Shown here: positions 1 through 64,000 of the stretch, in pieces
How the letters are laid out: every line of letters begins with the position of its first letter
How positions within the stretch are numbered: the first letter of the stretch is position 1
Source: Minisyncoccia bacterium
GTDB lineage: Bacteria > Patescibacteriota > Minisyncoccia > Phycocordibacterales > Phycocordibacteraceae
Direction of reading: 5' to 3'
Length of the DNA: 64,000 bases
Assembly (NCBI GenBank): GCA_050011835.1
Contig: JBEKII010000002.1
Span: 76,173 to 140,172, forward strand
Made by a program: the position numbers and the translations under genes
The notes under the pieces: generated by a model
Database searches by the model: none
What the model was told of the DNA's origin: nothing
Seen by the model: the letters and a program-made list of their open reading frames with translations, nothing else

Positions 1-204
1 TATGACGCCCTCACTGACGAGGTTGTTGAGGATATGCTCGCTTCCGGCATCGTTGACCCAGTGAAGATGCAGCGCATGTCGCTTGAAAATGCTATTTCTG
101 CCGCGGCGATGCTTCTCACCACCGAGGCGGCAATCGCCGATATTCCAGAACCGAAAAATCCGCCTGCTGGCGGAGCGAGCGGCATGGACGGAATGGACTA
201 TTAA
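1..204 (+). CDS. groEL: Chaperonin GroEL (Cpn60), C-terminal fragment; the 5' end lies outside the window
   Basis: Frame-1 translation reads ...[52 protein letters not shown], which is the typical GroEL C-terminus including the Gly/Met-rich tail. Stop codon at 202-204. Confidence 0.8.
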
Positions 205-836
205 GGTTTCTGATTATAGCTCACGACCTCCCAGCCGTGCGTTTGCGAAAATATTTTCCACGGATGAAATTCGCAGATGGTGATACCCGCGTTATTCGAG
301 ACATTGAAGAATGAAAGCTTTATGAAATCAGCGGCGTGAAGCTGTTCACGATAGAGCATATACGAGATCAGCATTTTGAGAAACACATGATGCGTCACAA
401 CGCAGGTCTCGCGCGCTCCCTGGCGGGGAAGGAGCGCGAGACATTTTTTCGCGCGCTTCTTCAAGTCAATAAAATTTTCCTCATCGGAGAAACGGTAATT
501 ATCAGAATGATAGGCGAGGTCCATCTGATCAATAATATGGGCGACTTCTGGTTCGTCCTGGCTTTTCTCGGTGATTTCAGAAGGGTTGCGTCGTTCAACA
601 AGAAGAGGAGAGTAAATAATAGGTACGTTGAGATGTGTGTTGATGATTTCCGCAGTTTCGCGCGCGCGTGGATACGTGCTTGAGATGATACGCGAGATGG
701 AAAGGTGTTCAAGGTCGCGGCCCACATTCTCCGCTTGTCGCCGGCCGTTTTCGGAGAGTGCGCCCTCTTCTCCTTGGCGGATATGTTTAGCGTTCATCAT
801 CGTTTCGCCGTGGCGGACAAAATAAAATCGCATCAC
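201..836 (-). CDS. Histidine phosphatase family protein (phosphoglycerate mutase-like)
   Basis: 211-aa ORF. N-terminal RHGE motif ([10 protein letters not shown]), a PGAM-like fold signature. Confidence 0.65.
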
Positions 837-953
837 TTTCAGTATACTCGCACTCTGTCACGTTTTGCACAGGGGGGTCTCCAAATAATTTAAAAGGAGT
901 CATACTAGAAGAAGCGGACGATCAACTCCCGCTTTAACAATCTTTCAAATCAC

Positions 954-1196
954 ATGAAAGCACTGCACAAAATAGCATTCGTCCTCGTCATCATTGGCGG
1001 ACTTGATTGGGGCCTTATCGGGCTCGGTGGCTGGGTGGGCGGCAATTGGAATGTCATAAATCTTATCCTCGGTTCGGTGCCGGTAGTTGAGAATCTCGTC
1101 TACTTGCTCGTCGGCATCTCGGCACTCATCCTTATCTTCAAGAAGAAAGGAGGCTATATGGCTAGCAATCCTCAAGGGATGTCCCAAGGGATGTAA
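954..1196 (+). CDS. DUF378-family small membrane protein
   Basis: 80 aa. The IIGGLDWGLIGLGGW pattern and two predicted TM helices are typical of DUF378/YuzA. Confidence 0.65.
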   Translation: MKALHKIAFVLVIIGGLDWGLIGLGGWVGGNWNVINLILGSVPVVENLVYLLVGISALILIFKKKGGYMASNPQGMSQGM

Positions 1197-1217
1197 TTAT
1201 TTGCGCGAAGCGCAAAA

Positions 1218-1250
1218 AAGAATCGCCGGCCTAATGCCGGCGATTCTTTT
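1218..1250 (+). terminator. Rho-independent terminator after the DUF378 gene
   Basis: aagaatcgccggc-ctaat-gccggcgattctttt: a GC-rich hairpin followed by a T-run. Confidence 0.6.
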
Positions 1251-1346
1251 CAGAGTTGCAAATAAACGCAACTTATAGTATATTGTATGCGGATTTTGAT
1301 CTCTGAAAAGATGCTTAACATAGGAAAAGGGAAAGAGAGGTGAGTC

Positions 1347-1952
1347 ATGGAAAGAAGAATAGTTCAGATTTTGTTGGCAGTGGCGTTGGCAGTGGCGTTG
1401 ATTATTGTTTTTTCGCCATCGCCAGCAGGGGCGCGCGGCGGCGGACATGGAGGAGGGGGCGGACATGGAGGTGGAGGTGGTTACCATGGTGGTGGCTATA
1501 GTGGTGGTTTCCACGGCGGAGGCGGTCATTACGGAGGATACTACGGAGGATACCATGGTGGTGGCTACCGCGGCGGTTATTATGGCGGTTATCGTGGTGG
1601 ATATATCGGCGGCCGCTACCCTTATTGGGGGCCGTTCATTGCTGCAGGGTATCCATATTGGTACTATCCATATTCTTTTTGGTATAGGGATGCCTATTAC
1701 CCGGGTGGATATTCCTACTGGTATTCACCAGACCAAATTGTTGTAGACCCGAATTCTTATAATTATGGGTCTGGGCAGATGTCGCCCCCGCCGCAAATGT
1801 CGCAGGCGCCACCACCACCGCAATATCAACCTCAGCAGATTCCGCAAAATGTTCCTCCTCCGCCACCTGCAATGGCTCAACCGCCCCAGTCGGGGGAGAA
1901 GCTTTGTCGGGCACCGGAAAACGGCGGGTGGAAGTATTTTACCTGCCCGTGA
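1347..1952 (+). CDS. Secreted low-complexity protein: Gly/His/Tyr-rich then Pro/Gln-rich, with a C-terminal Cys pair
   Basis: 201 aa. Signal-peptide-like N-terminus, then GGGHGGGGGHGGGGGYHGG... repeats, a Y/W-rich stretch, PPPP(Q) runs, and a C-terminal CRAPENGGWKYFTC. Read directly from the translation. Confidence 0.6.
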   Translation: MERRIVQILLAVALAVALIIVFSPSPAGARGGGHGGGGGHGGGGGYHGGGYSGGFHGGGGHYGGYYGGYHGGGYRGGYYGGYRGGYIGGRYPYWGPFIAAGYPYWYYPYSFWYRDAYYPGGYSYWYSPDQIVVDPNSYNYGSGQMSPPPQMSQAPPPPQYQPQQIPQNVPPPPPAMAQPPQSGEKLCRAPENGGWKYFTCP

Positions 1953-1958
1953 AAGGAG

Positions 1959-2285
1959 ATGAACGTGAAAAAAATAATTGCTGTCATGGTTGTTGCTGTG
2001 GTCGTGGTAATGCTTGCGTTACCGCAAGTGGCGCAAGCTCACTGGCACGGTGGTCCCTGCATACTCGGGCTTGCTGGACTTTTCGCCCTTCTCTTCGGGT
2101 GGGCAGTAACCCATCCTCAACCTCCTCCGCGACCCGTTGTCATCGTTCAGCCGCCCTCGGCTCCTACGGTTCAGTGCTTCAAGATGGTTAATGGACACTG
2201 GGAACCGCGGAAGAGTGAAGACGGAAAGTACCACGAGGAATTCGTTCCAGAACCGGAACATAAAGTCCCGGTTTCCTGCCAATAG
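1959..2285 (+). CDS. Small secreted or membrane protein
   Basis: 108 aa. Hydrophobic N-terminus, proline-rich linker, two Cys (QCF...VSCQ). Follows the Gly-rich gene at a 6-nt spacing. Confidence 0.45.
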   Translation: MNVKKIIAVMVVAVVVVMLALPQVAQAHWHGGPCILGLAGLFALLFGWAVTHPQPPPRPVVIVQPPSAPTVQCFKMVNGHWEPRKSEDGKYHEEFVPEPEHKVPVSCQ

Positions 2286-2316
2286 CGAAACCGAAAAAGG
2301 TTGGGCATTTCTTCTG

Positions 2317-2361
2317 AGGAGCCCGCAACTGCATCCCGCAGTTGTTCTGGGCTCCTTTTTT
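2317..2361 (+). terminator. Rho-independent terminator
   Basis: ggagcccgcaactgc...gcagttgttctgggctcc hairpin followed by tttttt. Confidence 0.55.
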
Positions 2362-2380
2362 AAATGCAAAAAATCTTTTG

Positions 2381-2471
2381 CGGATGGGGAGGGATTCGAA
2401 CCCTCGATACGGGTTTTAAACCGTATAATGGATTAGCAATCCATCACTTTCAGCCTCTCAGTCACCCATCC
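2381..2471 (-). tRNA. tRNA-Ser(GCU), with a long variable arm
   Basis: Reverse complement reads GGATGGG...ATGGA-TTGCTAA-TCCAT...long arm...GAGGG-TTCGAAT-CCCTC-CCCATCC-G. The anticodon loop gives GCT. Confidence 0.8.
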
Positions 2472-2479
2472 TCGTACTG

Positions 2480-3481
2480 TTATCCTACTGCATTTTCGTA
2501 TCTTCTCAAATGCTTTGGATTATGACTGCCTATAATTAAGAAGTACCGTTTCATATCTCCGATACTATCAAGACGAACATCATGGCCGGTTATTCTTGAA
2601 TGAAGTCCGAATTTCCCCAGAAGAGCGTGCACAGAACGTCGCAACGGTTTCGAGGCACTTGTAAATGACAGTTTTTTGTAAGCGTACCATGTGTCTTTCA
2701 CGCGATACCGATGTGTAAAAATGGATCCATCTGTATCAATAAGTCCTCGTAGGCACGCCATCGCGAATTTTTTATCGCGCTTGATCCACACAGGAATGTC
2801 GAATTGTTGTCTGACTTTATTTCCTATCGGCAACCCTAATTCGTGCAAATATCGCACCAGTTCTGTTCTGGATACAACAATGTCGTTTACAGAATTTTTT
2901 GGTGAGTGATAAATACTCGGCGTTATTCTGAAAAGTTTCTTAATAAGATTCACTACAAATATGACATATTCCAAGTCATCGATATGATGAAGAGTAATTA
3001 TGATTTGATATTTGCTAATGCCACCATCACCCATCATGATGCCTATAAACTCAGCGAGTTTCTCACTGCGATGCGGTCTGCGAATATTTTTCGGCTCGAG
3101 GATAGGATTCCTTTTGAACTTTCCTGTAGTTTCCCACCATAGATGCCATTGTTCTTTCCGATACTTTTCGTTGCGTGGAATACAACCATATTTTTTTATG
3201 ACCGCAGCGAGACCCATTTTGCTGGCTTTTGTAATATGTGCATATGCATCACGAGTGCAAATGTTTTTAGGGATCGGAATACATATCCGTTCAGAGAGTA
3301 AATGAACGACAGTAAGCGGCATAGAAAATTTTTCTCTGCGCCAATCTCGGACAGCCCGCTCAGAGCAATGGGAAATACGAGCCATATCAGCAATCGTTAA
3401 TCTTTCCCCCACACGCTTTAAAAATGTCTGTTGTTCGCCGGAAGGAAATACGACTCTTTTATCTTTAAACGTTTTAGCCAT
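2480..3481 (-). CDS. LAGLIDADG-family (double-motif) endonuclease with an N-terminal HTH
   Basis: 333 aa. Two LAGLIDADG-like motifs (GIMMGDGGI and LRGLIDTDGS). HTH-like N-terminus (LTIADMARISHCSERAVRDW). Stop codon lies 9 nt upstream of tRNA-Ser, same strand. Confidence 0.7.
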   Translation of the reverse strand: MAKTFKDKRVVFPSGEQQTFLKRVGERLTIADMARISHCSERAVRDWRREKFSMPLTVVHLLSERICIPIPKNICTRDAYAHITKASKMGLAAVIKKYGCIPRNEKYRKEQWHLWWETTGKFKRNPILEPKNIRRPHRSEKLAEFIGIMMGDGGISKYQIIITLHHIDDLEYVIFVVNLIKKLFRITPSIYHSPKNSVNDIVVSRTELVRYLHELGLPIGNKVRQQFDIPVWIKRDKKFAMACLRGLIDTDGSIFTHRYRVKDTWYAYKKLSFTSASKPLRRSVHALLGKFGLHSRITGHDVRLDSIGDMKRYFLIIGSHNPKHLRRYENAVG

Positions 3482-3520
3482 ACTTCCATTCTAACATACT
3501 AAATAAAGCAGAACGAATGA

Positions 3521-3885
3521 TTAATGAGCGAGAGCGAGCGGGACGATGTGTTCGGCGCCGGATTTTTTGAGTACGTCAATTGCCGCTTGGAGCGTGGCGC
3601 CCGTAGTGAGGATGTCATCTAGAATAATGTATGTGCGCGCGGGATCGGCGCGGCGTGTCGCTTTAAACGCGCCGCGCATATTTTCTTCACGTTTACGGTG
3701 GGGGAGTGCGACCTGCGAATCCGTTTCGCGCAGGCGAATGAGCATATTGGGCTTAAGAACGAACTCGGGCGCGTTTCGGGTACGAGTTTCGGGGCGACAA
3801 GGGAGAGAAGGTTGTCGCTTGAAATATCGCGCACCGCTTTTTCATCCACGCGCGGAGGAAAGAGGAAGTCCAGCCAATGAGTCAT
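3521..3885 (-). pseudogene. comF: ComF-family phosphoribosyltransferase-domain protein, apparently frameshifted
   Basis: The C-terminal frame encodes LIRLRETDSQVALPHRKREENMRGAF...RTYIILDDILTTGATL, the ComF/PRTase PRPP motif. The N-terminal part (WLDFLFPPR...) is in another frame and lacks the zinc-finger cysteines. Confidence 0.45.
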
Positions 3886-3912
3886 AGTATCGTCGTGGTA
3901 TTATTCTCGCAT

Positions 3913-4986
3913 ATGTCGCTCCTCGGAGGCATCTTTACGAAGAAAGAGAAGAGCGTTCTTGGCGTTGATATCGGCTCTTCATCATTAAAAGTTGTACAGC
4001 TGCGCAAAGAACACGGCAAGGCGATACTCGAGACCTACGGCGAACTCGCGCTCGGTCCTTATGGCGGAGGAGATGTCGGGCAAGCGACAAATCTTTCTGC
4101 CGAGCAAATTGCCGAGACACTGAAAGATTTGTTGCGCGAAGCGAAGGTAACGACCACCAGTTGCGGTGTCTCCATACCGTATTCCCGTTCTCTGCTCACA
4201 CTGGTTGATTTGCCTTTCAGTAAAGACCCGAAAGAACAAAAGACCATTATTGAACTTGAAGCGCGCAAGTTTATTCCTATGCCGGTATCCGAAGTGCAGC
4301 TGGATTGGTTCATTGTGCCCGAAACGGACCCTTCGCAAAGCGCAGCTGTGCGAGGGAAAGTTGAAGTGCTCATTGTTGCGGTCCATAACGATGAACTTGC
4401 ATTACTTCAGAGTTCCATCACTGGCGCAGGACTCTCTGCAAGTTTCTATGAAATTGAGATTTTCAGCACGATACGCGCGGTTGTTGATGAACCGACGAAG
4501 CCGGTTATGGTGCTTGACATCGGAGCCGCCTCGACAAAGGTATATGTCGTTGAGCGCGGGATTGTGGCACTCTCGCACGCCATAAGTGCCGGAAGCCAAG
4601 ACATTACTCGCGCTATCGCGGTTTCTCATAACGTATCTATCGCCCAAGCCGAGGTCTTGAAAAAGGAAAAGGGCATTGCCAGCGACGACGGACCGAGCTC
4701 TTCCGAACTTGTTTTTTCACGCATCTTTTCAGAAGCGCGGCGCGTGCTTATGCAATATGAGACAGAGCATAAGAAATCAATTACGTCTATTATGCTCACG
4801 GGCGGCGGCGGAGTGACGAAAGAACTCGGGACGTACGCGAAAAATATTTTTTCCATAGACGTGCGTGTCGCCGACCCGTTCGCAAAAACCGAAGCACCGG
4901 CGTTTATGCGTTCAATTCTTGAAGAAATCGGTCCGGAATTCTCAGCCGCGGTTGGCATTGCATTGCGTAAACTTACAGAGGTGTAA
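3913..4986 (+). CDS. pilM: Type IV pilus assembly protein PilM (actin-like ATPase fold)
   Basis: Start at MSLLGGIFTKKEKSVLGVDIGSSSLKVV, the hallmark PilM N-terminus. First gene of the pilM-N-O-B-T-C cluster. Confidence 0.8.
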   Translation: MSLLGGIFTKKEKSVLGVDIGSSSLKVVQLRKEHGKAILETYGELALGPYGGGDVGQATNLSAEQIAETLKDLLREAKVTTTSCGVSIPYSRSLLTLVDLPFSKDPKEQKTIIELEARKFIPMPVSEVQLDWFIVPETDPSQSAAVRGKVEVLIVAVHNDELALLQSSITGAGLSASFYEIEIFSTIRAVVDEPTKPVMVLDIGAASTKVYVVERGIVALSHAISAGSQDITRAIAVSHNVSIAQAEVLKKEKGIASDDGPSSSELVFSRIFSEARRVLMQYETEHKKSITSIMLTGGGGVTKELGTYAKNIFSIDVRVADPFAKTEAPAFMRSILEEIGPEFSAAVGIALRKLTEV

Positions 4987-5049
4987 TTAAGACGTTTTGC
5001 ACAGATGCTATAAACGGTTCTTGCGCGGGTATCGTATACTAAAGACGAA

Positions 5050-5625
5050 ATGCTTCCTCCTGCAATACCAACGTCATTCGTTCCTCATTCAGCGTCCGCG
5101 GAGCGCAAATTTCATGCTGACTTTTCCGGCGTATACGGTTTTTTCTGTTACATCGTTCTCGCTGTTATCTTCGCACTCGCGCTCGGTGTCTTCTTCTACG
5201 GAAGAATCCTCTCGGCGAGCCAATCCTCTAATGATGCCGCGCTCGCGAAAGCCGAAGCGGCGATAAATCCGACGACGATTCAAGGATTTGTTCAGCTTCG
5301 TGATCGTCTTGCCTCAGGGGAAACGCTCCTTAAAAATCACATTGCATTTTCTGGGTTCTTCGCCGCGCTCGGGGCCGTTATGCCTTCCACCATCCGTTTC
5401 TCCTCGCTTCATCTCTCAATTGACGACACGGGAACAGCGACGCTTGGGGGAACGGGCATTGCCAAGAATTTCAATGCACTCGCGGCTACTTCTATGGTAT
5501 TCGCTCAAGATGGGCGTATCAAGGATGCCATTTTTTCCAACATTGCCATTAATGCAAAAGATAGCTCCGTATCTTTTACACTTGCCGCGACGCTTGACCC
5601 GAAACTCATCGTTTTTTCTCCATGA
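5050..5625 (+). CDS. pilN: PilN-like pilus assembly protein (single TM)
   Basis: 191 aa with one N-terminal TM helix. Position follows pilM. Confidence 0.55.
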   Translation: MLPPAIPTSFVPHSASAERKFHADFSGVYGFFCYIVLAVIFALALGVFFYGRILSASQSSNDAALAKAEAAINPTTIQGFVQLRDRLASGETLLKNHIAFSGFFAALGAVMPSTIRFSSLHLSIDDTGTATLGGTGIAKNFNALAATSMVFAQDGRIKDAIFSNIAINAKDSSVSFTLAATLDPKLIVFSP

Positions 5626-6185
5626 ACAATCACATTCTTCCCACGCTCGCGCTCCTCATTGCCATCGGCATATTTTTTACTTATGTAAATCCCACATGGT
5701 CCGGTCCAATAGCGACGGCAAAGGCCGCTATCGCGAGTGATGGCCAGGCGCTTGCTGCCGCGAGCCAATACGCTGCACAACAAAACGAACTTGCTTCCGC
5801 CCGCAATGCGATTGCCCCCGCGGATATCGCGCGGCTCACCACGTTTTTGCCTGATTCGGTAAACAATGTCGGACTCATTCTTGATTTGAATGCGCTTGCC
5901 GCACGCTCCGGGATCTCGCTCTCCAACGTTAATATCACTGTAAATGCAAATAACGCAGGCGCCGCAAGTTCCGCCACCGGAGCTCTTCCGGTTTCCGGTG
6001 CGAGTCCAGTAGGTTCGGCTGATTTTTCTCTTTCCGCAAAAGGCACGTATACGGCGTTCCTGGCGTTTCTTGCCGGGATAGAGAAGAGCGAGCGCCTTCT
6101 CGATGTTCGTGACATTACCGTGGAGGGGTCCGATACGGGCGTCTACACATACCAAATGACACTGCGCCTTTACTGGCTGCAGTAA
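5622..6185 (+). CDS. pilO: PilO-like pilus assembly protein
   Basis: 187 aa with an N-terminal TM helix. Its start overlaps the pilN stop by 4 nt. Confidence 0.5.
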   Translation: MNNHILPTLALLIAIGIFFTYVNPTWSGPIATAKAAIASDGQALAAASQYAAQQNELASARNAIAPADIARLTTFLPDSVNNVGLILDLNALAARSGISLSNVNITVNANNAGAASSATGALPVSGASPVGSADFSLSAKGTYTAFLAFLAGIEKSERLLDVRDITVEGSDTGVYTYQMTLRLYWLQ

Positions 6186-6198
6186 GCGATTTTATATT

Positions 6199-6492
6199 AT
6201 GAAATCAAAAAATCTCGTACTCATTATCGTCATCGTACTCATCGCTGCAGCCGGCGTTTACTGGTATTTCTTTACCGGAACGGGGAATCAGCCCACTCTC
6301 TTAATTGGAGGGACGGAGAACCAAGCACAAGCCCAGTTTGAGACGCTGGTCAGCGAGCTGACGCCGATTTCGTTTGATACCAGCATCTTTTCGGACTCGC
6401 GTTTCAATGCGCTCGTTGATATTTCAACGCCGATCACTCCGGAACCCATCAGCCGTCCCGATCCTTTTGCAGTCATTGCTAGCGTAGATTGA
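6199..6492 (+). CDS. Small single-TM protein in the pilus operon (PilP-like accessory?)
   Basis: 97 aa, N-terminal TM helix. Sits between pilO and pilB. Confidence 0.35.
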   Translation: MKSKNLVLIIVIVLIAAAGVYWYFFTGTGNQPTLLIGGTENQAQAQFETLVSELTPISFDTSIFSDSRFNALVDISTPITPEPISRPDPFAVIASVD

Positions 6493-6501
6493 AATTGAGT
6501 A

Positions 6502-8292
6502 ATGAATCTTCTTGGATTATTTGTTGACAAGGGTTTTCTTTCTCCACGCGACCGTGCGGTAGTTGAAGCCGAACTCGCGAAGAAGCGCCCGTTCGCTGAA
6601 ATACTTGCCGAGTATGGCGTATCGCTCTCCGATGCGCTTGCAGAAGTGGGGAAAACCTACGGACTTCCGACGCGCCTTCTCGGTGACCCGCCCGCTAATG
6701 AAGAGGTGTTTAACTACGTTCCCTTCGACTCCGCTCGTCATTATGGATTTGTGCCGCTCGATATCGTGGATGGTGCGCTCGAGGTTGGCATTACCGACCC
6801 CGACAACATTGAGGCGCTCGACGCGCTGCAATTTATCTCCGGCAAAACCGGCACCCCTTATAAAATTTTTCTCATCACAAAACAGGATTTTGATCGTGTG
6901 CTCGATGCCTATCAAAATCTTTCGGGTGAAATCGGTAAAGCGCTTACTGAATATGAGACGACGACGAAGCCTGTTGCCGCCGAAACACAACAGAAGACCG
7001 GCGCACCCGCATCGCCACCTGAGACGCCCGCGTTTGAAGAAGAAGAGCTCGTTCTCACCGGTCCGCGCGAGGCGTTGAAGGAGGATGCCCCGGTAACGAA
7101 AATCGTCTCAACGATATTAAGATACGCCATTGAGGGTCATGCTTCTGATGTACATATTGAGCCCTCACCGAAGAAAACGCGAGTTCGTTTCCGCATGGAT
7201 GGCGTTCTCCATACGTCGTTGGAGTTGCCAGCGAAGGTGCACGAAGCGGTTGTCGCGCGTGTCAAAATACTTGCGAAACTACGCCTGGACGAAAAGCGGA
7301 AACCGCAAGACGGGCGCTTCTCGGCGACTGTTGAAAAGCGCCGCATTGACTTCCGCGTCTCCACTTTTCCGACGGAGTATGGCGAGAAGGTCGCGATGCG
7401 CATCCTTGACCAGTCGGCCGCAACGGCGACGCTTGAATCGGTCGGATTTTCGAGCGCAAATCTTGCCGTAGTCCGCGAAATGATGAAAATCCCTTACGGC
7501 ATTATCCTCATCGCTGGGCCAACCGGTTCGGGCAAATCGACAACGCTCTTTGCGATGCTTTCTGAACTTGACCGCGAAGCGGAGAATGTCGTGTCGCTTG
7601 AAGATCCCGTTGAATACGAAATTTCCGATGTCTCGCAGAGTCAGGTGCGGCCCGAGATCGGCTACACTTTCGCAAACGGGCTTCGTTCCATCTTGCGCCA
7701 GGACCCGGACGTTATTATGGTCGGCGAAATTCGCGATAAGGAAACCGCAGCTCTCGCCGTCCAGGCGGCGCTCACGGGACACCTCGTCTTCTCCACCATT
7801 CATACGAATACCGCTGCTGGTGCAATTCCACGCCTCGTCGATATGGGCGTTGACCCTTTCCTCATAGCGCCGACTTTGGTCGCCATCATCGGACAGCGAT
7901 TAGTTCGTCGATTCTCCGAGGGAGGAGGCAAATCTTTTCCGATTACGGATAGTCTCCGGACGTTTCTTGACAGGGAATTTATTGATTTGCCGAAAGAATA
8001 CCGAGATAAGCTCCCGCCATTTAAGGAGTTTTATCATGCGAGCCCGACCGCGCAGAGTCCTAGCGGTATCCGCGGTCGCACCGCCGTCTTTGAGATACTA
8101 CGTATGGATAAAAATCTTGAACAGGTCGTGCTCAAGGAGCCGGTAGAAGAAAAGATTTATGCCGCTGCGCGCATGGGTGGTATGCTTACTATGCGCGAAG
8201 ATGCGATCGTGAAAGCACTTACCGGCGAGATTCCCTTTGAGGAAATCAACACACTCGGCGGAGAACTTTTCCCCGAAGAGGAAGAAGATTGA
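6502..8292 (+). CDS. pilB: Type IV pilus assembly ATPase PilB (GspE family)
   Basis: 596 aa. Walker A GPTGSGKSTTL, Asp box, His box, and an N-terminal GSPII_E_N-like domain. Confidence 0.9.
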   Translation: MNLLGLFVDKGFLSPRDRAVVEAELAKKRPFAEILAEYGVSLSDALAEVGKTYGLPTRLLGDPPANEEVFNYVPFDSARHYGFVPLDIVDGALEVGITDPDNIEALDALQFISGKTGTPYKIFLITKQDFDRVLDAYQNLSGEIGKALTEYETTTKPVAAETQQKTGAPASPPETPAFEEEELVLTGPREALKEDAPVTKIVSTILRYAIEGHASDVHIEPSPKKTRVRFRMDGVLHTSLELPAKVHEAVVARVKILAKLRLDEKRKPQDGRFSATVEKRRIDFRVSTFPTEYGEKVAMRILDQSAATATLESVGFSSANLAVVREMMKIPYGIILIAGPTGSGKSTTLFAMLSELDREAENVVSLEDPVEYEISDVSQSQVRPEIGYTFANGLRSILRQDPDVIMVGEIRDKETAALAVQAALTGHLVFSTIHTNTAAGAIPRLVDMGVDPFLIAPTLVAIIGQRLVRRFSEGGGKSFPITDSLRTFLDREFIDLPKEYRDKLPPFKEFYHASPTAQSPSGIRGRTAVFEILRMDKNLEQVVLKEPVEEKIYAAARMGGMLTMREDAIVKALTGEIPFEEINTLGGELFPEEEED

Positions 8293-8321
8293 CGTAAGAA
8301 TGCGCTATACTCATTGATAAA

Positions 8322-8753
8322 ATGTCCTATCACATCTATATCGTTGACGATGATAAATTTCTTCTCGACCTTTATGCGGTCAAGTTTGAGAATGCCGGTC
8401 ATAAGGTGAGCATGTTTGGTAGCGGCGAGGATTTCCTGGCGACTCTTCGGAAAACAGATGCGCCGCCGCCCGATGCCATTCTTCTTGACCTTATTATGCC
8501 GGGCATCGGTGGTTTCGGAGCTCTTGAGGCGATGCGGAAAGAGAATCTCGCGCGGGGCGCAAAGGTTATTATTCTCTCAAATCAGGGCCGGGACTCTGAC
8601 ATAGAAAAAGCGAAGCAGCTTACCGCCGATGGTTATATTATAAAGGCATCCGCGATTCCTTCCGAGGTAGTTGCCGAGACCTTGCGCATTATTAATGCGG
8701 ATCACGCCGCCGTTGCCACTGGTGAAGTGACCAATGAAGAAAATCACTCGTAA
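8322..8753 (+). CDS. Single-domain response regulator (CheY-like receiver)
   Basis: 143 aa. IYIVDDD...LDLIMPGIGGF receiver signature with no output domain. Confidence 0.75.
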   Translation: MSYHIYIVDDDKFLLDLYAVKFENAGHKVSMFGSGEDFLATLRKTDAPPPDAILLDLIMPGIGGFGALEAMRKENLARGAKVIILSNQGRDSDIEKAKQLTADGYIIKASAIPSEVVAETLRIINADHAAVATGEVTNEENHS

Positions 8754-8755
8754 TT

Positions 8756-9826
8756 ATGACCATGATTGCCGATAAGCGTCTCGAGGAACTTCTTGATATC
8801 GTCGTCGCGGAAAATGGTTCAGACCTGCATATTTATGCCGGCGGACCGCCAGTGCTTCGCGTTGCAAGCGCACTCGTCTCGGTCTCGAAATATCCAACAT
8901 TCTCTAATGAAGAGACCGAGGCGATGCTCAAAAGTATCGTGCCTGAAGGTCGCTGGGGCTCATTTAAAGAAAATCAGACCATTGATATTTCCTACGCACA
9001 CAAGAAAACGAATACGCGTTTCCGCGTCAATGGTTATTACGTACAAGGAACAGTCGCTCTCGCGCTCCGCCTCATTCCCCCCGCGGTTCAAACATTCGCA
9101 GAGTTGAATTTGCCCCCCATACTTGAGGTATTCACGCAACGCAAGCAAGGATTCTTCCTTGTCGTGGGGCCGGTGGGGCAGGGTAAGTCAACCACGCTTG
9201 CCGCTATGGTTGACAACATTAACAATTCGCGCACTGAACACATTCTTACCATTGAAGACCCGGTTGAGTATGTCTTTACGCCGAAGAAGTCGCTTATTCA
9301 TCAGCGTGAGGTCCATATCGATACTCCCGATTTCCGCACAGCGTTGGAAAGCTCATTTCGTGAAGACGTGGACGTTATCATGGTCGGTGAGATGCGCGAC
9401 CACGATACTATTTCTTCGGCGGTGACCGCCGCAGAGACCGGCCACCTCATTTTCTCCACGCTCCACACCAACAACGCTGCGCAAACCATTGACCGTATTA
9501 TCGATATGTTTCCTGCCGAGCAGCAAAACCAGGTGCGCGTACAGTTAGCTGGCTCGCTGGCAGGCATCTTTTCCCAACGGCTTATTCCGCGTATTTCGGG
9601 CGGACTCATTCCGGCTTATGAACTTCTCATTAATAACAATGCGGTCAGTACGCTTATCCGGGATTCAATGACTCACGAGATTGACACAGTGATTCAAACA
9701 TCTTCGCAGGAAGGCATGATTGACATAAATCGTTCGCTCGCCGAGCTCGTCAAGCGGGGAGAAGTGACGATTGAACACGCCTACGAGCGCGCTTTGGATT
9801 CCAAGACCTTTGAACGGTACCTCTAA
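8756..9826 (+). CDS. pilT: Twitching-motility (retraction) ATPase PilT
   Basis: 356 aa. Walker A GPVGQGKSTTL. PilT-length hexameric ATPase. Confidence 0.9.
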   Translation: MTMIADKRLEELLDIVVAENGSDLHIYAGGPPVLRVASALVSVSKYPTFSNEETEAMLKSIVPEGRWGSFKENQTIDISYAHKKTNTRFRVNGYYVQGTVALALRLIPPAVQTFAELNLPPILEVFTQRKQGFFLVVGPVGQGKSTTLAAMVDNINNSRTEHILTIEDPVEYVFTPKKSLIHQREVHIDTPDFRTALESSFREDVDVIMVGEMRDHDTISSAVTAAETGHLIFSTLHTNNAAQTIDRIIDMFPAEQQNQVRVQLAGSLAGIFSQRLIPRISGGLIPAYELLINNNAVSTLIRDSMTHEIDTVIQTSSQEGMIDINRSLAELVKRGEVTIEHAYERALDSKTFERYL

Positions 9827-9838
9827 ATCTATTTATTT

Positions 9839-11044
9839 ATGCTCTTCAAATATCACGCGATTGACCAGGACGGACACGGGCGGGGGGGAACCATTGAAGC
9901 TCTTTCGCAGGAAGTCGCTGTTTCTTCGCTCCAGCGGCGCAATCTCATCATCTCGTCGATTGAATCCGTAGAGAAACATTCGTTCCTTAATTTTAATATT
10001 CCATTCATTGGTAGAGTGTCCAACAAGGATATCGTTATTCTCTCGCGTCAGATAGCGACCTTGTTTGAGGCACAGGTATCTGCGCTCCGTGTCTTTCGTC
10101 TTCTCGCTTCCGAGGTTGACAATAAGCAGCTCGCCACCATTCTCTCAACGATCGGCGATGATCTCCAGGGCGGAAGTCCAATCAGTAAAGCACTTTTACG
10201 CCATCCGAAGGTCTTTTCAGCATTTTATGTGAATATGGTTCGCGCGGGAGAGGAATCCGGCAAATTATCGGAGACATTTGTATATCTCGCCGATTATCTC
10301 GACCGTTCGTATGACGTTATGAGCAAGGCGGAAAATGCGCTTATTTACCCGATTTTTGTCGTCGTGGTCTTCTTTGTCGTCATGGCGCTTATGTTGACGC
10401 TCGTTATACCGAAAATCAGCGCGGTTTTGGTTGATTCCGGCCAAGCGGTACCGATTTATACCTCTATTATCATCGGTTTTTCAAACTTTCTCGTCCACTA
10501 TAGTATTTTTATTCTTGCCGCACTTATCGCGGGCGGCTTTTATGTATGGCAGTTAAGGAAGACCGAACACGGGAAACTCATTCTTGATCGTCTAAAGCTC
10601 TCGGTGCCGTATGTCGGCGACCTATATAAAAAACTGTATCTCTCGCGTATCGCGGACAATTTCTCCACAATGCTTCATTCTGGAGTTTCGGTTGTTGAGG
10701 CGATAGATATCACTGGCTCCGTTGTGGGTAATGCCGCGTACGCGGCCGTGCTTGCAGAGGTCGGGAAGGAAGTAAAAGGAGGTTCTTCCATATCCGACGC
10801 CCTTGCACGGCATCCGGAAATTCCCGGTATTATGGTCGCGATGACGAAGGTCGGCGAAGAAACAGGCGAACTCTGGAATATCCTTACCACACTCGCCAAA
10901 TTCTATAATCGCGAAGTGGCGAATGCCGTGGATACGTTGGTTGGTCTTATTGAGCCGATTACGATCGTGATTCTTGGTCTCGGTGTCGGCATACTCGTCG
11001 CCGCGGTGCTTCTTCCCATCTATAATCTTGCCAGTGCGATCTAG
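9839..11044 (+). CDS. pilC: Type IV pilus platform protein PilC (GspF family)
   Basis: 401 aa. Two T2SS_F repeats and multiple TM helices. Confidence 0.85.
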   Translation: MLFKYHAIDQDGHGRGGTIEALSQEVAVSSLQRRNLIISSIESVEKHSFLNFNIPFIGRVSNKDIVILSRQIATLFEAQVSALRVFRLLASEVDNKQLATILSTIGDDLQGGSPISKALLRHPKVFSAFYVNMVRAGEESGKLSETFVYLADYLDRSYDVMSKAENALIYPIFVVVVFFVVMALMLTLVIPKISAVLVDSGQAVPIYTSIIIGFSNFLVHYSIFILAALIAGGFYVWQLRKTEHGKLILDRLKLSVPYVGDLYKKLYLSRIADNFSTMLHSGVSVVEAIDITGSVVGNAAYAAVLAEVGKEVKGGSSISDALARHPEIPGIMVAMTKVGEETGELWNILTTLAKFYNREVANAVDTLVGLIEPITIVILGLGVGILVAAVLLPIYNLASAI

Positions 11045-11122
11045 GCGGAGTTTATCCACACCCTTGTTTTTAGCCATAAAATATGGGTATACAATCTAGT
11101 CATTAACCGAATATAATTAATT

Positions 11123-11599
11123 ATGTACAACAATCGTTTCCGGGGCTTCACTCTTATAGAATTACTCGTCGTAATCGCCATCATCGGCATCCTTTCGGCG
11201 GTCGTGCTCGCGTCCTTGAATACCGCTCGTTCTAAGGGCAATGACGCAGCCATCCAATTGGACCTTGCGACCATTCAGACCCAGGCGGAAATTTATTATG
11301 GGAATAATTCGAACAAGTACAACTCGGACGGTACGACTGGCGTTGCTGGTATCGCTTGCCCGGGAGTCGGTACCGCCACGCTCTTTGGCGATACGACCAT
11401 CGCGAATGCAATCAATGGCGTAAAGACTGCCAGCAGCGGTAACGTTGCATATTGCTATGCGGCTGCCAATGGGTCTGCCTATGCTGTTCAGGCGCCACTG
11501 AAGACCAATTCATCACTTTATTGGTGCGTTGACAGTACCGGGGTTGCTTCCTCAACCGCTGTTCAATTCTCCGGCGCTACGACTAAGTGCGGTACATAG
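11123..11599 (+). CDS. pilA: Type IV pilin (prepilin), paralog 1
   Basis: N-terminal RGFTLIELLVVIAIIGILSAVVLASLNTARSKGNDAAIQ, the class III signal and methylation motif. C-terminal Cys pair. Confidence 0.85.
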   Translation: MYNNRFRGFTLIELLVVIAIIGILSAVVLASLNTARSKGNDAAIQLDLATIQTQAEIYYGNNSNKYNSDGTTGVAGIACPGVGTATLFGDTTIANAINGVKTASSGNVAYCYAAANGSAYAVQAPLKTNSSLYWCVDSTGVASSTAVQFSGATTKCGT

Positions 11600-11613
11600 T
11601 TTTAACCGTGTAA

Positions 11614-12156
11614 TTGAATATGATTCCTATTCGCTTTCGCGGCTTCACCCTTATTGAATTACTCGTCGTAATCGCCATCATCGGCATCCTCTCGGCGGTC
11701 GTGCTCGCGTCCTTGAATACTGCCCGCTCAAAGGGTAACGATGCGGCTATCCAGTCCGACCTCAACACCGTTCAAACTGAAGCCGAAATAGCGTATGGCG
11801 GAGGCGGTACAGCAGGTCTCACCAATACGTACAATTCCACTGGCTCGGCCGTCTCGAGCTCCGCCTGTTCTGGAGTTACGACAGCAGGAACTATTTTCGC
11901 AGACACGACAATTCAGAACGCATTGAAGGGCGCAAAGAGCGCCGCAGGAGGCAGCAACGACAGCGACTGCGGCATTACCAGTACTGGTGGTGCGTATTCC
12001 ATTGCGGCGCCACTTGTGTCAGGTAAGGCGTGGTGCATTGACTCAACGGGTGTGGCTCGCGGTGCAACAGTTAACGGTCTCCCATATACAGCACTCATAG
12101 GTACGGTTGCAGCCGGTGGTGCCCATATCACAAGTGGGCAAACAACCTGCAATTGA
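11614..12156 (+). CDS. pilA: Type IV pilin, paralog 2
   Basis: Same N-terminal ~40 aa. The first ~90 nt of DNA are nearly identical to paralog 1. Confidence 0.85.
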   Translation: MNMIPIRFRGFTLIELLVVIAIIGILSAVVLASLNTARSKGNDAAIQSDLNTVQTEAEIAYGGGGTAGLTNTYNSTGSAVSSSACSGVTTAGTIFADTTIQNALKGAKSAAGGSNDSDCGITSTGGAYSIAAPLVSGKAWCIDSTGVARGATVNGLPYTALIGTVAAGGAHITSGQTTCN

Positions 12157-12198
12157 ATTAGCCCATAAATCAGAAGCTCTCTTCTGGTTAGAGGAAAA

Positions 12199-12237
12199 GA
12201 AATCCACTGTTCCTAACTGTGGATTTCTTTTTTTTGG
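12199..12237 (+). terminator. Rho-independent terminator between pilin 2 and pilin 3
   Basis: aaatccactgt-tcctaa-ctgtggattt followed by a T9 run. Confidence 0.55.
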
Positions 12238-12255
12238 TGTTATACCTATAAGCAT

Positions 12256-12765
12256 ATGAATCCAAAAAATAAGAACCAGGGCTTCACCCTTATTGAATTA
12301 CTCGTCGTAATCGCCATCATCGGCATCCTCTCGGCGGTCGTGCTCGCGTCCTTGAACACCGCTCGTTCTAAGGGTGGCGATGCTGCAATTCAGTCCGATC
12401 TCAATACAATCCGGATAGAAGCAGAGATTTTCTATGGGAGCAACACTAATTCCTATAACACGGGCTCAACCCTCGCATACAGTAATTGTTCAACGCATAC
12501 AGATGCTGGTTCAATTCTCGCTGACACAACCATCCAAAACGCCCTTAAAGGTGCAAAAAATACTTCAGGCAGTGATAGCGACTGCGGTATAACTTCTACA
12601 GCGTATTCCATTGCGGCGCCACTTGTGTCAGGTAAGGCGTGGTGCATTGACTCAACGGGTGTGGCTCGCAATTCAACCGCCAACGGTCTCCCATATACAG
12701 CACTCATAGGTACGGTTGCAGCCGGTGGTGCCCATATCACAAGTGGGCAAACAACCTGCAATTAA
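12256..12765 (+). CDS. pilA: Type IV pilin, paralog 3
   Basis: Same prepilin N-terminus. The C-terminal ~60 aa are nearly identical to paralog 2 (AYSIAAPLVSGKAWCIDSTGVAR...GQTTCN). Confidence 0.85.
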   Translation: MNPKNKNQGFTLIELLVVIAIIGILSAVVLASLNTARSKGGDAAIQSDLNTIRIEAEIFYGSNTNSYNTGSTLAYSNCSTHTDAGSILADTTIQNALKGAKNTSGSDSDCGITSTAYSIAAPLVSGKAWCIDSTGVARNSTANGLPYTALIGTVAAGGAHITSGQTTCN

Positions 12766-12791
12766 TTTAATAATAGTTTAATATAAATATT

Positions 12792-13250
12792 ATGATATAT
12801 AAATATAACAATCGCGCTTTCACCCTTATTGAATTACTCGTCGTAATCGCCATCATCGGCATCCTCTCGGCGGTCGTGCTCGCATCGCTGAATGCCGCTC
12901 GCTCAAAAGGCAGTGATGCGGCTATTCAGTCAGATCTGGATGGCATCCGAACACAAGCCCAGATCTATTACGGCAATAATGGCAGCAGTTACGGTTCGAA
13001 TGCCGCTGTAGAAAGCAATTGTAGCGCGACCGATAATATGTTCAGCGACCCAACAATCACAAAACAAGTGCAAGGAGCAGATACGGCAAATGGTCCCTCC
13101 GGTTCTGTAGTGTGCAACGTAGCTGCCTCTGGTACGGCTTATGCGGTGTCAGCAGACCTTGTCGCGACACCCGGAACGTATTATTGCGTTGACAGTACCG
13201 GCGTGAGCACGACAACGACAACGGCTCTGGACACCAACACAAATTGCTAA
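12792..13250 (+). CDS. pilA: Type IV pilin, paralog 4
   Basis: Same prepilin N-terminus, with a divergent C-terminal domain. Confidence 0.85.
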   Translation: MIYKYNNRAFTLIELLVVIAIIGILSAVVLASLNAARSKGSDAAIQSDLDGIRTQAQIYYGNNGSSYGSNAAVESNCSATDNMFSDPTITKQVQGADTANGPSGSVVCNVAASGTAYAVSADLVATPGTYYCVDSTGVSTTTTTALDTNTNC

Positions 13251-13294
13251 TTAAAAATATTTTCAAGTGACGCGACTCCGCTCCAGGCGGGATT

Positions 13295-14083
13295 GTGTTA
13301 CGTTATACTAATTCCTACATGATTCTCCTGCCGGTCGCACTGCTGTTCATTCTTGGTGCCATTGTCGCGAGTTTTGTCGGAGTACTCGTTGCGCGACTCA
13401 ATACCGGTCAAGGATTTCTTACAGGGCGCTCTCATTGTGATGCGTGCAATGCACCGCTTGCGCCATCTGCGCTCATACCGGTTATTTCCTATATTGTCTC
13501 TAGCGGACGCGCACGTTGTTGCGGTGCGCATCTTTCGTGGCATGCGCCACTTTCCGAGTTCTTGCTCGGCGGACTCTTCGCGCTTTCATATCTAAAACTC
13601 GGCCTTTCAGGCACATTGGTATGGATGCTCCTTTCGCTTTCAGTCCTCCTTGCGCTCACTCTTTATGACCTTGCGCATCAGATACTGCCGCCCGTGCTTC
13701 TCGCGCCATTTGTCGCAGTGAGCGCTGTAACTGGATTTCTTCTTGCGCCGTCTCTCTCACTATTTTTGAGCACTCTCTTTATCGCTTTTCTTATCGCGCT
13801 CTTTCTCGCGTTCATTCATTTTTTTTCGCGTGGCCGTTATATGGGTCTTGCAGATGCGCCATTTGCTTTCGGCCTCTCACTTCTCGCCGGACCGTTCGCA
13901 TTCCCCGGTTTCGTTTTTTCATTCTGGATCGGTGCCGTTGTCGGGATAATTATATTGTACAAGAGACCTCGTGGCTCTAGAATGGGAGTTGAGGTACCGT
14001 TCGCGCCTTTTCTGGCCGCCGGTTTCCTTCTCGCTTATTTTATTCAATGGAATCCATTCGTCTTCGTCGCGGCTTTACACTGA
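13295..14083 (+). CDS. pilD: Prepilin peptidase PilD (A24 family)
   Basis: Tetracysteine motif CDACNAP...CCGAH and polytopic membrane topology. Start could instead be at 13319. Confidence 0.8.
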   Translation: MLRYTNSYMILLPVALLFILGAIVASFVGVLVARLNTGQGFLTGRSHCDACNAPLAPSALIPVISYIVSSGRARCCGAHLSWHAPLSEFLLGGLFALSYLKLGLSGTLVWMLLSLSVLLALTLYDLAHQILPPVLLAPFVAVSAVTGFLLAPSLSLFLSTLFIAFLIALFLAFIHFFSRGRYMGLADAPFAFGLSLLAGPFAFPGFVFSFWIGAVVGIIILYKRPRGSRMGVEVPFAPFLAAGFLLAYFIQWNPFVFVAALH

Positions 14084-14709
14084 TCGAGCTTATGGTCGTG
14101 GTGGCGATCATCGGTATCGTTTCGTTAATCGTGTTGACCAACCAGAGCACATTTAATAAAACGCTCATTCTCCAGAACACCGCGTACGATATCGCGCTTA
14201 CGCTCCGCGATGCCGAGACCTATGGTCTTGGAAGTCGCGCCATTGGCATAACCGCGAATGCGGGATATGGTGTTCACTTTCAAAACGCGCCAACCACGTC
14301 TTTCATTCTTTTTGCCGATACTTATCCCTCAACTCCGAGTGCGTCCAATTGCCATGGAGTGCCGATTGACGGTGCAAGCGCGCCAGACGCGCAGCCCGGC
14401 GACTGCATCTATACGTCGAGCCAAGATCAAAAAATAAATGCTTATACACTCGGGAATGGAATCACGGTGAGTGATTTCTGCGTATTCAACGGCAGTTGGT
14501 CGTGCGCGCAGAACAATGGGTTGACTTCGCTCGACATCGTTTTCGCGCGCCCGAATCCGGCTACGTTCATAAGCGTGAACGGTTCGTATTCGGCGGCACC
14601 CGCTGTAACTGCGGCATGTCTCACCGTGAGCGCATCCGAAGGAGGTAAGCGCTTTGTTTCGGTCGCGTCGTCAGGAGAGATAACTGCGAATGCTACTTCA
14701 TGCCCATGA
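14047..14709 (+). CDS. Minor pilin / pseudopilin
   Basis: RRGFTLIELMVVVAIIGIV prepilin N-terminus. Overlaps the pilD 3' end. Confidence 0.65.
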   Translation: MESIRLRRGFTLIELMVVVAIIGIVSLIVLTNQSTFNKTLILQNTAYDIALTLRDAETYGLGSRAIGITANAGYGVHFQNAPTTSFILFADTYPSTPSASNCHGVPIDGASAPDAQPGDCIYTSSQDQKINAYTLGNGITVSDFCVFNGSWSCAQNNGLTSLDIVFARPNPATFISVNGSYSAAPAVTAACLTVSASEGGKRFVSVASSGEITANATSCP

Positions 14710-15914
14710 CACTGAAAATCAGAGGATATACGCTTGTGGAACTTATTGTCGCGGTCGGGCTTTTCGCGCTCATTATGACGCTCACAGCCGGCGCCTATAT
14801 TATCGTTATAGGTCTGACTGCACGGGCACAGGGCACTGCTTCCAGCATAGATAATCTCTCCTTCGCACTCGAAACGATGACGCGCAATATTCGAACGGGT
14901 ACTGGATACAATTGCGGCGGTTTGGGTGATTGCTCGAGCGGTTCCAGCAACTTTTCTTTCAGGAATGCACAGGGAACGGCGACGAGTTACTCGCTCTCGA
15001 ACGGAGTTATTATGACGCAAAACACCATTCCCCTCACCGACCCTTCGGTGAAGGTCACTTCACTTATGTTTTATGCGTCCGGCACCAAGACCAGCGACAA
15101 CTATCAACCTAACGTTACCATTGTCGTTTCGGGCACGGTTTCGTCCGGCCGGGGGACGACCCAATCCTTTTCCGTAGAAACGGGAGCGACAATGCGCGGA
15201 TCCGATATCGCCGGTATTGTCAGCAGCGGCGGCTCTGTAATCTATACCGCTGGGCAATCAGGCAATTGGACTGTGCCATCGGGAGTAACTTCTGTCATCG
15301 TAACGATGTGGGGCGGTGGGGGATCGGGAAGTTCTTACGCTGGCGGCGGCGGAGGCGGTGCAGGAGTTATTTATCAGTATCCTCTTACCGTAACTCCAGG
15401 TCAAATTTCTTACGCGGTAGGCTATGGAGGAGCGGCAGTTACAGGACAGGTTGACGGGAATGATGGACAACAGACCACTTTTGGTTCCTTAATCGCGTCT
15501 CCCGGATTAAGGGGACATAACTATAATACCCCAACAGATCGTGGCTATGGAGGTCGCGGAGGTAATGCCTCAGATAGCACTAACACAGGCACAGGTGGAC
15601 TCTGGGGTTATTCCGCCCATTACGCTGGTTACGACGGAAGTTCATACCCCACTACTTTATTTGGAGGGGGTGGAGGTGGTTATGGTGGTTACGCGGGAGG
15701 TGACGATGGCGTAGGCGGTGCTAGTTATAGCAATACTCATGCGGCTGCCGGAGCCACAATTGGAGGTGGAGGTGGAGCAAGTTACGGAACAGGCGGTGCT
15801 GGAAGTAATACCATTGCGAGTGCGGGAACAGATGGCGGCGGCGGCGGCGGATCGTGGACGGGTTCTTATTATTCTGGTGCTGGTGGTGACGGGAAGATAA
15901 TCATAAGCTGGTAA
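14700..15914 (+). CDS. Large minor pilin with a Gly-rich C-terminal domain
   Basis: RGYTLVELIVAVGLFALIM prepilin-like N-terminus. The C-terminal 200 aa are GGGGSG/GGYGGY-rich. Confidence 0.6.
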   Translation: MPMTLKIRGYTLVELIVAVGLFALIMTLTAGAYIIVIGLTARAQGTASSIDNLSFALETMTRNIRTGTGYNCGGLGDCSSGSSNFSFRNAQGTATSYSLSNGVIMTQNTIPLTDPSVKVTSLMFYASGTKTSDNYQPNVTIVVSGTVSSGRGTTQSFSVETGATMRGSDIAGIVSSGGSVIYTAGQSGNWTVPSGVTSVIVTMWGGGGSGSSYAGGGGGGAGVIYQYPLTVTPGQISYAVGYGGAAVTGQVDGNDGQQTTFGSLIASPGLRGHNYNTPTDRGYGGRGGNASDSTNTGTGGLWGYSAHYAGYDGSSYPTTLFGGGGGGYGGYAGGDDGVGGASYSNTHAAAGATIGGGGGASYGTGGAGSNTIASAGTDGGGGGGSWTGSYYSGAGGDGKIIISW

Positions 15915-15918
15915 AAAT

Positions 15919-16497
15919 ATGACTACAAAAGGATTCACCCTCATCGAGACCATGGTTGCCATCACGATTCTCACTGTCGCGATTGCGGGAGCTTTTTTTA
16001 CCGCGAATAGTTCACTCGTCGCTGCAGAAATTGCGCGCGACCAACTTACCGCTTCCTACCTCGCGCAAGAGGGCATCGAGTATGTGCGCATGATGCGCGA
16101 TGACGAATATCTCAAGGCTTATCAGGTAGGCGGCACGAACGTTTCGACTACCGCGTGGAATAATTTCTTAAATGGGTCTGATGCCGCATCGATTACCCAG
16201 TGTCGCGGTACGATAAGCAGTCCGATAACCTGTACGCTTGACCCATCGCGCTCTATGGGCTCGGGAAGTGGTTCTTCGCTTCAGCCCTGTTCTGGTTCTG
16301 CGTGTATACCACTCTATCTAGCGAGCACGGGCATTTATAACGAGCAAAGTTCAGGAACGAAAACATCTTTCACGCGCACCATACAAGCAGTCGATATTTC
16401 CGCGAGCGATGAACGTATTGTCTCAAAAGTGTCATGGAGTTTCCATGGCATCTCGCATTCGGTAACTATCACCGACCATCTCACGCCATGGCAATGA
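15919..16497 (+). CDS. Minor pilin / pseudopilin
   Basis: MTTKGFTLIETMVAITILTVAIAG prepilin N-terminus. Confidence 0.65.
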   Translation: MTTKGFTLIETMVAITILTVAIAGAFFTANSSLVAAEIARDQLTASYLAQEGIEYVRMMRDDEYLKAYQVGGTNVSTTAWNNFLNGSDAASITQCRGTISSPITCTLDPSRSMGSGSGSSLQPCSGSACIPLYLASTGIYNEQSSGTKTSFTRTIQAVDISASDERIVSKVSWSFHGISHSVTITDHLTPWQ

Positions 16498-17009
16498 AAA
16501 ATAAAAACCAGAAAGGTTTCGCACTTCTCGTCGCCGTCATCTTTATGTCGGTGATGCTTACACTTGGTCTTGCGCTCGCTTCCCTCGGCTATAAACAGGA
16601 ACTTCTCGCGTCAACGGCCATTGAATCGCAGTATGCATTTTATGCCGCCGATGCCGGTCTTGAGTGCGCTCTCTATGCTGATCAACAACTGGACTTATTT
16701 GATTATGCTTCGCATAGTGTGGCCACTCCTCCTAATACAATTACCTGCGATGGCGTATCGGCGACGCAATTACCTGGAAGTTATTCATATACTACTGGCA
16801 CCAATGGCACACTATCTGTCTCCGAACGTCTCTCGCTCGATTCAAACACACACTGCGCAATTGTAACGATTTATAAATACAGTACACCGCAGTCGCCAAC
16901 AAATTTTGTTACCTACCTTTTCTCCCAGGGCTTCGACGTTCCCTGCACTACCGTGGCGAATCCGGGAGGAACGCGCTTTGTATCGCGGGGTATCAGCGCC
17001 CATTATTAA
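16488..17009 (+). CDS. PilX-like minor pilin
   Basis: MAMKNKNQKGFALLVAVIFMSVMLTLGLALA. The start is placed at the internal Met so it does not overlap the preceding gene. Confidence 0.5.
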   Translation: MAMKNKNQKGFALLVAVIFMSVMLTLGLALASLGYKQELLASTAIESQYAFYAADAGLECALYADQQLDLFDYASHSVATPPNTITCDGVSATQLPGSYSYTTGTNGTLSVSERLSLDSNTHCAIVTIYKYSTPQSPTNFVTYLFSQGFDVPCTTVANPGGTRFVSRGISAHY

Positions 17010-19034
<2,025 letters not shown>

Positions 19035-19047
19035 TACACTGCGCATA

Positions 19048-19350
19048 ATGGCGACGAAAGAAGAAGTGAAAAAGCTCGCGGCGCTCGCGCGCATCCGCGT
19101 CGCGGACGCAGAACTTGATAAATTCACGAGCGAATTTGACGCGATACTCGCGTATGTTGGACAACTCGAAAAGCTGGACGTGCCGCAAAATTTCAAAGAT
19201 AAAAGGCCGCCGTTGCGCAACGTAATGCGTGTAGACGGTGAGCCGCATGTGCGGGAGGTATATACCGAGAAACTGGTAAAACAATTTCCTGCACGTGAGG
19301 GAACTGCGCTTGTCGTGAAGCAAATTATCCAGCATGACGAAACCGAATGA
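19048..19350 (+). CDS. gatC: Glu/Asp-tRNA amidotransferase subunit C
   Basis: 100 aa. GatC-like and immediately upstream of gatA. Confidence 0.75.
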   Translation: MATKEEVKKLAALARIRVADAELDKFTSEFDAILAYVGQLEKLDVPQNFKDKRPPLRNVMRVDGEPHVREVYTEKLVKQFPAREGTALVVKQIIQHDETE

Positions 19351-20767
19351 GATGACCATCAGAGAGGCCGCGCGCGCGCTCCGCGCGAAAGAATTTTCCG
19401 TGCACGAGCTGTGGGATGCATGCGCCGCCGCCGCGCGCGCGCGCAACAGCGAATTAAACGCATTTCTTGAACTATTTGATGCAGACGATGCGGCGATAGC
19501 TGCGGCACAGAAACGCATTGATACCGAGCGAGAATTGGCGGACGTATCGCTCCTCGCCGGCATTCCGCTCGCGATAAAAGACAACATACTTATAGAAGGG
19601 AAGATTGCGAGCGCGGCGTCAAAGATATTGGAGAATTATCGCGCAACTTATGATGCGACGGTTATAAGAAAGTTAAAAGAAGCGGGAGCGCTCTTTCTCG
19701 GGCGCACCAATATGGACGAATTCGCGATGGGTTCTTCAACGGAGCACTCCGCCTTTGGCACAACGTTGAATCCTCACGATGTATCTCGCGTGCCTGGCGG
19801 TTCTTCCGGCGGTTCCGCCGTAGCTGTTGCCGCGCATCTTGCTATTGCCGCTCTCGGTTCCGATACCGGCGGTTCCGTCCGCCAGCCGGCGGCGTTTACC
19901 GGTATCGTGGGATTAAAGCCGACTTACGGTGCCGTCTCGCGTTCCGGACTCATTGCTATGGGTTCCTCGCTTGACCAAATCGGTCCTCTGACTCAAACCG
20001 TTGAAGACGCGCATATTCTCTACAAAGCAATCCGCGGCAGGGACGCGATGGATTCAACGACCATTCCGGACGGACTCTACGGCTCGCGTGAGCTTTTGAA
20101 GCGTCTTCGGGTGGGTGTGCCGCGGCATTTACTTAATCAGGGTATTGATGCGGATGTGCGCGCCGCCTTTGATTCTATGCTTGAGCGACTCATGAACGCA
20201 GGACACGTGCTCGTTGATGTCGAACTGCCGATGAGCTCTCATGCGCTCGCGGCGTATTACGTCATCATGTTTGCCGAAGTTTCCACGAATCTCGCGCGTC
20301 TTGATGGCATCCGCTATGGCCGCGCGGCGCGCGGAGGAACCCTGCTTGACGATTACATCATCTCGCGCACCGAGGGCTTCGGGGGAGAAACGCGCCGCCG
20401 CATCCTGCTCGGCACTTTCGTTCTCTCTTCGGGCTATATTGATGCGTATTATCGGAAGGCGGACGCCGCGCGTGCGATATTGCGCCAAGAGTATGAAGGC
20501 GCCTTTCGGAAAGTAGATGTTATCGCTTTCCCCACGACGCCATCTCCGGCATTTAAATTTGGCGAGAAAAGCGACCCGCTCTCTATGTACCTTGGAGATA
20601 TCTTTACCGTGACCGCAAATCTTACCGGCATGCCGGCGATTTCCGTTCCAATGGGTCGTGTTGAGCGCGAAGGGAAAAAACTTCCTGTCGGCATCCATTT
20701 CACTGCGCCGCATCAGGCAGAACACGTACTCTTTGCCGCTGGAATTGCGGTGGAGAAGACGCGATAA
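19334..20767 (+). CDS. gatA: Glu/Asp-tRNA amidotransferase subunit A (amidase)
   Basis: 477 aa. Amidase signature GGSSGGSAVAVAA. Confidence 0.9.
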   Translation: MTKPNEMTIREAARALRAKEFSVHELWDACAAAARARNSELNAFLELFDADDAAIAAAQKRIDTERELADVSLLAGIPLAIKDNILIEGKIASAASKILENYRATYDATVIRKLKEAGALFLGRTNMDEFAMGSSTEHSAFGTTLNPHDVSRVPGGSSGGSAVAVAAHLAIAALGSDTGGSVRQPAAFTGIVGLKPTYGAVSRSGLIAMGSSLDQIGPLTQTVEDAHILYKAIRGRDAMDSTTIPDGLYGSRELLKRLRVGVPRHLLNQGIDADVRAAFDSMLERLMNAGHVLVDVELPMSSHALAAYYVIMFAEVSTNLARLDGIRYGRAARGGTLLDDYIISRTEGFGGETRRRILLGTFVLSSGYIDAYYRKADAARAILRQEYEGAFRKVDVIAFPTTPSPAFKFGEKSDPLSMYLGDIFTVTANLTGMPAISVPMGRVEREGKKLPVGIHFTAPHQAEHVLFAAGIAVEKTR

Positions 20768-20795
20768 ATCCTTCTCGCCGCGTATACTAGAGGCA

Positions 20796-21368
20796 ATGCC
20801 TGCAGAGCAACTCAATGTAGAATATCTTTTCCGTCTCATTTACGATTGTTTTCGTGGCTCGTGTTATGGGTCAATGAGCGGACTCTCTGCATGGCTCGCA
20901 CATCTCTGGCTCTGGATTATCGCTATTGGCTATACACTTTCGGTTATAGGGCTTTTCGTTATCGTCTATACGACAGTGCGCCTCTTTGAACTGCGCGCGC
21001 GAGAGGAGAAATATTATGGTACGGTCATTTCCGTTCCAGGTGCGAAAGGCGCCACAAATCCGCGCTGGAAGCATATTGAGTCGCTTGCAGACAGCGCGAG
21101 CGCGAGTGAGTGGCGTGAAGCGATTATTGAGGCCGATATCATGCTTGATGACCTGTTAGCGAGGCAGGGATATGTGGGCGACGGCATTGGCGAGAAGTTG
21201 AAGAGCGTTGAACCGACAGAATTCAAAACTCTCCAGGATGCGTGGGAGGCGCACAAAGTTCGCAACCAGATCGCGCACGAGGGTTCCGCTTTTGAACTCT
21301 CCGAGGTGCTCGCGCATCGCACCATTGCGCGCTATGGGAATGTCTTTCGCGAATTTAAGGAGATATAA
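20796..21368 (+). CDS. Hypothetical membrane protein
   Basis: Internal Met start (MPAEQLN...). Two TM helices followed by a soluble domain. No family recognised. Confidence 0.4.
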   Translation: MPAEQLNVEYLFRLIYDCFRGSCYGSMSGLSAWLAHLWLWIIAIGYTLSVIGLFVIVYTTVRLFELRAREEKYYGTVISVPGAKGATNPRWKHIESLADSASASEWREAIIEADIMLDDLLARQGYVGDGIGEKLKSVEPTEFKTLQDAWEAHKVRNQIAHEGSAFELSEVLAHRTIARYGNVFREFKEI

Positions 21369-21421
21369 AGTTGCGGAGCGTATTTAATAAGTATATTATT
21401 TATTTTGTTAGAAATTTATAT

Positions 21422-21492
21422 CGCGGGGTAGAGGAGAGGTACCTCGGGAGGCCCATAACCTCCAGACGCCGGTTCGATTCCGGCCCCCGCAA
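21422..21492 (+). tRNA. tRNA-Met(CAU)
   Basis: Acceptor CGCGGGG/CCCCGCA with a C1:A72 mismatch. T8A9. D-stem GAGG/CCTC. Anticodon stem GGAGG/CCTCC with loop CCCATAA. T-arm GCCGG-TTCGATT-CCGGC. Confidence 0.75.
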
Positions 21493-21575
21493 CACGGTTG
21501 TGAGTCAGTGTCAAGTACCGCCCCGCACCAGAAGTTTTGAAAAGTTGATACAGTACCGATAGGCATGAAGCTCCG
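21488..21575 (+). repeat. att-like core CAACACGGTTGTGA plus ~80-nt tail, copy 1; overlaps the tRNA-Met 3' end
   Basis: The same core and a related tail (..CAGTACCG..GTACTGTACCGA..) recur at 32572 and 34618. Degenerate cores occur at 24752 and 35848. Confidence 0.6.
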
Positions 21576-21585
21576 AAAAAACACA

Positions 21586-21615
21586 AAAGCCGCGACGTAC
21601 GTCGCGGCTTTTGTG
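21586..21615. terminator. Bidirectional terminator (perfect palindrome)
   Basis: aaaagccgcgacg-tac-gtcgcggctttt, lying between tRNA-Met (+) and the RT 3' end (-). Confidence 0.6.
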
Positions 21616-21632
21616 TTTGTCTAGCACACATG

Positions 21633-22715
<1,083 letters not shown>

Positions 22716-22717
22716 GT

Positions 22718-23068
22718 ATGAATGATGCCGATATTCCGATTCTGAAGAAAGCATATGATTTGTATCTCACCTTTCACACGTATCGGCGTGTCGTGCCCAA
22801 AGCCGAGCGATTCACCCTCTACGAACGTTGTGAGAACGCAATTCTCGATATGGTCGAAGCGATTCTTGAAGCCGGATACTCGAAGAGCGCACAGAAGATG
22901 ACAGTGCTCGAACGTGCAAGCGTGAAGCTCAATATCATTCGCTTTTTCATCCGCCTTTTGAAGGAAACTCGTTCCATCGATACGAAGAAATATGTGAAGC
23001 TCCAAGAAATGATTGATGAGATCGGTAGAATGCTCGGCGGATGGATACGATCGACGGATTCTCGATAA
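22718..23068 (+). CDS. avd: DGR accessory variability determinant (Avd; four-helix-bundle family)
   Basis: 116 aa. C-terminus EIGRMLGGWIRS resembles the Bordetella phage bAvd EVGRILGSWIAR. Placed adjacent to the RT. Confidence 0.75.
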   Translation: MNDADIPILKKAYDLYLTFHTYRRVVPKAERFTLYERCENAILDMVEAILEAGYSKSAQKMTVLERASVKLNIIRFFIRLLKETRSIDTKKYVKLQEMIDEIGRMLGGWIRSTDSR

Positions 23069-23109
23069 CAAACAGCGTCCGTCAGGACGCTGTTTGGGGT
23101 GAGAAGCGA

Positions 23110-23239
23110 CTTCGGAAGGAACGCCGATGCCGAACCATAGTTGTCGTTCGCATTGTCGATCCAGTTCGTGTTGAACTTGAGCCTGCCGTCGTTGAAGTTG
23201 AAGATCGGCGCGTTCGAGAACTCGGACTCGTCGCTCGGC
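23110..23239 (-). repeat. DGR template repeat (TR); sense strand is minus
   Basis: ~130 nt matching the 3' end of the target gene. Rich in AAC codons. Mismatches to the VR are mostly at TR adenines. Flanked by the perfect hairpin aaacagcgtcc-gtca-ggacgctgttt (23075-23105). Confidence 0.7.
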
Positions 23240-23675
23240 GTTTGCCCTCGCCCGTCCGTGGCACCGGAGCTTGAGACCGTCTCTCGCTCCTGAACTTTAT
23301 CCGGCGACACCGTATTAGCGGTTCGCCTTGGGCGAAGGCAAGCAGTATCTCCTCACCAAGGGCACGCTTGTGCAAATCGTGATCGGCACAACTCTGGCCC
23401 GGTTTCTCGAAGAGAAAGAGTTCGGCGACGGCCGTCCGTGGAGAACCGTGCATGAGCCTAGACTCGCTCATGAATATAGCAGATGCGGCGGAATCGCGGA
23501 ATTTGACTATTTATACCAGACGTGCTATCCTCTAGCCAGATTAAAAGTCCTTTCCAATCCAAGAATCACTGGGTATGAGACGAGCTTTTTGCGGCTTATT
23601 GCTAGGCCGTAGCAAGCTCGTCTCATACAGAGCCGCACGTCGGGGCGAATCCGGCAAAAAAGGAGAGCTAACGTT

Positions 23676-24582
23676 ATGAAAACGCTTACTCAAACTCAAG
23701 AACCAGCAACCGAAGGGCAGATCAAATCGATTGCGCGCGTAGGTTCGGACGCTGCCGACAAAGCCGTTCGCGATTATTTCGCAGCAAACCCAACGACCAA
23801 AGAAAATGCACAGCGCGGACATGCGAGCGGCGACCAACTCGCCGACGTAATCCGCACCGCCGTACAGTCCTGGCTCGCTGACACCGTCGTCTCCGACAAG
23901 TACAAGGACGAAGAAGTGGAATCCAGCTACGGCTATCTTTCCGGGTATATCAAGCCGAAAGATAGTGCCGACCAGCTCAAGATCCTGCACGAATACTTTC
24001 CGGAGCTGCCAAAGGGCGATTTGTCGCCGCTCGGCATCGCTGCAGAAAATGCAGAGGGTACTTTCATCATTCCGCACTGGTCGCTCGTTGCCAAAACCTA
24101 TCCTGAAGCGGTACAGAAAATCATCGTTGCACTCACCAAACAGCGTGGCGGCAAATTCCACAACTACCGCGATGGCGAGATTGACGCAGATCACATTCGC
24201 GAAACGACGCAAAAGATTGCGGCCATGCAACAGCTGCGTGACGCACAGAAGAGCGATCTGCTTCAGGTTCCTGCACAGTTCGGCATTCGCCATCGCGGAC
24301 GCTCAGTCCGCAGGGCACGCGAAATCTTCGCCGTCAACGAGTTCGGTCTCGGTGCCTGGGAAATCGGCTGTATGCTCCTCACCACCCATCCCGAGCGCCT
24401 CAACGACTACAACGACCTCTGGATCGATTGTGCTGGCGATGAGTTCAAGCCGAGCGACGAGTCCGAGTTCTCGCGCGCGCCGGTCTTCAGCTTCCGCGGC
24501 GGCAAGCCCATGTTCGGCGCTGGCGAGGTCGGCATTGCCAACGACGACTATGGCTCCGCATCGGCGTTCCTCCCGCAGTGAT
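23676..24582 (+). CDS. DGR target protein with a C-terminal variable region (C-type-lectin-like VR)
   Basis: 301 aa. Strong RBS aaggagag. The C-terminus ...SDESEFSRAPVFSFRGGKPMFGAGEVGIANDDYGSASAFLPQ matches the TR-encoded ...SDESEFSNAPIFNFNDGRLKFNTNWIDNANDNYGSASAFLPK. Confidence 0.75.
24450..24579 (+). repeat. DGR variable repeat (VR)
   Basis: Aligns to the TR over ~130 nt with 28 mismatches, 19 of them at TR adenines. Followed by the inverted repeat ctcgagtcc...ggctcgag (24591-24637). Confidence 0.7.
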
Positions 24583-24643
24583 TCTTGTATCTCGAGTCCT
24601 TGGCTCTTTTGTGTATTCTTGATCCTTGGGCTCGAGAAATTTT

Positions 24644-24680
24644 CGGGGCTGTCCATTGCGGATGGCCCCGATTTCTTTTT
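24644..24680 (+). terminator. Rho-independent terminator after the DGR target gene
   Basis: cggggctgtccat-tgcg-gatggccccg followed by atttcttttt. Confidence 0.55.
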
Positions 24681-24689
24681 ATTATGATG

Positions 24690-24770
24690 GGCGTCGGAAT
24701 CGAACTAAAAGTTCAAGCATCTAGGCCATAGAAAGTCCAGTTCGATTATGGACCCGGCAACAAGGTCAGA
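24690..24770. repeat. Island junction: two oppositely oriented tRNA-3'-end-like fragments, a 30-mer repeat, and a degenerate att core
   Basis: Minus strand: GTTCGATTCCGACGCCCATCA. Plus strand: AAGTCCAGTTCGATTATGGACCCGGCAACA, identical to 34595-34624, followed by aggtcagactg (degenerate CAACACGGTTGTGA). Confidence 0.55.
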
Positions 24771-26267
24771 CTGTCCAGCACGGAAGTCCTTAGATAGCTT
24801 GAATATGGGCGACAAAACAGCGGTGCCAAACAATCCGGTGGTTTTGTCGTACACGATGCCCTCTGGTAGCACCAATTTCTGCAATCGTTGCTTCTTTGCA
24901 GGGTTCGTTAGATCGAGCCACTGACGCGCCACATCGCGCACAAATTGCGTTCCATAGGCCAGTTGTATCTCAAGGTCTGCTTCGCTCGTCTGTGCCTCGT
25001 TCTTGGCGATTCTAAGCCCTGTGAGCTGGTTATCTAGCGAATCACGCATCTCGGTATATTCTTCTTTAGAAATCTCTTGGTTAACGCGCATAGTCAGTAG
25101 TCGTCGCTTCTGATTCTCCAAGTTGCCCAATCGGACGGCATAATGCTGTTTCTCCTGTCCCGCGCTTGTCTTGCGAGAGCGTATCTCGTCGAGCATCACT
25201 TGTTCAAACATACTGACAAACTTCTCGGTAGGCGTAATCCGCTTTAGGTAACCGTAGAACTTCTTTTCCAAAATATCCTTGGCGATATTATCTCTGTTGG
25301 TACAGGCCGAATTGTGGCAACGATAGTAGGGGTACTTTTTACCACTACGGCCTGTCTGCCAACTCGCGGTCATGAAAGATCCACAGGTACAGCGAATAGC
25401 CCCGCGTAACGGGAAATCGGGATGGTGTTTAAGGCGGAAACTGGTCGCGTTATTTGATAACCCGCGCTTCACGTTCTGAATGGCCCCGTATTCTTCAAGC
25501 GTAATCATCGGCTTGTGCAGTCCTCGATGTTCGTCGCCGCTCCACGGGTCAGTAAGGACTCCGGCATAGAACTTGTTTGTAAGTATTACGTTCCAGAGCT
25601 GTTTGCTCATCGGCTTACCGGTTCGCGTTTGTAAACCCCATTTATTACTCTCCTCGGCCAGTTGCGTGATGGTGTGCTGTCCGCCAGTATAAAGGCGTAA
25701 ACCCTTTTGAATGAGATAGAAACGCTCCTCATCTGGTTGATCCGGTAGAAGCTTGCGACGCTCCACTCTGTTCTTTGAGTTCGTATATCCTATTGGCGGC
25801 ATCCATGGCGAAATGCCATCGCGCAGACGCGCCCGCATACCGCCCTCGCATCGTTGCTTGCGTATATCGTTTTCAAATTGAGCATATCCGGCTAGCATCG
25901 CCTCAAGCATTTTTCCTACAGGCCCCTCGCTGATTATTTCTTCCGTAACTGAATGTAGAGAAGTGCCGTACTTGAGCAGTTGCGCTTGTAGCCCATAGTG
26001 GTCGGTCATGTTGCGAGCGAAGCGGTCGAGCTTCCAGACAATGAAGGCCTTTATCTCGTCCTTATGTTCCTTGCAGTAGTCGAGTGCCTTGATGAGTTCG
26101 GTGCGATTCGCGGCAGTAGCCGATTCGCCGCGCTCAATGAAAATCTTTGCCACCTTTAAGCCCTTATTTTCGGCATACTCTATACACGCACGCTCTTGGC
26201 TCTCCAAACTGGTGCCGTGGAGCTGGTCGTTAGAAGATACTCGACAGTATATGATTCCTTGGTTCAT
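24705..26267 (-). CDS. Large serine recombinase (integrase)
   Basis: 520 aa. N-terminal resolvase catalytic domain IYCRVSSNDQ...S...R, a recombinase domain, and a Cys-rich zinc-ribbon region (CTCGSF...CHNSAC). Its 3' end overlaps the 30-mer repeat. Confidence 0.85.
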   Translation of the reverse strand: MNQGIIYCRVSSNDQLHGTSLESQERACIEYAENKGLKVAKIFIERGESATAANRTELIKALDYCKEHKDEIKAFIVWKLDRFARNMTDHYGLQAQLLKYGTSLHSVTEEIISEGPVGKMLEAMLAGYAQFENDIRKQRCEGGMRARLRDGISPWMPPIGYTNSKNRVERRKLLPDQPDEERFYLIQKGLRLYTGGQHTITQLAEESNKWGLQTRTGKPMSKQLWNVILTNKFYAGVLTDPWSGDEHRGLHKPMITLEEYGAIQNVKRGLSNNATSFRLKHHPDFPLRGAIRCTCGSFMTASWQTGRSGKKYPYYRCHNSACTNRDNIAKDILEKKFYGYLKRITPTEKFVSMFEQVMLDEIRSRKTSAGQEKQHYAVRLGNLENQKRRLLTMRVNQEISKEEYTEMRDSLDNQLTGLRIAKNEAQTSEADLEIQLAYGTQFVRDVARQWLDLTNPAKKQRLQKLVLPEGIVYDKTTGLFGTAVLSPIFKLSKDFRAGQSDLVAGSIIELDFLWPRCLNF

Positions 26268-26497
26268 GGGGTTCCTTCGGTTAATGATACACCGGAAAGC
26301 GCGTCTCGTTTTCCATACCCGTCTTCTTTGCCAATGTCCAAAATCAATCCGGCGAGTTTATACATCTCGTCTCTAACAGCTGCAACCTCGGAATCACTCA
26401 TTGATTCGCTGGTTTCAGCGTCTAGATATTTCCGGCAATCTTGAACGTTGAGCATAGCTATCTCCTGTTTTCGCCCTCGGACATACACGGCATACAC
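26264..26497 (-). CDS. Small hypothetical protein upstream of the integrase (excisionase or regulator candidate)
   Basis: 77 aa, acidic. Its stop overlaps the integrase start (operon-like). Confidence 0.35.
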   Translation of the reverse strand: MYAVYVRGRKQEIAMLNVQDCRKYLDAETSESMSDSEVAAVRDEMYKLAGLILDIGKEDGYGKRDALSGVSLTEGTP

Positions 26498-26499
26498 AA

Positions 26500-26610
26500 A
26501 ATGATTTCAATGAGCATCTGTAAGGGCACTGTGAGTGTATGCGCCCGTGTATGCGCAAGTGTGGTGTATGAGGAGCATGCACTTGGAATCGATATACACG
26601 TTTCCATACA
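26500..26610. promoter_or_regulatory. Iteron-like cluster of TGTATG/CATACA motifs
   Basis: At least 7 copies in 110 bp (catacac, gtgtatgcgc x2, gtgtatgag, atatacacg, catacact), immediately upstream of the small-ORF/integrase operon. Confidence 0.45.
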
Positions 26611-28050
26611 CTAGGATTCTTTAACATCTCCCTCATTCGTTTCGGGAGTGCATGGTTGTGTAGGCACATCCTCGTTTGCGACAGAGAAGTACGCCTTGTA
26701 GACCGCATCGACCTGTTCTCGCTTGAAGCGGTAACGTGCAGCCCTGTTGCTTCTCGGAAGTTTTTCAGAAGAGAGATTGAATTTAGCGATGACTTTCCCA
26801 ACTTCAGCCGCCCGCTGTTTTTTTGTGATGCAGTCCTCATCAAACAGAAAGACGTCTACAGACTCAGAGATTTCAGATGGCGAAAGAACCATCTCATCCT
26901 GCTCGCCTAAGAGCTGGCGTGTGACCTCTATGATGGCTTGCTCCAGATCCGATACTTGGTATTCAGTGAAGTTGTATTGAGACAAGAATCGTTCCTTGGC
27001 TATTCGCTGGTCGTTTTCCGGTACTCCAAGTACAGAAAACATGACATCGAAAAGCATCCAGAGTTCCAGTTTCCTTGCAAAAAATGCAGGGTTGGTCTGT
27101 CGTTCATACTCAATCTTCTTCATTACATGCGTACCTACAGCAAACATAAAATGGCCAATCAACAATCGGTACAAAGCCCCTCTGGTCTCTTTCCATATAG
27201 GGCTCTCCTCATCAAGAGACTTGAAATTCTTTCTGCTACGCACCAACGAAATGACGATGCACCGGTCGCGCAAGTCTTCGGGGAGTTCTTTTATTGAGGC
27301 AAACGCCTTCGGACTATACGCTTGAAATTCCTCCAAATTCCAATTCTTGCCCTTATCGGCAACCATTTTTCGAATGTTGCCACCCCCACGCTTATAGGAA
27401 TCAGTGAGGATGTCGAGAAGGTCTTCCATGTAGAATGGTCTATTGAGAACATCGGCTTGATCCATGAGATATGTGCCTCGCAACGAATCAACCGTGTCTC
27501 GTAGCGCTGGGAGGCTTGCACGGGCTTTGGTGGCGTTGAAACAGACTTGGTTCAAGAAGCTCAAGCACTGGGTCTTTCCGGAGCCTTTTGGCGCTTTAAT
27601 GTGCAGATAGGGATACGCCGAGAACAGCGGAAAGAAATACGTTCCGATAGCCCATGTACACATAAGAATTACATCAGCCTCGTCAATATCCATGTGTTGT
27701 TTGAGGAGGCTTTTGAGACTCTCGAATATCTCTAGTGGCGCTTGTACTTTCTGACCCGTGAGAAAGGTTTTTAGGAACGCATCGAGTTCTTTTCTGCTCC
27801 ACCGGTGCGCGAGCTTGGCCAGCACTCTTTTCTTAGTGTCAATGTAGTATGTTTTATCTTTAATCGTGAAAGAGTTGCCGGTGATGGTAAAGGCCGATGT
27901 GGCGGTCGCAATAACGAAAAGCTCACTACCGTCTTTGTTAGCCTCCGGTTTGACTCTGAATCCGAGCACGAGAATGTCGTCCTTGATGTCGAGTGATGGG
28001 TGAAAGTTTATTTCCTCGTAGAAGTCAGTCTCGTTGCTTTGCGTTTCCAT
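26611..28050 (-). CDS. P-loop NTPase, likely a replication helicase/primase-associated protein (VirE/D5-like)
   Basis: 479 aa. Walker A KAPKGSGKTQ. Walker-B-like YLMDQAD. In island context. Confidence 0.5.
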   Translation of the reverse strand: METQSNETDFYEEINFHPSLDIKDDILVLGFRVKPEANKDGSELFVIATATSAFTITGNSFTIKDKTYYIDTKKRVLAKLAHRWSRKELDAFLKTFLTGQKVQAPLEIFESLKSLLKQHMDIDEADVILMCTWAIGTYFFPLFSAYPYLHIKAPKGSGKTQCLSFLNQVCFNATKARASLPALRDTVDSLRGTYLMDQADVLNRPFYMEDLLDILTDSYKRGGGNIRKMVADKGKNWNLEEFQAYSPKAFASIKELPEDLRDRCIVISLVRSRKNFKSLDEESPIWKETRGALYRLLIGHFMFAVGTHVMKKIEYERQTNPAFFARKLELWMLFDVMFSVLGVPENDQRIAKERFLSQYNFTEYQVSDLEQAIIEVTRQLLGEQDEMVLSPSEISESVDVFLFDEDCITKKQRAAEVGKVIAKFNLSSEKLPRSNRAARYRFKREQVDAVYKAYFSVANEDVPTQPCTPETNEGDVKES

Positions 28051-28062
28051 ATCAATTTAGTG

Positions 28063-28332
28063 TTAATTTCCATTTAATCTGTCGAGTAACTCGTTTCGCG
28101 CACGCTCGTAGAGATGCACCGGCACGAGTAATTCCGTGTCGTTTCGTTCACCGAATTTATATTTCTCAACTAGCTCCTCTAGGTAAGGTGAGAGCACGAA
28201 CGCAAACTCTTTTTTGCCCGAATCCGATACAACATTGATGCCTGCTATCTGCTGGTTTTTAGCGAATAAAAAGATAGCGAGTTTTAATGATGTGGTGCGG
28301 AGGTACCGCTCTTTATCTGTTCTTGATTTCAT
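28063..28332 (-). CDS. Hypothetical small protein (island)
   Basis: 89-aa ORF in operon arrangement with the ATPase. Confidence 0.35.
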   Translation of the reverse strand: MKSRTDKERYLRTTSLKLAIFLFAKNQQIAGINVVSDSGKKEFAFVLSPYLEELVEKYKFGERNDTELLVPVHLYERARNELLDRLNGN

Positions 28333-28476
28333 CTTTCAATTTTCTTACGAATCATGAATGATGCGAAGCGATTGTGGCCGATGGGAAAATCTAAAACACG
28401 GCTCAAATCATAAAGAAAATACCTGCGGAAGCAGGTCATATTTCACTCGCGTACAATCGACTGCGCTAAAACTACT

Positions 28477-29025
28477 TTATCGTGTGTTGTTAAAAATTAT
28501 TCCTTCGCCCTTTTTCGCTTCTATCAGAGGGCGATTCTCACTTGAGCTGTTTTCAATATTTTTCGCGTATCTGAAAAAACCATTCTGTTCGCTGGTCAAG
28601 TTAGTTCTTATTCTGGCATCTCTGTCACTTCCGTTTTTAGGAGCTATTTTTCTTCCCTTAATCCTTCGTTTTCTAAGAGCAGTCTCAATCTCTGCGTACG
28701 TTTTTTCTCCACCATCTGGCATAAGCTCGAATACAACATCAAAAACATTAAAATAGAGGGTGTTTCGGTTACCTATCGAAATAGAAGCTCCATTGTAATA
28801 ATAAGTCTTATCTACCTTGTCTACGATTCGATTGTCTTTGACTTTAAATCTATTTTCTAACTCCTTAATCCGCCTCTCATGTCCGTCAACCATATCTAAT
28901 CTTGCTTCAATCATTGCTATATGTAGGGCTTTACTGTGAGGGGTGCCGTAAAGAGCATCAAAAAGCAAGTGACGCCTCTTGCGTTTTAGATCCCCCTCAT
29001 TTACTGAAATATTCTTATTCTCCAT
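28477..29025 (-). CDS. Hypothetical protein (island)
   Basis: 182-aa ORF. No recognisable motif. Confidence 0.4.
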   Translation of the reverse strand: MENKNISVNEGDLKRKRRHLLFDALYGTPHSKALHIAMIEARLDMVDGHERRIKELENRFKVKDNRIVDKVDKTYYYNGASISIGNRNTLYFNVFDVVFELMPDGGEKTYAEIETALRKRRIKGRKIAPKNGSDRDARIRTNLTSEQNGFFRYAKNIENSSSENRPLIEAKKGEGIIFNNTR

Positions 29026-29149
29026 ATCAATCTCAATGCAATTATCTCATATTTTGCGCCATATTTCAAGCGTTTTGTACACATGTGAGCGTCATGAACT
29101 TTGATGGTGCTAGCAAGATTACTACTACCTGCTACACTAACCTCGTAAA

Positions 29150-29300
29150 CCGAATATGTGCCTAAACCCTCGGTAACGAGGGCATGGCGAGAGGCCCTGT
29201 AGAGATCAGAAAACCCATCATGTGGGACTGTCTCTACAGGCCGTAGCGGGAAACCGTTATGGAGGGCGCAAGCCCTCACCCATGTGGTGGGTTTTCTGCG
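29150..29300 (+). ncRNA. Candidate structured RNA or cis-regulatory leader with three GNRA-capped hairpins
   Basis: ccctcg-GTAA-cgaggg. ggccctgtagaga...tctctacaggcc (13-bp stem). cgg-GAAA-ccg. gagggc-GCAA-gccctc. Strand is uncertain. Confidence 0.3.
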
Positions 29301-29336
29301 TAAACACAAACTCTCCTCTGGCTTTAATAGATTGAG

Positions 29337-31157
29337 ATGAAAATTACCATGAAAAAAATTACCGTCGCTCTCGCCGTTCTATTTTTTGTAGTGCCATCAG
29401 TATCGTTTGCAGCGGGTCTCACGAATTCACAAATTCAAGCAATACTCTCACTTCTTTCCTCTTTTGGCGCAGATAGCGCGACGGTTGCAAGTGTTCAGAC
29501 AGCTCTAACCGGAACATCAACGACCGGAGGGCAATCCTGCTACAACTTCTCTACCAATTTACGCATAGGACAAAGCGGCTCTGGCATCACCGCGCTTCAA
29601 ACGGCGCTTCGGAATGACGGGGAATCAGTAACCGTGAGCGGCTCGTTTGACGATCAAACCGCCTCTGCTGTTACGGGTCTCCAACAAAAGTATGCAAACG
29701 ATATCCTTACCCCGAATGGCCTTCAATACGGTACTGGCTATGTTGGTGCTGCAACGAGAGCGAAATTGAATAGCCTTTGTGCCAATGGTTATCAACAGAC
29801 GACCTCAGCGATGAATCCGGCGACAACACAAACAGTAACGCCGACACCGCCGACACCGCAGACCAATCAACAAAATACTCAGCCGGTAACACCAACTCCG
29901 ACACCTTCTGTTTCTTCAACACAAACAAATTCACCATGGGTAGACATTAAGGCCGATGGTTCTAATGGCCCGATTACTATGCCCATAGACGGCCCAGCAG
30001 TAACAATCTCTTGGACATCGCATGGTGTACTGAATTGTGCCTTTACCGACATGTCGGGTGTAGCGACGAGCGTCAGCACATCTGGCAGTAAATCGGAATC
30101 GTTCTCAGGAACGGCGCAGAAGAATACAGTAACTATTAGCTGCTCTGCTCTGGTGAATAATGTTGTTACACCAAATGCGGTTTCCGACTCGGTCGTTGTG
30201 AATGTAGCCCCTCCAACAGGGCAAATCTCACCGATTTCCGTTTCATCCGATTCGAGTCCAGCCAATGTATTCCAAGGTACCGGCGGGACACTCGCTAGCT
30301 TCACTCTGACTGGTTCAAATGAGGCAGTAAAAGTTACCGACCTCTATCTCTGCTCCATTGATTCGATTCATCATGGTGGTCTTGCAAACGTCTCCATCAT
30401 GGGAGTCAATGCCTCGACACTGTCGATTGTCGACTGCGATACGAGCCCTGCAGGCACTGACTTCTCGCTCGGTTCTTCTCTCATCCTGCCAGCCAGAGGT
30501 ACGGCCTCAATAACTGTCTCCGGCACTGTGAAAACATCGACAGGAACAAATCTCTCGGACGGCGAGACGGTGCAAATCAAGCTCGTCGGTCAGGGTTCTC
30601 AAGGATCTAATGGCGTAGGCCAATCTTCACTCAATCCTTACACCATACCGAGTAGCGATGTCTTAGGACGCGCGGTGCCCGTTGTCGGTAGTGGGACACT
30701 TTCTGCATCTCCGGCATACTCGTGCTCGTTGGTTCAGACCGGTCTTGGTAATCAGAGTGCCTGTCTCGGATCATTTACGCTCTCTGCGATGAAAGAGGGA
30801 ATCACCGTTAACACAATAGGAATTGATATGTCGGCAGCCAATGCGGCGCTCGTGACGAATCTAACACTGAAGTATCACTATGGTGATAACAATCAGGGTG
30901 CAGTACTTGGCTCAGTCATCACAACACCAAGTGCAAACAATCCGTTTTATATGACTCCTGTATCTTTTGGTACTGGGAGGGGTCTCGATATTTCAACCTC
31001 GGGACTCACAACGATTGATGTCTATGGAAATGTTCCATCGGGTGCGGGTACAATTCAATTGACTCTCGACCCATCGACGAGCGGTACTGGCGATATGACG
31101 GGCATTTCGGCCTCGCTTGCCTCGCCAGTGCAGCTCAAGGCCGTTACAATTCAGTAG
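29337..31157 (+). CDS. Secreted cell-surface protein with a PG-binding-like domain and Ig-like repeats
   Basis: 606 aa. Signal peptide plus a conserved leader (AAGLTNSQIQAILSLLSSFGADSAT). A LxxGxxGxxVxxLQ PG_binding_1-like block. Thr/Pro-rich linker. Confidence 0.65.
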   Translation: MKITMKKITVALAVLFFVVPSVSFAAGLTNSQIQAILSLLSSFGADSATVASVQTALTGTSTTGGQSCYNFSTNLRIGQSGSGITALQTALRNDGESVTVSGSFDDQTASAVTGLQQKYANDILTPNGLQYGTGYVGAATRAKLNSLCANGYQQTTSAMNPATTQTVTPTPPTPQTNQQNTQPVTPTPTPSVSSTQTNSPWVDIKADGSNGPITMPIDGPAVTISWTSHGVLNCAFTDMSGVATSVSTSGSKSESFSGTAQKNTVTISCSALVNNVVTPNAVSDSVVVNVAPPTGQISPISVSSDSSPANVFQGTGGTLASFTLTGSNEAVKVTDLYLCSIDSIHHGGLANVSIMGVNASTLSIVDCDTSPAGTDFSLGSSLILPARGTASITVSGTVKTSTGTNLSDGETVQIKLVGQGSQGSNGVGQSSLNPYTIPSSDVLGRAVPVVGSGTLSASPAYSCSLVQTGLGNQSACLGSFTLSAMKEGITVNTIGIDMSAANAALVTNLTLKYHYGDNNQGAVLGSVITTPSANNPFYMTPVSFGTGRGLDISTSGLTTIDVYGNVPSGAGTIQLTLDPSTSGTGDMTGISASLASPVQLKAVTIQ

Positions 31158-31962
31158 GGGTACTGTTTGGTAGTGTGTTATTTGGCGCAAAATAGTTAGG
31201 AATTAAGCCTTATTCATCAATGTCAGCACACGACACCAATTTTGTTGTTCTTGGTCAATATCTTGCCGGCTAGCTTGGTCTAAGCTAAGTTATAAATAGG
31301 AACGCAAAAAAGCCCTTCTTTCGAAGAGCTTTCTGGGTTCTCAAGAGTTACACCTCTTTTTGAACAGTCTTGTTTCTAGGAAGCGCTCTTAACCTTACGG
31401 CGAGAGCGTTTTCCTTTTCTCGACACTCCCCCAATAGGGAAGCACTTGAACCCGTAATCGGAAGCGTGTAATACGCGACCGTTACGGAGGGTTATGGTTG
31501 CAACGCAATTCATAGTTCTGTTTTTGTTGGCGGAGCTTGATAAAGATTTCATTATTTCAGGGCGTCACGCACTTCACTCCCTAATGCGCTGGCAGAAAAC
31601 ACCGATGGATAGACCAACGGTCAAAGCCAATAGATTTCAAAGAACAAAGGCCTCAAGGGACGGGACTCCGTGGAAGTTTCCTTCCGCGAAATACCCTCCT
31701 CTAAGGCCTTCTAATCTGTTCGATTTGAAAATCTGTTGTCTTAGGTAATTCGGTAAGTCCCGTCCCCTCTTGCGAGGTAACTCCAATATAACACTTTTTT
31801 CTTTGTCAATAGCCTTTTCGGAAAGACACCTGTGGAGAGCGGATTATTCGTCGTCTTTCCCTTCCATCTTTGCAGTAATTATCCTAGTTAAACTAAAATA
31901 ACCTATCATCAGGCTAGTTAAACTAACATAATATATCATCCGACAGCATCCATTCGGGCTAT

Positions 31963-32481
31963 TTAAGTGGCCGCTGCCGCGACGTCCTCCATCGTGATAC
32001 CAGCCCGCTTGATGAGCATGTATTTCGTTTCGCCGGAGAGATATGGCTTTCGTATCGCACGGGATATCGCTCTCGCTTTCCTCGATGGTTGCTCATACTG
32101 AAGGCGACAGCAGATACGGCAGAGCGGGGATTCCAACATACTGTATTCGTAAAGGTACTTTACACGGCGGTAACAGCCGTTGCAGCGGAAGTAGAAAATA
32201 TATCCTCGGTCTGGCCCAAGATTGGAGGGTACGAACTCTACTTTCTGCCGATCCCAGTATAAATAACCGCCATGAATATCTCGCGCCGACTTAAAAGCGG
32301 TATTTTCAGGAAGATTTATCTGCTCAACCATATTTTTGACTTCGCCTAGATGTCGGGTGTTGAATATCCGCCCCCTATCCCTCATGTGCCACACAAAGGT
32401 TCTGATGTAGTCAGTAATATCCTTTCGATCTAACACTGTTATTTTCTGGTTTTTCTCTTGTCGGGAGCTGTACATAATCAC
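31963..32481 (-). CDS. Hypothetical protein with a Cys4 zinc-finger-like motif
   Basis: 172 aa. CNGC...CRICC motif. Confidence 0.4.
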   Translation of the reverse strand: MIMYSSRQEKNQKITVLDRKDITDYIRTFVWHMRDRGRIFNTRHLGEVKNMVEQINLPENTAFKSARDIHGGYLYWDRQKVEFVPSNLGPDRGYIFYFRCNGCYRRVKYLYEYSMLESPLCRICCRLQYEQPSRKARAISRAIRKPYLSGETKYMLIKRAGITMEDVAAAAT

Positions 32482-32571
32482 TAAGAATCTCTAAGACAAC
32501 TCTGCATAGCTCCGCAAATCCACGCTCAGCCATGCCGAAATCTGTTGCCAATCTCGTCTAACGGATGCAAC

Positions 32572-32690
32572 ACGGTTGTGACGCCAGGAACCAGTACCGT
32601 CCCCCGTCAAAATTGGTACTGTACCGACCCTCATGGTCGGCTAGAAAAGCGCATAAAACCACGAGAGTGATTTTTGCGTATGTAGCATTT
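32572..32690 (+). repeat. att-like core plus tail, copy 3
   Basis: caacacggttgtgacgccaggaaccagtaccg...ggtactgtaccgac...aaaagcgcataaaaccac. Confidence 0.6.
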
Positions 32691-32812
32691 CCAACATATT
32701 TCCAGTTCAATTCCGACTCTCGTATTCGCCACTGTTTTGTGTTCTAATCACGGGAATCTGGTTCAATTCCGGCGCGGGTTTTTATATAAGAAAAGAGTAT
32801 ATAATCTAGAAA

Positions 32813-33397
32813 ATGAAGCGCATACCAATACCAAGTCCTTATTTTGACCTGAACGAACAGGTGAGCGATCTCTATTACGACGCAATGGAATTGGTTGATA
32901 GCGGGAAGGTTGGTGCGAAAAGGGCAGAGAAACTTTTAACAAAGGCACTTGAGCTCGATCAGCATTCCGTTCAGGTTCATATTGGTTTTGCACATGTATA
33001 CGGAACGCTTGGGGACAAAGTGAAGGCCGAGGATCATATTAAAAAAGCGTATAAAGAAACACAAAAACTCTTTCCCTCATGGCCTCGGCGCATGGAATGG
33101 GGCATTATGGAGAACCGGCCGTATATGCGAGCCATTCAATATCAGGCAGATTTATACGCTCGCACGAAAGTGAACGAAAAAGCCATTGAGCTATACCGGC
33201 TCCTTTTAAAAATGAATCCGAATGATAATCAGGGAGTTAGGTACACACTTTCTGGCGTCTATGCGGGAATAAGCGGTCAGGAGATAAACGCGATGTTTGA
33301 TGAGGGGAACGAAAAGCAAAACTGGGACGCGCTTGAACTACTGGTCAAGGAACAAAACGCGCAACACAGGTTTTGGAAAGAACCAAAACTGAAGTAG
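32813..33397 (+). CDS. TPR-like repeat protein
   Basis: 194 aa. Helical repeat pattern of the form (ALELDQH...AYKE). Confidence 0.5.
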   Translation: MKRIPIPSPYFDLNEQVSDLYYDAMELVDSGKVGAKRAEKLLTKALELDQHSVQVHIGFAHVYGTLGDKVKAEDHIKKAYKETQKLFPSWPRRMEWGIMENRPYMRAIQYQADLYARTKVNEKAIELYRLLLKMNPNDNQGVRYTLSGVYAGISGQEINAMFDEGNEKQNWDALELLVKEQNAQHRFWKEPKLK

Positions 33398-33412
33398 TTT
33401 TGCTGAGCCTAA

Positions 33413-34468
33413 TTATTTTCTTCGATATCGCGTCGAACGGCCGCTACCGATGCGCTCGATCATCTTGAGCCGCATGAGTTTCTGCAAGGCTTGATTCACA
33501 GTCGGGCGCGGCACTCCAGCCGCGAGAGCAATTTCGCTCGGAGTCGCAGTGCCGGTCTGTGGAATATTCTTCCACACTAATTCCTGTTGCGGCGAAAGAA
33601 GTTGTTCGGTCTGTGCGTGCGTGAGCAAGTTGAGTGCCTGTTTCGACTGTTCAAGAATCACATTCAAGAAGAAGCGCATCCACGGTGTGATATTCGCATT
33701 GTTAAATCGAAACGTTCGTTGGCTCTGTCGGAGCGCGAGATAGTAATCGGTCTTATGGTCCTCGATGATTTTCTCATGCGAGACGTAGGGCATATAGGCG
33801 TAGCCCTGCTGCAAGAGAAGAAGGTTCGTGAGAATGCGTGACAGCCGCCCGTTGCCGTCCTCGAACGGATGAATGGCGAGAAATTCCACGATGAAGTTGC
33901 CGATGACGAGAAGAGGATGAAATTTCCGTTCGAGAATCGCTTGTTGTGTCCACTCCACGAGTTCCAACATTTCTTTGCCGGTCAGATACGCAGGCGTAGT
34001 ATCGAACAGCACACCAACCGACTCATCGGCGGCGTTTACCATCTCAACACGATTTTCTTTCTTCTTGTATTCGCCCCGATGCAGTTCGTCTTTTTCTGCA
34101 TGCTTCAAAAGCTCGCGATGGAAAAATTTAATAGTGCCTTCGGAGAAGGGAATTGATTGATACGAATTGAAGACATTCGTGAGCAATTCATAATATCCTT
34201 GGACCTCTTGCGCATCGCGACTTCGGAATCGCTTGAGCGAGAGTCCGCGCATGAGTTTCTCTACGTCTTCATCAGAGAGTTCTGATCCTTCGATGCGCGT
34301 CGAAGCGCCTGTCGAAGTGACTAGTACTGATTTTCGCAGACGCGTGAGCACCTGCCGATCCAAGTTAGCGCCTTCAACCCACTGCCCGCGAAGCTCGTCT
34401 ATCTGGCGAATAAGCTCCGAGATTTCGTTCGGAAAGGTCGTTATTCTTTTGTTAAATTTTCCATTCAT
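33413..34468 (-). CDS. Fic/Doc family protein with a C-terminal winged HTH
   Basis: Fic motif HPFEDGNGRLSR (HPFxxGNGR). Start set at the internal Met (MNGKF...). C-terminal wHTH. Confidence 0.8.
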   Translation of the reverse strand: MNGKFNKRITTFPNEISELIRQIDELRGQWVEGANLDRQVLTRLRKSVLVTSTGASTRIEGSELSDEDVEKLMRGLSLKRFRSRDAQEVQGYYELLTNVFNSYQSIPFSEGTIKFFHRELLKHAEKDELHRGEYKKKENRVEMVNAADESVGVLFDTTPAYLTGKEMLELVEWTQQAILERKFHPLLVIGNFIVEFLAIHPFEDGNGRLSRILTNLLLLQQGYAYMPYVSHEKIIEDHKTDYYLALRQSQRTFRFNNANITPWMRFFLNVILEQSKQALNLLTHAQTEQLLSPQQELVWKNIPQTGTATPSEIALAAGVPRPTVNQALQKLMRLKMIERIGSGRSTRYRRK

Positions 34469-34594
34469 AATCTTATATATCTGATACATGAGATTGTATA
34501 AGATTACATAAGAAAATGCAATATCCTGAGTACTGAACGGGGCGTAGAATTTAATAAAAGCAAGTAGATAAGCCACATGTGACACTTTTCAGAT

Positions 34595-34730
34595 AAGTCC
34601 AGTTCGATTATGGACCCGGCAACACGGTTGTGATGTCGGTTTCCAGTACCGGTGTTCGTCAAAATCAGTACTGTACCGACTCCTTCGATTGGCCAAAAAA
34701 GCGCATAAAACCACATGAGCGCCAAGAAAG
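34595..34730 (+). repeat. 30-mer (integrase 3'-end duplicate) plus att-like core plus tail, copy 4
   Basis: aagtccagttcgattatggacccggcaaca-cggttgtga-tgtcggtttccagtaccgg...gtactgtaccgac...aaaagcgcataaaaccac. Confidence 0.6.
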
Positions 34731-34754
34731 CGCTATACTGCGCTCATCGGTCCT

Positions 34755-35747
34755 ATGAAGAAGAGTACACTTATCCGAACTTTCGTCATCGCGCTCTTGC
34801 TCGTGGCGCCCTCCATGGCGCTCGCAGCAGGTCTTACCTCATCGCAGGTAGGCGCGATCCTTGGTCTCCTTCGCGCCTTCAATGCACGGGAATCACTCAT
34901 CGCGAGCGTCGCCGACGCCCTCGTGCCCTCGCAGCTTGCCGATCCGCTTCCGGCACCAGTCTCTTCATCGACTCCCGTCGTACCACTTACGCGCCCTGAC
35001 ACGAGCGGCAGTCCCTACACCTCGGGCAGCCTCGGCTACGATCTTTCATTCAATACGCAAAACTATCCCCAGATACCGTTCGGCTTCGTTGTAGTCGGCG
35101 TCACGACCGGCAAGGCATACGCGTATAATGAGCGCGCCCGCTCGGAATATTCTTTTGCGCAGTTCGGTTCCATACGACCGACCTTCTATCTCAATCTCAA
35201 TGCACCGTATGGCAGCACCGCGACGAGCACGAACATGAACGCACCACATGCCTGCGATGCGCTTTTCGGCGCAGCCACCACATCCACTTCGGCTGGCGGC
35301 ACGTATCCAGAGCCGACCGTCTGCGCAAGCTATAACTATGGTTACAACGCAGCGAAAGGCGCCTACGCCTATGCGGCGGGCGCAGGCGTCTCGGCGCCAC
35401 TTTGGTGGCTCGATGTCGAGGATGCGAACAGCTGGTCGCCCGATGTCGCCGTGAACGATGCGGTGATACAGGGAGCAATGGATTACCTGAATGACGAGGG
35501 CATCCGCGTCGGCATCTACTCCGTGCCACGCATGTGGCGCGATATCGCTGGCGATAGCTTCTCTCTCGCACAATCGTTCTCGGGCAGAAGCGCCGCCACG
35601 CCAACCTGGTTTCCAATCGGAATCGCCACGGAGGTTGGAGCTCTCAATGCATGCCTCACCGGCAGCTCCCTCATCTCCGGCAGTCCCATCTGGATCATCC
35701 AGTATGAGACGGATTCGACCGCCGTCGACCAGAACATCGCATGCTAA
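34755..35747 (+). CDS. Secreted protein with a putative glycoside-hydrolase-like (GH25/DUF1906-like) domain
   Basis: 330 aa. Signal peptide plus the same conserved leader (AAGLTSSQVGAILGLLRAF). C-terminal domain with WWLDVE...SW and GIYS motifs. The family call is tentative. Confidence 0.5.
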   Translation: MKKSTLIRTFVIALLLVAPSMALAAGLTSSQVGAILGLLRAFNARESLIASVADALVPSQLADPLPAPVSSSTPVVPLTRPDTSGSPYTSGSLGYDLSFNTQNYPQIPFGFVVVGVTTGKAYAYNERARSEYSFAQFGSIRPTFYLNLNAPYGSTATSTNMNAPHACDALFGAATTSTSAGGTYPEPTVCASYNYGYNAAKGAYAYAAGAGVSAPLWWLDVEDANSWSPDVAVNDAVIQGAMDYLNDEGIRVGIYSVPRMWRDIAGDSFSLAQSFSGRSAATPTWFPIGIATEVGALNACLTGSSLISGSPIWIIQYETDSTAVDQNIAC

Positions 35748-35932
35748 GAGAGCGCCACATCAACACTTTTTCTCTCACCAAAAACTAGCAAGCAATTCTC
35801 TAAACGTTTTAAAATGTCCTCTGGATTGACTGCGGCGGGTACGGCATCGGCGCATGCAATACAGTTGTGATGTTCATATCTGCCTCGTTCAATGATGTAT
35901 ATTAGGGGCATTAATCAATTAATCACCGTATT

Positions 35933-36208
35933 ATGAAAAATGCTTGGTGGTGGATTGTGATAGTGGTAATCGTTCTTGCCGTCGGTTTCTTCTTCTTGCG
36001 CCCGCAGACAACGTCAAATCAAGCGTCTTCGACGGCGGTGAAGCAAACGACAAGCATGCCTGCAACGGCGGCGGTAGAAACGGCGCCGACGCCCGCGGCA
36101 GGCATTGCCGCGCGCAACAACTCGGATGCGTCACTTAACGCCGACATAAACGACATTAACAGCCAAATAACTCAGCTCAACGCCGATTCTCAGGCAGCGG
36201 CGCAATAA
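35933..36208 (+). CDS. Small single-TM protein
   Basis: 91 aa. WWWIVIVVIVLAVGFFF TM helix. Confidence 0.4.
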   Translation: MKNAWWWIVIVVIVLAVGFFFLRPQTTSNQASSTAVKQTTSMPATAAVETAPTPAAGIAARNNSDASLNADINDINSQITQLNADSQAAAQ

Positions 36209-36214
36209 AATAAT

Positions 36215-37012
36215 ATGAAACACCTCAAATCTTTTCTTGCCGCGGGTATGGTTGCTACACTGGTGCTTGGTGCAGCGCCAGTATTCGCGCAATCGATCAC
36301 CGCGACCGCGGCTGTCTCGCCGCGCACTACGCGCGTCGCTTCCACCTCTGCTCTACGCGCGGCACGTGGGGCGAATGCCGTTGCGAATGCAAAATCCGCC
36401 GCTGATAAACAAATTGCCGCGCGCGTAGACAGTTTAAACAAGCTCCTTACGCGAGTGCAGGCGATGGTGCATCTCACTGCCGATGAAAAATCTTCAATTT
36501 CCGTAACTGTCTCTGGCAATATCTCTTCGCTTAATGCGCTCCAGAGCAAGATTGACGCCGATGCGACAACCACGCTCAAGGCCGACATCCAATCAATCAC
36601 AAAGGGCGAGCGCATTTATCTCCTTGTTGAGCCGCAAATTGCAATTCTTGCCGCCGCCGACCGCGCCGCATCTATCGGCGACATGTTCACCGCGCTCGCG
36701 GGCAAGATAGCAACGCGTCTCGCATCAACACCAAACGCCACGGCATCTTCACTTCTCGCTGATCTTCAGGCGAAAGTCGCTGATGTGGAAACGCAATCCG
36801 CAGCGGCAATTTCAGAAACTGCGTCGCTCCAGCCGGACAACGGCGTTGCTTCCGTGCGGGCGTCAAACACAGCGGCGCTGAAGGATGCGCGTAGCAAAAT
36901 TCAAGCCGCGCAGAAAGACCTCAAGACGGCGTATCAGGACGCGGCACAGATCGTGAAGGCCATCAAGGGCGCGCAACCGATGACCTCTTCAACGTCAACG
37001 AGCCCGCAATAA
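36215..37012 (+). CDS. Secreted Ala-rich coiled-coil protein
   Basis: 265 aa. Signal peptide. Ala/Thr-rich low-complexity sequence. Confidence 0.45.
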   Translation: MKHLKSFLAAGMVATLVLGAAPVFAQSITATAAVSPRTTRVASTSALRAARGANAVANAKSAADKQIAARVDSLNKLLTRVQAMVHLTADEKSSISVTVSGNISSLNALQSKIDADATTTLKADIQSITKGERIYLLVEPQIAILAAADRAASIGDMFTALAGKIATRLASTPNATASSLLADLQAKVADVETQSAAAISETASLQPDNGVASVRASNTAALKDARSKIQAAQKDLKTAYQDAAQIVKAIKGAQPMTSSTSTSPQ

Positions 37013-37032
37013 AACGCTGTCTCGTTAAGGTC

Positions 37033-37605
37033 ATGGGCAATCTCTCTATTGATAAATCGAAAACGGCGCTAGTCGTTATTGACCTCCAGAAGGGTATCGC
37101 AGGACGACCGACCGCTCCGCACACATCCGAGGTCGTCATAAAAAATGCGGCGGCGCTCGCCGCCGCATTCAGGAAGAACTCCATGCCGGTGTTTTTGGTG
37201 CGGGTCACCCCATCTTTTGACGGAAAGGATGCATTGCGTCCTATCGTTGATACGACAATGCCGGCTCACGCTCTTCCGTCGAATTGGGCGGATATTGTTC
37301 CTGAGATGGGACCGAAGCACGGAGACTTCGTGATCACCAAGCATCAATGGGGCGCCTTTTACGGTACGGAATTGGATTTGGAATTTAGACGGCGCGCCAT
37401 TACGACGATGGTGCTCTGTGGCATCGCGACAAACATCGGCGTTGAGAGCACCGCCCGATTCGCGTATGAATACGGCTACCAGCAAATCTTTGCCGAAGAT
37501 GCGATGTCTGCCATGTCCGCCGAGGAGCACGTATTTACCGTTACTAAAATATTTCCTCGTATCGGTTTGGTGAGGATAACCAAGGAAATAATCGCCGGTT
37601 TGTAA
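37033..37605 (+). CDS. Isochorismatase-family (cysteine) hydrolase
   Basis: 190 aa. VVIDLQKG and CGIATNIGV catalytic Cys motif. Confidence 0.7.
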   Translation: MGNLSIDKSKTALVVIDLQKGIAGRPTAPHTSEVVIKNAAALAAAFRKNSMPVFLVRVTPSFDGKDALRPIVDTTMPAHALPSNWADIVPEMGPKHGDFVITKHQWGAFYGTELDLEFRRRAITTMVLCGIATNIGVESTARFAYEYGYQQIFAEDAMSAMSAEEHVFTVTKIFPRIGLVRITKEIIAGL

Positions 37606-37621
37606 ACAAAAATCACATGGT

Positions 37622-38026
37622 ATGCAGAAACCAACCGAAAGGCGAGTAGAATATTATCTGAAAATTATTATTGCGATAGCCGCCGTGATTCTCGCGGTCC
37701 TGTGCGTAATGCTCGTAAGGGAATATAAGCATCTGCGCCGGATTGATCATTTTACGGCATACGGGCCATGGCTCGCTGCGCTTCATGCGAGAAGTCCTTT
37801 GGGAGCAAGCGATGCGAGTTCCGTGCAGACATGGATGACGTTTGATTACATCAATCATCTTTTTGCTTTGCCGTCGCGGTATGTGCAGACAACTCTTCAC
37901 ATAACGGATAGCCGCTACCCTCGTTTGACCGTAGCCGAATATGCCGAGGACCAGCATATGAAGCAACTAACATTTCTCGCGCAAGTACAAAACGCTATTC
38001 GTGCGTATTTTGCCCAGAAACAATGA
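37622..38026 (+). CDS. Hypothetical membrane protein
   Basis: 134 aa with one TM helix. Confidence 0.35.
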   Translation: MQKPTERRVEYYLKIIIAIAAVILAVLCVMLVREYKHLRRIDHFTAYGPWLAALHARSPLGASDASSVQTWMTFDYINHLFALPSRYVQTTLHITDSRYPRLTVAEYAEDQHMKQLTFLAQVQNAIRAYFAQKQ

Positions 38027-38664
38027 ACGGTTTTGTAGCGTCGCTGTTGTCGTTCCTATTGCTCTATAAATATTGGGCGCTCTTCGTCGTTATGTTCACT
38101 GCTGCTATTATCCTGCCGCTCCCGACGAACAGCATGCTTCTTGCGGCGGGTGCCTTTGCGAGCCAGGGATACTTTAGTTTCTCGCTCTCGTTCGTCGTTG
38201 CCGTTGTCGCAAGTATTTTTGGAGATTGCCTCGATTACTTTTTAGCCCGCAGATACGGGCGCCACATACTCGAAATGCTTCACCTGCGCATACCTTCTTA
38301 TATTGAGCGGCTTGAACACTACGTGAGGAGACATTCAGGACCGACGATATTTTTTACGCGGTTTGCAGGTACTGCCGATTCGTTGGCGAATCTTCTTTCC
38401 GGATTCATCGGCATGTCGTTTGGAACATTTATTGCATATGATTTTCTTGGCAACGCCGCCTCTATAGGCGGCGTGCTGTATTCCGGTTATTTTCTCGGCA
38501 GCTACTGGCAAAGTTTCTCGGAACTTTTCAATATCGCGGGATGGATATTTCTTGGATTTATCGTTATGGCCGCTTTAGCGGTGACTGTGTGGTACAGAAA
38601 CCACACCAGAGGCGAGACGGCCTCTAGAAGAATCCGAACAGATGAGAGAAGAATCCGCCAATAG
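38023..38664 (+). CDS. DedA/TVP38-family membrane protein
   Basis: 213 aa. DedA-like topology and motifs (GDCLDYFLARRYGR). Confidence 0.65.
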   Translation: MNGFVASLLSFLLLYKYWALFVVMFTAAIILPLPTNSMLLAAGAFASQGYFSFSLSFVVAVVASIFGDCLDYFLARRYGRHILEMLHLRIPSYIERLEHYVRRHSGPTIFFTRFAGTADSLANLLSGFIGMSFGTFIAYDFLGNAASIGGVLYSGYFLGSYWQSFSELFNIAGWIFLGFIVMAALAVTVWYRNHTRGETASRRIRTDERRIRQ

Positions 38665-39631
38665 CGTTAAGGACACCGCGATGCACTGGGGGATTGGAGC
38701 CCGTTGAATTATTCGGAGAGCTTGGAGAGGTTCCTTGATCAATGATAGACGAAGCGGTTACTGACGTACCGTTTACGGTGCCCTGCACAACGACGTTATC
38801 TCCTACGACGACGTTTGAAATCGTCGCTCCCATCGTCGTGACACCCGCTTTTGATACCTTTGCGGAAGAGGCATCCACGGTGTACGTGACGTTGCTCTTG
38901 TTCGTGACGGTAAGAGTTGAGCCGTTGATTGCGGTCATGTTACCGCCGATAACTGGCTGGCCGTTCCCTTGGATTGCCGGTGTCTGTCCCTGCGACATGC
39001 CGTCGCGAATGGTTTTCGCGGTTACCGATGTGCCGCTCACTGTTCCTTGCACCATTACTGTGTCGCCTGTCGCAATGTTTGACACGGATGAGTTTGCTCC
39101 GTTCTTAGTAACCGTGGCGTTGGATGCGTCTACTGTGTAGGTCGTCGCGGTCGCATTTTGTCTGAAGCCCTTGCTGGTTACGGTTAGCGTCGTACCGCTA
39201 ACCGAAGCGACGGTGCCGAAGACGCCGGGATTCATGCCCGTGTGCCCGCCCATCATCATTGAACCGTCACGGATTGCGGTTGCCGTAACGCTTGAACCGC
39301 TTACGGTTCCTTGAATCATCACGGTATCACCGACAGCGATAGCCGAGACGGACGAACTCGCTCCGTTCTTGGTGACGGTCGCGTTTGTTGCGTCAACCGT
39401 ATAAGGGGTCGAAGCCGTGCTACCGCGTTGCCAATTCTTAGAATTGACTGTGAGCGTGTTGCCAGAAATCGAAGTAACCATGCCGACAACTGCCGGACGC
39501 GACATAGCAGCACCACCATGACCGAATCCGCCCGTGCCTGCCGCAAGTGCAGTACCAACGAGAGCGAAAGAACCAATAAGTGCTGAACCGACGATAAGAG
39601 CTGATAAATTGCGTTTAGTAAGTTTGTGCAT
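38624..39631 (-). CDS. Secreted repeat protein with three ~80-aa tandem repeats and a C-terminal GxLNAIGGFFSHLFGFF motif
   Basis: Start at MHKLTKRN (signal peptide). Repeat unit TLTVxSK...TYTVDAxNATVTKNGAxSSVSxIAxGDTVMxQGTVSG. Confidence 0.55.
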   Translation of the reverse strand: MHKLTKRNLSALIVGSALIGSFALVGTALAAGTGGFGHGGAAMSRPAVVGMVTSISGNTLTVNSKNWQRGSTASTPYTVDATNATVTKNGASSSVSAIAVGDTVMIQGTVSGSSVTATAIRDGSMMMGGHTGMNPGVFGTVASVSGTTLTVTSKGFRQNATATTYTVDASNATVTKNGANSSVSNIATGDTVMVQGTVSGTSVTAKTIRDGMSQGQTPAIQGNGQPVIGGNMTAINGSTLTVTNKSNVTYTVDASSAKVSKAGVTTMGATISNVVVGDNVVVQGTVNGTSVTASSIIDQGTSPSSPNNSTGSNPPVHRGVLNAIGGFFSHLFGFF

Positions 39632-39734
39632 AATGATGTTGTGGTTAGTGACTAATAGCTGATAGCTAAGCGTACAGGTATATATACGCCTGAGAAGTAA
39701 AAACATTTCTTTATGCCGTGCGTATATTATAATA

Positions 39735-41753
39735 GTGAGTATGAAACGCACCTTTTCTTTAAATCTCGCCGCTTTATCCGTAAGTTTTTTTATTAGTCTT
39801 GCGCCCTCTGCTTTCGCCACGGTGCCGCCGACTCTCTCGCTCGCAGCAACTGGCAGCGGAGACAACGTTCAAATAACTATTACCGGCGACCCGAATGTGA
39901 GCGTTCTTCTCTCGTATACCGAAACCGGCTCTGGCCCGCAAATCACCTCGCTCGGTTCAACTGATTCAACGGGTTCTTTCTCAACAGTCGTGTCAAGCGC
40001 GACGTACGGCCTTACCTCCGGCACGCTCGTTACCGCGATTTTAAACGGCACCAGCGGGCCAAAGTCGCCGACCGTTGCGTGGCCAACGGTTAATTCTACG
40101 AATTCTCTTGCCTTGAGCCAGAATGCCGTCGTGCTCAACGCCGGTTCCTCAGCGAGCGTCACTGCGACGAATATCGGTTCTGGGGCATTGTATGTTTCCA
40201 ACAACTCAAATCCTTCAATCGCGAATGTAAGCGTCAGCGGAACCCAAGTCACTTTTTCGGGCAATACTGCCGGAGCGACGACGGTGACGCTTTGTCAGGT
40301 TGGTAACGCGACTAGCTGCCCGAGCGTGTATGTCACCGTGGAGCAGTCGGGAGCAGGACAACTCTCTTTCAGCCAAAATAACGTCTCGGTTGTCAACGGA
40401 CAAAATTTACCGATCACTATCAGCGGCGGCAACGGAGCGTATGAGATTACTTACAATTCAAACTCCAGTGTCATTCAGGCAAGTATTAGCGGTTCGGTAC
40501 TTACCTTGAGCACGGGCGCGTCAAGCGGTTCCTCTTCAATTACCGTCTGCTCTTCTGATATGGCGATGTGTGGTGTCGTCGTGGCTGTGGCGGGGAGCGC
40601 AAACTCCGTCGCGATTTCTTTCAGCAACGGCGCTCCTGTTCTTTCAACCAACCAGAGTATGACGATTAATATCTACGGACCATCAGGCGTGCAGTTCTAT
40701 GTTTCTTCCAATTCAAGCCCGAGCATTGTGCAGGCGAATCTCTCTGGCACGACACTCACGTTAACTGGTATCGCGGCGGGTTCATCGTCCATCTCCGTTT
40801 GCGCTTCAACGGGCACGTGCGCATCGCTTATCGCGACGGTTCAGTACGCCACGACCGGCGCGAACATTACGATTAGCCAAAACGCCCTTTCTCTTCTTGC
40901 GGGCCAAAACACCACGATAACCATTTCAGGCGGCGAACAACCTTATTTTGTCTCGGGCGGAACGAGCTCAATAGCGCAGGAGACCTTGAACGGTAGCACG
41001 CTCACGGTCTACGGCGTCGCGATTGGCACATCGTCATCAAATGTATGTTCGGCAGGTGGCGGTTGCGTGCCGCTTACCGTAACGGTGAACGGTTCGGGCA
41101 CAACCGCGGCATTCTCTATGAGCCAGAGCAATGTTTCGCTTGTCGTGGGCCAAATTTCAACAGTCACTTTGTACGGCAACGGCAATTATTATCTCTCTAG
41201 CAATACCGGACCGAGCGTCGCTTCGGTTACCATAAGCGGGCCAAGCGCGATTGTCTCCGGATTAAGCTCCGGGAGTACAAACGCTGCTATCTGCGAGAGT
41301 GGCGGTTCTTGCGCGACGCTTGTTGTGACAGTCAATAATACGGCGGCGCAAACATCACCGGCGCCGACCGCTATAGTGACGAATCCGCCGACTAGTACAT
41401 TCACAAAATATCTTGCGCCCGGCTCGGGAAACGCACAAGTGACCGTGCTTCAGCAGGCACTCGCGGCCCAAGGTTATTTCTCCGGCGCCGTCACAGGTTA
41501 CTACGGCGCGCAGACCAAAGCCGCTGTCATTAAATTTCAGACAGCGCATAGCATCAATCCGCTTGGCGTCGTCGGCCCTGCGACACGCACGGCGCTTAAT
41601 CAGCTTGGGAGTACGTCCGTGCCGAACACGAATAACATCTCAAACGTGGACATTACCACTATGACCCTGAGTCAGCTTCAGGCCGAAGTGCAATCACTTG
41701 AATCGCAACTCACTCAAGTTCTCAACCGCATCACGCAATTAACGGGGCAGTAG
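39735..41753 (+). CDS. Large secreted surface protein with repeated Cys-pair domains and a C-terminal PG-binding domain
   Basis: 672 aa. At least 6 repeats, each ending ...CxxGxCxxxxVTV. YFSGAVTGYYGAQTKAAVIKFQ PG_binding_1. C-terminal coiled coil. Confidence 0.6.
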   Translation: MSMKRTFSLNLAALSVSFFISLAPSAFATVPPTLSLAATGSGDNVQITITGDPNVSVLLSYTETGSGPQITSLGSTDSTGSFSTVVSSATYGLTSGTLVTAILNGTSGPKSPTVAWPTVNSTNSLALSQNAVVLNAGSSASVTATNIGSGALYVSNNSNPSIANVSVSGTQVTFSGNTAGATTVTLCQVGNATSCPSVYVTVEQSGAGQLSFSQNNVSVVNGQNLPITISGGNGAYEITYNSNSSVIQASISGSVLTLSTGASSGSSSITVCSSDMAMCGVVVAVAGSANSVAISFSNGAPVLSTNQSMTINIYGPSGVQFYVSSNSSPSIVQANLSGTTLTLTGIAAGSSSISVCASTGTCASLIATVQYATTGANITISQNALSLLAGQNTTITISGGEQPYFVSGGTSSIAQETLNGSTLTVYGVAIGTSSSNVCSAGGGCVPLTVTVNGSGTTAAFSMSQSNVSLVVGQISTVTLYGNGNYYLSSNTGPSVASVTISGPSAIVSGLSSGSTNAAICESGGSCATLVVTVNNTAAQTSPAPTAIVTNPPTSTFTKYLAPGSGNAQVTVLQQALAAQGYFSGAVTGYYGAQTKAAVIKFQTAHSINPLGVVGPATRTALNQLGSTSVPNTNNISNVDITTMTLSQLQAEVQSLESQLTQVLNRITQLTGQ

Positions 41754-41825
41754 CACGATGCCTACATTTTTAGAGTAGTGCAATATAGCACACAATAGAG
41801 TTAGATTCGTGATAAAATAAATTGT

Positions 41826-42740
41826 ATGACGTGGTTTTTTATTGCGCTGGCAGGATCACTTCTGGTTGCGTTTTCAAACCATATTGATAAATATCTAATT
41901 TCGAAGTATCTGCAGGGTGGGCAGGTCGGTTCACTCATTATATTTTCCGCGATATTTTCTACCGTTGCCCTGCCAATCTTAGTACTCATTCATCCGGCAA
42001 TTTTTAACATCACTCCGTTGCAGGGAATTGCGCTGATGATCAATGGCATGCTAGTGGTTCTGGCTGTTCTTTGTTATTTTTATGCGCTTCATAAAGATGA
42101 AGCGACTTTTGTCGTTCCTTTTTATCAAACGATACCAATTTTTGCGTTTATTCTCGGCTATTTCATTCTTGGAGAAACCATCTCTAAGATTCAAATATTT
42201 GGATCTTTTATTATTATTGCCGGGGGACTCATTTTATCTTTCGAGTTGCTTGAGAGAAAAAAAATAAAATTTAAAAAAGAAGTAGTGTTGCTGATGCTCA
42301 CCGCATCCATTTTTTACGCGATAAATGGCGTGATATTTAAATTGATCGCTATAAACGAGGGATTTTGGCCGTCTATATTCTGGGGTCTTGCTGGACATCT
42401 TGTGATTGGAATCTGGTTTTTAACTTTCATTCCAAAGTATCGTAGGCAGTTTTTCGAAATGTTGAGGGAAAATAAGGCCGCGGTCATTAGTCTGAACTCG
42501 TTTAGCGAAATGCTTTTTATTGTATCAGAGGCTTTAACTGCATATGCAACCCTCCTTGCGCCAGTTGCGCTGGTTCTTCTGGTGAATGCATTCCAGCCCG
42601 TTTTTGTCTTTATAATTGGTATTATCTTAGCCATATTTTTGCCACATATTAGTCAAGAATCAATTGAACGAAGAGTCCTGATTCAAAAAATTGCTGGGAT
42701 ATGCCTTGTCCTCATCGGTTCATATTTTATTGGAGTGTAA
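41826..42740 (+). CDS. EamA/DMT-family transporter
   Basis: 304 aa, about 10 TM helices, two EamA-like halves. Confidence 0.65.
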   Translation: MTWFFIALAGSLLVAFSNHIDKYLISKYLQGGQVGSLIIFSAIFSTVALPILVLIHPAIFNITPLQGIALMINGMLVVLAVLCYFYALHKDEATFVVPFYQTIPIFAFILGYFILGETISKIQIFGSFIIIAGGLILSFELLERKKIKFKKEVVLLMLTASIFYAINGVIFKLIAINEGFWPSIFWGLAGHLVIGIWFLTFIPKYRRQFFEMLRENKAAVISLNSFSEMLFIVSEALTAYATLLAPVALVLLVNAFQPVFVFIIGIILAIFLPHISQESIERRVLIQKIAGICLVLIGSYFIGV

Positions 42741-42803
42741 TGAGGGAAAAATCTTGTCGTCGTTTTATATGGATGGTATACTTAGAATGTAGAATGAAGT
42801 AAC

Positions 42804-43193
42804 ATGTCAAAAATAGACCCATTCGGATATCTCTTAACACTCGATCTTTACGAATGTAAAAAGGGCGCATGCGATGACCTATCACTATGCTCTAAATTTT
42901 TAGAGGATATCGTTGTCCAACTTAAGATGGATAAACAATCGCCCCCATTCATCTTCCGAAGTGATACGATTGCGTATCCTAACAAAGCGGGACTCTCCGG
43001 ATGGATCCCTCTTATTCAAAGCGGTGTCCAGATTCATACGTTGACGCCAAAGAATTTCATTTCAATTGATATTTACTCATGTGGAAAGTTTTCAGCGGAT
43101 AATATCGAAGAGTACGTCCGAAATTATTTTGGATGCAAGGAAGTCGAGGTCCACTTTATTGAGAGGGGCGTAAAATATAATAGTATACGTTAA
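42804..43193 (+). CDS. S-adenosylmethionine decarboxylase proenzyme-like (SpeH/SpeD class 1b)
   Basis: 129 aa. The ...SGWIPLIQSGVQIHTLTPKNFISIDIYSCG block resembles the SpeH core ...SESHISIHTWPE...VDVFTCG. Confidence 0.45.
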   Translation: MSKIDPFGYLLTLDLYECKKGACDDLSLCSKFLEDIVVQLKMDKQSPPFIFRSDTIAYPNKAGLSGWIPLIQSGVQIHTLTPKNFISIDIYSCGKFSADNIEEYVRNYFGCKEVEVHFIERGVKYNSIR

Positions 43194-43345
43194 GAAGATG
43201 ATTGAATCCCTTGGTCGAAATTGACTACTGAATAGTTGCCCTTTATTATCGTTTCATAAAACGTCAATGTAACGGAAACAACACCCAATAAGACAACGAA
43301 TATGAATAAGAATTTCCCGAGTTTCCTCATACGCTAAATTATACC

Positions 43346-44665
43346 ATGAGAATATTACTTATATCATCAAGTAATAGCATTGCTGCCCACTTAGCGTATC
43401 TGCTGAAGCAAGAAGGCAATGAGGTAAGGCTTTTTATAGATGATATCGATCGTAAAGAAAATTTTGAAAATATGGTTGAAAAAACCGACAATTGGCAGAA
43501 AGAGCTGAAATGGATCGGAAGAGGAGGGAATGGTCTTATAGTTTTTGACGATATCGGTTATGGAAAGATTCAAGATGAGCTTAGAAAAGAGGGGTTTTCA
43601 GTATTCGGGGGTTCAGAGTTAGCAGATAAGCTGGAGGATGACCGACAGTATGCCCAGGAGATTTTTACTAAGGAGGGTATAAAAACGGTAACAACGAAAA
43701 ATTTTAATGATATTCAAAGTGCTATCGATTTTGTCAAGAAGTATAAAGGGGCATGGGTGATTAAACAGAACGGCCACGACTCAAAAGGTCTCAATTATGT
43801 AGGCTTCTTTGATGACGGACATGATTTGGTAAATGTTTTGGAGAATTATCAAACAAACTTGAATCTGAAAGGAGAAGCGCGAATCATTACTCTTCAGCAG
43901 AAAATCAAAGGAGTTGAAATAGCTGTAGCAAGATATTTTAATGGTATTGACTGGGTTGGTCCGATCGAGCTCAACATCGAGCATAAAAAATTCTTTCCTG
44001 GTGACATGGGTCCGGCAACGAGTGAGATGGGAACCCTCGGATGGTATATTGATAGAGAAAATAATAAATTATTCAATGAGACTCTTGGGAAACTCAAATC
44101 ACATCTCAAGAAAATCAATTATAAAGGAGCGATAGATTTAAATTGTATTGTGAATGAAACCGGAGCATATCCTCTTGAGGTAACACCACGTTTTGGATCA
44201 CCCATTGTTTATCTTCAGGCAGAATTGCATAAATCCCCATGGGGAGAGTTTTTAAAGGCCATTGCTGACGGGAAGTCGTATGATCTAAAATGGGAAAAAG
44301 GTTATGGAGTAGTTATTCTTGTTACGGCTCCGCCATTTCCATATGCAAAAAAGCTTCCCGATTTGTCTCCCAAAGGTTTGAATATTTATCTAGATCCTTC
44401 CCTGAAAGAAAGCGGTCTTAAACATATTCATTTTGAAGGAGTGGGCTTAAGAAAAGGGAGTGGCCCGAAACAATACTACATCTCTGATTATCAGGGCTAT
44501 GTTTTGTATGTGACAGCTGTAGATAATACAGTTGAAACCGCTCGTACCAAAGCATCACAAATCATTCGACATATCTATTTCCCAAAAATGTTCTACCGCC
44601 ACGATATCGGGATCAGTTTTATAGAAACAGAATACGACAAGCTTTGTCGATGGGGGTATATATGA
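43346..44665 (+). CDS. ATP-grasp enzyme, divergent phosphoribosylamine-glycine ligase (PurD)-like
   Basis: 439 aa. KGAWVIKQNGHDSKG and EHKKFFPGDMGPATSEMG resemble PurD's VVKADGLAAGKG and DHKR..DGD.GPNTGGMG. Confidence 0.5.
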   Translation: MRILLISSSNSIAAHLAYLLKQEGNEVRLFIDDIDRKENFENMVEKTDNWQKELKWIGRGGNGLIVFDDIGYGKIQDELRKEGFSVFGGSELADKLEDDRQYAQEIFTKEGIKTVTTKNFNDIQSAIDFVKKYKGAWVIKQNGHDSKGLNYVGFFDDGHDLVNVLENYQTNLNLKGEARIITLQQKIKGVEIAVARYFNGIDWVGPIELNIEHKKFFPGDMGPATSEMGTLGWYIDRENNKLFNETLGKLKSHLKKINYKGAIDLNCIVNETGAYPLEVTPRFGSPIVYLQAELHKSPWGEFLKAIADGKSYDLKWEKGYGVVILVTAPPFPYAKKLPDLSPKGLNIYLDPSLKESGLKHIHFEGVGLRKGSGPKQYYISDYQGYVLYVTAVDNTVETARTKASQIIRHIYFPKMFYRHDIGISFIETEYDKLCRWGYI

Positions 44666-44709
44666 GATGCGTGAAATTATAATCGGGTTTATAATGACAT
44701 CGATACCAC

Positions 44710-46332
44710 ATGAATCCAATTCTTTGCTCAGGAGAAACACCATATTTTCTAAAATTTTTTGATTTATCTACCGCTCCACCTCTTCTTTTTTACACGTATA
44801 TTCCAGCGATCACCGCATCTCTTTTCCTAGGTTTTTACGTTTATAAAAAAGCAAAAGGATCGCTGGAAAGCAAGTTGCTCCTTTTTATATCAATTTTCTT
44901 TTCGCTGTGGGTTCTAGATATTTTGGTTCTCTGGGTGGCTTCGTATAACAGTCTGCTTATGTTCGGCTGGCAGATAACGCCAATATTTGAAGTCCCTCTT
45001 TTTATTTTTACTGTTTATTTCACTTATGTGATGACCGATAAACAAAGGAAAGACATTAGTCCTACGCTTAAACTTATCTTCTTAAGCATTATGGGCATCG
45101 TCTTTTTAATTCTTCCAACGAAATTAAATATTCCTTTCTACAATCTAAACAATTGCGAGGGGGTTCCGGGTATCTATTGGAATTTTGAATATATTGCCGA
45201 GATGGTAGTGATAGTCTGGGTATTAGGTATCTGTATAAGTAGATTCCGCGCCCTAAAAAAAGGTGACGAGTTTAAGAAACAAATCATTTATTTCGGTATC
45301 GGAGTCGCGTCGTTTTTAGTTCTATTCGCCGGATCGAACATTGTCGGGCAGATGACTGACATACAGGTAATAAGTTTTTTAGGCTCGCTCGGCGTAGTTA
45401 TACTTCTTGCTTTCCTTTCTTATCTCATTGTTCGTTATAATGAATTTAAGATCAAAGTATTTGCTACTCAGGCCTTAGTTTTTGCAATCACATTACTTAT
45501 TGGATCACAGATATTCACGCCGAGCAGTACTACCGATCTGTTTGTTACCGCTATTACACTCATTGCATTCTTGGCAAGTGGATTCTTTCTTATAAAAAGT
45601 GTCAAAGGAGAAATTGAGCAGCGCGAACGCGTTGAGCAACTCGCAGAACAACTCTCTGAGTTTATGTCGCTCGCGACACATGAGATTCGCGGTCCCGCCA
45701 CGTTTATTAAAGGATTCACGGCGAGCGCGCTTGAGGGCGATATCGGCGAGCTCACGTCAGCGACTAAGGATGGCATGCAGAAAATTTTTGTTCGAGCCGA
45801 TGACATTATCCATCTTAGCAATCAGTATCTGGATAAATCAAAATTGGAATTGAACCAGTTGAAATATGAATTTGCGCCGACCGACCTCGGGGAAATGGTG
45901 GGAGATCTCGTGCGCGAGTTCCAGCCCGCCGCCGCCCAGCGAGGCATCATGGTTATGTCTGCTATAGACAAAAACCAATCCTACGGGGTGCAAGCCGATA
46001 GCGGGAAAATAAAAGAAGTTATCGGGAATCTCATTGATAACGCAGTCAAATACACGCCGAAAGGGTCCGTGACGATTTCTATTGCGAAAGACGAAAAAAC
46101 AGTAACAGTAAAAATCGCCGATACTGGCGTCGGCATATCGGCCGAGACCATCCCGCAACTTTTTAAGAAATTCTCTCGGGCCGATGCCGAAAAAGTAAAT
46201 CTACTTGGCTCCGGCCTCGGGCTCTATCTCGCCAAGATATTTATTGATGCCCATCATGGCCGCATCTGGGTTGAATCAGAAGGGAAGGATAAGGGCTCTA
46301 CATTCTTTGTCGAACTTCCTACTGGTTCATAA
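44710..46332 (+). CDS. Sensor histidine kinase with an N-terminal multi-TM sensor
   Basis: 540 aa. HisKA H-box LATHEIRGP. HATPase_c G-boxes DTGVGI and GSGLGLYLAK. Confidence 0.8.
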   Translation: MNPILCSGETPYFLKFFDLSTAPPLLFYTYIPAITASLFLGFYVYKKAKGSLESKLLLFISIFFSLWVLDILVLWVASYNSLLMFGWQITPIFEVPLFIFTVYFTYVMTDKQRKDISPTLKLIFLSIMGIVFLILPTKLNIPFYNLNNCEGVPGIYWNFEYIAEMVVIVWVLGICISRFRALKKGDEFKKQIIYFGIGVASFLVLFAGSNIVGQMTDIQVISFLGSLGVVILLAFLSYLIVRYNEFKIKVFATQALVFAITLLIGSQIFTPSSTTDLFVTAITLIAFLASGFFLIKSVKGEIEQRERVEQLAEQLSEFMSLATHEIRGPATFIKGFTASALEGDIGELTSATKDGMQKIFVRADDIIHLSNQYLDKSKLELNQLKYEFAPTDLGEMVGDLVREFQPAAAQRGIMVMSAIDKNQSYGVQADSGKIKEVIGNLIDNAVKYTPKGSVTISIAKDEKTVTVKIADTGVGISAETIPQLFKKFSRADAEKVNLLGSGLGLYLAKIFIDAHHGRIWVESEGKDKGSTFFVELPTGS

Positions 46333-46493
46333 AACATGGAGATTTGCTAATCATCGGCGCGATGACGGTCTCCAATATCTCGGCCATTATCTCACTGACA
46401 TATTGACAGATAGCATGTTTCTGTAGTAGGATTTCTTTAGAATATTGATCTTGAAATGGCACTTATGCCTAAAATAAGAGAAAGGAGTTAATC

Positions 46494-47123
46494 ATGAGTA
46501 ACATTGTTTGGGTAGTTCTCGCATTTTTCTTTGGCGCATTCATTATGTGGGGAGTAATGCGGAACAAATTACGCGAGATGACAGCCGAGGCGGAATTTTA
46601 CAAGCATCTCCAGCATTTATGGGAAGTGGTCTCGAGGGAACAAGGAGATTACGCCAGTCCTTGTGTTGACGTGGGGCTTGCTTACATTAACAGTGTCTCG
46701 TCTAGGGGAAGGCGTGATTACATTAGAAAGGAGGTGTACAAGCTTCTCGATAAAAGTTATCATGGCTACCTCTATACGTTAGAAAAACAAGTGCACTGGT
46801 ATCTTTCATGGCACGGTATGGATGCTGAAAGGGATAAGTCAATCTGTCTCTTCTTTGTGAAAAATCACCGTTGGTTGAAATACGATGAAAAAGCCTGTGA
46901 TTGGTACGGTGCCACATCCTTTGAACCATCGAGGAAAGACAAGAGTTCAGGAAGAAATAAATTTCTGGTAGAAGAAAGGAACGCTTGCGAAAGGCGTTTA
47001 GCCGCGGAGAAGGCCGCGGAGGAAAAGAGATTTCTGAAATTTAGAGAGGAAGGACTTCAGGCGATTATCAGAGAACAAAAAATCAGAGGATTCTGGCGTG
47101 GCATGGCGGATGTTAGTGGATAA
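46494..47123 (+). CDS. Hypothetical membrane-anchored protein
   Basis: 209 aa. N-terminal TM helix. Basic, coiled C-terminus. Confidence 0.35.
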   Translation: MSNIVWVVLAFFFGAFIMWGVMRNKLREMTAEAEFYKHLQHLWEVVSREQGDYASPCVDVGLAYINSVSSRGRRDYIRKEVYKLLDKSYHGYLYTLEKQVHWYLSWHGMDAERDKSICLFFVKNHRWLKYDEKACDWYGATSFEPSRKDKSSGRNKFLVEERNACERRLAAEKAAEEKRFLKFREEGLQAIIREQKIRGFWRGMADVSG

Positions 47124-47233
47124 AGATTGCCAAGCCAAATTTCTCAACGGCGTGTGATTCTGGTTGCAATTTGCAATGCGGAATTCACGCCGTTTTTTGC
47201 TTCTGTTTTATTAAAATGCGATATACTGGAGCT

Positions 47234-48004
47234 ATGGAACAAAAATCAATTTCAGAACTCATGAATCTCTCGGGGAAGACCGCTATCGTGACCGGCGGCG
47301 CGATGGGAATCGGGTTTGCGATTTCGGCGCGGCTTGCGGAGGCGGGTGCGAACGTGCTCATTGCGGATAGAGATGCCGCGGCCGCCAAGGCGGCCGCGGC
47401 GAAGATTCCTCATTCAGTCGCATGTACCGTTGACGTTTCAGACGAGACGCAGGTTGATGCAATGGTTGCGAAAGCGGTAAGCGAGTTTGGCGGTATTGAT
47501 ATTCTCGTCAACAACGTCGGCATTTATCCGCAGAAGCCGGTGCTGGAAGAAACAACAGAAGAATTTGAAAAAGTCGTTCATGTTAATTTATTGGGTGCAT
47601 ATCTTTCTGCAAAAGCCACGGCGAAACAGATGATTGCACAAGGAAGGGGTGGCTCAATTATTAACATTACTTCCATTGACGCGCTCCATCCATCATCAGT
47701 CGGTCTCGCGTTTTATGACGCGAGCAAGCACGGTCTCTGGGGCTTCACTAAAAATCTCGCGTTGGAACTCGCTCCGCACAACATCTCCGTGAACGCCATC
47801 GCGCCGGGCGGAGTCGCAACGCCGGGGACGAATTTCGGCAAGATGCCCGACGAATTCTCGAAAGCATTCCTCGCCAAGATCCCGATGCATCGCATGGCGG
47901 AAGCCGACGAAATCGGCAAGGTCGCGCTCTTCCTCGCCTCCGGTCTCTCTTCTTATATGACCGGTTCGCAAATCGTCGTAGATGGCGGTACCTTGCTTGC
48001 CTAA
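47234..48004 (+). CDS. SDR-family oxidoreductase
   Basis: TGGAMGIG Rossmann motif and YxxxK. Start at MEQKS. Confidence 0.8.
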   Translation: MEQKSISELMNLSGKTAIVTGGAMGIGFAISARLAEAGANVLIADRDAAAAKAAAAKIPHSVACTVDVSDETQVDAMVAKAVSEFGGIDILVNNVGIYPQKPVLEETTEEFEKVVHVNLLGAYLSAKATAKQMIAQGRGGSIINITSIDALHPSSVGLAFYDASKHGLWGFTKNLALELAPHNISVNAIAPGGVATPGTNFGKMPDEFSKAFLAKIPMHRMAEADEIGKVALFLASGLSSYMTGSQIVVDGGTLLA

Positions 48005-48055
48005 TAATTTCTTTATTGTATATTAAACGCACCAGCCCTGCGGCTATTTTTATTT

Positions 48056-49852
48056 ATGGAAATCAGGAATATCGCCATCATCGCGCATGTTGACCACGGG
48101 AAGACGGCTCTTACCGATGCTATTTTGAAACAAACGGGCGCGGTGGCTGAGGGTGTGTCCATGGACAGCGACGCACTTGAACTGGAGCGCGGCATTACCA
48201 TTTATTCCAAGAATGCAGCAGTTGAATATAAAGGCACAAAAATAAATATCGTGGACACACCCGGACACGCGGATTTTGGCAGTGAAGTGGAGCGCGTATT
48301 GCGTTCCATTGATTCGGTGCTCCTTGTCGTTGACGCGCAGGAAGGGCCGATGCCGCAGACCCGCTTCGTACTGAAAAAGTCCCTGGAGCTTGGCCTCCGG
48401 CCGATTGTCGTTATTAATAAGATTGATAAGCCGGCGGCTGATCCGGCGAGGACAGAAGAACAGGTCTTTGAGCTTTTTCTTGAACTTGGCGCTACGAATG
48501 AGCAGTCCAATTTTCCCGCCATCTATTCAATTGGGCGCGAAGGCATTGCGCTTAAGAATCTCAATGATGAGCGCAAAGATCTCACGCCGCTTCTGGATAC
48601 GATTCTTGAGAAGGTTCCAGCGGCGAATAGTGCTGCGTCCGCCAACGCACCCCTTATGCTGCAGCCGTTCAATCTCGCCTATGACAACTTTATGGGGCGA
48701 CTCGCGATTGGCCGTATTTATTCAGGAACTGTTTGCCCGAACCAGAATGTTTTTATAAAAAAATCAAACGGGGAAACGCGCGCCGGTCGCGTTACTAAAG
48801 TGTTCACCTTTAAAGGACTTGAGCGCATTGAGACGGCCGAAGCATCAGCAGGAGACATCGTTCTTATTGCGGGCCTCCCCGACATCTATATCGGCGAGAC
48901 GGTAACGACCGATGAAACCGCCGCGCCCTTACCGGCAATCGCGGTGGATGAACCGACCATCGCGCTTAATTTTCTCGTCAATAATTCTCCATTCGCCGGG
49001 CGAGAAGGAAAATATGTAACCGGCCGTCAAATTCGTGAGCGGCTTGAAAAAGAGTTGGAAGTCAATGTCGGTCTTAAGGTTGATTTTTCAGATGCGGATT
49101 CTTTTCACGTATCTGGTCGTGGAGAATTGCATATCGCGATTCTTCTTGAAAACATGCGCCGCGAGGGCTACGAGCTCCAGGTCTCGCAACCACAGGTCAT
49201 TTTCCATCGGGAAAATAATGGTGAGCGAAGTGAACCATTTGAAGAAGTCGTTATTGATGTGCCGTCTGAGTTTCAGGGGGTTGTCATCGAGAAGCTTGGG
49301 GCGCGCGGGTTCGTGCTTCAGAATTTTGCGCATCCGCCAACGGGCGGAAATAATGCACGTCTCACGCTTCTTGGCCCGACGCGTGGTCTGCTCGGGTATA
49401 AGAATATATTTATCATTGACACACACGGCGAGGGAATTCTCTCCTCGCGCGTCGTCGGTTTCAAGCCCTATGCGGGCGAGATTAAAAAACGGCACGTCGG
49501 TTCAATGATTTCTATGGCGGCAGGTAAGGCGCTTGGCTACTCGCTCTGGGGTCTCCAGGAGCGCGGTCAGCTCTACATCAAACCGGCGGACGAGGTCTAC
49601 GAAGGCATGGTTATCGGTAATACTGCGAAGGGCGAAGAGATGCTGGTAAATCCAACGAAAGGGAAGAATCAATCCAATGTTCGTTCTATCAGCAAGGATG
49701 AAGCTATTGTGCTCGTGCCGCCATTTGAACTCACCATTGAACGTGGATTGGAAATAATGGCGGACGACGAGTATCTTGAGATTACGCCGAAGAGCGTCCG
49801 CCTGCGTAAGCAATTCTTGACCCAAAATGACCGTACGAAATCGCGTCGCTAA
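48056..49852 (+). CDS. typA: Translational GTPase TypA/BipA
   Basis: 598 aa. AHVDHGKT G1 motif. EF-G-like domain order. Confidence 0.9.
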   Translation: MEIRNIAIIAHVDHGKTALTDAILKQTGAVAEGVSMDSDALELERGITIYSKNAAVEYKGTKINIVDTPGHADFGSEVERVLRSIDSVLLVVDAQEGPMPQTRFVLKKSLELGLRPIVVINKIDKPAADPARTEEQVFELFLELGATNEQSNFPAIYSIGREGIALKNLNDERKDLTPLLDTILEKVPAANSAASANAPLMLQPFNLAYDNFMGRLAIGRIYSGTVCPNQNVFIKKSNGETRAGRVTKVFTFKGLERIETAEASAGDIVLIAGLPDIYIGETVTTDETAAPLPAIAVDEPTIALNFLVNNSPFAGREGKYVTGRQIRERLEKELEVNVGLKVDFSDADSFHVSGRGELHIAILLENMRREGYELQVSQPQVIFHRENNGERSEPFEEVVIDVPSEFQGVVIEKLGARGFVLQNFAHPPTGGNNARLTLLGPTRGLLGYKNIFIIDTHGEGILSSRVVGFKPYAGEIKKRHVGSMISMAAGKALGYSLWGLQERGQLYIKPADEVYEGMVIGNTAKGEEMLVNPTKGKNQSNVRSISKDEAIVLVPPFELTIERGLEIMADDEYLEITPKSVRLRKQFLTQNDRTKSRR

Positions 49853-50073
49853 TCTTTTTTCTCAATCGTCCGTTTGAGCTTTCTAAGTGCTTTTTCTGAT
49901 TCTTCATATTGCACGCGAGAAGTCACTTGGTTCATTTTTTCGTCCAGCTCTTCTATTCGGCCTTCCCTTGCGGCTTTTTCTCTTTCTTCTTTGGTCGCCT
50001 TGGCTTGTCCGTACATATAATCTTGTATATCGTGTTCTTTTTCACCCGGTTTTTCCTTTGGTGGTTTTTCCAT
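49849..50073 (-). CDS. Small Lys/Glu-rich hypothetical protein
   Basis: 74-aa ORF. Low complexity. Confidence 0.25.
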   Translation of the reverse strand: MEKPPKEKPGEKEHDIQDYMYGQAKATKEEREKAAREGRIEELDEKMNQVTSRVQYEESEKALRKLKRTIEKKD

Positions 50074-50120
50074 CTCTCTATTATAACCGATAACTATAAT
50101 TATTATGACTTTTGTAAAAA

Positions 50121-50693
50121 CTAACGGCTTACAAACGAATTATTTTTTATATAAAAGCGCCACGGGAAATTCGTGCCGTTCTTAATGCCGACACGAGAAG
50201 AAATGCCGATATCTGATTTTGCAATTTCTGGCGCGTCATAGATTGTCAATCCATTTCCATTCGGACTGCCGTTTAATGCACCCGTGATGCCGAATGCTTC
50301 GCAAAATTTTGCCGGACCTGAACAAAGATTCCGCACATTTTGTGTTTTGCGGCGATGTTTCATCGTCCCGAGTCCTGCGAGGGGTTCAACAGCGCGGATA
50401 AGCACCGCGCCAATGCCGTTTTTATCGGTTGTTATATTCGCGCACCAATGCATGCCGTACGTGAAATAAATGTACCAATGGCCGTAGGTATCGCGCATAA
50501 TGGCGCTTCGAGGCGTGATTTTAAATGCGTGTGAAGCGGGGTCGGTGCCGTATGCCTCCGTCTCAACAATAATGCCCGCGCACGAACCTCTCCTCACGAT
50601 TTTCCCGAGCAGTTTTGGTGCAAGCTTAAGCGCGCTTCTCGTAAACCACGAGCGGGGAAGTGCCTTCATATGGGTAATAAAAGCATAGAACAA
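50121..50693 (-). CDS. DNA-3-methyladenine glycosylase (Mpg/AAG family)
   Basis: 190 aa. IVETEAYG...DPASHA motif. Confidence 0.7.
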   Translation of the reverse strand: MFYAFITHMKALPRSWFTRSALKLAPKLLGKIVRRGSCAGIIVETEAYGTDPASHAFKITPRSAIMRDTYGHWYIYFTYGMHWCANITTDKNGIGAVLIRAVEPLAGLGTMKHRRKTQNVRNLCSGPAKFCEAFGITGALNGSPNGNGLTIYDAPEIAKSDIGISSRVGIKNGTNFPWRFYIKNNSFVSR

Positions 50694-50767
50694 AAAGAAA
50701 AAAATGAGAGCCGGCAGACCTCGGAAGATCGCCGGCTCTTAGAAAAGATCTATTGCTGTCGATGGTC

Positions 50768-51502
50768 TTACGGAAACTGGTGGGCTTTTATCTCCTCCTC
50801 CACCCGCTTCACCGTTTCTTTCGGCCACAATCCAAACTCACTGTAGACGAAGGTTATATCCAGTAAGTTATAGCATACGACGATTCGCTTGAATCCAGCG
50901 GCTTGGAGGCGTTTGATAGTTCCTTGCTGACGGTCAACGAATATCAATTGGGGCATATCTTTACTCGGGTAGCCGTCTTCTTCCAGATGTTCCGCTTGCT
51001 TGACCTTCGTGCCACCATCAGTCCCGATATTGTCCACTGTCCAGAAGGTGAACTTCTTTAAATCAGGTACTTCGCCGTTGACCCAGCGGTCGTTCGCACC
51101 ATGCTCCTTTTTTAGTTTCTCACGCATGACGCGGCATGCAATTAATGGAAAGCACGGATTTGATTCATGCAGCTCAATGCTGGCCATCGAAGCCGCAATG
51201 GCGAGAGCAGTTCCTGCCGTTGGCAAGCCAATTAGGTTTGGCTGATTGTCGGCACAAGTTATGTTCTCATCTACCGCATTGGCGATTTTCTGTCCCGCCA
51301 TCTTTAGAAGGACAGGACAATCGGTAAGGTCGCCCCGAAGGAAAACATAGATGTTTGATTCGATGCCTGACGTCAATGTGAATGGTTTTTCCCTATACAC
51401 AATGGAGCCAACTTCGTTTGCTTTTTTAAGAAGCAAGATATCGTGGGATGTATACACCACTCCAGATGGAACTTCCAATCTGTTGCGGGAATGCGGGAAC
51501 AT
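50768..51502 (-). CDS. Type I phosphoribosyltransferase, orotate PRTase (PyrE)-like
   Basis: PRPP-binding motif FWTVDNIGTDGGT. The LIFVDRQQG stretch resembles PyrE. Adjacent to pyrF. Confidence 0.5.
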   Translation of the reverse strand: MFPHSRNRLEVPSGVVYTSHDILLLKKANEVGSIVYREKPFTLTSGIESNIYVFLRGDLTDCPVLLKMAGQKIANAVDENITCADNQPNLIGLPTAGTALAIAASMASIELHESNPCFPLIACRVMREKLKKEHGANDRWVNGEVPDLKKFTFWTVDNIGTDGGTKVKQAEHLEEDGYPSKDMPQLIFVDRQQGTIKRLQAAGFKRIVVCYNLLDITFVYSEFGLWPKETVKRVEEEIKAHQFP

Positions 51503-51514
51503 TTTTACCTCCTC

Positions 51515-52402
51515 TCATCGGTACTGGTTGATGAAATTTTGGAGCTTTAGCGTCTCGCGATGAGCCGCCTCGGCGAAGTCCGCGCCCTTTGATGCGAAGA
51601 TAATGCCTCGTGCCGAGTTGATGATCATGCCTTCCTTGCGGCTATTTTTCCCCGCGGAAACAACTTGCTCCACTTGCTTTTCAAGCGGAACGTCTTTCTG
51701 CTGGAATCCAACACCCGGAATAAGAATCGGCATATCGCCAACGATCCGACGTACTTCTTGGAGTTCATGGGGATATGTTGCCCCCACAACGATGGCACAA
51801 TTTCCGTTTTTGTTCCAGTGGTTTGCTACGCGATGCGCGACGTACTTGTAGAACGGCATATAGCTGTTTGGCTTGTTCTCGTCATCGGCTACTTCTTTAT
51901 CCTGAAATTCTCCTGCGCCAGGATTGGATGTCCGGCAAAGCACGATGATGCCATTATCCGCGCGATCCAGAAACGGCTGAAGTGCCTCTTGTCCTAGATA
52001 TGGATGCACCGTGATCGCGTCTACGTCCAGATACTCGAACGCCATCTTCACGTAACCATTGTTGGTGTTGCCGATATCGGCGCGTTTCGCATCGAGAATT
52101 ATCGGGATGTCCGGCGCAATGGTATGGATGTCGATGATAGTTCTGCGCAAAGCTGCGATACCCTCGTTGCCATGCGCTTCATAAAATGCGGAGTTTGGCT
52201 TGTAAGCACACACGATGTCTCGCGTCGCTTCTACAATTGCTCGATTGAATGCGACAATGACATCGGTAATATTAGGGCTGCGCTCGTTACCGAAAAACGC
52301 GCGCACGCGCTTATGCACGGACTCGGGAATTTTATCAAGCTCGCTATCGAGTCCGACGCAAATGAAGTTACTTTTTTCCCACCGGGCTCTCAACATTTCC
52401 AT
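51515..52402 (-). CDS. pyrF: Orotidine-5'-phosphate decarboxylase (type 2)
   Basis: Active-site motif ILDAKRADIGNT. Start taken at an internal Met. Confidence 0.75.
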   Translation of the reverse strand: MEMLRARWEKSNFICVGLDSELDKIPESVHKRVRAFFGNERSPNITDVIVAFNRAIVEATRDIVCAYKPNSAFYEAHGNEGIAALRRTIIDIHTIAPDIPIILDAKRADIGNTNNGYVKMAFEYLDVDAITVHPYLGQEALQPFLDRADNGIIVLCRTSNPGAGEFQDKEVADDENKPNSYMPFYKYVAHRVANHWNKNGNCAIVVGATYPHELQEVRRIVGDMPILIPGVGFQQKDVPLEKQVEQVVSAGKNSRKEGMIINSARGIIFASKGADFAEAAHRETLKLQNFINQYR

Positions 52403-52763
52403 GAAGTTTCGTTCTCTCATTTCTCTCTCCTTCCTTTGGTTGGGGGTTAACGAGATGAATTGTACCCCGACTCTCATTCGCTGCTTTTTCGGATCGAGGC
52501 ATTCTTACTCTCCCTCCGCATTTCGTGCATATCTCGTAGCGACGACCATCGGCAAGCTTTCCATCTTGGCCTTGGTTACCGGAGATAGGCGTCCTCCCGT
52601 CCTGGCATTCCTCACAGTCCACTACCACGTCCCGGTCTCCCACTTTTTCCTCTCCTTTCTTTACCGAAATGAACAACGATAGCCCGATGTCCGGGCCGAC
52701 TTCCGAGAATGACACTAACAAAAATGTTAATGAAACGCAATTAAGGAGTATACTTTCTTTCAT
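52368..52763 (-). CDS. Small secreted protein with a CxxC...CxxC zinc ribbon (doubtful)
   Basis: Starts at MKESILL. Overlaps the pyrF 5' end and has a start codon back-to-back with smpB. Confidence 0.25.
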   Translation of the reverse strand: MKESILLNCVSLTFLLVSFSEVGPDIGLSLFISVKKGEEKVGDRDVVVDCEECQDGRTPISGNQGQDGKLADGRRYEICTKCGGRVRMPRSEKAANESRGTIHLVNPQPKEGERNERTKLHGNVESPVGKK

Positions 52764-53205
52764 GGTCCTCGTTGAATACAAAAAGGCCTTTCTCAAATAC
52801 GCGCCACTTGAAAGTTTCACGACTGGTATTGAATTGCTTGGCCAAGAGGTAAAAGCGCTGCGGAATAAACTCGGTTCTCTGGATGGCTCGCGCGTGGTGG
52901 TGCGCGGCGGTGAGGCGTTCATTGTTGGTATGACTATTCCGCCATATCAAGTGGCGAACATGCCGAAGAATTATGATAAAGAACGAGCGCGGCGGCTCTT
53001 GCTCACTAAAAAAGAAATCTCTCAACTTGCCGATGCGGAATCTAAGAAGGGATTGACAATTATCCCACTTGAGGTGTATACTGCGGGCAGATTCGTGAAA
53101 GTGCGCATCGCCGTCGTTCGTGGTAAAGGGAAAGCCGACCGCCGCGAAGATTTAAAAAAGCGCGATGCTCTGCGCGAAACGGAACGCGTTTTGAAAACCA
53201 GATAA
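52762..53205 (+). CDS. smpB: SsrA-binding protein SmpB
   Basis: Start at MVLVEYKKAF. SmpB core and basic C-terminal tail. tmRNA lies immediately downstream. Confidence 0.85.
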   Translation: MVLVEYKKAFLKYAPLESFTTGIELLGQEVKALRNKLGSLDGSRVVVRGGEAFIVGMTIPPYQVANMPKNYDKERARRLLLTKKEISQLADAESKKGLTIIPLEVYTAGRFVKVRIAVVRGKGKADRREDLKKRDALRETERVLKTR

Positions 53206-53254
53206 TTCGATCAGTCGCTGTCAGCTTGTAGGCATTTGTGCGTATAATTTAACA

Positions 53255-53677
53255 GGGGGTGACCGGCTTTGACGGTCTGTTCTTTGAAAGACGTGCGGCG
53301 CAGTGCACTCCCGTTCACCACTTAAAACTGGCGGGAAACAAACTTGCCAAGAACACTCTTGCAAGCGCGAAGTCGCCTTACTTCGGTAAGGTCGGCGATA
53401 TCGCGTTCGCCTACGCGACGGCTCGCGGTTAACGCCACGACCCTTCTCGCCTAGCGCGACGTTTGTCCTCTAACGGTGCTCACAGCGCGAGGACGGGCGG
53501 AATTTTCTGTGAAATCGATGCCCGGAATCCCGACCGGCACATTTAAATAAGGGATCGGGCAGGAATGGTTTCGTTGGTGTTCCTCACATCCTGCCTTAAA
53601 ATTAACGCTGACTATGCGTCGTAGAAACGCTTTCATCAACTGACTCGGACCGGGGTTCAATTCCCCGCACCTCCACA
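53255..53677 (+). ncRNA. ssrA: tmRNA (SsrA)
   Basis: 5' end GGGGGTGACCGGCTTTGACGG. 3' tRNA-like end GGACCGGGGTTCAATTCCCCGCACCTCCA. Extended -10 tgcgTATAAT at 53240-53248. Confidence 0.8.
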
Positions 53678-53763
53678 TAGGTCTGCAAAAATCGCCGATA
53701 GGCGGTTTTTGTGTTGGGTTGGACAGATTACCAAAAAATTAGCGTTATGGTATAGTACTTTTC

Positions 53764-55686
53764 GTGGCAACTGCATCCCAAAAACCGAAAAATAAAAAGA
53801 CCGCACCGCCGTCTCCGAAACGGCGGGGTTGGCGCGCGCTCCTCGGCGGCCCGTCCTTTTTCGGCAACCTCACGACTACCGTACTCATATTCCTTCTTCT
53901 TATGAGTTTGTATTCGCTCTTTACGAGTTTTTCCCAGCCGAACAATATTATTCCCCTGTCAACTGTTGCGGCTGATGTTGCGGCGGGGAAGGTAACTTCA
54001 ATTACGGTCAACGGCGATTCGCTTAATCTCACTTATGCTGACAAGTCCGTGAAGACGTCGCGCAAGGACCCTTCCGCCGGTCTCCCGGAGACGCTCGCGA
54101 CGTATGGCGTCACTCCCGCGGAGCTTGCAAAAGTTTCGATTACGGTACAAGGACAGTCGGGATTTGAATTTTGGTTTGTCACGCTCGCGCCGATTATTTT
54201 GCCGCTTCTTTTCATCGTGTTTATTTTTTGGTTTCTCTCGCGTCAGGTGCGCGGGGCGGGGATGCAGGCCTTTACTTTCGGTCAATCCAAAGCGCGCATC
54301 ATTGATCCCGCCGATTCCTCGCAGCGCGTTACGTTTGCCGATGTCGCGGGCGCACGCGAAGCGAAGGAAGAACTTTTGGAGATTGTGGATTTCCTCAAGA
54401 GTCCGAAAAAATTCTTGGATATTGGCGCGCGAATTCCGAAGGGCATTATCCTGATGGGCGCGCCGGGGACGGGTAAGACGTTGCTTGCGCGCGCGGTTGC
54501 TGGCGAAGCGGGCGTACCGTTCTTTTCTATCTCGGGCTCTGAATTCGTTGAGATGTTTGTCGGCGTTGGTGCGTCACGCGTGCGCGACCTCTTCCAGATG
54601 GCGAAAAAAGCCGCACCGGCGATTATCTTCGTTGACGAGCTTGACGCCGTCGGGCGCGTACGCGGCACGGGCGTTGGCGGAGGCAATGATGAACGCGAAC
54701 AAACGCTCAATCAAATCCTCGTAGAAATGGACGGTTTTGAGCCGACAGAAAAAGTCGTGGTTATGGCGGCGACCAATAGGCCTGACGTTCTGGATTCGGC
54801 CCTGCTTCGGCCCGGACGCTTTGACCGCCGCGTCACTATTGACCTCCCGGACCGTCGCGACCGTGAAGAAATTCTGCAAATTCATGCGCGGCAAAAGCCG
54901 CTGGGGCCGGACGTCAATCTCGCCATTATCGCCGAACGCACCCCCGGTTTTTCTGGTGCCGAATTGTATTCACTGATGAATGAAGGAGCGATTCTCGCCG
55001 CACGCGAGAATCGGAAAGAAGTCACGCAATACGATCTCATCCGTTCCATAGAAAAAGTAATGCTTGGTCCGGAACGCAAGAGCCATTTGCTTTCAAAGAA
55101 AGAAAAGGAAATAACCGCATACCACGAGGCCGGCCACGCACTTGTTTCTTCGGTGCTTCCAAATGCCGACCCGGTGCACAAAATCTCAATTATCAGCCGC
55201 GGCCGTGCAGCCGGATACACTTTGAAACTTCCGTTTGAAGACAAAAAAATGCAATCGCGGAAGCAATTTTTGGACGATATCGCAACAACTCTGGGCGGTT
55301 ATGTCGCCGAAGAGATGCTCTTTAACGATGTAACGACGGGACCGAGCAACGACCTCGTTATGGTCACGGCGATTGCCCGCGATATGATTATGCATTATGG
55401 AATGAGCGAGAAGCTCGGGCCGATTGCGTTCGGCGATCGCCAGCTTGGGAACGAGCCGTATTCCGAAAAAGTCGCGGCCGAGATTGACGCCGAAGTGACG
55501 CGCATCGTTGACGAAGCGAAGGCGCGCGCGAAACAAACCATCAGCGAGCATCGTGGCGCGCTTGATGCTATTGCGAAGGAACTCATTGAAAAGGAAACCA
55601 TTGAACGCGCTGATTTTGAAAAAATTCTCATCGCCAATGGCATCACGCCCAAAAAGCGCGACGAGGAGGAGAGTGTTGTAGTATAA
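53764..55686 (+). CDS. ftsH: ATP-dependent zinc metalloprotease FtsH
   Basis: 640 aa. Two TM helices, AAA+ domain (GAPGTGKT), HEAGH zinc motif. Confidence 0.9.
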
Positions 55687-55692
55687 AAATAG

Positions 55693-55766
55693 CCGCCCCT
55701 AGCTTAATTGGTTAAAGCCCCGAGCTTATACCTCGGTGAGTCTTGGTTCAAGTCCAAGGGGGCGGA
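55693..55766 (+). tRNA. tRNA-Ile(UAU)
   Basis: Cloverleaf CCGCCCC-TA-GCTT..AAGC-C-CCGAG-CTTATAC-CTCGG-TGAGT-CTTGG-TTCAAGT-CCAAG-GGGGCGG-A. Anticodon TAT. Confidence 0.8.
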
Positions 55767-55776
55767 CTAAATAAAT

Positions 55777-56292
55777 ATGATCACTCCTGGCCAAGAAAAA
55801 TATCTTGCAACTCTGCCGAACGGAAGAATTGCCCACGTAAAACCCTTTGATCCTTTGGCTCGAGAAACAGGACTTGCTCTCGTTGCTGAAATTAAAAAGG
55901 CTTTACCCGAGGTAGCGATTTATTATATCGGCTCTTCTGTACTAGGTATTGCTGGCGAAAATGATATAGATATCAGTATCATAAGCGCAGGATTATTCGG
56001 AACGGAATTATCCGCGTTAGAAAGTTTGTATGACAAACCAACAAGTTATAAGCCCGATAAAAAACGAGCAGAGTGGAAATTTGAGAGAAATAATTTTCCT
56101 GTTGAACTTTATTTCAAAGGAGAAATGACGCCGCTTTTTGCTGAACAACTAAAAACGCACGAAATTCTTAAGCGTTCTCCTGTATTGGCAAAAGAGTATG
56201 AACAAATAAAACTTGCCGCCGGCGGATTAAATTGGAAAGATTATATGCGCCGGAAATACGAATTCTTCAATAGAATCTCTGGCGCGAATTAA
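55777..56292 (+). CDS. GrpB/UPF0157-like nucleotidyltransferase-fold protein
   Basis: 171 aa. IYYIGSSVLGIAGENDIDISI resembles the GrpB IEHIGSTSVPGL..DIDI stretch. Confidence 0.5.
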   Translation: MITPGQEKYLATLPNGRIAHVKPFDPLARETGLALVAEIKKALPEVAIYYIGSSVLGIAGENDIDISIISAGLFGTELSALESLYDKPTSYKPDKKRAEWKFERNNFPVELYFKGEMTPLFAEQLKTHEILKRSPVLAKEYEQIKLAAGGLNWKDYMRRKYEFFNRISGAN

Positions 56293-56439
56293 AATTTTGC
56301 TCAGAGCTATTACAAATGCATCTCTTCGCCGATCTTACGTTCGAGTCGTGGTGGGCGCACAAATTAAGAGAGGTAACCTTATATTTCTTTGTGAGGTATA
56401 ATTATTTTAGAGAGCCAGAAAACCTTGAGGAGGTGGAAA

Positions 56440-56622
56440 ATGAAGAAGAAAGTCAGTTGTGAACTAACGCAGGAAGTGGGCGAAAGGGAGGAAAAAAAGA
56501 ATTCGGAAGCTCTTGAGCACCTGACACCATCTCCGAAGTTGAATAAAATAATAGAGGAGGAGCTTGACCCGAGTGGTGTAGGAGTGAACGAACTTTCAAG
56601 ATTACTGGAAAGGTTGAATTAG
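56440..56622 (+). CDS. Small Lys/Glu-rich protein (module 1)
   Basis: ATG 7 nt after the gaggaggtgg RBS. 60 aa. Confidence 0.4.
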   Translation: MKKKVSCELTQEVGEREEKKNSEALEHLTPSPKLNKIIEEELDPSGVGVNELSRLLERLN

Positions 56623-56649
56623 ATTAGAAAGGTCACAGGGGGGGGAATA

Positions 56650-56673
56650 AGAGGGGCCGGCCCCTCTTTTTTA
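56650..56673 (+). terminator. Rho-independent terminator (module 1)
   Basis: gaggggcc-ggcccctc followed by tttttt. Confidence 0.6.
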
Positions 56674-56803
56674 TTCCAGACGCATCTCTTCGCTGACTTT
56701 ACGTTCGAGTCATGCTAGACGCATCTTAAGGTTTTGATGTATAATTAACTCCAGCTAGAGAATCTTTAGAGTACTGTTCCTTGAGGGAGGAGGTGAAAGT
56801 AAA

Positions 56804-57001
56804 ATGGATAAAGAGATCAGTCATGGATCAATGGAAGAAGTGTTAAGAAATGCGTTGACTAACCCAAAGCATTTCGAAGGTGGTAATCCTCTACCAACAC
56901 CACTTTCAGAACTAAATGCACAAATAAAAAAGTATGACCCGGATGGTAAAAAGGCACTCGAGATAGTAAGGAACATGCGTAAGAAAAAGAAGAAAAAATA
57001 G
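56804..57001 (+). CDS. Small Lys-rich protein (module 2), weakly homologous to the module 1 ORF
   Basis: RBS ggaggaggtgaaag. 65 aa ending in K6. Shares TPSPKLNKIIEE ~ TPLSELNAQIKK with the module 1 ORF. Confidence 0.4.
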   Translation: MDKEISHGSMEEVLRNALTNPKHFEGGNPLPTPLSELNAQIKKYDPDGKKALEIVRNMRKKKKKK

Positions 57002-57017
57002 TTACAGATGTAATGAT

Positions 57018-57045
57018 GAGGGGACTTGCTCCCCTCTCTTTATTC
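57018..57045. terminator. Bidirectional terminator (module 2 / recG)
   Basis: gaggggacttgctcccctc. Confidence 0.55.
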
Positions 57046-59205
57046 CAGATGCATTTCTTCGCTGGCGGAACGGGAGCGGAGAAGAAGCGCGGGATGATTT
57101 TTTAGTTCGGGGTCGGCGGCGACCAGAGTCGCCGCTTCAGTACGGGCGGCTTCAACGAGTTTAATATTTTTTAATGCTTCCATCGCGATATCCGAAACGC
57201 CCCACTGTTTGCCGCCCGCGAGCTCGCCCGCGCCGCGAAGCGCGAGGTCATATTCGGCGAGCTCAAATCCATTTTTTGCGGAAGTGAATGCTTTCATCCG
57301 TCCGCGCGTCATTTCGCCGAACGATTCGGGAAATGCGAAGCAGTACGACTGATACGTTGAACGGAGAACGCGCCCGCGTAGCTGATGCAGCTGCGCGAGC
57401 CCGAAGCGCTCGGCGCCTTCAATAAGGATGACAGTCGCGTTCGGAACATTGACACCCACTTCAATGACGGACGTTGCGACGAGAATATCTATGTTTCCAT
57501 TTTCAAAATCCCTCATCGTGTTTTCCTTTTCTGCTGGCCGCATTTTGCTGTGGAGAATGCCTATAGTCGCTTCGGGGAAGATACTTTTTTTCAAACGAGC
57601 TGCCTCAGCCTTAACCGATTTCGCCTGGAGCGCAAGCTCTTTCGCAGGGTCCGGTTCATCAATGCGCGGGCAGATGATATATGCCTGATGGCCGGCGGAT
57701 AATTCGACGCGAATGCGCTCATATGCGCGTTCTCGCTCCTTTGGTCCGAGCACTTCAGTTATGACTTTTTTCCTGCCCGCGGGCATTTCATCAAGAAGCG
57801 TGAGATCAAGGTCGCCATAAATGGTGAGCGCGAGCGTGCGCGGAATGGGCGTCGCCGTCATTGAAAGCAGGTGCGGCGCCACTCCTCCTTTCGTTGCGAG
57901 TTTTTGCCGATGTATGGTGCCGAAACGGTGTTGCTCGTCAATGATGGCATACGCGAGGTATTTGAACGAAAGCGATTTCTCAATGAGCGCGTGCGTGCCG
58001 ATGACAATGGGAATTTCGCCATTCGCTACCATTTTCTTAAATGCCGTTTTGGAAAGTTTCGCGGATTCTTCGTAACGGACTCGGGAAGGAAATTTTCGGC
58101 ATTCGCTCCCGGTGATGAGACCGATGGGGATGGGATGGTCGCGGAAATATGAGACGAAAGTGGAAAAATGTTGTTTTGCGAGGACCTCGGTCGGGCAAAG
58201 ATACGCAACTTGAAGTGTTCCTGCGATTCTCTCGAAAGGAAGTGATGTCGCAACAAGATACGCCGTCGCAGCTGCAACGGCGGTCTTGCCGCTTCCCACA
58301 TCGCCTTCAAGAAGGCGCAGCATCGGGTGCGTTTTTTCGAAATCAGCGACGATTGTCTCAATTGCGCGCGTCTGCGCGGAGGTCGCGGGGAAGGGGAATG
58401 ACGCGACGAAATCGGAGAGCGCCTCGCGGTCAATCGTAACTGACAATGCCTTCTGCGCCGCGAGGACGCGGCGCCGTCCTTGCATTATGACCTGGAGTGC
58501 GAAAACCTCTTCAAAGGCAAAACGTTTGCGCGCCGCAGTCGCATCGGATATTTTCTGCGGCGCATGTATAAAAACGAGTGCAGAGGCGAGTACGGGCAAG
58601 TTATAACGCGCGAGAATTTCCGGCGGGATAGGATCTTCAAAATGCTCGTGTGCTTTTGCCTCAATTATTTTTCTGATGGCATGCAAAAACCATAAAGAAG
58701 AAATTCCCTGACTTTCCGAATAGATCGGGTACACCGCCTCTTCTTTTTGCGCTCCTCTTTTTATAAAGAGGGAGTTATGTACGGATTCAGGAACAACGGG
58801 TGATTTATCGATAGACGGATTCGCGAGGTACACTTTTACTCCTGTTCCTACCACTTTTCCGCTTACTTTCACCACCATTCCGTCATATAAGGTCTTCGCG
58901 ATATATGGCTGGGAGAACCATATCATTTTTATTTTTCCCGACGCATCTTCCAGCCACGCCTCGGCAATCGGTCGGCGACTCTTCCAGGTTTTACGAATAT
59001 CGGGCTTGCGCACCGTTCCGTAAAGCGTTACATCGCCTCCGACTGTCGTGCCGGCAATCGTCCCTGTTGCGCCGGCCTGTTCGTATCGGGCGGGGAAATG
59101 GTAGAGCAAATCACGAATCGTCCGTATCTTCAGCTTATGCAGAGCGCGCTTCTGTTCAGGTTTTAGGCGAGTGAAATGCTTATCAACAAGGTCCTCGGGC
59201 TGCAT
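57040..59205 (-). CDS. recG: ATP-dependent DNA helicase RecG
   Basis: 721 aa. Wedge domain and SF2 helicase motifs (GDVGSGKT, DEQHRFG). Confidence 0.9.
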   Translation of the reverse strand: MQPEDLVDKHFTRLKPEQKRALHKLKIRTIRDLLYHFPARYEQAGATGTIAGTTVGGDVTLYGTVRKPDIRKTWKSRRPIAEAWLEDASGKIKMIWFSQPYIAKTLYDGMVVKVSGKVVGTGVKVYLANPSIDKSPVVPESVHNSLFIKRGAQKEEAVYPIYSESQGISSLWFLHAIRKIIEAKAHEHFEDPIPPEILARYNLPVLASALVFIHAPQKISDATAARKRFAFEEVFALQVIMQGRRRVLAAQKALSVTIDREALSDFVASFPFPATSAQTRAIETIVADFEKTHPMLRLLEGDVGSGKTAVAAATAYLVATSLPFERIAGTLQVAYLCPTEVLAKQHFSTFVSYFRDHPIPIGLITGSECRKFPSRVRYEESAKLSKTAFKKMVANGEIPIVIGTHALIEKSLSFKYLAYAIIDEQHRFGTIHRQKLATKGGVAPHLLSMTATPIPRTLALTIYGDLDLTLLDEMPAGRKKVITEVLGPKERERAYERIRVELSAGHQAYIICPRIDEPDPAKELALQAKSVKAEAARLKKSIFPEATIGILHSKMRPAEKENTMRDFENGNIDILVATSVIEVGVNVPNATVILIEGAERFGLAQLHQLRGRVLRSTYQSYCFAFPESFGEMTRGRMKAFTSAKNGFELAEYDLALRGAGELAGGKQWGVSDIAMEALKNIKLVEAARTEAATLVAADPELKNHPALLLRSRSASEEMHLE

Positions 59206-59261
59206 GGGTAACAGTATAGCTTGAGGTATATACTATACGTTACTAAACTCTTTTCATTAAA

Positions 59262-62012
59262 ATGAAAAAGTATATCCTCGGTGCCATTTTCTCCTTCGGC
59301 GTTCTTGTCCCATCAACATTCGCTCAAGCAGCAATCCTCTCAAATTCGCAAATTCAATCAATCCTCTCGCTTCTTTCTTCATTTGGTGCAGACAGTGCAA
59401 CAATAGCGAATGTCCGATCGGTACTTGTTGGTGGCACATCGGCTCACACACTTTCTTCTTCAGGAACAACCCAAAACATCAAAAGTTATGATGTAGTTAT
59501 TTACGGAGGCACAAGTGCCGGAGTAACCGCAGCAGTAGAAGCCGCTAGAACGGGGGAAACCGTAGCCATCATAGAACCCAGCAATCATCTCGGCGGTATG
59601 ACGTCAAATGGGCTGGGAGCCACGGATATCGGTAACCTGCAAACTGTGGGCGGAATCGCAAAAGAATTTTATCAGGACGTTCTTTCTTATTATAACAATT
59701 CGGCTAATTGGCAGTACGGGCAAAATTTCGACGCCTACAAAAACTTAGCAGCGAATTTCGGATATGTCGGCACAGACACTATGATGAGTTTCGAACCGCA
59801 TGTCGCGGAAAATATCTTTAAGCAATTCATTCAAACCTACAACATACCCGTTTTCTACGGGCAGAGACTGAACCTTGATTCTGGCGTAACCAAAAGCGGC
59901 AGCACCATTACACAAATCGTCATGGAGTCGGGAATGATTTTTAAGGCTCAAATGTTTATTGATGCGTCGTATGAAGGTGACCTGATGGCGAAAGCAGGAG
60001 TGTCTTATACCGTTGGCCGGGAGTCAGATAGCATCTATGGGGAAACGCTTAATGGCGTGATTTTTAATCCAAACGGTCCCCATCAATTTGCATCTTCAGT
60101 TGACCCGTATGTTATTAAGGGCAATCCCTCGAGCGGTTTATTGCCGGGAATAAATTCAAATCCCGGGACGAGTGGCCAAGGCGACAATAAAGTACAGGCA
60201 TATAATTTCAGATTATGCACGACCGACGTGCCTCAAAATGCTATTCCCTGGTCTAAGCCGGCTGGATATGACCCCAGCAGATACGAATTGCTTTTGCGTT
60301 ATTTTGACTCCGGTTACGGCAGCAATGTGCAAAGCTCCGACTTTGGTTATAACCCAGGTACACCGTGGGCCTTTCTGCCTATGCCAAACCTCAAAACAGA
60401 TACAAATAACAACGGTCCCTTTTCTACTGACAACATTGGAATGAATTACGATTACCCCGATGGGGATTACACCACCAGAGAAAATATAATTCGCGACCAA
60501 ATTTCCTATCAGCAAGGCCTGTTTTGGACGCTCGCGACGAATCCGAGGGTTCCCCAAAATATCAGGAATGAAATAAATAAATGGGGGCTTTGCAAGGATG
60601 AATTTACCGATAACGGAGGATGGCCAGATCAAATATACGTACGAGAGGGAAGGAGAATGATATCGGATTATGTGATGACGGAAAGTAATTCCAATGGCAG
60701 TAGAAATGCTAGCGATTCCGTAGGGATGGGTTCGTATCCCATAGATTCCCATAATGTGCAGAGATATTTGACGAGCGGAGGAACAGTCCAGAACGAAGGC
60801 GACTTAGTTGGCCTGTCCGGTACGAACTTGGCCGCACCGTATCCCATAAGTTACCGCTCCATCGTTCCTAAAAAGCAAGAAGTAACAAATCTTTTGGACC
60901 CCGTCACTCTCTCGGCCAGCCATGTGGCGTATGGTTCAATGCGAACGGAACCCATATTGATGATTCTTGGCCAAAGTGCGGGAGCTGCCGCGTCTATCGC
61001 AATTGATGACAATGTGGCTGTCCAGAATGTTAACTACAATGAATTAAAACAACAGCTTGTTCATGATGGTCAAATATTAGGCACGGGAGGTCCTGCGGCT
61101 GCCGTTCACTGTCAAAGATGCAGCGTGAATAGTTCCTATCAATGGGTGAATTTTGATTCTACTGACTCCTCCTGCGCTTCAGTTGTTCCTTCTACCAATC
61201 CCGTAACAAGGACCTGCAATTGCAGTTGTCCGGGCAATGTGGGCAACTCTTATCCGCCGGATTGTAGTGCGCAATGCAAAGCGTGCACTGACACCACATG
61301 GTCTCCTGATCCTTCCACGGTTTGCTCTGGCCAATCCTTTACCCAAACGAGCAACTGCGGTACGACCAGAACAGCGGCAGGCACCGAAAATTGTGCGCCG
61401 GTATCTGTCCACTGTGGAAGATGCAGCACGGTGATGTCCTATCAGTGGGCGAGCTTTGATTCTACCGACCCCACCTGCGCCACGGTCGTTCCTTCCACCA
61501 ATCCGGTCACAAGAACCTGCAACTGCAGCTGCCCGGGCGGCTTAAGCAATACGCTCTACCCGCCGAATTGCAGCAGCCAGTGCACAGCACCCTCTGTCGT
61601 TAACGTTTCCGGAGTGTGGAACAAAACAGCGGGAACGGTTCAAAGTGTTTGGACATTGTCTCAGTCCGGATCTTCAGTCAGTGGAACCAGCAGTAGCGGA
61701 GCCACTATCACTTCAGGAAGTATCGGACCAGATGGACACTCTATCTCACTAACTTGGAGTAATGGGTACCGCTTTAACGCGACGGTTTCAAGCGATGGGA
61801 ATAGTATGAGCGGCACGCAGACCAATCCCGACGGTACTTCCGGCGGAACATGGTCAGCCACGAGATCTACGGCTAGCTTCCTTGGCGGCACCAAACAAAC
61901 AGCCAATGCGCTGGGCGCCTTGAACAGCTCGAGTGGCTCACAGCCAACGGCGCGAGGAGGCTTCCTCAACGCTGTCGGCGGATTCTTCTCTCGCCTTGTC
62001 GGGTCTTTCTAA
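59262..62012 (+). CDS. Large secreted protein with an FAD-dependent oxidoreductase-like domain, tandem Cys-rich repeats and a conserved C-terminal tail
   Basis: 916 aa. Signal peptide plus the conserved leader (AAILSNSQIQSILSLLSSFGADSAT). VVIYGGTSAGVTAAVEAA dinucleotide-binding motif. Two ~100-aa Cys-rich repeats. C-terminal GGFLNAVGGFFSRLVGSF. Confidence 0.6.
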   Translation: MKKYILGAIFSFGVLVPSTFAQAAILSNSQIQSILSLLSSFGADSATIANVRSVLVGGTSAHTLSSSGTTQNIKSYDVVIYGGTSAGVTAAVEAARTGETVAIIEPSNHLGGMTSNGLGATDIGNLQTVGGIAKEFYQDVLSYYNNSANWQYGQNFDAYKNLAANFGYVGTDTMMSFEPHVAENIFKQFIQTYNIPVFYGQRLNLDSGVTKSGSTITQIVMESGMIFKAQMFIDASYEGDLMAKAGVSYTVGRESDSIYGETLNGVIFNPNGPHQFASSVDPYVIKGNPSSGLLPGINSNPGTSGQGDNKVQAYNFRLCTTDVPQNAIPWSKPAGYDPSRYELLLRYFDSGYGSNVQSSDFGYNPGTPWAFLPMPNLKTDTNNNGPFSTDNIGMNYDYPDGDYTTRENIIRDQISYQQGLFWTLATNPRVPQNIRNEINKWGLCKDEFTDNGGWPDQIYVREGRRMISDYVMTESNSNGSRNASDSVGMGSYPIDSHNVQRYLTSGGTVQNEGDLVGLSGTNLAAPYPISYRSIVPKKQEVTNLLDPVTLSASHVAYGSMRTEPILMILGQSAGAAASIAIDDNVAVQNVNYNELKQQLVHDGQILGTGGPAAAVHCQRCSVNSSYQWVNFDSTDSSCASVVPSTNPVTRTCNCSCPGNVGNSYPPDCSAQCKACTDTTWSPDPSTVCSGQSFTQTSNCGTTRTAAGTENCAPVSVHCGRCSTVMSYQWASFDSTDPTCATVVPSTNPVTRTCNCSCPGGLSNTLYPPNCSSQCTAPSVVNVSGVWNKTAGTVQSVWTLSQSGSSVSGTSSSGATITSGSIGPDGHSISLTWSNGYRFNATVSSDGNSMSGTQTNPDGTSGGTWSATRSTASFLGGTKQTANALGALNSSSGSQPTARGGFLNAVGGFFSRLVGSF

Positions 62013-62032
62013 TTCCTGCTATACTTTCAGAT

Positions 62033-62596
62033 ATGTCTACCACAATAATCGTTGTTATCATCGTCCTCGTACTTATCGTGCTCTGGATTGCCGGTTCTTA
62101 TAATCACCTTATTACGCTTACCAATCGCGCGAAAGAATCGTGGGCCGATATTCAGGTGCAACTGAAACGTCGCTATGACCTCATACCGAACCTCGTTCAA
62201 ACAGTGAAGGGCTACGCCGCGCATGAATCCAGGGCTTTTGAGAATGTAACGAAGGCGCGCGCGGCCGCGATGGGTGCAACGAGTACTGCGGACAAAGTGC
62301 AGGCGGAAAACCAGCTCACTGGTGCATTGAAAACGCTTTTTGCCGTTTCCGAAGCCTATCCGGACCTCAAAGCGAATCAAAACTTCTTGCAGCTTCAGCA
62401 AGAGCTCGGCGATACTGAGGATAAGATTCAAGCCGCCCGCCGCTTCTATAACACGACCGTGATGACTCTCAATACTGCTGCGCAGTCTTTCCCCGGCAAC
62501 ATCATCGCATCTTCGTTCGGTTTCAAGCTGATGGACCTTTTTGAACTTGCGAGTTCTGACCAGGCCGCAAACGAACCAGTAAAAGTGCAATTCTAA
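62033..62596 (+). CDS. lemA: LemA-family protein
   Basis: 187 aa. N-terminal TM helix and LemA core. Confidence 0.75.
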   Translation: MSTTIIVVIIVLVLIVLWIAGSYNHLITLTNRAKESWADIQVQLKRRYDLIPNLVQTVKGYAAHESRAFENVTKARAAAMGATSTADKVQAENQLTGALKTLFAVSEAYPDLKANQNFLQLQQELGDTEDKIQAARRFYNTTVMTLNTAAQSFPGNIIASSFGFKLMDLFELASSDQAANEPVKVQF

Positions 62597-63499
62597 ATGG
62601 ATCTCTATAAACAAAAATCAAGCAACATTCGCCGGACTTGGGCGCTCGTGCTCGGATTCCTCATCGTGGTCATCGCGGTTGGCTACGCAATCTCGTGGTA
62701 CTACGATAATCCATCCATTCTCGTTATCGCAGTCATTATCGCCGTGGCGACGAATTTCTATGCGTACTGGTCTTCGGACAAATTGGTGCTTTCCTTGAAT
62801 CATGCACGGCCAGCTTCGCGCACGGAATTTTTTGATTTCTATACCGTGACGGAAAATCTCTCTATCACCGCGGGACTACCGATGCCGAAACTGTATGTGA
62901 TTGATGACCCGGCACCGAATGCGTTCGCGACCGGCCGCGACGAGAAGCATGCCGTAGTTTGTGCGACGACCGGGTTACTTCGGATGATGAACCGTACCGA
63001 GCTGGAAGGCGTTATTGGCCATGAGCTCTCGCATATCAAGAATCGCGACATGCTTCTGATGACGGTTGCGGTTGTCCTCGCGGGTTTCGTCGCTCTCGCA
63101 GCGAATATATTTCTGCGCTTTTCTTTCTTTGGTGGCGGACGGCGCGATAATAGGGGAAATGGAAATGCGATTCTCTTGATTCTCGCGATTGTCGGCATCA
63201 TACTCGCGCCCATCGCCGCGAAACTTATAGAACTCGCCGTCTCGCGTCGACGCGAATACCTCGCGGACGCCTCGGGCGCCTTACTCACGCGCTATCCCGA
63301 AGGCCTCGCCTCCGCGCTCCAAAAAATCGGCAATGATACAATGCCGATGCGGAGCGCCAACCTCGCAACGGCGCACCTCTTTATCGGTGACCCGTTTGGC
63401 GCGAAGGCCGGTGGCACGAACGGCTGGGTTGAAAGATTATTTTCAACGCATCCGCCTATTCCCGAACGTATTAAAGCGCTTCTCAGTTCGGGAGCGTGA
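62597..63499 (+). CDS. htpX: M48-family zinc metalloprotease (HtpX-like)
   Basis: HELSHI zinc motif and multiple TM helices. The lemA-htpX gene pair is common. Confidence 0.8.
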   Translation: MDLYKQKSSNIRRTWALVLGFLIVVIAVGYAISWYYDNPSILVIAVIIAVATNFYAYWSSDKLVLSLNHARPASRTEFFDFYTVTENLSITAGLPMPKLYVIDDPAPNAFATGRDEKHAVVCATTGLLRMMNRTELEGVIGHELSHIKNRDMLLMTVAVVLAGFVALAANIFLRFSFFGGGRRDNRGNGNAILLILAIVGIILAPIAAKLIELAVSRRREYLADASGALLTRYPEGLASALQKIGNDTMPMRSANLATAHLFIGDPFGAKAGGTNGWVERLFSTHPPIPERIKALLSSGA

Positions 63500-63531
63500 T
63501 AAACGTTTTTCTGATATAACGGTTTCCATAC

Positions 63532-63618
63532 GGAGGCGTCGCATAGCGGTCTAGTGCACCGCCTTGGAAAGGCGGCAGGCTCGAAAGGGTCTCGAGAGTT
63601 CGAATCTCTCCGCCTCCG
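63532..63618 (+). tRNA. tRNA-Ser(GGA), with a long variable arm
   Basis: GGAGGCG...CCGCC-TTGGAAA-GGCGG...long arm...GAGAG-TTCGAAT-CTCTC-CGCCTCC-G. Confidence 0.75.
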
Positions 63619-63695
63619 CAAAGAGATTCGAACTTTTTTAATGGCGCCAGAGGGACCGAGACAATTCGGATATTATTCTCCTCACGATTTTTTGA

Positions 63696-63977
63696 TTAAC
63701 GACGAGCCTTCATCAGAAAGACGACTAATTCCCCTATTAACGCGCTGACTGATTCTGGCGATATTGAAAGTGTTTTTGGAGATACAAGCTCATCGACCGC
63801 TTCCATAAAGGAATGTTGTTCAACGGTAAATCCTCTTTCTTCAAAAAATACTTGCGCCTCTATTTTATTTCTAAAATAATTTTTGTCTCTGTTGATGCCG
63901 GTCATCTTTTCTACCGCGCTTGATCTTTCCCGCATTTCTTTACTTTGCCCTGTAATTCGCTCAAGAATACTAGCCAC
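63696..63977 (-). CDS. Hypothetical small protein (near the window edge)
   Basis: 93-aa ORF. No motif recognised. Confidence 0.25.
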   Translation of the reverse strand: MASILERITGQSKEMRERSSAVEKMTGINRDKNYFRNKIEAQVFFEERGFTVEQHSFMEAVDELVSPKTLSISPESVSALIGELVVFLMKARR

Positions 63978-64000
63978 TGGTATGTCAGGGGTTATCCAAA

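Follow-up and report, generated by a model that had tools for sequence, protein, structure and literature searches.

The four tandem prepilin genes between pilC and pilD are probably best explained as a single-locus array of old paralogues which share one assembly machine and carry blocks of near-identical DNA left by gene conversion, with recombination not serving as a programmed switch. The window, that is, the whole stretch of 64,000 nucleotides that was analysed, belongs to a metagenome-assembled genome (MAG) of an uncultured ultrasmall bacterium labelled Minisyncoccia (CPR/Patescibacteria) in the records of the source proteins, and it contains a type IV pilus locus without a secretin. The host is assigned as a Kaiserbacteria/Paceibacteria-like Minisyncoccia bacterium, and the four genes as the predicted pilin array of that single locus. 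The gene order is pilM, pilN, pilO, pilB, a response regulator gene, pilT, pilC, p1 and p2, a terminator, p3 and p4, pilD and the minor pilin genes. PilM, PilO, PilB, PilT, PilC, PilD and the N_methyl pilins were identified by Pfam (3877-11044 and 13295-14083); the Peptidase_A24 domain of PilD scored 24.3 bits, slightly under the Pfam cut-off. This is a multi-pilin locus of an ordinary kind and does not reveal a new mechanism. The four prepilin genes are intact and lie, with their boundaries, on the plus strand as follows.

9839..11044, + strand: pilC, platform protein, upstream boundary of the array (Pfam T2SSF, 1.4e-55)
11123..11599, + strand: p1, prepilin of 158 aa, leader MYNNRFRG, mature protein beginning FTLIELL, four Cys, rare globular-domain type (ORF; Pfam N_methyl, 6e-10)
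11620..12156, + strand: p2, prepilin of 178 aa, leader MIPIRFRG, C-terminal extension within a predicted disulfide-bonded D-region (ORF; Pfam N_methyl)
12256..12765, + strand: p3, prepilin of 169 aa, leader MNPKNKNQG, globular type as in p2 (ORF; Pfam N_methyl)
12792..13250, + strand: p4, prepilin of 152 aa, leader MIYKYNNRA with Ala replacing Gly at -1 (ORF; Pfam N_methyl)
13295..14083, + strand: pilD, prepilin peptidase, downstream boundary of the array (Pfam A24_N_bact, 4.6e-22)

An earlier sequence-only reading had placed four tandem pilin paralogues at 11123-13250, and this was confirmed by four plus-strand open reading frames at these positions, all matching Pfam N_methyl (PF07963) at 32-40 bits versus a cut-off of 21.2. 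For p2, the ATG at 11620 is a likelier start than the TTG at 11614, in agreement with the 178-aa NCBI/JGI protein. Each gene has a start codon, a leader, a cleavage site and a full alpha-1 helix, and the class III signal comprises a short basic leader, Phe at +1, Glu at +5 and a hydrophobic alpha-1N, with cleavage predicted at RG/FTLIELL (p1 and p2), QG/FTLIELL (p3) and RA/FTLIELL (p4). Ala at -1 was seen in just 2 of 134 pilins, and p4 may therefore be processed less efficiently by the peptidase. The GAST content of the pilins is 46-54% (46.7% in p1) versus 28% in PilB, PilT and PilC; together with their size and their location beside pilC, this would indirectly favour a role as major filament subunits. 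The AF2 model of p2 (pLDDT 95) shows an alpha-1 helix and a beta-sheet, the lollipop fold of a long alpha-1 helix packed on a four-stranded antiparallel beta-sheet was recognised, a profile search matched Neisseria PilE across almost its full length, and the four Cys (residues 83, 117, 139 and 177 of p2) do not vary among 66 homologues. All four genes are complete and can be translated independently, and their products are type IVa-like prepilins.

The four proteins share an identical mature N-terminal stretch of 25-31 residues (residues 1-31 are the same in p1-p3, and p4 has the single change T26A) and differ in their exposed globular domains, which fall into three old types with 40-79% identity among the four genes. 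The p4 domain is 63-72% identical to the last-position pilins of six related loci (L002, L038, L031, L049, L028 and L069), and p4 is orthologous to the pilin that the clade conserves at the end of its arrays. The globular parts of p2 and p3 are 79% identical, p3 is 63% identical to its orthologue L069_2, and the closest match of the p1 domain is the position-1 pilin of L076 (57%). By this comparison p2 and p3 represent a rarer pilin type with an extended D-region, and p1 a third type.

At the DNA level, the N-terminal similarity is confined to a short block:

11147..11220, + strand: 5' homogenised block in p1, coding for mature residues 1-25, with 3 synonymous differences
11641..11717, + strand: 5' homogenised block in p2, 77 nt identical to p3 and 65 nt to p4
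12280..12356, + strand: 5' homogenised block in p3
12819..12883, + strand: 5' homogenised block in p4, 65 nt exact

The 64-kb window contains the 65-nt block exactly four times (at 11147, 11644, 12283 and 12819). The copies in p2, p3 and p4 do not differ, whereas that in p1 deviates at 3 positions; 100 shuffled sequences yielded no match. The mismatch-free run is 77 nt for p2/p3 and 65 nt for both p2/p4 and p3/p4, while the p1 block extends over 74-77 nt with three synonymous changes relative to the other copies. Identity begins 0-4 nt upstream of the Phe+1 codon, i.e., at the prepilin cleavage site and not at the start codon, and past the block nearly every third base is mismatched. The first ~90 nt of the genes had been read as near-identical including the class III signal; a shared block does exist, at 65-77 nt, but the signal part has to be taken out of it, as only 9-15 of 24-27 nt are identical in the leader codons. 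Annotators should note that the identical N-termini are no evidence of recent duplication.

The second block is restricted to p2 and p3:

11992..12154, + strand: 3' shared block in p2, coding for the last beta-strands (3-4) and the whole C139-C177 D-region (dS 0.047)
12601..12763, + strand: 3' shared block in p3 (dS 0.047)
12061..12072, + strand: 12-nt patch holding all six 3'-block differences, RGATVN in p2 versus RNSTAN in p3 (12670-12681)

Segments 11992-12160 and 12601-12769 are 95% identical, and the identity stops no more than about 5 nt past the stop codons. The 163 coding nt contain six mismatches, every one of them inside the single 12-nt patch (12061-12072 / 12670-12681), which is flanked by 69 and 82 perfectly identical nt. 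The near-identical 3' ends and the differing middles of p2 and p3 were both upheld, the middles having only 61% nucleotide identity. The patch with its six differences is not accounted for by a single simple conversion tract.

Judging from synonymous sites, both blocks are likely to stem from gene conversion and not from constraint on the protein or from a recent duplication. By the NG86 method, dS between p2 and p3 was 0 in the 5' block and 0.047 (~0.05) in the 3' block, with pS at 0.90 (saturated) in the middle; Fisher tests of block versus middle gave 1.6e-9 (5') and 2.8e-12 (3'). For conserved residues, the share with the same codon is 75-100% over mature codons 1-24 and 23-50% over codons 25-40, although protein conservation is equal in both. 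Rare codons of the 5' block (TTA 0.08, TTG 0.12, GTA 0.16) stand at the same positions in every copy; with an expected same-codon rate of 0.305, codon usage alone would give 24 identical codons out of 24 with P = 1.8e-13. The minor pilins of the same locus have only 6/16, 3/5 and 4/9 codons in common. The cleavage site and the stop codon mark where identity ends, and the leaders and flanking sequences are unrelated. Recombination between the paralogues has shaped them, the blocks being identical at synonymous sites while equally protein-conserved neighbouring codons are saturated. We strongly infer that the DNA identity of the blocks represents footprints of short-tract, non-reciprocal homologous recombination, i.e., gene conversion, between tandem copies. 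We rejected recent duplication followed by fast divergence, since the middle is saturated at synonymous sites and neither the leaders nor the flanks are related.

Comparison with the clade extended these observations. In 80 related loci, one tandem pilin gene was found in 22, two in 45 and three in 6, and arrays of two to four pilins are the rule in more than 50 independent MAGs. Within-genome identity over nt 1-72 was 0.915 versus 0.823 when genomes were permuted (0 of 5000 permutations reached 0.915), and the longest exact 5' run had a median of 38 nt within genomes versus 15 nt between them. An internal control, nt 121-165, showed no within-genome excess (0.529 versus 0.539, P = 0.81). Codon bias was rejected on the basis of this control and of the rare codons that are common position by position. 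There are strong grounds for regarding the 5' tract as concerted evolution over the whole clade. In two-pilin genomes, 80 of 90 best foreign matches occupied the array position of the query pilin, and the foreign match always ranked above the genome's own paralogue; the array order of L069 is equivalent (p1-like, p2/3-type, p4-type). These comparisons indicate that the paralogues are old and that their globular domains are orthologues tied to array position. Best match by array position was used here instead of single-linkage clustering of head domains, which at 50% identity placed 109 of 134 in one cluster and was too coarse for defining types. The 3' block was the sole case among 69 within-genome pilin pairs. 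When metagenome contigs were scanned with a 30-nt piece of it, no match was obtained, and a scan with the p3 protein returned no more than 7 distant loci, all of which lacked a pair resembling p2 and p3. We found nothing specific in the literature on concerted evolution or gene conversion of CPR pilins.

The pattern of a block that is the same within genomes and different between them could also arise from a co-evolving regulator-target pair, if the 5' block were the target of a genome-specific trans-acting factor (an antisense RNA, a small RNA or a regulator that binds DNA or RNA), or from an mRNA feature for co-translational targeting. We consider selection of this kind at the nucleotide level very unlikely. 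No antisense copy of the block was present on either strand of the 64-kb window with up to 3 mismatches, no Rfam family was found in the region, and the length of the exact run varies from 10 to 140 nt among genomes, as stochastic conversion tracts predict; moreover, the 3' block of p2 and p3 would be beyond its reach.

Another source for the p2/p3 mosaic is allelic replacement, in which p2 and p3 would be recent duplicates, one of which had its middle (the alpha-beta loop) replaced by imported DNA from a diverged relative, the conserved ends having provided the homology arms. In agreement with this, the middles of p2 and p3 are as diverged from each other as each is from orthologues of other species, and CPR pili have been proposed to be DNA-uptake devices. 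The p2/3-type pilin is also patchy relative to PilC similarity (ranks 13-61 of 82), which would lend weak support to horizontal exchange; it is treated as weak because the PilC tree is star-like at ~80% identity. However, a recent tandem duplication should have carried the leader codons and the spacer along, both of which are unrelated here; the 5' block is equally common to p4 and p1, which lack the 3' identity; and the within-genome 5' excess is clade-wide, so that recurrent conversion already accounts for the 5' end. Allelic replacement is therefore judged improbable. Import of a foreign middle segment could equally have given the mosaic, which would still be recombination with another donor.

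Putative expression signals were found upstream of p1 and between p2 and p3:

11088..11117, + strand: promoter-like site upstream of p1, TATACA-18-TATAAT (10/12, a consensus match only)
12168-12189: smaller hairpin ahead of the terminator-like hairpin
12191..12238, + strand: strong hairpin followed by a T-run, resembling an intrinsic terminator (folding, own scan)

Folding of the whole 111-nt spacer between p2 and p3 (12150-12260) gave -31.8 kcal/mol (z = -4.0), and the hairpin at 12191..12238, at a 17-nt inverted repeat with 94% complementarity, contributes a structure of -16.8 kcal/mol with the T-run immediately after it (own scan). A consensus terminator scan overlooked this hairpin, whose stem is A/T-rich; folding and our own scan detected it. 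Because a hairpin with a T-run follows p2, two expression units are suggested, one of p1 and p2 and the other of p3, p4 and the downstream genes.

The sequence-only reading had regarded the four genes as a substrate for recombination-driven pilin variation. The similarity of the blocks is far beyond chance, and their identity at synonymous sites shows that the array has served as a substrate for homologous recombination, if perhaps only over evolutionary time; this part of the claim is supported. A dedicated, ongoing variation system of the Neisseria kind was not supported, given the complete copies, the lack of G4 motifs and the colinear contigs. In Neisseria, the pilS donors of pilE are silent, promoterless cassettes without the 5' constant region, and a G4 element together with a small RNA drives frequent conversion. 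As there, pilin sequence appears to have been transferred non-reciprocally between homologous copies, giving mosaics with conserved segments around variable ones, but none of the copies in this locus is incomplete, conversion affects the conserved 5' end itself, and no within-population variants were seen. Three contigs are colinear and differ by 1 and 2 SNPs with no recombinant junction, and at least two come from separate JGI samples; for a sister array of four pilins, three samples gave the same sequence. The three assemblies may derive from related samples.

Programmed variation, whether Neisseria pilE/pilS-like or Moraxella Piv-like, would have neighbouring donors rewrite the expressed gene at high frequency, so that the surface of the pilus would change among cells of one population. 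In its favour, the homologous copies stand in tandem and are conserved at the ends but variable in the middle, there is one clear p2/p3 chimeric event, and 2 of 3 between-sample SNPs are nonsynonymous changes in p1. Nevertheless, we think it very improbable. All four copies are full-length, each with start codon, leader and cleavage site, and no silent 5'-truncated cassette is among them. No G4 motif ((G3+N1-7)x4) occurs on either strand of 9800-14200. All copies are direct, with no inverted pilin segment, the sole inverted repeat of at least 16 nt within the array being the terminator hairpin; the locus genes scanned (3877-19034) include no recombinase, and the nearest one lies 11 kb away at 24705-26267, near a DGR. 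The array thus has neither the inverted pilin segment nor the adjacent invertase of the Moraxella tfpQ/tfpI-Piv switch. Position-specific globular orthologues across species are the opposite of rapidly shuffled cassettes, and the near-identity of the arrays in three assemblies and the uniqueness of the 3' block among 69 paralogue pairs likewise speak against frequent rewriting.

As the data are metagenome-assembled, alleles of co-existing strains might have been stitched in tandem, or repeats mis-joined. A repeat can break assemblies, and contig L001 does begin at window position 11177, within the 5' block of p1. Such an artefact is extremely unlikely, however, as the exact repeats are no longer than 82 nt, under typical read and final k-mer lengths, and each gene has a unique leader and spacer. 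A second contig reproduces the order p2-p3-p4-pilD, a third one, from another sample, has pilC-p1-p2, and arrays of this kind are general in the independent MAGs.

The array resembles several known systems in part. Streptococcus sanguinis, a monoderm, has two major pilins, PilE1 and PilE2, in one heteropolymeric type IV pilus (PMC10628169, PMC6497953). Shared with it are an envelope without an outer-membrane secretin, one assembly machinery, and major-type paralogues with an identical N-terminal alpha-1 portion and differing exposed heads; co-resident pilins with identical alpha-1N occur here too (residues 1-31 in p1-p3; p4 with T26A). In contrast, S. sanguinis has two near-identical genes whose products form a heteropolymer, whereas here four genes of three old types, with 40-79% head identity, are known from the genome of an uncultured CPR bacterium. 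In Thermus thermophilus, two pilins, PilA4 and PilA5, make functionally different filaments, for natural transformation versus twitching (PMC7203116), and the machinery assembling both has been modelled (PMC13039148). Thermus, however, is a diderm with a secretin and two known filament types, and sequence identity is only 15%. The saccharibacterium TM7x uses two major pilins, of T4P-1 and T4P-2, in host binding and motility (PMC11623550). It is likewise a CPR bacterium with more than one major-type pilin, and these are small, GAST-rich, T4a-like lollipop proteins, but its major pilins are in separate loci with their own assembly ATPases, unlike the four here in one locus with one machinery within the window. 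Concerted evolution of bacterial paralogues by gene conversion is exemplified by PMC6053082; as in that case, within-genome paralogues are closer than between-genome orthologues over a defined segment, which here is limited to 65-77 nt of anciently diverged genes.

Most likely, the array provides several functionally distinct pilins with one machine and one helix core. The suggestion in the sequence-only reading of functionally distinct filaments fits the old, position-specific orthology of the globular domains; a division into competence and adhesion would be conjectural. The preferred reading would work as follows. Very probably, a recurrent conversion tract is restricted to the 65-77 nt coding for alpha-1N, and in a rare, recent tract the last ~163 coding nt (beta-strands 3-4 and the D-region) were copied between p2 and p3. 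One PilD/PilC/PilB/PilT machine would process and polymerise all four subunits, and thanks to the homogenised alpha-1N each paralogue would still fit this machine and a filament core common to all, so that the pilins may either co-polymerise into mosaic filaments or form alternative filaments with different surfaces. These filaments may function in host or surface attachment and possibly in DNA uptake. Recombination between copies would be a by-product of tandem homology, giving occasional chimeras and copy-number changes.

A more speculative proposal, to which we assign a low but not negligible probability, is that the pilC-pilD segment is a cassette-exchange site in this CPR clade, where the alpha-1N block, together with pilC and pilD, would provide portable arms of homology. 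Entire pilin heads or gene modules could then be swapped, duplicated or deleted, including by means of DNA imported through the pilus. The window would represent an L069-like three-gene array to which one more p2/3-type module, bringing its own terminator, had been added, and it would also display a fresh p2/p3 3' conversion and the excess of nonsynonymous polymorphism in p1. If true, such exchange would retune the hosts or surfaces that an episymbiont can bind.

Type IV pili are the best-supported host-attachment device of CPR/Patescibacteria, perhaps also functioning in DNA uptake, and their subunits are almost uncharacterised outside Saccharibacteria. Our analysis shows that, in a large Kaiserbacteria/Paceibacteria-like clade, pilC is typically followed by two major-type pilin paralogues, and at most by four, which are old and specific to their position, and that gene conversion very probably keeps only the core helix segment of these pilins uniform, with chimeric heads occasionally possible. 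The four pilins described here would be concrete candidates for addressing whether such bacteria build mosaic or alternative filaments.

The four prepilin genes (p1-p4) stand in tandem between pilC and pilD, within a complete type IV pilus (T4P) locus that runs along the + strand of the window, as delineated from ORFs and Pfam matches:

3877-4986, +, pilM
5050-6185, +, two small genes, the first in the usual place of pilN, the second with a weak PilO match
6502-8292, +, pilB
8322-8753, +, response regulator gene
8756-9826, +, pilT
9839-11044, +, pilC
11123-11599, +, p1, Pfam N_methyl
11620-12156, +, p2, Pfam N_methyl, ATG start (the mechanical ORF call begins further upstream, with the TTG at 11614)
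12256-12765, +, p3, Pfam N_methyl
12792-13250, +, p4, Pfam N_methyl
13295-14083, +, pilD
14047-17009, +, four minor-pilin-like genes, followed by ligA and gatCA

The first small gene gave no PilN match despite its place, and none of the scanned ORFs gave a secretin domain match. The exact p1-p4 proteins are recorded as MAG proteins of a "Minisyncoccia bacterium" (MGD0328475-78, on a 169,853-bp contig), which places the organism in the CPR/Patescibacteria; the nearest PilC relatives come from Kaiserbacteria/Paceibacteria MAGs (71-85% identity). One minor-pilin-like gene (14700-15914) fuses an N_methyl N-terminus with a glycine-rich domain of 220 residues (Pfam Gly_rich_2, 1.8e-13), and its product is a candidate tip adhesin.

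All four pilins pass the Pfam N_methyl cut-off, and a sequence profile search matches Neisseria PilE across almost the full length. For p2, a high-confidence AF2 model (pLDDT 95) has the pilin lollipop shape: residues 11-59 form a helix, the alpha-beta loop contains a short helix, the sheet has four strands, and two additional strands are at the C-terminus. Pilin GAST content, a criterion applied to Saccharibacteria pilins (PMC11623550), is 46-54%, as against 28% for PilB, PilT and PilC, which fits exposed filament subunits. At cleavage position -1, p4 carries Ala (codon 12816-12818) in place of the near-universal Gly, as do only 2 of 134 major-type pilins of related loci; p4 may be processed less efficiently or have a special role.

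The sequence blocks shared by these genes are real and statistically solid. Each of the four pilin genes carries one copy of a 65-nt block that occurs nowhere else in the window, with no mismatch in p2, p3 and p4 and three in p1; shuffles of the sequence gave no match to it. The sequence-only reading had taken this near-identity to include the signal codons, and that part did not stand: the leaders match at only 9-15 of 24-27 nt, and identity begins 0-4 nt ahead of the Phe+1 codon. From there it runs for 77 nt in p2/p3, for 65 nt in p2/p4 and p3/p4, and for 74-77 nt in p1 with three synonymous changes, beyond which almost every third base is mismatched. The common 3' block of p2 and p3 was borne out (11992-12160 versus 12601-12769, 95% identical), as was the difference between their middles. 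Identity stops a few nt past the stop codons, which themselves differ. Given the cysteine positions (four cysteines are invariant in 66 homologues) and the p2 model, the 3' block corresponds to the last strands and the complete C139-C177 D-region, and the divergent middle to the alpha-beta loop. In T4a pili, the alpha-beta loop and the D-region are both surface regions.

Within the 163 coding nt of the 3' block there are only six differences, all in one 12-nt patch (12061-12072 versus 12670-12681) flanked by 69 and 82 identical nt. They span four consecutive codons (RGATVN versus RNSTAN), a clustering too tight for independent point mutations; the patch may be an island that escaped conversion, a second micro-tract or the result of selection. 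In p3, it gives rise to an N-S-T motif.

Codon choice bears on whether protein constraint could account for the 5' block. At same-residue positions, the paralogues use the identical codon in 75-100% of cases over mature codons 1-24 and in only 23-50% over codons 25-40, even though 13-15 of those 16 residues are conserved. The block mixes common and rare codons (Leu CTT, TTA, CTC, TTG; Val GTC, GTA, GTG); from the codon usage of the window itself, the probability of 24 identical codons out of 24 is 1.8e-13. For the same residues, minor pilins of the locus use matching codons at only 6/16, 3/5 and 4/9 positions. By Nei-Gojobori estimates, p2 and p3 have dS = 0 in the 5' block and 0.047 in the 3' block, and a saturated pS of 0.90 with dN = 0.23 in the middle (Fisher test against the middle, 1.6e-9 and 2.8e-12 for the 5' and 3' blocks, respectively). 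The middle divergence equals that of either gene from its orthologues in other species (L069 and L028). Neither the leaders nor the upstream spacers and downstream sequences are related, so that the identities reach only as far as homology does, which is what gene conversion between old paralogues predicts. Recent tandem duplication would not yield identities bounded by unrelated leaders and flanks.

A PilC-anchored scan, with one genome per species, gave 80 related loci, in which copy number was taken as the major-type pilins directly downstream of pilC. There was one in 22 loci, two in 45 and three in 6; four were found only in the window. A sister CPR locus, L082 (4104-7046), found via the closest p2 homologue, also has four tandem pilins (166, 174, 170 and 172 aa), just one of them of the p2/p3 type, and its pilC and pilins are separated by an inserted NYN-domain gene in the opposite orientation. 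Within-genome identity was compared with that of pilins permuted among genomes (5000 permutations for nt 1-72).

Identity of pilin genes within genomes and after permutation
nt 1-72: within genomes 0.915, permuted 0.823; observed value reached in 0/5000 permutations
nt 73-120: within genomes 0.745, permuted 0.694
nt 121-165: within genomes 0.529, permuted 0.539; P = 0.81

The result for nt 121-165 rules out that the 5' identity stems from a codon or GC bias of the genome as a whole. The longest exact 5' run has a median of 38 nt within genomes versus 15 nt between genomes; thus, together with the identity excess, concerted evolution of the segment encoding alpha-1N is general in the clade. Outside the 5' region, only one of 69 paralogue pairs stands out, p2/p3 with its 82-nt run. 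The two runs next in length (44 nt in L010 and 36 nt in L011) start at the 140-nt cut and merely continue the 5' identity, and no run in the remaining pairs exceeds 17 nt.

The pilin heads (globular domains) are old and specific to array position. Among two-pilin genomes, 80 of 90 heads have their best foreign match at the same position of the array, and the best foreign match always exceeds the genome's own paralogue; mean head identity is 63% to same-position foreign, 48% to other-position foreign and 41% to own paralogues. Of the pilins in the window, p4 is orthologous to the conserved pilin of the last array position (63-72% identity), p2 and p3 are of a rare type with a C-terminal extension, also seen at L069 position 2, L028 position 1, L025 and L082c, and p1 is of a third, rare type. 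L069 has the same order (p1-like, p2/p3-type, p4-type), and the window therefore looks like an L069 array with a second, old p2/p3-type copy.

The earlier suggestion that the paralogues serve recombination-driven pilin variation is not upheld for a programmed system, and a Neisseria-like one fails the defining tests of silent copies and G4. None of the four genes is silent or truncated, no G4 motif or inverted pilin segment was found around the array, and no recombinase was found among the scanned locus genes (3877-19034); the nearest (24705-26267) is 11 kb off. Two further contigs are colinear with the window, one (JGI 3300038429) reaching from a partial p1 past p4 with a single mismatch over 11,589 nt, the other (JGI 3300037843) spanning pilC, p1 and a partial p2 with 2 mismatches over 1,410 nt. 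Likewise, a second sample carries the L082 array without any difference over 3.5 kb, and a third carries it with 1 mismatch in 1 kb. As far as consensus assemblies can tell, this argues for a stable array. The only three differences in about 13 kb covered by the JGI contigs are at 10962 (pilC), 11259 and 11585 (p1). Both p1 changes are nonsynonymous (L46S and K155E, respectively), which is suggestive of diversifying pressure, although the number is tiny; L46S restores the Ser of p2-p4 via a different codon.

The nearest recombinase belongs to a region (21422-26267) that may be an integrated element:

21422-21493, tRNA-Met
21633-24581, diversity-generating retroelement (DGR)
21633-22754, -, DGR reverse transcriptase, Pfam RVT_1 7e-29
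23676-24581, +, ORF with the DGR variable region at its 3' end
24705-26267, -, large serine recombinase

The 30-nt, 80% repeat of the tRNA-Met 3' end at 24737-24766 could also be chance. The DGR template (23109-23239) and variable region (24449-24579) form a 131-nt inverted repeat, 79% complementary, with 18 of 27 mismatches at template adenines; a bAvd-like gene is annotated beside the reverse transcriptase on the second contig. Elsewhere in the window, a LOOT RNA (Rfam RF03000, 29159-29277, 84 bits, well over the gathering score) lies just upstream of a 606-aa ORF with a peptidoglycan-binding domain (29337-31157), a LAGLIDADG-domain ORF (2480-3481, -) directly adjoins tRNA-Ser (2380-2471, -), and a tRNA-Ile with anticodon TAT (55693-55767) represents an uncommon bacterial route to reading AUA.

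Expression signals, which we grade as weak evidence, include a promoter-like site upstream of p1 and two hairpins in the 99-nt p2-p3 spacer. The second is long, with a 17-nt inverted repeat as arms (-16.8 kcal/mol in our own scan) and a T-run at its end; for the 111-nt stretch as a whole, the folding energy is -31.8 kcal/mol (z = -4.0). By the same criterion, terminators in related loci come after the last or sole pilin (11/22 single-pilin loci and 11/45 position-2 pilins, versus only 1/45 after position 1), and the array may therefore consist of two modules, p1-p2 and p3-p4.

These findings are best explained by a multi-pilin T4P locus in which short-tract gene conversion keeps the core-helix segment of four old, intact paralogues uniform, and a single recent conversion homogenised the p2/p3 D-region. 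With alpha-1N uniform, all four pilins should be acceptable to a single machine and a single filament core. The locus might be likened to either of two closest precedents, unranked here: the PilE1/PilE2 heteropolymer of S. sanguinis (PMC10628169) or, alternatively, the PilA4/PilA5 two-filament system of Thermus (PMC7203116). Possibly, the pilC-pilD interval is a hotspot of cassette exchange; if so, it would matter for host-range adaptation in CPR episymbionts.

Follow-up and report, generated by a model that had tools for sequence, protein, structure and literature searches.

What does it mean that the last codons of a serine recombinase gene lie in a duplicated, tRNA-like sequence, and do the two copies mark the limits of a mobile element? 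We address this in the window, by which we mean the whole 64,000-nucleotide stretch of a Minisyncoccia contig that was analysed. Our answer, which we hold with considerable confidence, is that 24763-32566 is an integrative element of Patescibacteria (Minisyncoccia/Parcubacteria), 7.8 kb long and mobilised by a large serine recombinase (LSR), that it has its attP inside its own LSR gene, and that on insertion at a tRNA-fMet-like repeat the tail of the enzyme was swapped (Table 1).

The 520-aa ORF at the left end is indeed a large serine recombinase. Domain analysis, as the sequence-only reading had proposed, gave the Pfam matches Resolvase (PF00239, 1.3e-30 over residues 5-151), Recombinase (PF07508) and Zn_ribbon_recom (PF13408), and an identical protein (P0121) comes from a Minisyncoccia MAG. 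Among 27 homologs the nucleophile S11 (in YCRVSS) and R9 show little or no variation, and the zinc cysteines C293, C295, C317 and C322 are invariant. A sequence search of the PDB matched the catalytic domain alone; the full length was matched by a fold search with the AF2 model of a 65%-identical homolog, P0012 (pLDDT 85.5), for which Foldseek returned full-length LSR-att complexes as best matches (9dxh, 9iu2 and 9rah, E 1e-17 to 1e-14). In this model the tail forms confident helices, and the long helices 347-394 and 400-426 form a coiled-coil motif inserted in the zinc ribbon. The LSR is the only recombinase of the element, and no element ORF has a Phage_integrase domain.

The protein ends ...SDLVAGSIIELDFLWPRCLNF*, and its residues 503-511 (VAGSIIELD) are the reverse complement of the 30-mer AAGTCCAGTTCGATTATGGACCCGGCAACA; the last nine codons and the stop fall in flanking DNA outside the 30-mer. 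The reported exact duplication was confirmed: there are two copies, 24733-24762 and 34595-34624, both on the plus strand, with any match in 0/100 shuffled controls, and beyond the 30-mer they stay alike for 4 nt more with one mismatch. The claim that the 3' coding end overlaps the attachment site also holds; residues 503-511 come from the 30-mer, and the attL core lies at 24757-24762. The second copy does sit within a 73-aa ORF (34504-34725, minus strand), which has the same nine residues as the LSR C-terminus and is otherwise not LSR-like.

Table 1. Features of the element and its surroundings in the window.
Feature	Position	Strand	Remarks
Initiator tRNA-Met, bona fide	21422-21493	+	C1:A72 mismatch; ARAGORN and Rfam; canonical attB of the LSR family; unoccupied here
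Original trailer module	21489-21590		follows the initiator tRNA-Met
Integrated-form LSR gene, 520 aa	24705-26267	-	body to codon A504, then 16 codons from pseudo-tRNA arm and flank
B arm of occupied pseudo-attB	24733-24756	+	left part of first 30-mer; decayed T arm and acceptor 3' strand of initiator tRNA-Met
attL core GCAACA	24757-24762	+	from comparison of attL, attR and empty site L005; common to attB and attP
Integrated element	24763-32566		7,804 bp; the circle, which has one core, 7,810 bp
77-aa ORF	26264-26497	-	directly upstream of the LSR gene, overlapping its start codon
LOOT RNA (Rfam RF03000)	29159-29277	+	opposite LSR strand; 84 bits (gathering score 46.4); model positions 1-121
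Detached LSR 3' end	32491-32566	-	24 codons (SVRRDWQQISAWLSVDLRSYAELS) and stop; in frame with the LSR body after the attL-attR join
attR core GCAACA	32567-32572	+	from comparison of attL, attR and empty site L005
B' arm of occupied pseudo-attB	32573-32667	+	with the remainder of the ~100-nt trailer module (CGGTTGTGA...GTACTGTACCGAC...)
Second 30-mer and module	34595-34719	+	intact, unoccupied paralogous pseudo-attB outside the element

Limits of the element and its target

An isogenic contig without the element (L005) fixes the limits. Window position 24762 is there joined directly to 32573, the flanks (11.1 kb and 9.8 kb) are 99.99-100% identical, and because exactly 24763-32566 is missing, that stretch is the element. 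The breakpoints fall at 24766/32567, with a 10-nt overlap at the core. Comparison of this empty site with attL and attR placed both cores. Another contig (L006) terminates exactly at 24762, and the GC content is 0.47 inside the element against about 0.51 in its flanks.

The crossover must lie within the GCAACA core. The common core spans 6 bp in the window element and 7-11 bp in its relatives; in the LSR sense the family core reads TTGTTGC. The dyad symmetry of 17 attP sites has an in-core centre at T|G of TTGTTGC, that is C71-A72 of the tRNA, and a slightly higher peak outside the core, which cannot be the crossover; from this symmetry we infer C71-A72 (CA within GCAACA) as the predicted crossover dinucleotide. 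Recombination of attP with attB by the LSR is also a prediction, to which the isogenic empty and occupied sites lend indirect support. The predicted junction of the excised circle gave 0 exact 28-mer matches in metagenome and viral contigs.

The two 30-mers had been taken for a recombining pair that bounds a 9.9-kb element (24733-34624) as its attL and attR, and it is true that an exact 30-bp direct repeat flanks an interval of lower GC with an integrase at one end. We disagree with that proposal. The isogenic contig shows a 7.8-kb insertion, with attR at 32567-32572, and keeps the second 30-mer as well as the TPR and Fic genes (32813-34585); this alone already refutes the longer element. Further, an integrase recombined at the 30-mers would end ...VAGSIIELDLSEKCHMW..., unlike any homolog, whereas the join at 32567 yields the family tail, and two related genomes (L065, L066) have the repeat in tandem without an LSR. 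In our opinion a 9.9-kb element is extremely improbable.

We give practically no credence to the alternative offered in the sequence-only reading, that the second copy is left over from a paralogous integrase gene that has decayed. The same nine residues are indeed encoded there in an ORF, but tblastn with the LSR matches only residues 503-512 (E=3.1), the flanks on either side are dissimilar, the tail HMM described below finds no match, and 34595-34719 aligns instead with the initiator tRNA-Met 3' end and the trailer behind it. The second 30-mer is a further empty copy of a host repeat that resembles the tRNA-fMet 3' end and trailer. A tyrosine integrase beside it was ruled out: the adjoining ORF (33413-34585) encodes a Fic/DOC-HTH protein, for which an exact-sequence look-up returned no record.

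As to the two opposite tRNA-like fragments noticed at the left junction, both are present and the site is tRNA-derived. However, the minus-strand fragment (GTTCGATTCCGACGCCCATCA, 24685-24705) occurs also in the empty site and is therefore not part of the junction made by the element. The target itself is a decayed tRNA-fMet 3' fragment in which ARAGORN and Rfam call no tRNA; the window's own tRNA-Met matches the plus-strand part of the 30-mer with its 3' end (21465-21498), at 74% identity. A complete tRNA at 24690-24762 was ruled out on either strand (ARAGORN, Rfam and inspection). In the empty site the B arm is unaltered and the module from 32573 adjoins the 30-mer; this module is 76% identical to 34619-34719, and the second 30-mer with its module is found at 13110-13230 of the same contig, from which the element is absent. 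The element passed over the real tRNA-fMet and used a decayed paralogous 3' end with its trailer, the first 30-mer joined to 32573 onward.

The recombinase gene and its detached end

The attP core lies within the LSR frame at Leu-Val-Ala codons (CTT GTT GCx), which are the reverse complement of the initiator tRNA-Met 3' terminus (...GCAAC|AA). Since the recombination site is inside the end of the LSR gene, insertion replaces the last ~24 amino acids of the enzyme. LSR residues 1-504 become fused to antisense chromosomal sequence, normally that of the tRNA-fMet acceptor and T arm (...LVAGAGIEPA...). The final ~24 codons, which encode a conserved amphipathic helix, come to lie at the opposite end of the element, and excision would reunite both parts into a 528-aa protein.

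Several results support this scheme. The antisense translation of initiator tRNA-Met, VAGAGIEPA, is the C-terminus of LSR homologs, and in two contigs (L001, L007) an LSR 97% identical to ours adjoins the same initiator tRNA-Met. Joining attL to attR in silico gives a 528-aa LSR (...SDLVA|SVRRDWQQISAWL...) with the C-terminal helix conserved in the family. An HMM of the tail, built without the window, matches 32524-32571 on the minus strand (E=2.6e-4), and its matches at E<0.01, in 12 loci and the window, are all on the LSR strand and upstream of the LSR, with 0 elsewhere. Related loci rejoined at (C)TTGTTGC(G) give ORFs of 515-527 aa and elements of 6-9 kb; here core detection by longest common substring returned spurious 5-7-mers in 6 of 13 loci, of which anchoring on GTTGC resolved four, and the core assignment is tentative for L009, L018, L027 and L047. 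The 90%-identity cluster of the window LSR contains no 528-aa attP form.

The arrangement recurs in the family. The LSR ORF overlaps an antisense tRNA, with the tRNA intact, in 28 of 42 related genome loci, and about 16 of these 28 have a detached tail upstream on the same strand. Close relatives have initiator tRNA-Met in this position, whereas distant relatives have tRNA-Ala, tRNA-Tyr or tRNA-Lys. A 1:72 mismatch is the hallmark of initiator tRNAs and a G1 start is an elongator trait; the targeted tRNA-Met genes have the mismatch in all but one case (L027), and the neighbouring tRNA-Met genes start with G1, elongator-like. The earlier remark that the arrangement is unusual for a serine integrase and resembles tyrosine integrases was apt, and the feature is conserved across the family.

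Divergence among the homologs starts exactly past 'LVA'. Their C-termini comprise 52 that are tRNA-antisense, many of them ending RL* from the anticodon loop (TTA-TGA), 16 with the conserved tail, and 11 unclassified, several of these also with the tail. One 90%-identity cluster has five different C-termini after an identical ...SDLVAG, and the tRNA-Ala clade is split in the same way with the core GTGGAC. Uninterrupted attP-form genes flanked by element genes occur in three samples; their contigs (L060-L063) were negative in the terminal-overlap test and are not closed circles. Tail-form homologs also lie in large chromosomal contigs of non-Patescibacteria (L002, L023, L031, L051), and therefore an intact tail alone does not prove a free element. 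Two hosts with GatA proteins of 75% identity have LSRs that agree in 97% of their amino acids, which points to horizontal transfer.

What the exchange of the tail may do

The tail exchange putatively alters the behaviour of the enzyme between its free and integrated states, and it could serve as an inbuilt switch of directionality or stability, in which the 77-aa protein encoded upstream may take part. By tblastn the latter ORF recurs at 13 related loci, each time upstream of the LSR and on its strand, and it has no match in Pfam or PHROG; these positions suggest a candidate accessory or directionality factor. The most explicit version would be a putative self-contained directionality switch, in which the full-length enzyme, made solely from the excised circle, integrates and the tail-less enzyme, made solely from the integrated copy, excises, alone or with its 77-aa partner. 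We put this version forward tentatively and regard it as rather doubtful.

The same anatomy would result if the swap had no regulatory meaning and were a neutral by-product of an attP that drifted into the dispensable end of a gene in a compact module. Just ~24 of 528 residues are exchanged, the catalytic and DNA-binding domains all stay intact, and the replacement peptides are arbitrary and depend on the target. The conservation of V-R-R-D-W, with which the tail begins, may also be partly at the DNA level, because these codons double as the P half-site of attP. On the other hand, conservation of the tail as a predicted helix extends far past this half-site, unsplit homologs of non-Patescibacteria included, and the position of the split is invariant across clades whose tRNA target has changed. 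In the detached tails pN/pS is 0.63 in the correct frame against 0.92 and 1.15 in the other two, a crude result because pS is near saturation. It suggests that the detached tail is kept under protein-level selection, presumably because the element excises regularly. A neutral by-product is quite possible, although we incline against it.

A third view is a 'suicidal' lock-in as in the archaeal SSV-type integrases, where the integrated-form LSR would be inactive and excision would need a full-length copy in trans. The precedent of SSV-type enzymes that split their own gene (PMC8371274) speaks for it, as does the missing attP junction of the window element. However, one LSR lineage (at least 90% identity) stands at five or more junctions, in hosts with 75%-identical GatA, which requires repeated escape from the chromosome, and integrated ORFs and detached tails remain intact in about 16 loci. 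We consider a lock-in quite unlikely.

Cargo ORFs gave almost no matches to Pfam, PHROGs or NCBIfam, the exception being a PG_binding_1/endolysin-like segment in a 606-aa protein. The non-coding LOOT RNA is found within 6 of 7 other integrated elements tested (61-83 bits). In the literature searched, one paper names it once, in passing, and the motif-discovery paper has nothing on it in the main text; an orphan RNA can now be assigned to a defined mobile element.

Mobile elements in Patescibacteria genomes are otherwise poorly known, and the family supplies a sequence rule for mapping them in Patescibacteria MAGs: an LSR ORF that ends in ...LVAGxGIEPA and, 6-11 kb upstream of it, a detached W-N-Q-I tail. 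It also accounts for a recurring annotation artefact: proteins annotated as 'recombinase' that overlap tRNA genes and have variable junk at the C-terminus. LSRs are leading tools of genome engineering, and in vitro tests can be applied directly to a family that combines a universally conserved target, the initiator tRNA, with a C-terminus dependent on the DNA state. The directionality of serine integrases otherwise depends on a separate recombination directionality factor; in other LSRs such factors act at the base of the coiled coil. If the switch were real, each DNA state would encode the enzyme form for its one available reaction. Directionality control in serine integrases would then follow a new principle, and engineering would gain a compact, tRNA-targeted, potentially reversible integrase.

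Comparison with known systems

The enzyme shares with large serine integrases (phiC31, Bxb1, A118/LI, SPbeta SprA, TP901-1) the order Resolvase, Recombinase and zinc ribbon with inserted coiled coil, the invariant nucleophile serine and zinc cysteines, short att sites whose common core is very short, and the position of the integrase gene at the element edge; the full-length fold of P0012 matches solved LSR complexes. Unlike phiC31-type LSRs, this family targets the 3' terminus of a tRNA gene, has Patescibacteria as hosts, and has attP inside the integrase ORF, so that integration replaces the C-terminal ~24 residues.

In the mycobacteriophages BPs, Brujita and Charlie, as Broussard et al. reportedly described in 2013, the attP core lies in the 3' end of the repressor gene and integration, by a tyrosine integrase, alters the C-terminus and behaviour of the repressor. 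The likeness is an attP core inside the 3' end of an element gene whose C-terminus is changed by integration; the split gene is a repressor there and the serine integrase itself here, where the effect on activity is putative.

Islander/TIGER-type islands have a tyrosine integrase, insert at the 3' end of a tRNA gene that element DNA restores, carry the integrase gene beside the tRNA and occur sporadically among strains (PMC4383910). The LSR family likewise inserts at tRNA 3' ends and leaves the tRNA intact in 28 of the 42 loci, but it differs in its recombinase family and in an identity block of 6-11 bp against tens of bp, and the copy in the window has inserted into a pseudo-tRNA fragment and so involves no functional tRNA.

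A parallel in design exists with the SSV-type integrases (SSV1, pTN3, pT26-2), in which attP lies in the integrase gene, overlapping a tRNA gene, and integration partitions the gene so that its parts flank the element (PMC8371274). These are tyrosine recombinases, exclusively of Archaea according to that 2021 review. The window LSR also has attP inside its integrase ORF and is partitioned on integration, but a large part of the protein is removed there, whereas here only a terminal helix is detached and replaced by tRNA-antisense codons. In the literature searched we found no published description of a self-splitting design in bacterial or serine integrases. The clade contradicts two published generalisations, that serine integrases were not known to target tRNA genes (Mageeney et al. 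2020) and that self-splitting is exclusive to archaeal tyrosine integrases (the 2021 review). Being a bacterial serine recombinase with Patescibacteria MAGs as hosts, the enzyme works like the SSV-type family and is not a member of it.

Boundaries of the element and the second 30-mer

The isogenic contig L005 (JGI 3300038429), retrieved by exact-protein look-up with the gene of the left flank, lacks the element. It matches the window over 13676-24766 at 99.99% and over 32567-42317 at 100%; the two matches share 10 nt in L005, where the join reads ccatagaAAGTCCAGTTCGATTATGGACCCGGCAACA followed directly by CGGTTGTGACGCCAGG. These alignments and the join therefore place the inserted DNA at 24763-32566 (7,804 bp), with GCAACA at either boundary (24757-62 and 32567-72). 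A further contig, L006, ends exactly at 24762, as expected of a polymorphic insertion, and GC is 0.47 within the element versus about 0.51 in the flanks.

The finding is real, but the anatomy differs from that proposed by the sequence-only reading. What was observed there (a repeated 30-mer, its place at the 3' end of the large serine recombinase (LSR) gene, the tRNA-like fragments) is correct as written. The 30-mer AAGTCCAGTTCGATTATGGACCCGGCAACA has two exact copies, both on the plus strand (24733-24762 and 34595-34624), while shuffling gave a match in 0/100 cases; its reverse complement, translated, is the VAGSIIELD of the LSR. We disagree with what was made of the second copy. It was taken for the recombining partner of the first, but L005 keeps it, with the module described below, 2 kb beyond the join and without the element, and hence that copy belongs to the element-free genome. 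Nor is it a decayed paralogous integrase: the 73-aa ORF there shares the identical nine residues VAGSIIELD but otherwise does not resemble the LSR. The second copy is a spare landing site that stands empty, not the partner att site.

An integrase gene split at attP

What defines the element is a serine integrase that carries attP within its final codons and naturally targets the 3' end of initiator tRNA. In the integrated form the LSR ends in SDLVAGSIIELDFLWPRCLNF and a stop. If its body, up to 24763, is joined in silico through the core to the sequence left of 32567, the frame continues to give 528 aa ending in SDLVASVRRDWQQISAWLSVDLRSYAELS and a stop; the alternative join, to the second 30-mer, gives an unrelated hydrophobic peptide. 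The attP junction of this very element was not found among metagenome contigs, viral contigs or the LSR's 90% cluster.

The homologs (1,421 proteins at E<=1e-20) are mainly from Parcubacteria/Patescibacteria. For 79 of the 120 listed the junction was located by script; these match one another as far as S(D/E)LVA, beyond which two classes separate. One continues G(A/V/G/P)G(I/F)(E/A)P, often finishing with RL and a stop, and corresponds to a tRNA 3' half translated antisense; tRNA-Met of the window, so translated, gives VAGAGIEPA, with the stop TGA supplied by the anticodon loop (CTCATAA, antisense TTA-TGA-G). The other has a conserved tail, (x)V(R/G)x(D/N)W(H/N)QI(I)xDIxxI, and it is in this class, not the tRNA-antisense one, that the rejoined window tail falls. 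Within the 90% cluster an identical SDLVAG leads into five different peptides, thus there were at least five independent junctions. Three short contig-end fragments of that cluster with near-identical LSRs (P0124, P0127, P0129) end in SDLVAGAGPRYKRK and a stop, a junction peptide unlike both a normal tRNA-fMet T arm and the window's pseudo-site, which suggests yet another integration context.

An HMM of the tail, from which the window was left out, was run over all loci translated in six frames. At E<0.01, intact gene ends excluded, detached tails were found in 12 loci and the window (E 1.7e-8 to 4e-3), all on the LSR strand and upstream of the LSR, none on the opposite strand or downstream. 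ORFs of 515-527 aa are recovered in L008, L010, L012, L014, L024, L025 and L026 when body and tail are joined at the common core (C)TTGTTGC(G), and with GTTGC as anchor the far-end tails of L015, L019, L040 and L045 also fall in the LSR codon register; the elements measure 6.1-9.9 kb. Two members of a clade at tRNA-Ala (L033, L050) have the same split architecture, with the core GTGGAC, antisense of GTCCAC(CA), and far-end tails at E ~1e-7. By a crude estimate (pS ~0.7), pN/pS of detached tails is 0.63 in the correct frame vs 0.92 and 1.15 in the others, and pN < pS in 61/66 pairs.

Initiator tRNA and its imitations as targets

An LSR-alignment scan of 185,579 species genomes gave 53 loci, of which 42 were analysed. 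The LSR ORF overlaps an antisense tRNA (ARAGORN) in 28 and has the tail form without an adjacent tRNA in eight (six by pattern; L011 and L034 added by eye); the remainder are interrupted by contig ends or Ns, except L018, whose C-terminus reads as tRNA antisense, yet ARAGORN calls no tRNA there. Relatives down to ~45% identity target tRNA-Met, and those at ~40% target tRNA-Ala, Tyr or Lys. A C1:A72 mismatch is the hallmark of bacterial initiator tRNA, and elongator tRNA-Met genes begin with G1. The targeted tRNA-Met genes have a 1:72 mismatch (C:A or A:A) with the single exception of L027 (T1:A72); neighbouring tRNA-Met genes start with G1, paired as G1:C72 wherever the called 3' end is readable. 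Three calls of tRNA-Ser, Leu or Arg with intron share the fMet acceptor stem and are intron-containing tRNA-fMet genes. Group I introns (Rfam RF00028, 52-72 bits) occupy the anticodon loop of targeted initiator tRNA genes in several hosts; they cause these ARAGORN miscalls, and also the long junk C-termini of LSRs, whose ORF, reading antisense, crosses the 3' exon and enters the intron.

Viewed antisense, attB runs from the host trailer through TTGTTGC into GGGGGCCGGAATCGAACC, and attP reads (a/c)gTC(T/C)GAcc-TTGTTGC-(n)3-4 G(g/a)T(a/c)AGAC...ATTGGAACCA. Inside the shared core there is a single dyad centre, at T|G of TTGTTGC, from which we predict C71-A72 of the tRNA as the crossover dinucleotide. 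Integration keeps the tRNA sequence up to A73 and replaces the 3' trailer. The two half-sites of attP also code for the motifs S-D-L-V-A and V-R-R-D-W, so that these may be conserved in part as DNA.

The occupied site in the window is a pseudo-site, not a tRNA; in another species (L001/L007, GatA 75% identical to that of the window) a 97%-identical LSR occupies the real tRNA-fMet, a gene interrupted there by a group I intron. The window's tRNA-Met starts CGCGGGG and ends CCCCGCAA, giving the C1:A72 mismatch. The 30-mer shares 74% identity with the 3' end of this tRNA and is a diverged copy of its T arm and acceptor 3' strand; on inspection, two T-stem pairs are altered on both sides and one is broken. 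The ~100 nt 3' of the tRNA form a module (GCAACACGGTTGTGA...GTACTGTACCGA) with further copies at 32567-32667 and 34619-34719 and a weak partial match at 35856. The repeat unit, a tRNA-fMet 3'-end-like sequence plus this trailer, serves as a secondary attB for the LSR. Such tandem host repeats are also found in the diverged genomes L065 and L066, which have no LSR.

The repeat unit punctuates the variable region downstream of tRNA-fMet and separates small cargo blocks (a diversity-generating retroelement, DGR; TPR + Fic; a 330-aa ORF). Around GCAACA the central ~60 nt of the unit hardly vary, even across diverged groundwater genomes, and an 899-aa ORF of L066 has a copy of the unit on either side. 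Three further tRNA 3'-end fragments, from T loop to acceptor end and broken off at the T loop, predate the LSR insertion, since all are present in L005; earlier integration events at other tRNAs may have left them as scars.

Features of the window and its relatives (window coordinates unless a locus is named)
Feature	Position	Strand	Remark
tRNA-Met(CAT)	21422-21493		real tRNA gene
Repeat unit copies	21465-21590; 24733-24762 + 32573-32667; 34595-34719; 35856-35873		also L065, L066
DGR	21633-24581		between tRNA-fMet and LSR element
DGR reverse transcriptase	21633-22754	-	
DGR Avd	22718-23068	+	NCBIfam DivGenRetAVD, 92 bits vs cutoff 80
DGR inverted repeat, 131 nt	23109-23239 / 24449-24579		79% complementary
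DGR putative target gene	23676-24581		301 aa
tRNA-like fragment GTTCGATTCCGACGCCCATCA	24685-24705	-	tRNA 3'-end fragment
tRNA 3'-end fragments	32704-32726; 32760-32782	+	
LSR	24705-26267	-	520 aa; Resolvase, Recombinase, Zn_ribbon_recom domains
77-aa ORF	26264-26497	-	overlaps LSR start codon
LOOT RNA (RF03000)	29159-29277	+	strand opposite LSR
TPR protein	32813-33397	+	
Fic/DOC-domain protein	33413-34585	-	C-terminal winged-helix HTH
73-aa ORF	34504-34725	-	
T-arm-like match	45846-45856	-	
tmRNA gene	53255-53676	+	ARAGORN; tag peptide AKSPYFGKVGDIAFAYATARG, then stop
LOOT RNA, relatives	L008 6465-6580; L010 6851-6966; L014 4280-4395; L015 8189-8305; L024 8272-8389; L026 7867-7983		
Group I introns in initiator tRNA	L001/L007 1685-2028	-	
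	L024 11556-11780; L026 11534-11797		

Cargo, element genes and the uninterrupted integrase

The inverted repeat of the DGR looks like a TR/VR pair, whose VR would fall at the target gene's 3' end. The Fic/DOC and TPR genes form a cargo block between both pseudo-attB copies; look-up of the exact 390-aa Fic sequence returned no record, and the annotation of L005 has a 351-aa version.

Within the element, the 77-aa ORF has no family match, is kept upstream of the LSR on the same strand in 13 related loci, and in L060-L062 has a second, inverted copy directly after the LSR; it is our candidate for a recombination directionality factor or a regulator. LOOT RNA, 60 nt upstream of a 606-aa peptidoglycan-binding gene in the window, was present in 6/7 other integrated elements tested, always on the strand opposite the LSR, and is a conserved component of this element family, which ties it to mobile elements of Patescibacteria; a functional description of it was not found in the literature searched. 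Other element ORFs gave no informative matches except a peptidoglycan-binding segment.

The uninterrupted form is represented by P0012, a tail-form LSR found in three samples (L060-L062) with element genes on both sides; these contigs, tested for circularity, are not closed circles. Other tail-form genes lie in large contigs, some of Alphaproteobacteria, Limisphaerales or Sumerlaeota, thus unsplit relatives exist outside Patescibacteria. One, in the 195-kb contig L002 (JGI 3300042090, 10001-11593), neighbours a type I restriction-modification system, a DNA methylase, a helicase, a VirD4/TraG-like coupling protein and a Replic_Relax relaxase; hence some family members belong to conjugative or mobilisable elements.

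The swap of the C-terminal helix upon integration could serve as a directionality switch, lock the element in or do nothing. In our opinion the balance tips slightly towards a functional effect, since conservation of the tail extends past the att half-site and is also seen in relatives that are not split. According to Mageeney et al. (2020) serine integrases were not known to target tRNA genes, and a 2021 review (PMC8371274) treats integrases that split their own gene as restricted to tyrosine recombinases of Archaea. We found no description of this serine-integrase architecture in the literature searched, although most subscription-journal papers lie outside that coverage and absence is not proof. 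The AlphaFold2 model of P0012 (mean pLDDT 85.5) has a catalytic domain, a recombinase domain and a zinc ribbon that bears a long coiled coil (347-426); its tail forms helices at 498-507, 509-524 and 527-543 (pLDDT ~85-91). With this model Foldseek matched full-length LSR-att complexes, including SPbeta-type 9dxh, Bxb1 9iu2 and phiC31 9rah.

Follow-up and report, generated by a model that had tools for sequence, protein, structure and literature searches.

A cluster of ten heptamers related to GTGTATG lies at the 3' end of a gene for a 479-aa protein in the window, the whole 64,000-nucleotide (64-kb) stretch of DNA that was analysed, and forms a real and strongly conserved cis element. We consider it probable, at roughly two chances in three, that this array is the iteron origin of a small Minisyncoccia integrative element, of the type known from SaPI and SCCmec, and that it is bound by the adjacent protein as a self-loading initiator helicase. 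The origin or iteron reading was among those offered by an initial annotation of this DNA. It is favoured because the array holds a fixed position at the helicase 3' end in 77 of 91 loci, because relatives of the protein are fused to primases, and because the genes are arranged as in SCCmec and SaPI. Our computational analysis established the array, its conservation and layout, the predicted protein fold and the domain fusions, and also that the array occurs independently of the type of recombinase.

All genes flanking the array are on the minus strand. The gene of the predicted initiator helicase (26611–28050) encodes a Walker A motif, GSGKT, and ends with the stop codon at 26611–26613. Directly upstream is the gene of a DUF5659-like 89-aa protein (28063–28332), a conserved neighbour within the family. 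The array lies between the helicase stop codon and the ATG (26455) of a small ORF (26264–26455), which is followed by the gene of a 520-aa large serine recombinase (24705–26267) with Resolvase, Recombinase and Zn_ribbon_recom domains. The initial annotation had correctly placed the repeats between a Walker A ATPase gene and a small ORF with an integrase gene. The small ORF is indeed present, but more likely encodes 63 aa than the proposed 77 aa, starting from ATG 26455 behind the ribosome-binding site AGGAGA. It matched no family, and it is not the gene that follows the array in every related locus. No adjacent or nearby primase gene was recognised in the window element.

Other features surround the island. 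A LOOT RNA (Rfam RF03000; 84 bits, E = 2e-14) is located on the plus strand at 29159–29277, between the island and the gene of a 606-aa signal-peptide protein (29337–31157). On the other side, the island is adjoined by a diversity-generating retroelement (21633–24581) that consists of a reverse transcriptase gene (21633–22754, minus strand), a bAvd gene (22718–23068, plus strand) and a target gene (23676–24581, plus strand). Its 131-nt template repeat (23109–23239) is inverted relative to the variable repeat (24449–24579), and 18 of the 27 mismatches between the repeats are at template adenines.

Exact copies of GTGTATG occur seven times in the window, both strands included, and six of these fall within 26482–26611. 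The expected number is about 3.9 per 64-kb window, or about 0.008 per 130 bp. With up to one mismatch allowed, ten copies (six exact and four with one mismatch) are found in the 183 bp of 26482–26664, where the window-wide frequency of heptamers with up to one mismatch (121 in 64 kb) predicts about 0.3. The repeat cluster reported in the initial annotation is therefore real, but the span given for it (26500–26610) was too narrow, missing the pair at 26482–26497 and the degenerate copies at 26648–26654 and 26658–26664. Only four exact copies lie inside that span, and the "at least seven" that had been counted are reached with near-copies or with the pair outside it. Similarly, the CGC extension of the motif applies to two copies (26535–26544 and 26547–26556) and to none of the others. 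General sequence bias, which had been named as the observation that would undo the finding, was rejected as a cause of the array: across the window the hexamer TGTATG is not over-represented (24 found, 19.5 expected), and both it and the one-mismatch heptamer occur at chance level.

Read on the strand of the genes, the array has four blocks, of two reverse, three forward, three reverse and two forward copies; a 36-nt spacer separates the first block from the second, and a 37-nt spacer the third from the fourth. The first two reverse copies, GTGTAGG (26658–26664) and GTGCATG (26648–26654), both on the plus strand and with one mismatch each, sit within the final 54 nt of the 479-aa coding region. 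They are followed by spacer 1 (26612–26647; 58% A+T), whose flanking iterons are oppositely oriented and which encodes the low-confidence C-terminal tail of the protein (residues 456–479, pLDDT <50). The three forward copies, on the minus strand, are an exact copy that begins on the last base of the stop codon (26605–26611), GTGTATA (26593–26599) and GTGCATG (26576–26582), the latter two with one mismatch. The three reverse copies that come next, all exact and on the plus strand, lie at 26564–26570, 26547–26553 and 26535–26541, and the last two of them carry the CGC extension. Spacer 2 (26498–26534; 62% A+T), again between oppositely oriented iterons, has no exact or one-mismatch heptamer match and is a candidate unwinding region. 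The array closes with a tandem pair of exact forward copies on the minus strand (26491–26497 and 26482–26488), which are 9 bp apart from start to start. Start-to-start spacings within the blocks are 12/17, 17/12 and 9 nt. The spacers have 58–62% A+T compared with 51–54% in their surroundings, and the minima in helix stability are shallow. Across the family, the A+T excess of the spacers averages +8 points and is positive in 49 of 60 loci. Since the spacers are A+T-rich to a modest degree only, a clear unwinding element is not evident.

The conservation of the array was determined in related loci. Homologues of the 479-aa protein number in the hundreds, all of them annotated as hypothetical and none with a Pfam domain. 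We fetched 106 homologous loci, 91 of which had enough downstream sequence for analysis. In 39 of these 91 loci, the 240 bp that surround the stop codon contain a 6-mer at least five times, compared with 16 of 1637 control windows drawn from the same loci. A tandem pair of the form TGTA-N5/6-TGTA was present in 77 of the 91 loci (about 85%), with a median offset of +109 nt from the stop codon, against a background rate of 0.026 per 190 nt. This count was made after the stop codon had been corrected in five loci that read TGA as sense.

The layout of the blocks is conserved as well. When 60 non-identical loci are anchored on the tandem pair, they show the same blocks as the window: reverse copies within the coding tail (-174 to -150); forward copies at -120 to -84 (around -120, -102 and -90); reverse copies at -78 to -48 (around -78, -60 and -48); a motif-free spacer; and the tandem pair. 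The length of spacer 2 is a conserved feature of the family. Five elements with helicases of 56–100% identity were aligned, and 51 of 70 iteron positions proved invariant compared with 10 of 113 positions between iterons (P = 2e-19). The GTGTATA copy is conserved in this alignment, which also contains the GTGCATG copy at 26576–26582 and the three exact reverse copies. Copies in the coding tail, taken as the last 100 nt of the CDS, are present in 68 of 78 loci, where their density is 1.27 per 100 nt versus 0.014 in the remaining gene (about 90-fold). These coding-tail copies fall in two reading frames, and therefore the constraint acts on the DNA.

Several clades have their own variant of the motif (GTGTATG, GTGTAGG, GTGTAAG or ATGTATG). 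The deepest branches have GTGAAGTG (L018) and TGAAGAG (L020), and the layout is retained in both. A motif that varies within a constant layout fits a site that co-evolves with an element-encoded binding protein. In a distant relative fused to an AEP-TOTE domain (L113), four copies of GGGTCAC/GTGACCC occur at 2780–3000, two in the coding tail and two flanking an A+T-rich 33-nt spacer right after the stop codon. This is the same array design on an unrelated motif. Of five distant primase-fused relatives inspected, L113 was the only one with a comparable array after the gene, and we rejected such an array as a rule for these relatives.

Individual loci had further peculiarities. One Nomurabacteria MAG carries two paralogous elements of the family on separate contigs (L011 and L012; SIBT01000022 and SIBT01000023), and their iteron sets differ slightly. 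The presence of paralogous elements in one MAG raises the question of origin specificity or incompatibility. In L022, an 11-nt tandem repeat, GTAATAACAGT, begins about 200 nt downstream of the helicase homologue and continues for about 12 copies (around 7600–7724) through to the contig end. Loci L017, L083, L086, L087 and L105 (G+C 28–33%) have in-frame TGA at family-invariant Trp positions (W133, W286 and W331 in the numbering of the window protein) and very few TGG codons. This suggests that their hosts read UGA as Trp and not as Gly, the meaning that UGA has in Gracilibacteria and Absconditabacteria.

An unlikely alternative, and the main rival of the origin reading, is that the array is a transcriptional operator only, controlling read-through or initiation into the small ORF and the recombinase gene and playing no part in replication. 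Candidates for the element-encoded regulator are the DUF5659-like 89-aa protein, the one of about 60 aa and the winged helix of an autoregulating helicase. The tandem pair is well placed for this, ending 27 nt before the start codon in the window and a median of 50 nt before the next ORF across the family. Conserved small proteins without known function accompany the helicase gene in most loci, and operators that combine several direct and inverted sites are common. However, the "promoter region" of the initial annotation is unproven, as no sigma-70-like promoter was found in the array region of the window, and no -10-like element was found at a fixed position relative to the tandem pair across 64 loci. 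Ten sites over 183 bp, with a block in the upstream CDS 110–180 nt from the downstream gene, would also be unusual for an operator. Moreover, the array is constant among loci but the gene downstream of it is not, and can be a small ORF, an excisionase-like HTH gene, a recombinase gene or others. Only 19 loci have the excisionase-like HTH gene after the array, so that an excisionase operator, as had been suggested initially, cannot explain an array that is found family-wide. Under the origin reading, occupancy of the array may nevertheless influence how strongly the small ORF and the recombinase gene are expressed, given that the tandem pair is 27 nt upstream of the start codon. A dual role as origin and operator is possible.

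The array stays with the 479-aa-type gene whichever recombinase, serine or tyrosine, follows. Its distance from the helicase stop codon is fixed (77 of 91 loci), whereas the recombinase gene lies anywhere between 0.06 and 2.6 kb away from it. One locus, L019, has kept the array with a tyrosine integrase downstream, and the near-identical L093 and L094 likewise lack a serine-recombinase match. Conversely, L001, L002 and L028 share the GTGTATG of the window and have serine recombinases that are too divergent for detection by tblastn. On these three grounds we conclude that the array is not the site of the recombinase. That it is an attP, or a set of binding sites for accessory or directionality factors, is thus very improbable, despite its inverted repeats and its location upstream of the gene for a large serine recombinase. 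The array is also intact in an integrated element inside a contig of about 170 kb, and an excisionase-like HTH gene is, as described above, limited to 19 loci. Finally, the host junction appears to be beyond the recombinase gene, on the side away from the array. There, about 40 related loci have a tRNA gene on the opposite strand that directly adjoins the 3' end of the recombinase gene or overlaps with it.

These tRNA-bearing loci include L006, L013, L037, L072–L076 and L079. In the window, a sequence resembling a tRNA 3' half, TTCGATTCCGACGCCCA (24688–24705), is found directly after the recombinase stop codon. It is inverted relative to a tRNA-Met gene (21422–21493) that is 3.2 kb off, and the retroelement separates the two. 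To delimit the elements, we searched their far side for direct repeats (≥13 nt) of the tRNA 3' end, and found none in the approximately 40 loci. Searches for circular or wrap-around contigs of the element gave none, and no relatives were found in a viral contig collection with the patterns used.

It is equally hard to see the array acting as RNA, with alternative hairpins between forward and reverse copies forming an attenuator or terminator before the downstream genes. The forward, reverse and forward blocks could pair alternatively, and the region is probably transcribed with the operon. The fold of 26456–26680 is however no more stable than that of shuffled sequences (z = -1.3; 23 of 200 shuffles equal), no terminator-like site was found at the window array, and no Rfam family matched over it at gathering thresholds. 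The spacings differ between the blocks (12/17, 17/12 and 9 nt), and therefore only 7-bp helices are possible. The helical-repeat spacing of the tandem pair (9–10 bp), in contrast, fits a protein on duplex DNA.

The 479-aa protein is a candidate for that role. Searches of Pfam, PHROGs and NCBIfam at E ≤ 0.01 assigned it to no family, and a scan of 36 family members, taken singly at E ≤ 5, gave scattered weak matches only. The initial annotation had likened it to VirE/D5-like proteins, a comparison that did not hold in any of the three databases. Assignment to the D5/VirE/P4 type of primase-helicase was not supported, with no match to D5_N, VirE, Primase_Cte or related models. In the AlphaFold2 model (mean pLDDT 70; weak at residues 174–253), the protein is predicted to have an N-terminal beta domain, an AAA+ core, a helical lid and a C-terminal winged helix (around residues 366–455). 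The modelled C-terminal module has the order helix-strand-helix-helix-hairpin-helix. The predicted fold is best matched by MCM, the SCCmec helicase Cch and SaPI Rep. Cch was the first match in Foldseek (probability 0.93, 12% identity), followed by the helicases ORC/Cdc6, NrS-1, AAV Rep, E1 and large T antigen. A sequence-profile search of solved structures returned no meaningful match, and no sequence similarity to the Rep or Cch chains was found. It is very doubtful that the array is a partition (centromere-like) site to which a small adaptor protein binds when the element is extrachromosomal: short iterated repeat clusters next to an NTPase gene do resemble parC/parS arrangements, but the NTPase here is a predicted classical P-loop protein with an AAA+ fold like MCM and Cch, not of the ParA or ParM type, and ParA, ParM and ParR matches are absent in all neighbours (Pfam, PHROGs and NCBIfam).

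Sequence comparisons also link the 479-aa protein to replication. In a tblastn search, the ATPase core aligned at 28% identity (E = 4e-8) with the large ORF of the Sulfolobus plasmid pXZ1, which is annotated as hypothetical and which we take to be a pRN-type replication protein. This was the informative match in the phage and plasmid collections, where the others were weak and partial. The family is very large, its profile matching 12,481 cluster representatives at E ≤ 0.001, and many of its members are fused to AEP, DnaG-type or other primase domains. Replication-protein domains were found at the N-terminus of eight of the ten longer relatives tested, which came from the best 150 of the 12,481 and were checked for fusions among the matches listed (E ≤ 1e-55). 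These domains were Prim-Pol with PriCT_1, a DnaG zinc ribbon with Toprim, BT4734_N with PriCT_2, AEP-TOTE with PriCT_1, and DnaB_N. Relatives of the 479-aa protein are thus fused to four kinds of primase, and the region homologous to the protein itself was unmatched by any Pfam model in the fused relatives. Fusion of one module to non-homologous primases is a hallmark of the replicative helicases of mobile elements. We predict from sequence and model that the 479-aa protein is a replication helicase or initiator.

We also looked at which residues might read the iterons. R433, in the wing of the winged helix, is 99% conserved outside the three loci with a TGAAG-type motif (L018, L020 and L022). 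It is replaced in all three of these, which also have a one-residue deletion near it. The coincidence of the altered motif with the R433 replacement is a hint at a DNA-reading residue that is suggestive only, and the R433 change in the three loci is probably a single evolutionary event. Mutual information between the columns of the protein and the base at iteron position 6 (T, A or G) placed the top columns across all domains, with 8 of the top 40 in the winged helix versus about 7.5 expected. This spread means that the covariation is confounded by phylogeny and therefore uninformative. The heptamers could also be bound by the DUF5659-like protein of about 90 aa or by the protein of about 60 aa, both of which are conserved small proteins of the elements. 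The model of the DUF5659-like 89-aa protein is confident and had no fold neighbour, and neither implicates nor clears it as the heptamer binder.

Taken as an origin, the array would work as follows. The serine recombinase would excise the element as a circle, after which the 479-aa AAA+ protein would bind the GTGTATG heptamers through its C-terminal winged helix. The opposed heptamer sets that flank a 36–37-nt spacer would position two helicase oligomers. The spacer would then open, the 479-aa protein would load itself as the replicative helicase, and the circle would be copied by host primase and polymerase. We infer these events, from binding by the 479-aa protein through melting and helicase loading to replication, by analogy with SaPI Rep and SCCmec Cch/Cch2.

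A wider proposal is more tentative, and we would put its chances at slightly less than even. The 479-aa protein and the two-module array of ten sites may together be the self-sufficient replicon of a widespread and undescribed family of tRNA-adjacent integrative elements in CPR/Patescibacteria, functional counterparts of SaPI and SCCmec. The origin would lie partly in the coding tail of its initiator, and the initiator would represent a new family of initiator helicases. CPR/Patescibacteria account for a large share of bacterial diversity, but genetic tools for them are almost absent and few of their mobile elements have been characterised. A putative initiator-origin pair with defined sites, defined spacers and a candidate DNA-reading residue is now available for these bacteria. 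This makes it possible to test SaPI-like replication after excision, the assignment of a large unannotated family to initiator helicases, and a minimal replicon for CPR. The combination of a helicase gene, GTGTAnG blocks and a recombinase gene can serve as a signature for annotation. If the replicon is self-sufficient, the 479-aa gene and 26482–26664 could seed the first plasmid-type vector for CPR/Patescibacteria. We found no prior description of the element family in the literature searched, which omits some journals. Origins that pair an initiator helicase with iterons are a known type, as in SaPI and SCCmec, and it is the CPR element family that is previously undescribed in that literature.

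Among the known systems compared, classical iteron plasmids have origins with direct repeats of about 17–22 bp that are bound by WH1-WH2 Rep proteins (RepA/pi/TrfA type), which recruit DnaB. The likeness is that initiator-binding repeats adjoin the initiator gene, with a possible coupling to autoregulation. The array in the window differs in having 7-nt repeats in both orientations beside a predicted AAA+ helicase-type initiator. These 7-nt, two-orientation repeats and the predicted AAA+ fold of the neighbouring protein do not fit a classical Rep_3/RepA iteron origin. In phage P4, ori and crr are two separate cis regions with direct and inverted copies of the octamer TGTTCACC, and the alpha protein is a helicase-type initiator that reads this octamer via a C-terminal winged helix. 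A short repeat in both orientations, two cis modules and a helicase-type initiator, a predicted one in our case, are common to both. However, alpha is a D5/SF3-type primase-helicase fusion, whereas the 479-aa protein is standalone and has no D5 or P4 family match, and ori and crr are kilobases apart, whereas the two modules are adjacent here.

SCCmec shares its gene order with the window element: a helicase, self-loading in SCCmec and predicted to be so here, then a short intergenic region that bears iterons, then a large serine recombinase. SCCmec integrates at rlmH, while in about 40 of our related loci a tRNA gene lies beside the recombinase gene. SCCmec encodes the primase-polymerase CCPol-MP, of which no counterpart was recognised here, and the structural similarity between Cch and the model of the 479-aa protein is moderate (12% identity). 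The iterons between cch2 and ccrC are bound by the C-terminal domain of Cch2 and are required for its activity (PMC7581432). They comprise three direct AAGTG repeats, with inverted repeats that are dispensable for binding, as opposed to ten heptamers of alternating orientation in the window.

The order of helicase gene and then iterons has been shown biochemically both for Cch2/ccrC of SCCmec and for rep/ori of SaPI (PMC7581432, PMC9371898). The SaPI origin consists of 6–12 penta- or hexanucleotide iterons directly 3' of rep, around an A+T-rich centre, with at least two oppositely pointing iterons per side, and is bound by the winged-helix C-terminus of the self-loading Rep (PMC9371898). The array in the window differs from it in having heptamers instead of penta- or hexamers, and four blocks with two 36–37-nt spacers instead of one clearly A+T-rich centre. 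One of its blocks is inside the coding tail of the initiator itself, no adjacent primase gene was recognised, the recombinase is a serine recombinase and not a tyrosine integrase, and the hosts are CPR bacteria. The likenesses are in the design of the origin. In both systems the element is integrative and the iterons begin immediately 3' of the initiator-helicase gene, the first forward copy here overlapping the stop codon. The number of iterons (ten) is within the 6–12 of SaPI, and opposed iteron sets flank a spacer, as three reverse and two forward copies around 37 nt and as two reverse and three forward copies around 36 nt. Lastly, the adjacent protein is a predicted AAA+ helicase, MCM-like or SF3-like, with a C-terminal winged helix.

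What the first reader, a model, noticed from the sequence alone, without database searches (positions are those of the whole stretch)
29150..29300. Candidate structured RNA with multiple GNRA-capped helices upstream of the island surface-protein gene
In 150 nt there are four clean hairpins. Three are closed by GNRA tetraloops (GTAA, GAAA, GCAA) and one has a 13-bp perfect stem (ggccctgtagaga/tctctacaggcc). The region is non-coding on both strands, and a strongly expressed secreted-protein gene follows. This could be a riboswitch, a ribozyme, or an island-encoded sRNA.
Basis: seen in the sequence. Interest (0 to 1): 0.55.

Follow-up and report, generated by a model that had tools for sequence, protein, structure and literature searches.

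The report
LOOT RNA inside a mobile island
The hairpin cluster is a genuine copy of LOOT RNA, a known structured RNA of ultra-small (CPR) bacteria whose function is unknown. Here, as in many other genomes, it sits next to a large serine recombinase in a mobile element, at the head of the downstream gene's transcription unit.

Summary
Window 29159-29277 (+) matches Rfam RF03000 (LOOT RNA) over the full model at 84 bits, against a gathering score of 46.4. Its function is not.

I compared 156 LOOT copies from genomes and metagenomes and found four features that lie outside the Rfam model.

1. A 15-21 bp pairing (S2) links the apical loop of the long hairpin P2 to the U-rich 3' tail. All 18 tested pairs show compensatory changes. 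S2 leaves about 3 nt of linker, so full S2 and full P2 probably cannot coexist, and the two folds are near isoenergetic.
2. An extended -10 promoter is followed by a LOOT-specific 5' motif, ACAAYTKAATA.
3. A co-directional ORF starts about 35 nt after the tail. The downstream region is same-strand coding in 93 of 121 loci and opposite-strand in none. The downstream genes are very diverse.
4. Large serine recombinase genes are strongly linked to LOOT: 51 of 156 LOOT loci against 1 of 189 control loci.

In the window, LOOT and the recombinase lie between 33/34-identical direct repeats.

Best reading: an element-borne, promoter-proximal leader RNA that controls read-through and translation of cargo genes. 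Probability about 0.45. A free-standing sRNA is the main rival.

The parts
29130..29138 (+). Putative extended -10 promoter of LOOT (TGcTACACT)
   Evidence: In 95 homologues that carry the 5' motif, the best TATAAT-like hexamer ends 6-7 nt before the motif in 52. The window has TG-n-TACACT with a 7-nt spacer. The transcription start site is inferred, not measured.
29146..29156 (+). Degenerate copy (8/11) of the LOOT-specific 5' leader motif ACAAYTKAATA, probably the first transcribed bases
   Evidence: The motif scores >=10/11 in 72 of 133 copies, against 3 of 133 shuffles. Of 83 occurrences in 2 Mb, 67 lie directly upstream of LOOT. It is not complementary to the LOOT body or to the downstream leader.
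29159..29189 (+). P1 (UGCC/GGCG), with internal loop UAAA/CAU, enclosing hairpin P1a (CCCUCG-GUAA-CGAGGG). CCUAAAC/GCAUGG resembles the 11-nt GAAA-tetraloop receptor.
   Evidence: Rfam alignment. P1a is 94.7% paired with 4 covarying pairs. The receptor resemblance is my inference from textbook knowledge (CCUAAG/UAUGG).
29193..29242 (+). P2 long hairpin: arms 29193-29205 and 29231-29242 (12 bp plus one bulged C), apical 'tip' 29206-29230
   Evidence: P2 has 8-13 contiguous bp in all 134 copies, and 11 of 12 pairs covary.
29207..29226 (+). 5' strand of S2 (CAGAAAACCCAUCAUGUGGG), in the P2 apical loop; pairs with the 3' tail
29243..29260 (+). P3 hairpin with GAAA loop (29250-29253)
   Evidence: 96.6% paired; 7 of 7 pairs covary.
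29262..29277 (+). P4 hairpin with GCAA loop (29268-29271); end of the Rfam model
   Evidence: 95.4% paired.
29279..29298 (+). 3' tail: 3' strand of S2 (CCCAUGUGGUGGGUUUUCUG), including the U-run 29292-29295. Terminator-like, and outside the Rfam model.
   Evidence: flags a terminator-like site; 18 of 18 S2 pairs covary and 85.5% of cells are paired; the local hairpin is only -4.7 kcal/mol.
29337..31157 (+). Downstream co-directional gene (606 aa; signal peptide, PG_binding_1). Its ATG lies 38 nt after the tail.
24705..26267 (-). Large serine recombinase (Resolvase + Recombinase + Zn_ribbon_recom), in the leftward gene block that diverges from LOOT
   Evidence: Homologues are present in 50 other LOOT loci.
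24733..24766 (.). Left copy of the tRNA-3'-end-like direct repeat (putative att site)
34595..34628 (.). Right copy of the direct repeat (33/34 identical), followed by sequence resembling the flank of tRNA-Met

Best explanation
SHOWN. The locus is a typical member of the LOOT RNA family (Rfam RF03000).

INFERRED, STRUCTURE. It is transcribed rightward from its own extended -10 promoter. The RNA is about 150 nt:
- a short conserved 5' single strand;
- P1, with a tetraloop-receptor-like internal loop;
- P1a;
- the long hairpin P2;
- the GAAA-capped P3;
- the GNRA-capped P4;
- a U-rich 3' tail that pairs over 20 bp (S2) with the apical loop of P2.

INFERRED, LOCATION. It is carried by an integrative element that encodes a large serine recombinase, and it heads the element's rightward 'cargo' transcription unit.

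INFERRED, MECHANISM (about 0.45). LOOT acts in cis as a promoter-proximal leader.
- P2 and S2 are two near-isoenergetic folds that cannot both form completely.
- S2 places a long helix directly before the U-tract, so it behaves as a long-range intrinsic terminator and releases the small RNA.
- When P2 is locked, the tail can pair only partly. The polymerase then reads through into the cargo gene 35-40 nt downstream.
- In 13-16% of family members the downstream leader carries copies of the P2 5' arm and of the tip. These let the P2 3' arm and the tail refold over the start codon, adding translational control. The window copy lacks this module.

The signal that chooses between the folds is unknown.
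For: IDENTITY
- 84.0 bits against a gathering score of 46.4, model positions 1-121 of 121.
- 20 of 20 sampled homologue loci also pass the Rfam threshold.

S2 PAIRING
- Duplex with the copy's own tail averages -25.2 kcal/mol. Shuffled tails give -11.0, other copies' tails -15.1, and the same duplex read on the minus strand -17.4.
- Reproduced in 22 copies not used before: -25.2 against -10.9.
- On an independent MAFFT alignment all 18 pairs have double changes and 85.5% of cells are paired. The whole-structure covariation score is 0.577, against 0.195 for shuffles and at most 0.141 for slid controls.
- RNAalifold picks S2 unprompted.
- Local hairpins in the tip and tail are not supported. The local tail hairpin averages only -3.0 kcal/mol, yet 128 of 134 copies have a T-run.

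TWO STATES
- S2 has a median of 17 bp, with a median of 3 nt of linker in total to the P2 arms.
- P2-forced and S2-forced folds differ by 1.2 +/- 4.4 kcal/mol. For the window the values are -73.0 and -75.5.

CIS ARRANGEMENT
- The downstream region is same-strand coding in 93 of 121 loci, opposite-strand in 0, ambiguous in 28.
- The start codon lies a median of 35 nt after the tail, too close for a separate promoter.
- Upstream neighbours are mostly divergent.
- A conserved promoter and 5' motif precede LOOT.

RBS MIMICS
- Perfect 10-12-nt copies of the P2 5' arm end 2-6 nt before the ATG in about 17 loci.
- Repeats of >=9 nt occur in 13.4% of loci, against 1.7% of permuted controls.

MOBILE ELEMENT
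- A large serine recombinase is present in 51 of 156 LOOT loci, against 1 of 79 and 0 of 110 control loci.
- 40 of 42 upstream recombinase genes are divergent from LOOT; 9 of 9 downstream ones are co-directional.
- 17 of 32 loci with >=5 kb of upstream sequence have one within 5 kb.
- In the window, 33/34-identical direct repeats bracket the recombinase and LOOT.
Against: - There are no expression data. The transcription start, the 3' end and read-through are all inferred.
- Rfam types LOOT as an sRNA gene.
- The steric incompatibility of P2 and S2 is a geometric argument, not a measurement. Fraying of the top of P2, or pairing between two molecules, could allow both helices.
- S2 may simply be a structural pseudoknot that also protects the 3' end.
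- The window copy shows no significant pairing with its own ribosome-binding region (z = -1.0), and about 85% of copies lack the mimic.
- No input signal is identified. There are few conserved unpaired nucleotides that could form a ligand pocket.
- The homologue set was collected with exact patterns (GCCTAAACC...GGCATGG, plus GAAA/GNAA for the metagenome scan). It covers only part of the family, and conservation of those positions is by construction.
Confidence: 0.45

Rival explanations
1. Free-standing trans-acting small RNA, as Rfam types it. LOOT is made as a discrete ~150-nt RNA ending at the U-tract. S2 is a pseudoknot that tucks in and protects the 3' end. The conserved single-stranded 5' motif ACAAYUKAAUA is a seed or protein-binding site. 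The downstream gene is merely reached by leaky read-through.
For: - Own promoter, a U-run in 128 of 134 copies, and a compact covarying fold.
- A conserved 5' single strand that pairs with nothing in cis.
- The downstream genes are unrelated to each other.
- At most one copy per locus, and one in the 64-kb window.
- 84% of copies have no RBS mimic.
Against: - 0 of 121 loci have a convergent gene downstream, and the spacing to the next start codon is a tight ~35 nt.
- RBS-proximal copies of the P2 arm and tip occur in 13-16% of loci.
- No enriched complement of the 5' motif in the window.
- No extended complementarity to the recombinase operon.
Confidence: 0.3
2. RNA partner of the large serine recombinase element. 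LOOT is an element-encoded regulator or cofactor, for example an immunity or maintenance RNA of the P1 c4 / P4 CI kind, or an RNA needed for recombinase function or directionality.
For: - The recombinase is the only gene widely shared among LOOT neighbourhoods.
- Enrichment is 51 of 156 against 1 of 189.
- The relative orientation is fixed.
- Both lie inside the repeat-bounded island in the window.
- Like c4/CI, some copies have complementary repeats at the downstream RBS.
Against: - LOOT is not in the recombinase's UTR. 40 of 42 upstream recombinase genes are divergent from it.
- Its variable segments pair with each other rather than being free.
- No match to the putative att repeats in the window, nor to the upstream 3 kb.
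- A recombinase was seen in only 33-53% of loci, although the flanks are short.
- No known large serine recombinase uses an RNA.
Confidence: 0.1
3. Metabolite- or ion-sensing riboswitch whose aptamer is the P1-P4 core and whose expression platform is the tip/tail helix.
For: - Potential 5' UTR position in 93 of 121 loci, the criterion given in PMC5737381 for cis-regulatory motifs.
- Two alternative folds, a terminator-like tail and RBS-sequestering variants.
- A likely tetraloop-receptor tertiary contact.
Against: - Almost all conserved nucleotides are in helices, the receptor-like loop or the tetraloops. There is no obvious pocket.
- Downstream genes fall into 72 clusters among 107, with no shared pathway.
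- Mobile-element context.
Confidence: 0.08
4. Self-cleaving ribozyme, DNA-level site (att site or cruciform), degraded coding remnant, or chance hairpins.
For: Mobile-element context. Inverted repeat at 29207-29226 / 29279-29298. A mechanical 102-aa ORF on the minus strand.
Against: - No ribozyme family matches.
- S2 is rich in G-U pairs (for example UG in 112 of 134 at one pair) and is 8 kcal/mol weaker on the other strand, so selection acts on + strand RNA.
- LOOT is internal to the island, not at its ends.
- Fold z = -7.1, and there is family-wide compensatory change.
Confidence: 0.03

Closest known systems
LOOT RNA motif (Rfam RF03000; from the Weinberg/Breaker ZWD collection, PMC5737381 and PMC7779021)
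   Same: Full-length covariance-model match. Same P1 internal loop CCUAAAC/GCAUGG, same order of helices, GAAA and GNRA loops. Homologues come from Parcubacteria (OD1), Microgenomates (OP11) and Saccharibacteria (TM7) genomes.
   Different: Nothing in the modelled 121 positions differs. The following lie outside the Rfam model: the tip:tail helix S2, the promoter and 5' motif, the strict co-orientation with the next gene, and the recombinase linkage. I could not read the original supplementary description, so I cannot say whether any of these was noted before.
Phage P1/P7 c4 and satellite phage P4 CI immunity RNAs (from my own knowledge)
   Same: Small structured RNAs of mobile elements, encoded promoter-proximally in the same transcription unit as their targets. 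They act through short repeated complementary segments, one of which covers the ribosome-binding site of the downstream gene.
   Different: No sequence or model match. In LOOT the complementary segments are stem arms rather than loops. Only 13-16% of copies have the downstream repeats. No processing or immunity function has been shown.
Riboswitch-type transcription attenuators (terminator versus anti-terminator)
   Same: 5' leader position, U-tract preceded by a helix, alternative near-isoenergetic folds, and occasional RBS sequestration.
   Different: The competing helices (P2 and S2) share no nucleotides. Their exclusion would be steric or topological, not by strand exchange. There is no identifiable ligand pocket and no coherent regulon.
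11-nt GAAA tetraloop receptor (CCUAAG/UAUGG), as in group I/II introns and RNase P (from my own knowledge)
   Same: CCUAAAC/GCAUGG matches 9 of 11 positions. P3 always carries GAAA.
   Different: The G.U wobble is replaced by A/C, which is potentially isosteric when protonated. Docking is not tested.
IS110 bridge RNA and IS200/605 omega RNA (recombinase- or nuclease-associated guide RNAs)
   Same: A conserved structured RNA genetically linked to a mobile-element recombinase.
   Different: LOOT is divergent from the recombinase gene, not in its UTR. It shows no complementarity to the putative att sites. The recombinase family is different (large serine recombinase).

Membership tests
LOOT RNA (Rfam RF03000) | Covariance-model score at or above the curated gathering score over the full model | tested here: met
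   84.0 bits against 46.4, model 1-121 of 121, E = 2.2e-14 for the window.
LOOT RNA (Rfam RF03000) | Conserved P1 internal loop CCUAAAC ... GCAUGG flanking a hairpin | tested here: met
   29161-29167 and 29182-29187 match every upper-case consensus position.
LOOT RNA (Rfam RF03000) | Helix series P1/P1a/P2/P3(GAAA)/P4(GNRA), supported by compensatory changes | tested here: met
   All helices are present. Percentage of cells paired in 134 homologues: P1a 94.7, P2 72.8, P3 96.6, P4 95.4. 48 of 55 pairs have double changes.
LOOT RNA (Rfam RF03000) | Occurrence in candidate phyla radiation lineages (OD1, OP11, TM7; the meaning of the name is from memory) | tested here: inconclusive
   I could not name the window's organism. 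Its BipA is only on record in a Logan metagenome assembly. The named LOOT-bearing genome loci are Parcubacteria, Paceibacteria, Microgenomates and Saccharibacteria MAGs.
Intrinsic (Rho-independent) terminator | Stable G+C-rich hairpin directly followed by a U-tract | tested here: inconclusive
   The U-run is present (window 29292-29295; 128 of 134 copies). The local hairpin is weak: window -4.7 kcal/mol, family mean -3.0, and 54% of copies weaker than -3. A strong helix before the U-tract exists only as the long-range S2, mean -25 kcal/mol. Termination was not measured.
Riboswitch | Located in the potential 5' UTR of the regulated gene | tested here: met
   Downstream region same-strand coding in 93 of 121 loci and opposite-strand in 0. 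Start codon a median of 35 nt after the tail.
Riboswitch | Functionally coherent set of regulated genes pointing to a ligand | tested here: not met
   72 BLAST clusters among 107 downstream proteins. The commonest Pfam families (Zn-ribbon, 7; PG_binding_1, 5) cover fewer than 7% each.
Riboswitch | Selective ligand binding by a conserved aptamer core | not testable with these tools
   Needs in-line probing or ITC. In the alignment there are few conserved unpaired positions.
Known self-cleaving ribozyme classes | Match to a ribozyme covariance model or conserved catalytic core | tested here: not met
   The only Rfam match in 28900-29500 at E <= 1 is LOOT.
c4 / CI-type immunity RNA of mobile elements | Match to the Rfam c4 families | tested here: not met
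   No c4 hit. The resemblance is functional only.
Recombinase guide RNA (bridge-RNA-like) | Encoded in or adjacent to the recombinase UTR, with loops complementary to target and donor DNA | tested here: not met
   40 of 42 upstream recombinase genes are on the opposite strand. LOOT against the window's att repeats gives z from -0.2 to +1.3.
11-nt GAAA tetraloop receptor | CCUAAG/UAUGG internal loop that docks a GAAA loop | tested here: inconclusive
   9 of 11 positions are identical, with G.U replaced by A/C. P3 is GAAA in all copies found with the pattern that did not require it. Docking is not testable here.

The most novel reading that the evidence does not exclude
LOOT may be an integral RNA component of a CPR-wide family of small integrative elements, defined by a large serine recombinase plus LOOT plus variable cargo.

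Under this reading it is a bistable RNA: P2 versus a long-range terminator helix S2, whose mutual exclusion would be steric rather than by strand exchange. It would set whether the element's cargo or late operon is expressed, as an RNA-based genetic switch or immunity function. Alternatively it could be a cofactor of the recombinase.
Probability: 0.2. Interest if true: 0.7.

Novelty: already known. Interest (0 to 1): 0.4.

Why it matters
The element itself is a routine member of a catalogued RNA family, so the first-stage finding is explained.

What could matter is what the comparison shows about that family, whose function has been unknown since 2017:
- a strongly covarying helix outside the published model, which competes sterically with the main hairpin;
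- a dedicated promoter and 5' motif;
- a leader-like position in front of diverse secreted, membrane and defence genes;
- a tight link to large serine recombinases.

If these hold up, LOOT becomes a marker for a class of mobile elements in Patescibacteria. It would also be a tractable example of RNA-based control in organisms with almost no characterised regulation. Genetically tractable Saccharibacteria now make this testable.

Tried and rejected
- tRNA linkage: no consistent tRNA next to LOOT in 60 loci.
- Pairing of the 5' motif with the LOOT body or with the downstream leader: none (mean z +0.7 and +0.2).
- Targets of the 5' motif in the window: 4 matches against 3.8 expected.
- Antisense relation between LOOT and the upstream recombinase operon: longest matches no better than permuted controls.
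- LOOT complementarity to the window's att-like repeats: none.
- Local tip and tail hairpins as the conserved structures: not register-specific. 68% paired, against 63.7% for shuffles and 76.9% when slid by one column.
- Multiple LOOT copies per locus: none in 172 hit loci or in the window.
- Other island genes (RT, DUF5659, Fic, the 479-aa and 182-aa ORFs) as conserved partners: each is absent from all or nearly all other LOOT loci.
- Viral origin: only 2 LOOT copies (L020, L041) among 112 IMG/VR pattern hits.
- Origin of the window: the 606-aa downstream protein is not on record. BipA is on record only in a Logan metagenome assembly.
- The supplement of the paper that described LOOT is not held. 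No accessible paper assigns LOOT a function.

Full report
**Observation**

- P1a: CCCUCG-GUAA-CGAGGG, 29167-29182.
- P2: arms 29193-29205 and 29231-29242.
- P3: GAAA loop at 29250-29253.
- P4: GCAA loop at 29268-29271.

The only inaccuracy is that P2 is 12 bp with a bulged C, not 13 perfect pairs.

The + strand folds far better than shuffles: -75.5 against -48.9 +/- 3.8 kcal/mol, z = -7.1. The - strand gives z = -4.5.

**Identity**

A gathering-threshold scan of the whole window against Rfam 15 places RF03000 (LOOT RNA) at 29159-29277 (+). The score is 84.0 bits against a cut-off of 46.4, covering model positions 1-121 of 121. A permissive scan of 28900-29500 finds nothing else.

LOOT comes from the Weinberg/Breaker collection of candidate structured RNAs and entered Rfam in release 14 (PMC5737381, PMC7779021). 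Rfam types it as Gene; sRNA. I found no paper that assigns it a function. The supplement that describes it is not held.

**Related copies**

Pattern scans built on the invariant P1 loop returned three sets:
- 2 copies in IMG/VR;
- 41 among the first 120 genome hits, from Parcubacteria, Paceibacteria, Microgenomates and Saccharibacteria MAGs where a lineage is named;

Of these, 134 are distinct sequences and 22 more were kept as an independent set. Twenty of 20 sampled loci pass Rfam's LOOT threshold at 72-97 bits.

One caveat applies throughout. The P1 loop is invariant by construction of the search patterns, and so are the GAAA and GNAA loops in the metagenome set. Everything reported below lies outside those patterns.

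**A helix outside the model (S2)**

In the window, 29207-29226 (CAGAAAACCCAUCAUGUGGG) lies in the apical loop of P2. It is complementary to 29279-29298 (CCCAUGUGGUGGGUUUUCUG), the tail that begins two bases after the Rfam model ends.

Every copy has the equivalent pairing, although the sequences differ.

| Tip paired with | Mean duplex energy (kcal/mol) |
|---|---|
| Own tail | -25.2 |
| Shuffled tail | -11.0 |
| Tails of other copies | -15.1 |
| Own tail, read on the minus strand | -17.4 |

The minus-strand value shows that the many G-U pairs matter, so selection acts on + strand RNA. The 22 held-out copies give -25.2 against -10.9.

On a MAFFT alignment made without reference to structure (A1), all 18 S2 pairs show changes on both sides and 85.5% of cells are paired. 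One pair, for example, reads AU 40, CG 39, GC 24, UG 15, UA 8. For comparison, P3 is 96.6% paired and P4 95.4%. For the whole structure the covariation score is 0.577, against 0.195 for shuffles and at most 0.141 for slid controls. RNAalifold chose S2 by itself.

The small local hairpins that the tip and the tail could each form are not supported. The local tail hairpin averages only -3.0 kcal/mol, although 128 of 134 copies carry a T-run. The terminator-like site flagged is therefore a convincing helix-plus-U-tract only when the helix is S2.

**Two states**

S2 has a median of 17 bp. It starts directly at the end of the P2 5' arm in 78 of 134 copies, and the two linkers together have a median of 3 nt.

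A 17-bp A-form helix is roughly 45-50 Å long. I infer that it cannot be closed by 3 nt onto an intact P2. Either the top of P2 opens, or the two helices alternate, or the pairing is between molecules.

Nested folds forced to contain P2 or S2 differ by only 1.2 +/- 4.4 kcal/mol. For the window the values are -73.0 and -75.5.

**Transcription-unit anatomy**

- An extended -10 box lies 6-7 nt upstream of a motif ACAAYTKAATA. The motif scores >=10/11 in 72 of 133 copies, against 3 of 133 shuffles.
- The motif lies 10-28 nt before P1. It is specific to LOOT: 67 of its 83 occurrences in 2 Mb are directly upstream of LOOT.
- The window has TGcTACACT at 29130-29138 and a degenerate motif at 29146-29156.
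- Downstream, positions +120 to +270 after the tail are coding on the same strand in 93 of 121 loci and never on the opposite strand.
- The start codon lies a median of 35 nt after the tail (IQR 21-45). In the window it is 38 nt.
- Upstream neighbours are mostly divergent: 44 opposite-strand, 25 same-strand.

By the criterion stated in PMC5737381, this is a 'potential 5' UTR' arrangement.

**Downstream genes**

They are heterogeneous: 72 clusters among 107 proteins.
- About half have N-terminal signal or transmembrane segments.
- Pfam families include Zn-ribbon membrane proteins, PG_binding_1 (as in the window), proteases and restriction-modification enzymes.

**Alternative pairing with the ribosome-binding region**

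In about 17 loci a perfect 10-12-nt copy of the A-rich junction plus the P2 5' arm ends 2-6 nt before the ATG. It is often preceded by a copy of the tip that can pair with the tail. The P2 3' arm and the tail could then refold into a nested structure over the start codon.

Repeats of >=9 nt occur in 13.4% of loci, against 1.7% of permuted controls. The window copy has no such module (z = -1.0).

**Mobile-element context**

- Nine of 87 immediate upstream neighbours are large serine recombinases.
- tblastn with the window's recombinase (24705-26267, -) finds homologues in 51 of 156 LOOT loci.
- Controls: 1 of 79 non-LOOT genome loci, and that one appears to be a truncated LOOT locus; 0 of 110 viral loci.
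- 40 of 42 upstream recombinase genes diverge from LOOT. All 9 downstream ones are co-directional.
- Where >=5 kb of upstream sequence is available, 17 of 32 loci have the recombinase within 5 kb.
- No other gene of the window's island is widely shared.

In the window, AAGTCCAGTTCGATTATGGACCCGGCAACA occurs at 24733 and 34595 (33/34 over 34 nt). GCAACACGGTTGTGA occurs at the end of tRNA-Met (21488), at 32566 and at 34618. GC content falls to 0.44-0.48 between 26 and 34 kb. This is the pattern expected for tandem elements integrated at tRNA-Met. LOOT and the recombinase both lie inside one of them.

**Interpretation**

Shown:
- family membership;
- the covarying S2 helix;
- the promoter and 5' motif;
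- co-orientation and spacing to the next gene;
- the RBS mimics in a subset of loci;
- the recombinase linkage.

Inferred:
- transcription start and end;
- steric exclusion of P2 and S2;
- S2 acting as a long-range terminator;
- read-through as the route to cargo expression;
- GAAA docking into the CCUAAAC/GCAUGG loop, which resembles the 11-nt receptor CCUAAG/UAUGG (my own knowledge).

I rate the leader/attenuator model at about 0.45. The rivals are:
- a free-standing sRNA: 0.30;
- a recombinase-linked regulator or cofactor: 0.10;
- a ligand-sensing riboswitch: 0.08;
- everything else: about 0.03.

**Verdict**

The finding is real and well observed, but its identity is already known. The additional features make the LOOT family more interesting than its database entry suggests. 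They need transcript mapping and mutational tests.

Noticed in passing
window 21422-34632: Tandem island structure at tRNA-Met (21422-21493). tRNA-3'-end-like repeats occur at 24733 and 34595 (33/34 identical). The flank-like 15-mer GCAACACGGTTGTGA occurs at 21488, 32566 and 34618. A 101-nt repeat links 32567-32667 and 34619-34719 (76% identity). Genes in the region include a reverse transcriptase (21633-22754, -), a large serine recombinase (24705-26267, -) and a Fic/HTH protein (33413-34585, -).
   Followed up: partly
window 23109-23239 and 24449-24579: 131-nt inverted repeat (79% complementary) flanking the ORF at 23541-24293 (250 aa, no Pfam hit). It could be the ends of a small insertion element.
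   Followed up: no
window 21579-21618: Perfect 40-nt palindrome (AAACACAAAAGCCGCGACGT/ACGTCGCGGCTTTTGTGTTT) between tRNA-Met and the 3' end of the reverse-transcriptase gene. It looks like a bidirectional terminator.
   Followed up: no
window 55693-55767 (also L225 180-253): tRNA-Ile with anticodon TAT. This is an unusual way for bacteria to read AUA, normally done by a lysidine-modified CAT tRNA.
   Followed up: no
window 42000-46000: GC drops to 0.38-0.41, against about 0.50 elsewhere, over an ATP-grasp (GARS-like) gene and a histidine-kinase-like ATPase gene. This may be a second acquired segment.
   Followed up: no
window 53255-53678: tmRNA gene (Rfam 90.9 bits; tag peptide AKSPYFGKVGDIAFAYATARG), immediately upstream of ftsH (53764-55686).
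   Followed up: no
IMG/VR loci L022, L024, L049, L051 (e.g. L024 2354-2394); L018/L073; L025/L082: Recurrent viral-contig elements carry the same CCUAAAC-hairpin-GCAUGG module as LOOT P1 but none of the rest of LOOT. L025 and L082 carry a second, related copy (GCUAAAC...GCAUGC). They may be other structured RNAs that use the same receptor-like loop.
   Followed up: no
L283, about 1.7 kb downstream of its LOOT; L305, strand opposite to LOOT: Two of the 16 non-LOOT occurrences of the motif ACAAYTKAATA also follow a -10-like box and precede G+C-rich hairpins (e.g. GACAATTTAATAGAAATCCACCTACGTGGTGGGCACC). These may be other small RNAs that share LOOT's promoter and 5' end.
   Followed up: no
Downstream ORFs of L237, L240, L295, L324, L352: Several LOOT-adjacent secreted proteins share an SWWNPF(S/T)W motif right after the signal peptide. 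It may be a lineage-specific sorting or anchoring signal.
   Followed up: no
L335 positions 404 and 13022 (LOOT-oriented coordinates): A 17-nt exact direct repeat, TTACAATTAAATCCTGC, brackets both LOOT and the downstream recombinase. It contains a sequence like the LOOT 5' motif and may be an att site.
   Followed up: no
PMC7657543 (CaCoFold paper): LOOT is singled out there as an extreme case, with 28 'cross-covariations' in about 43 base pairs. The alternative pairings found here might contribute, but I did not test this.
   Followed up: no
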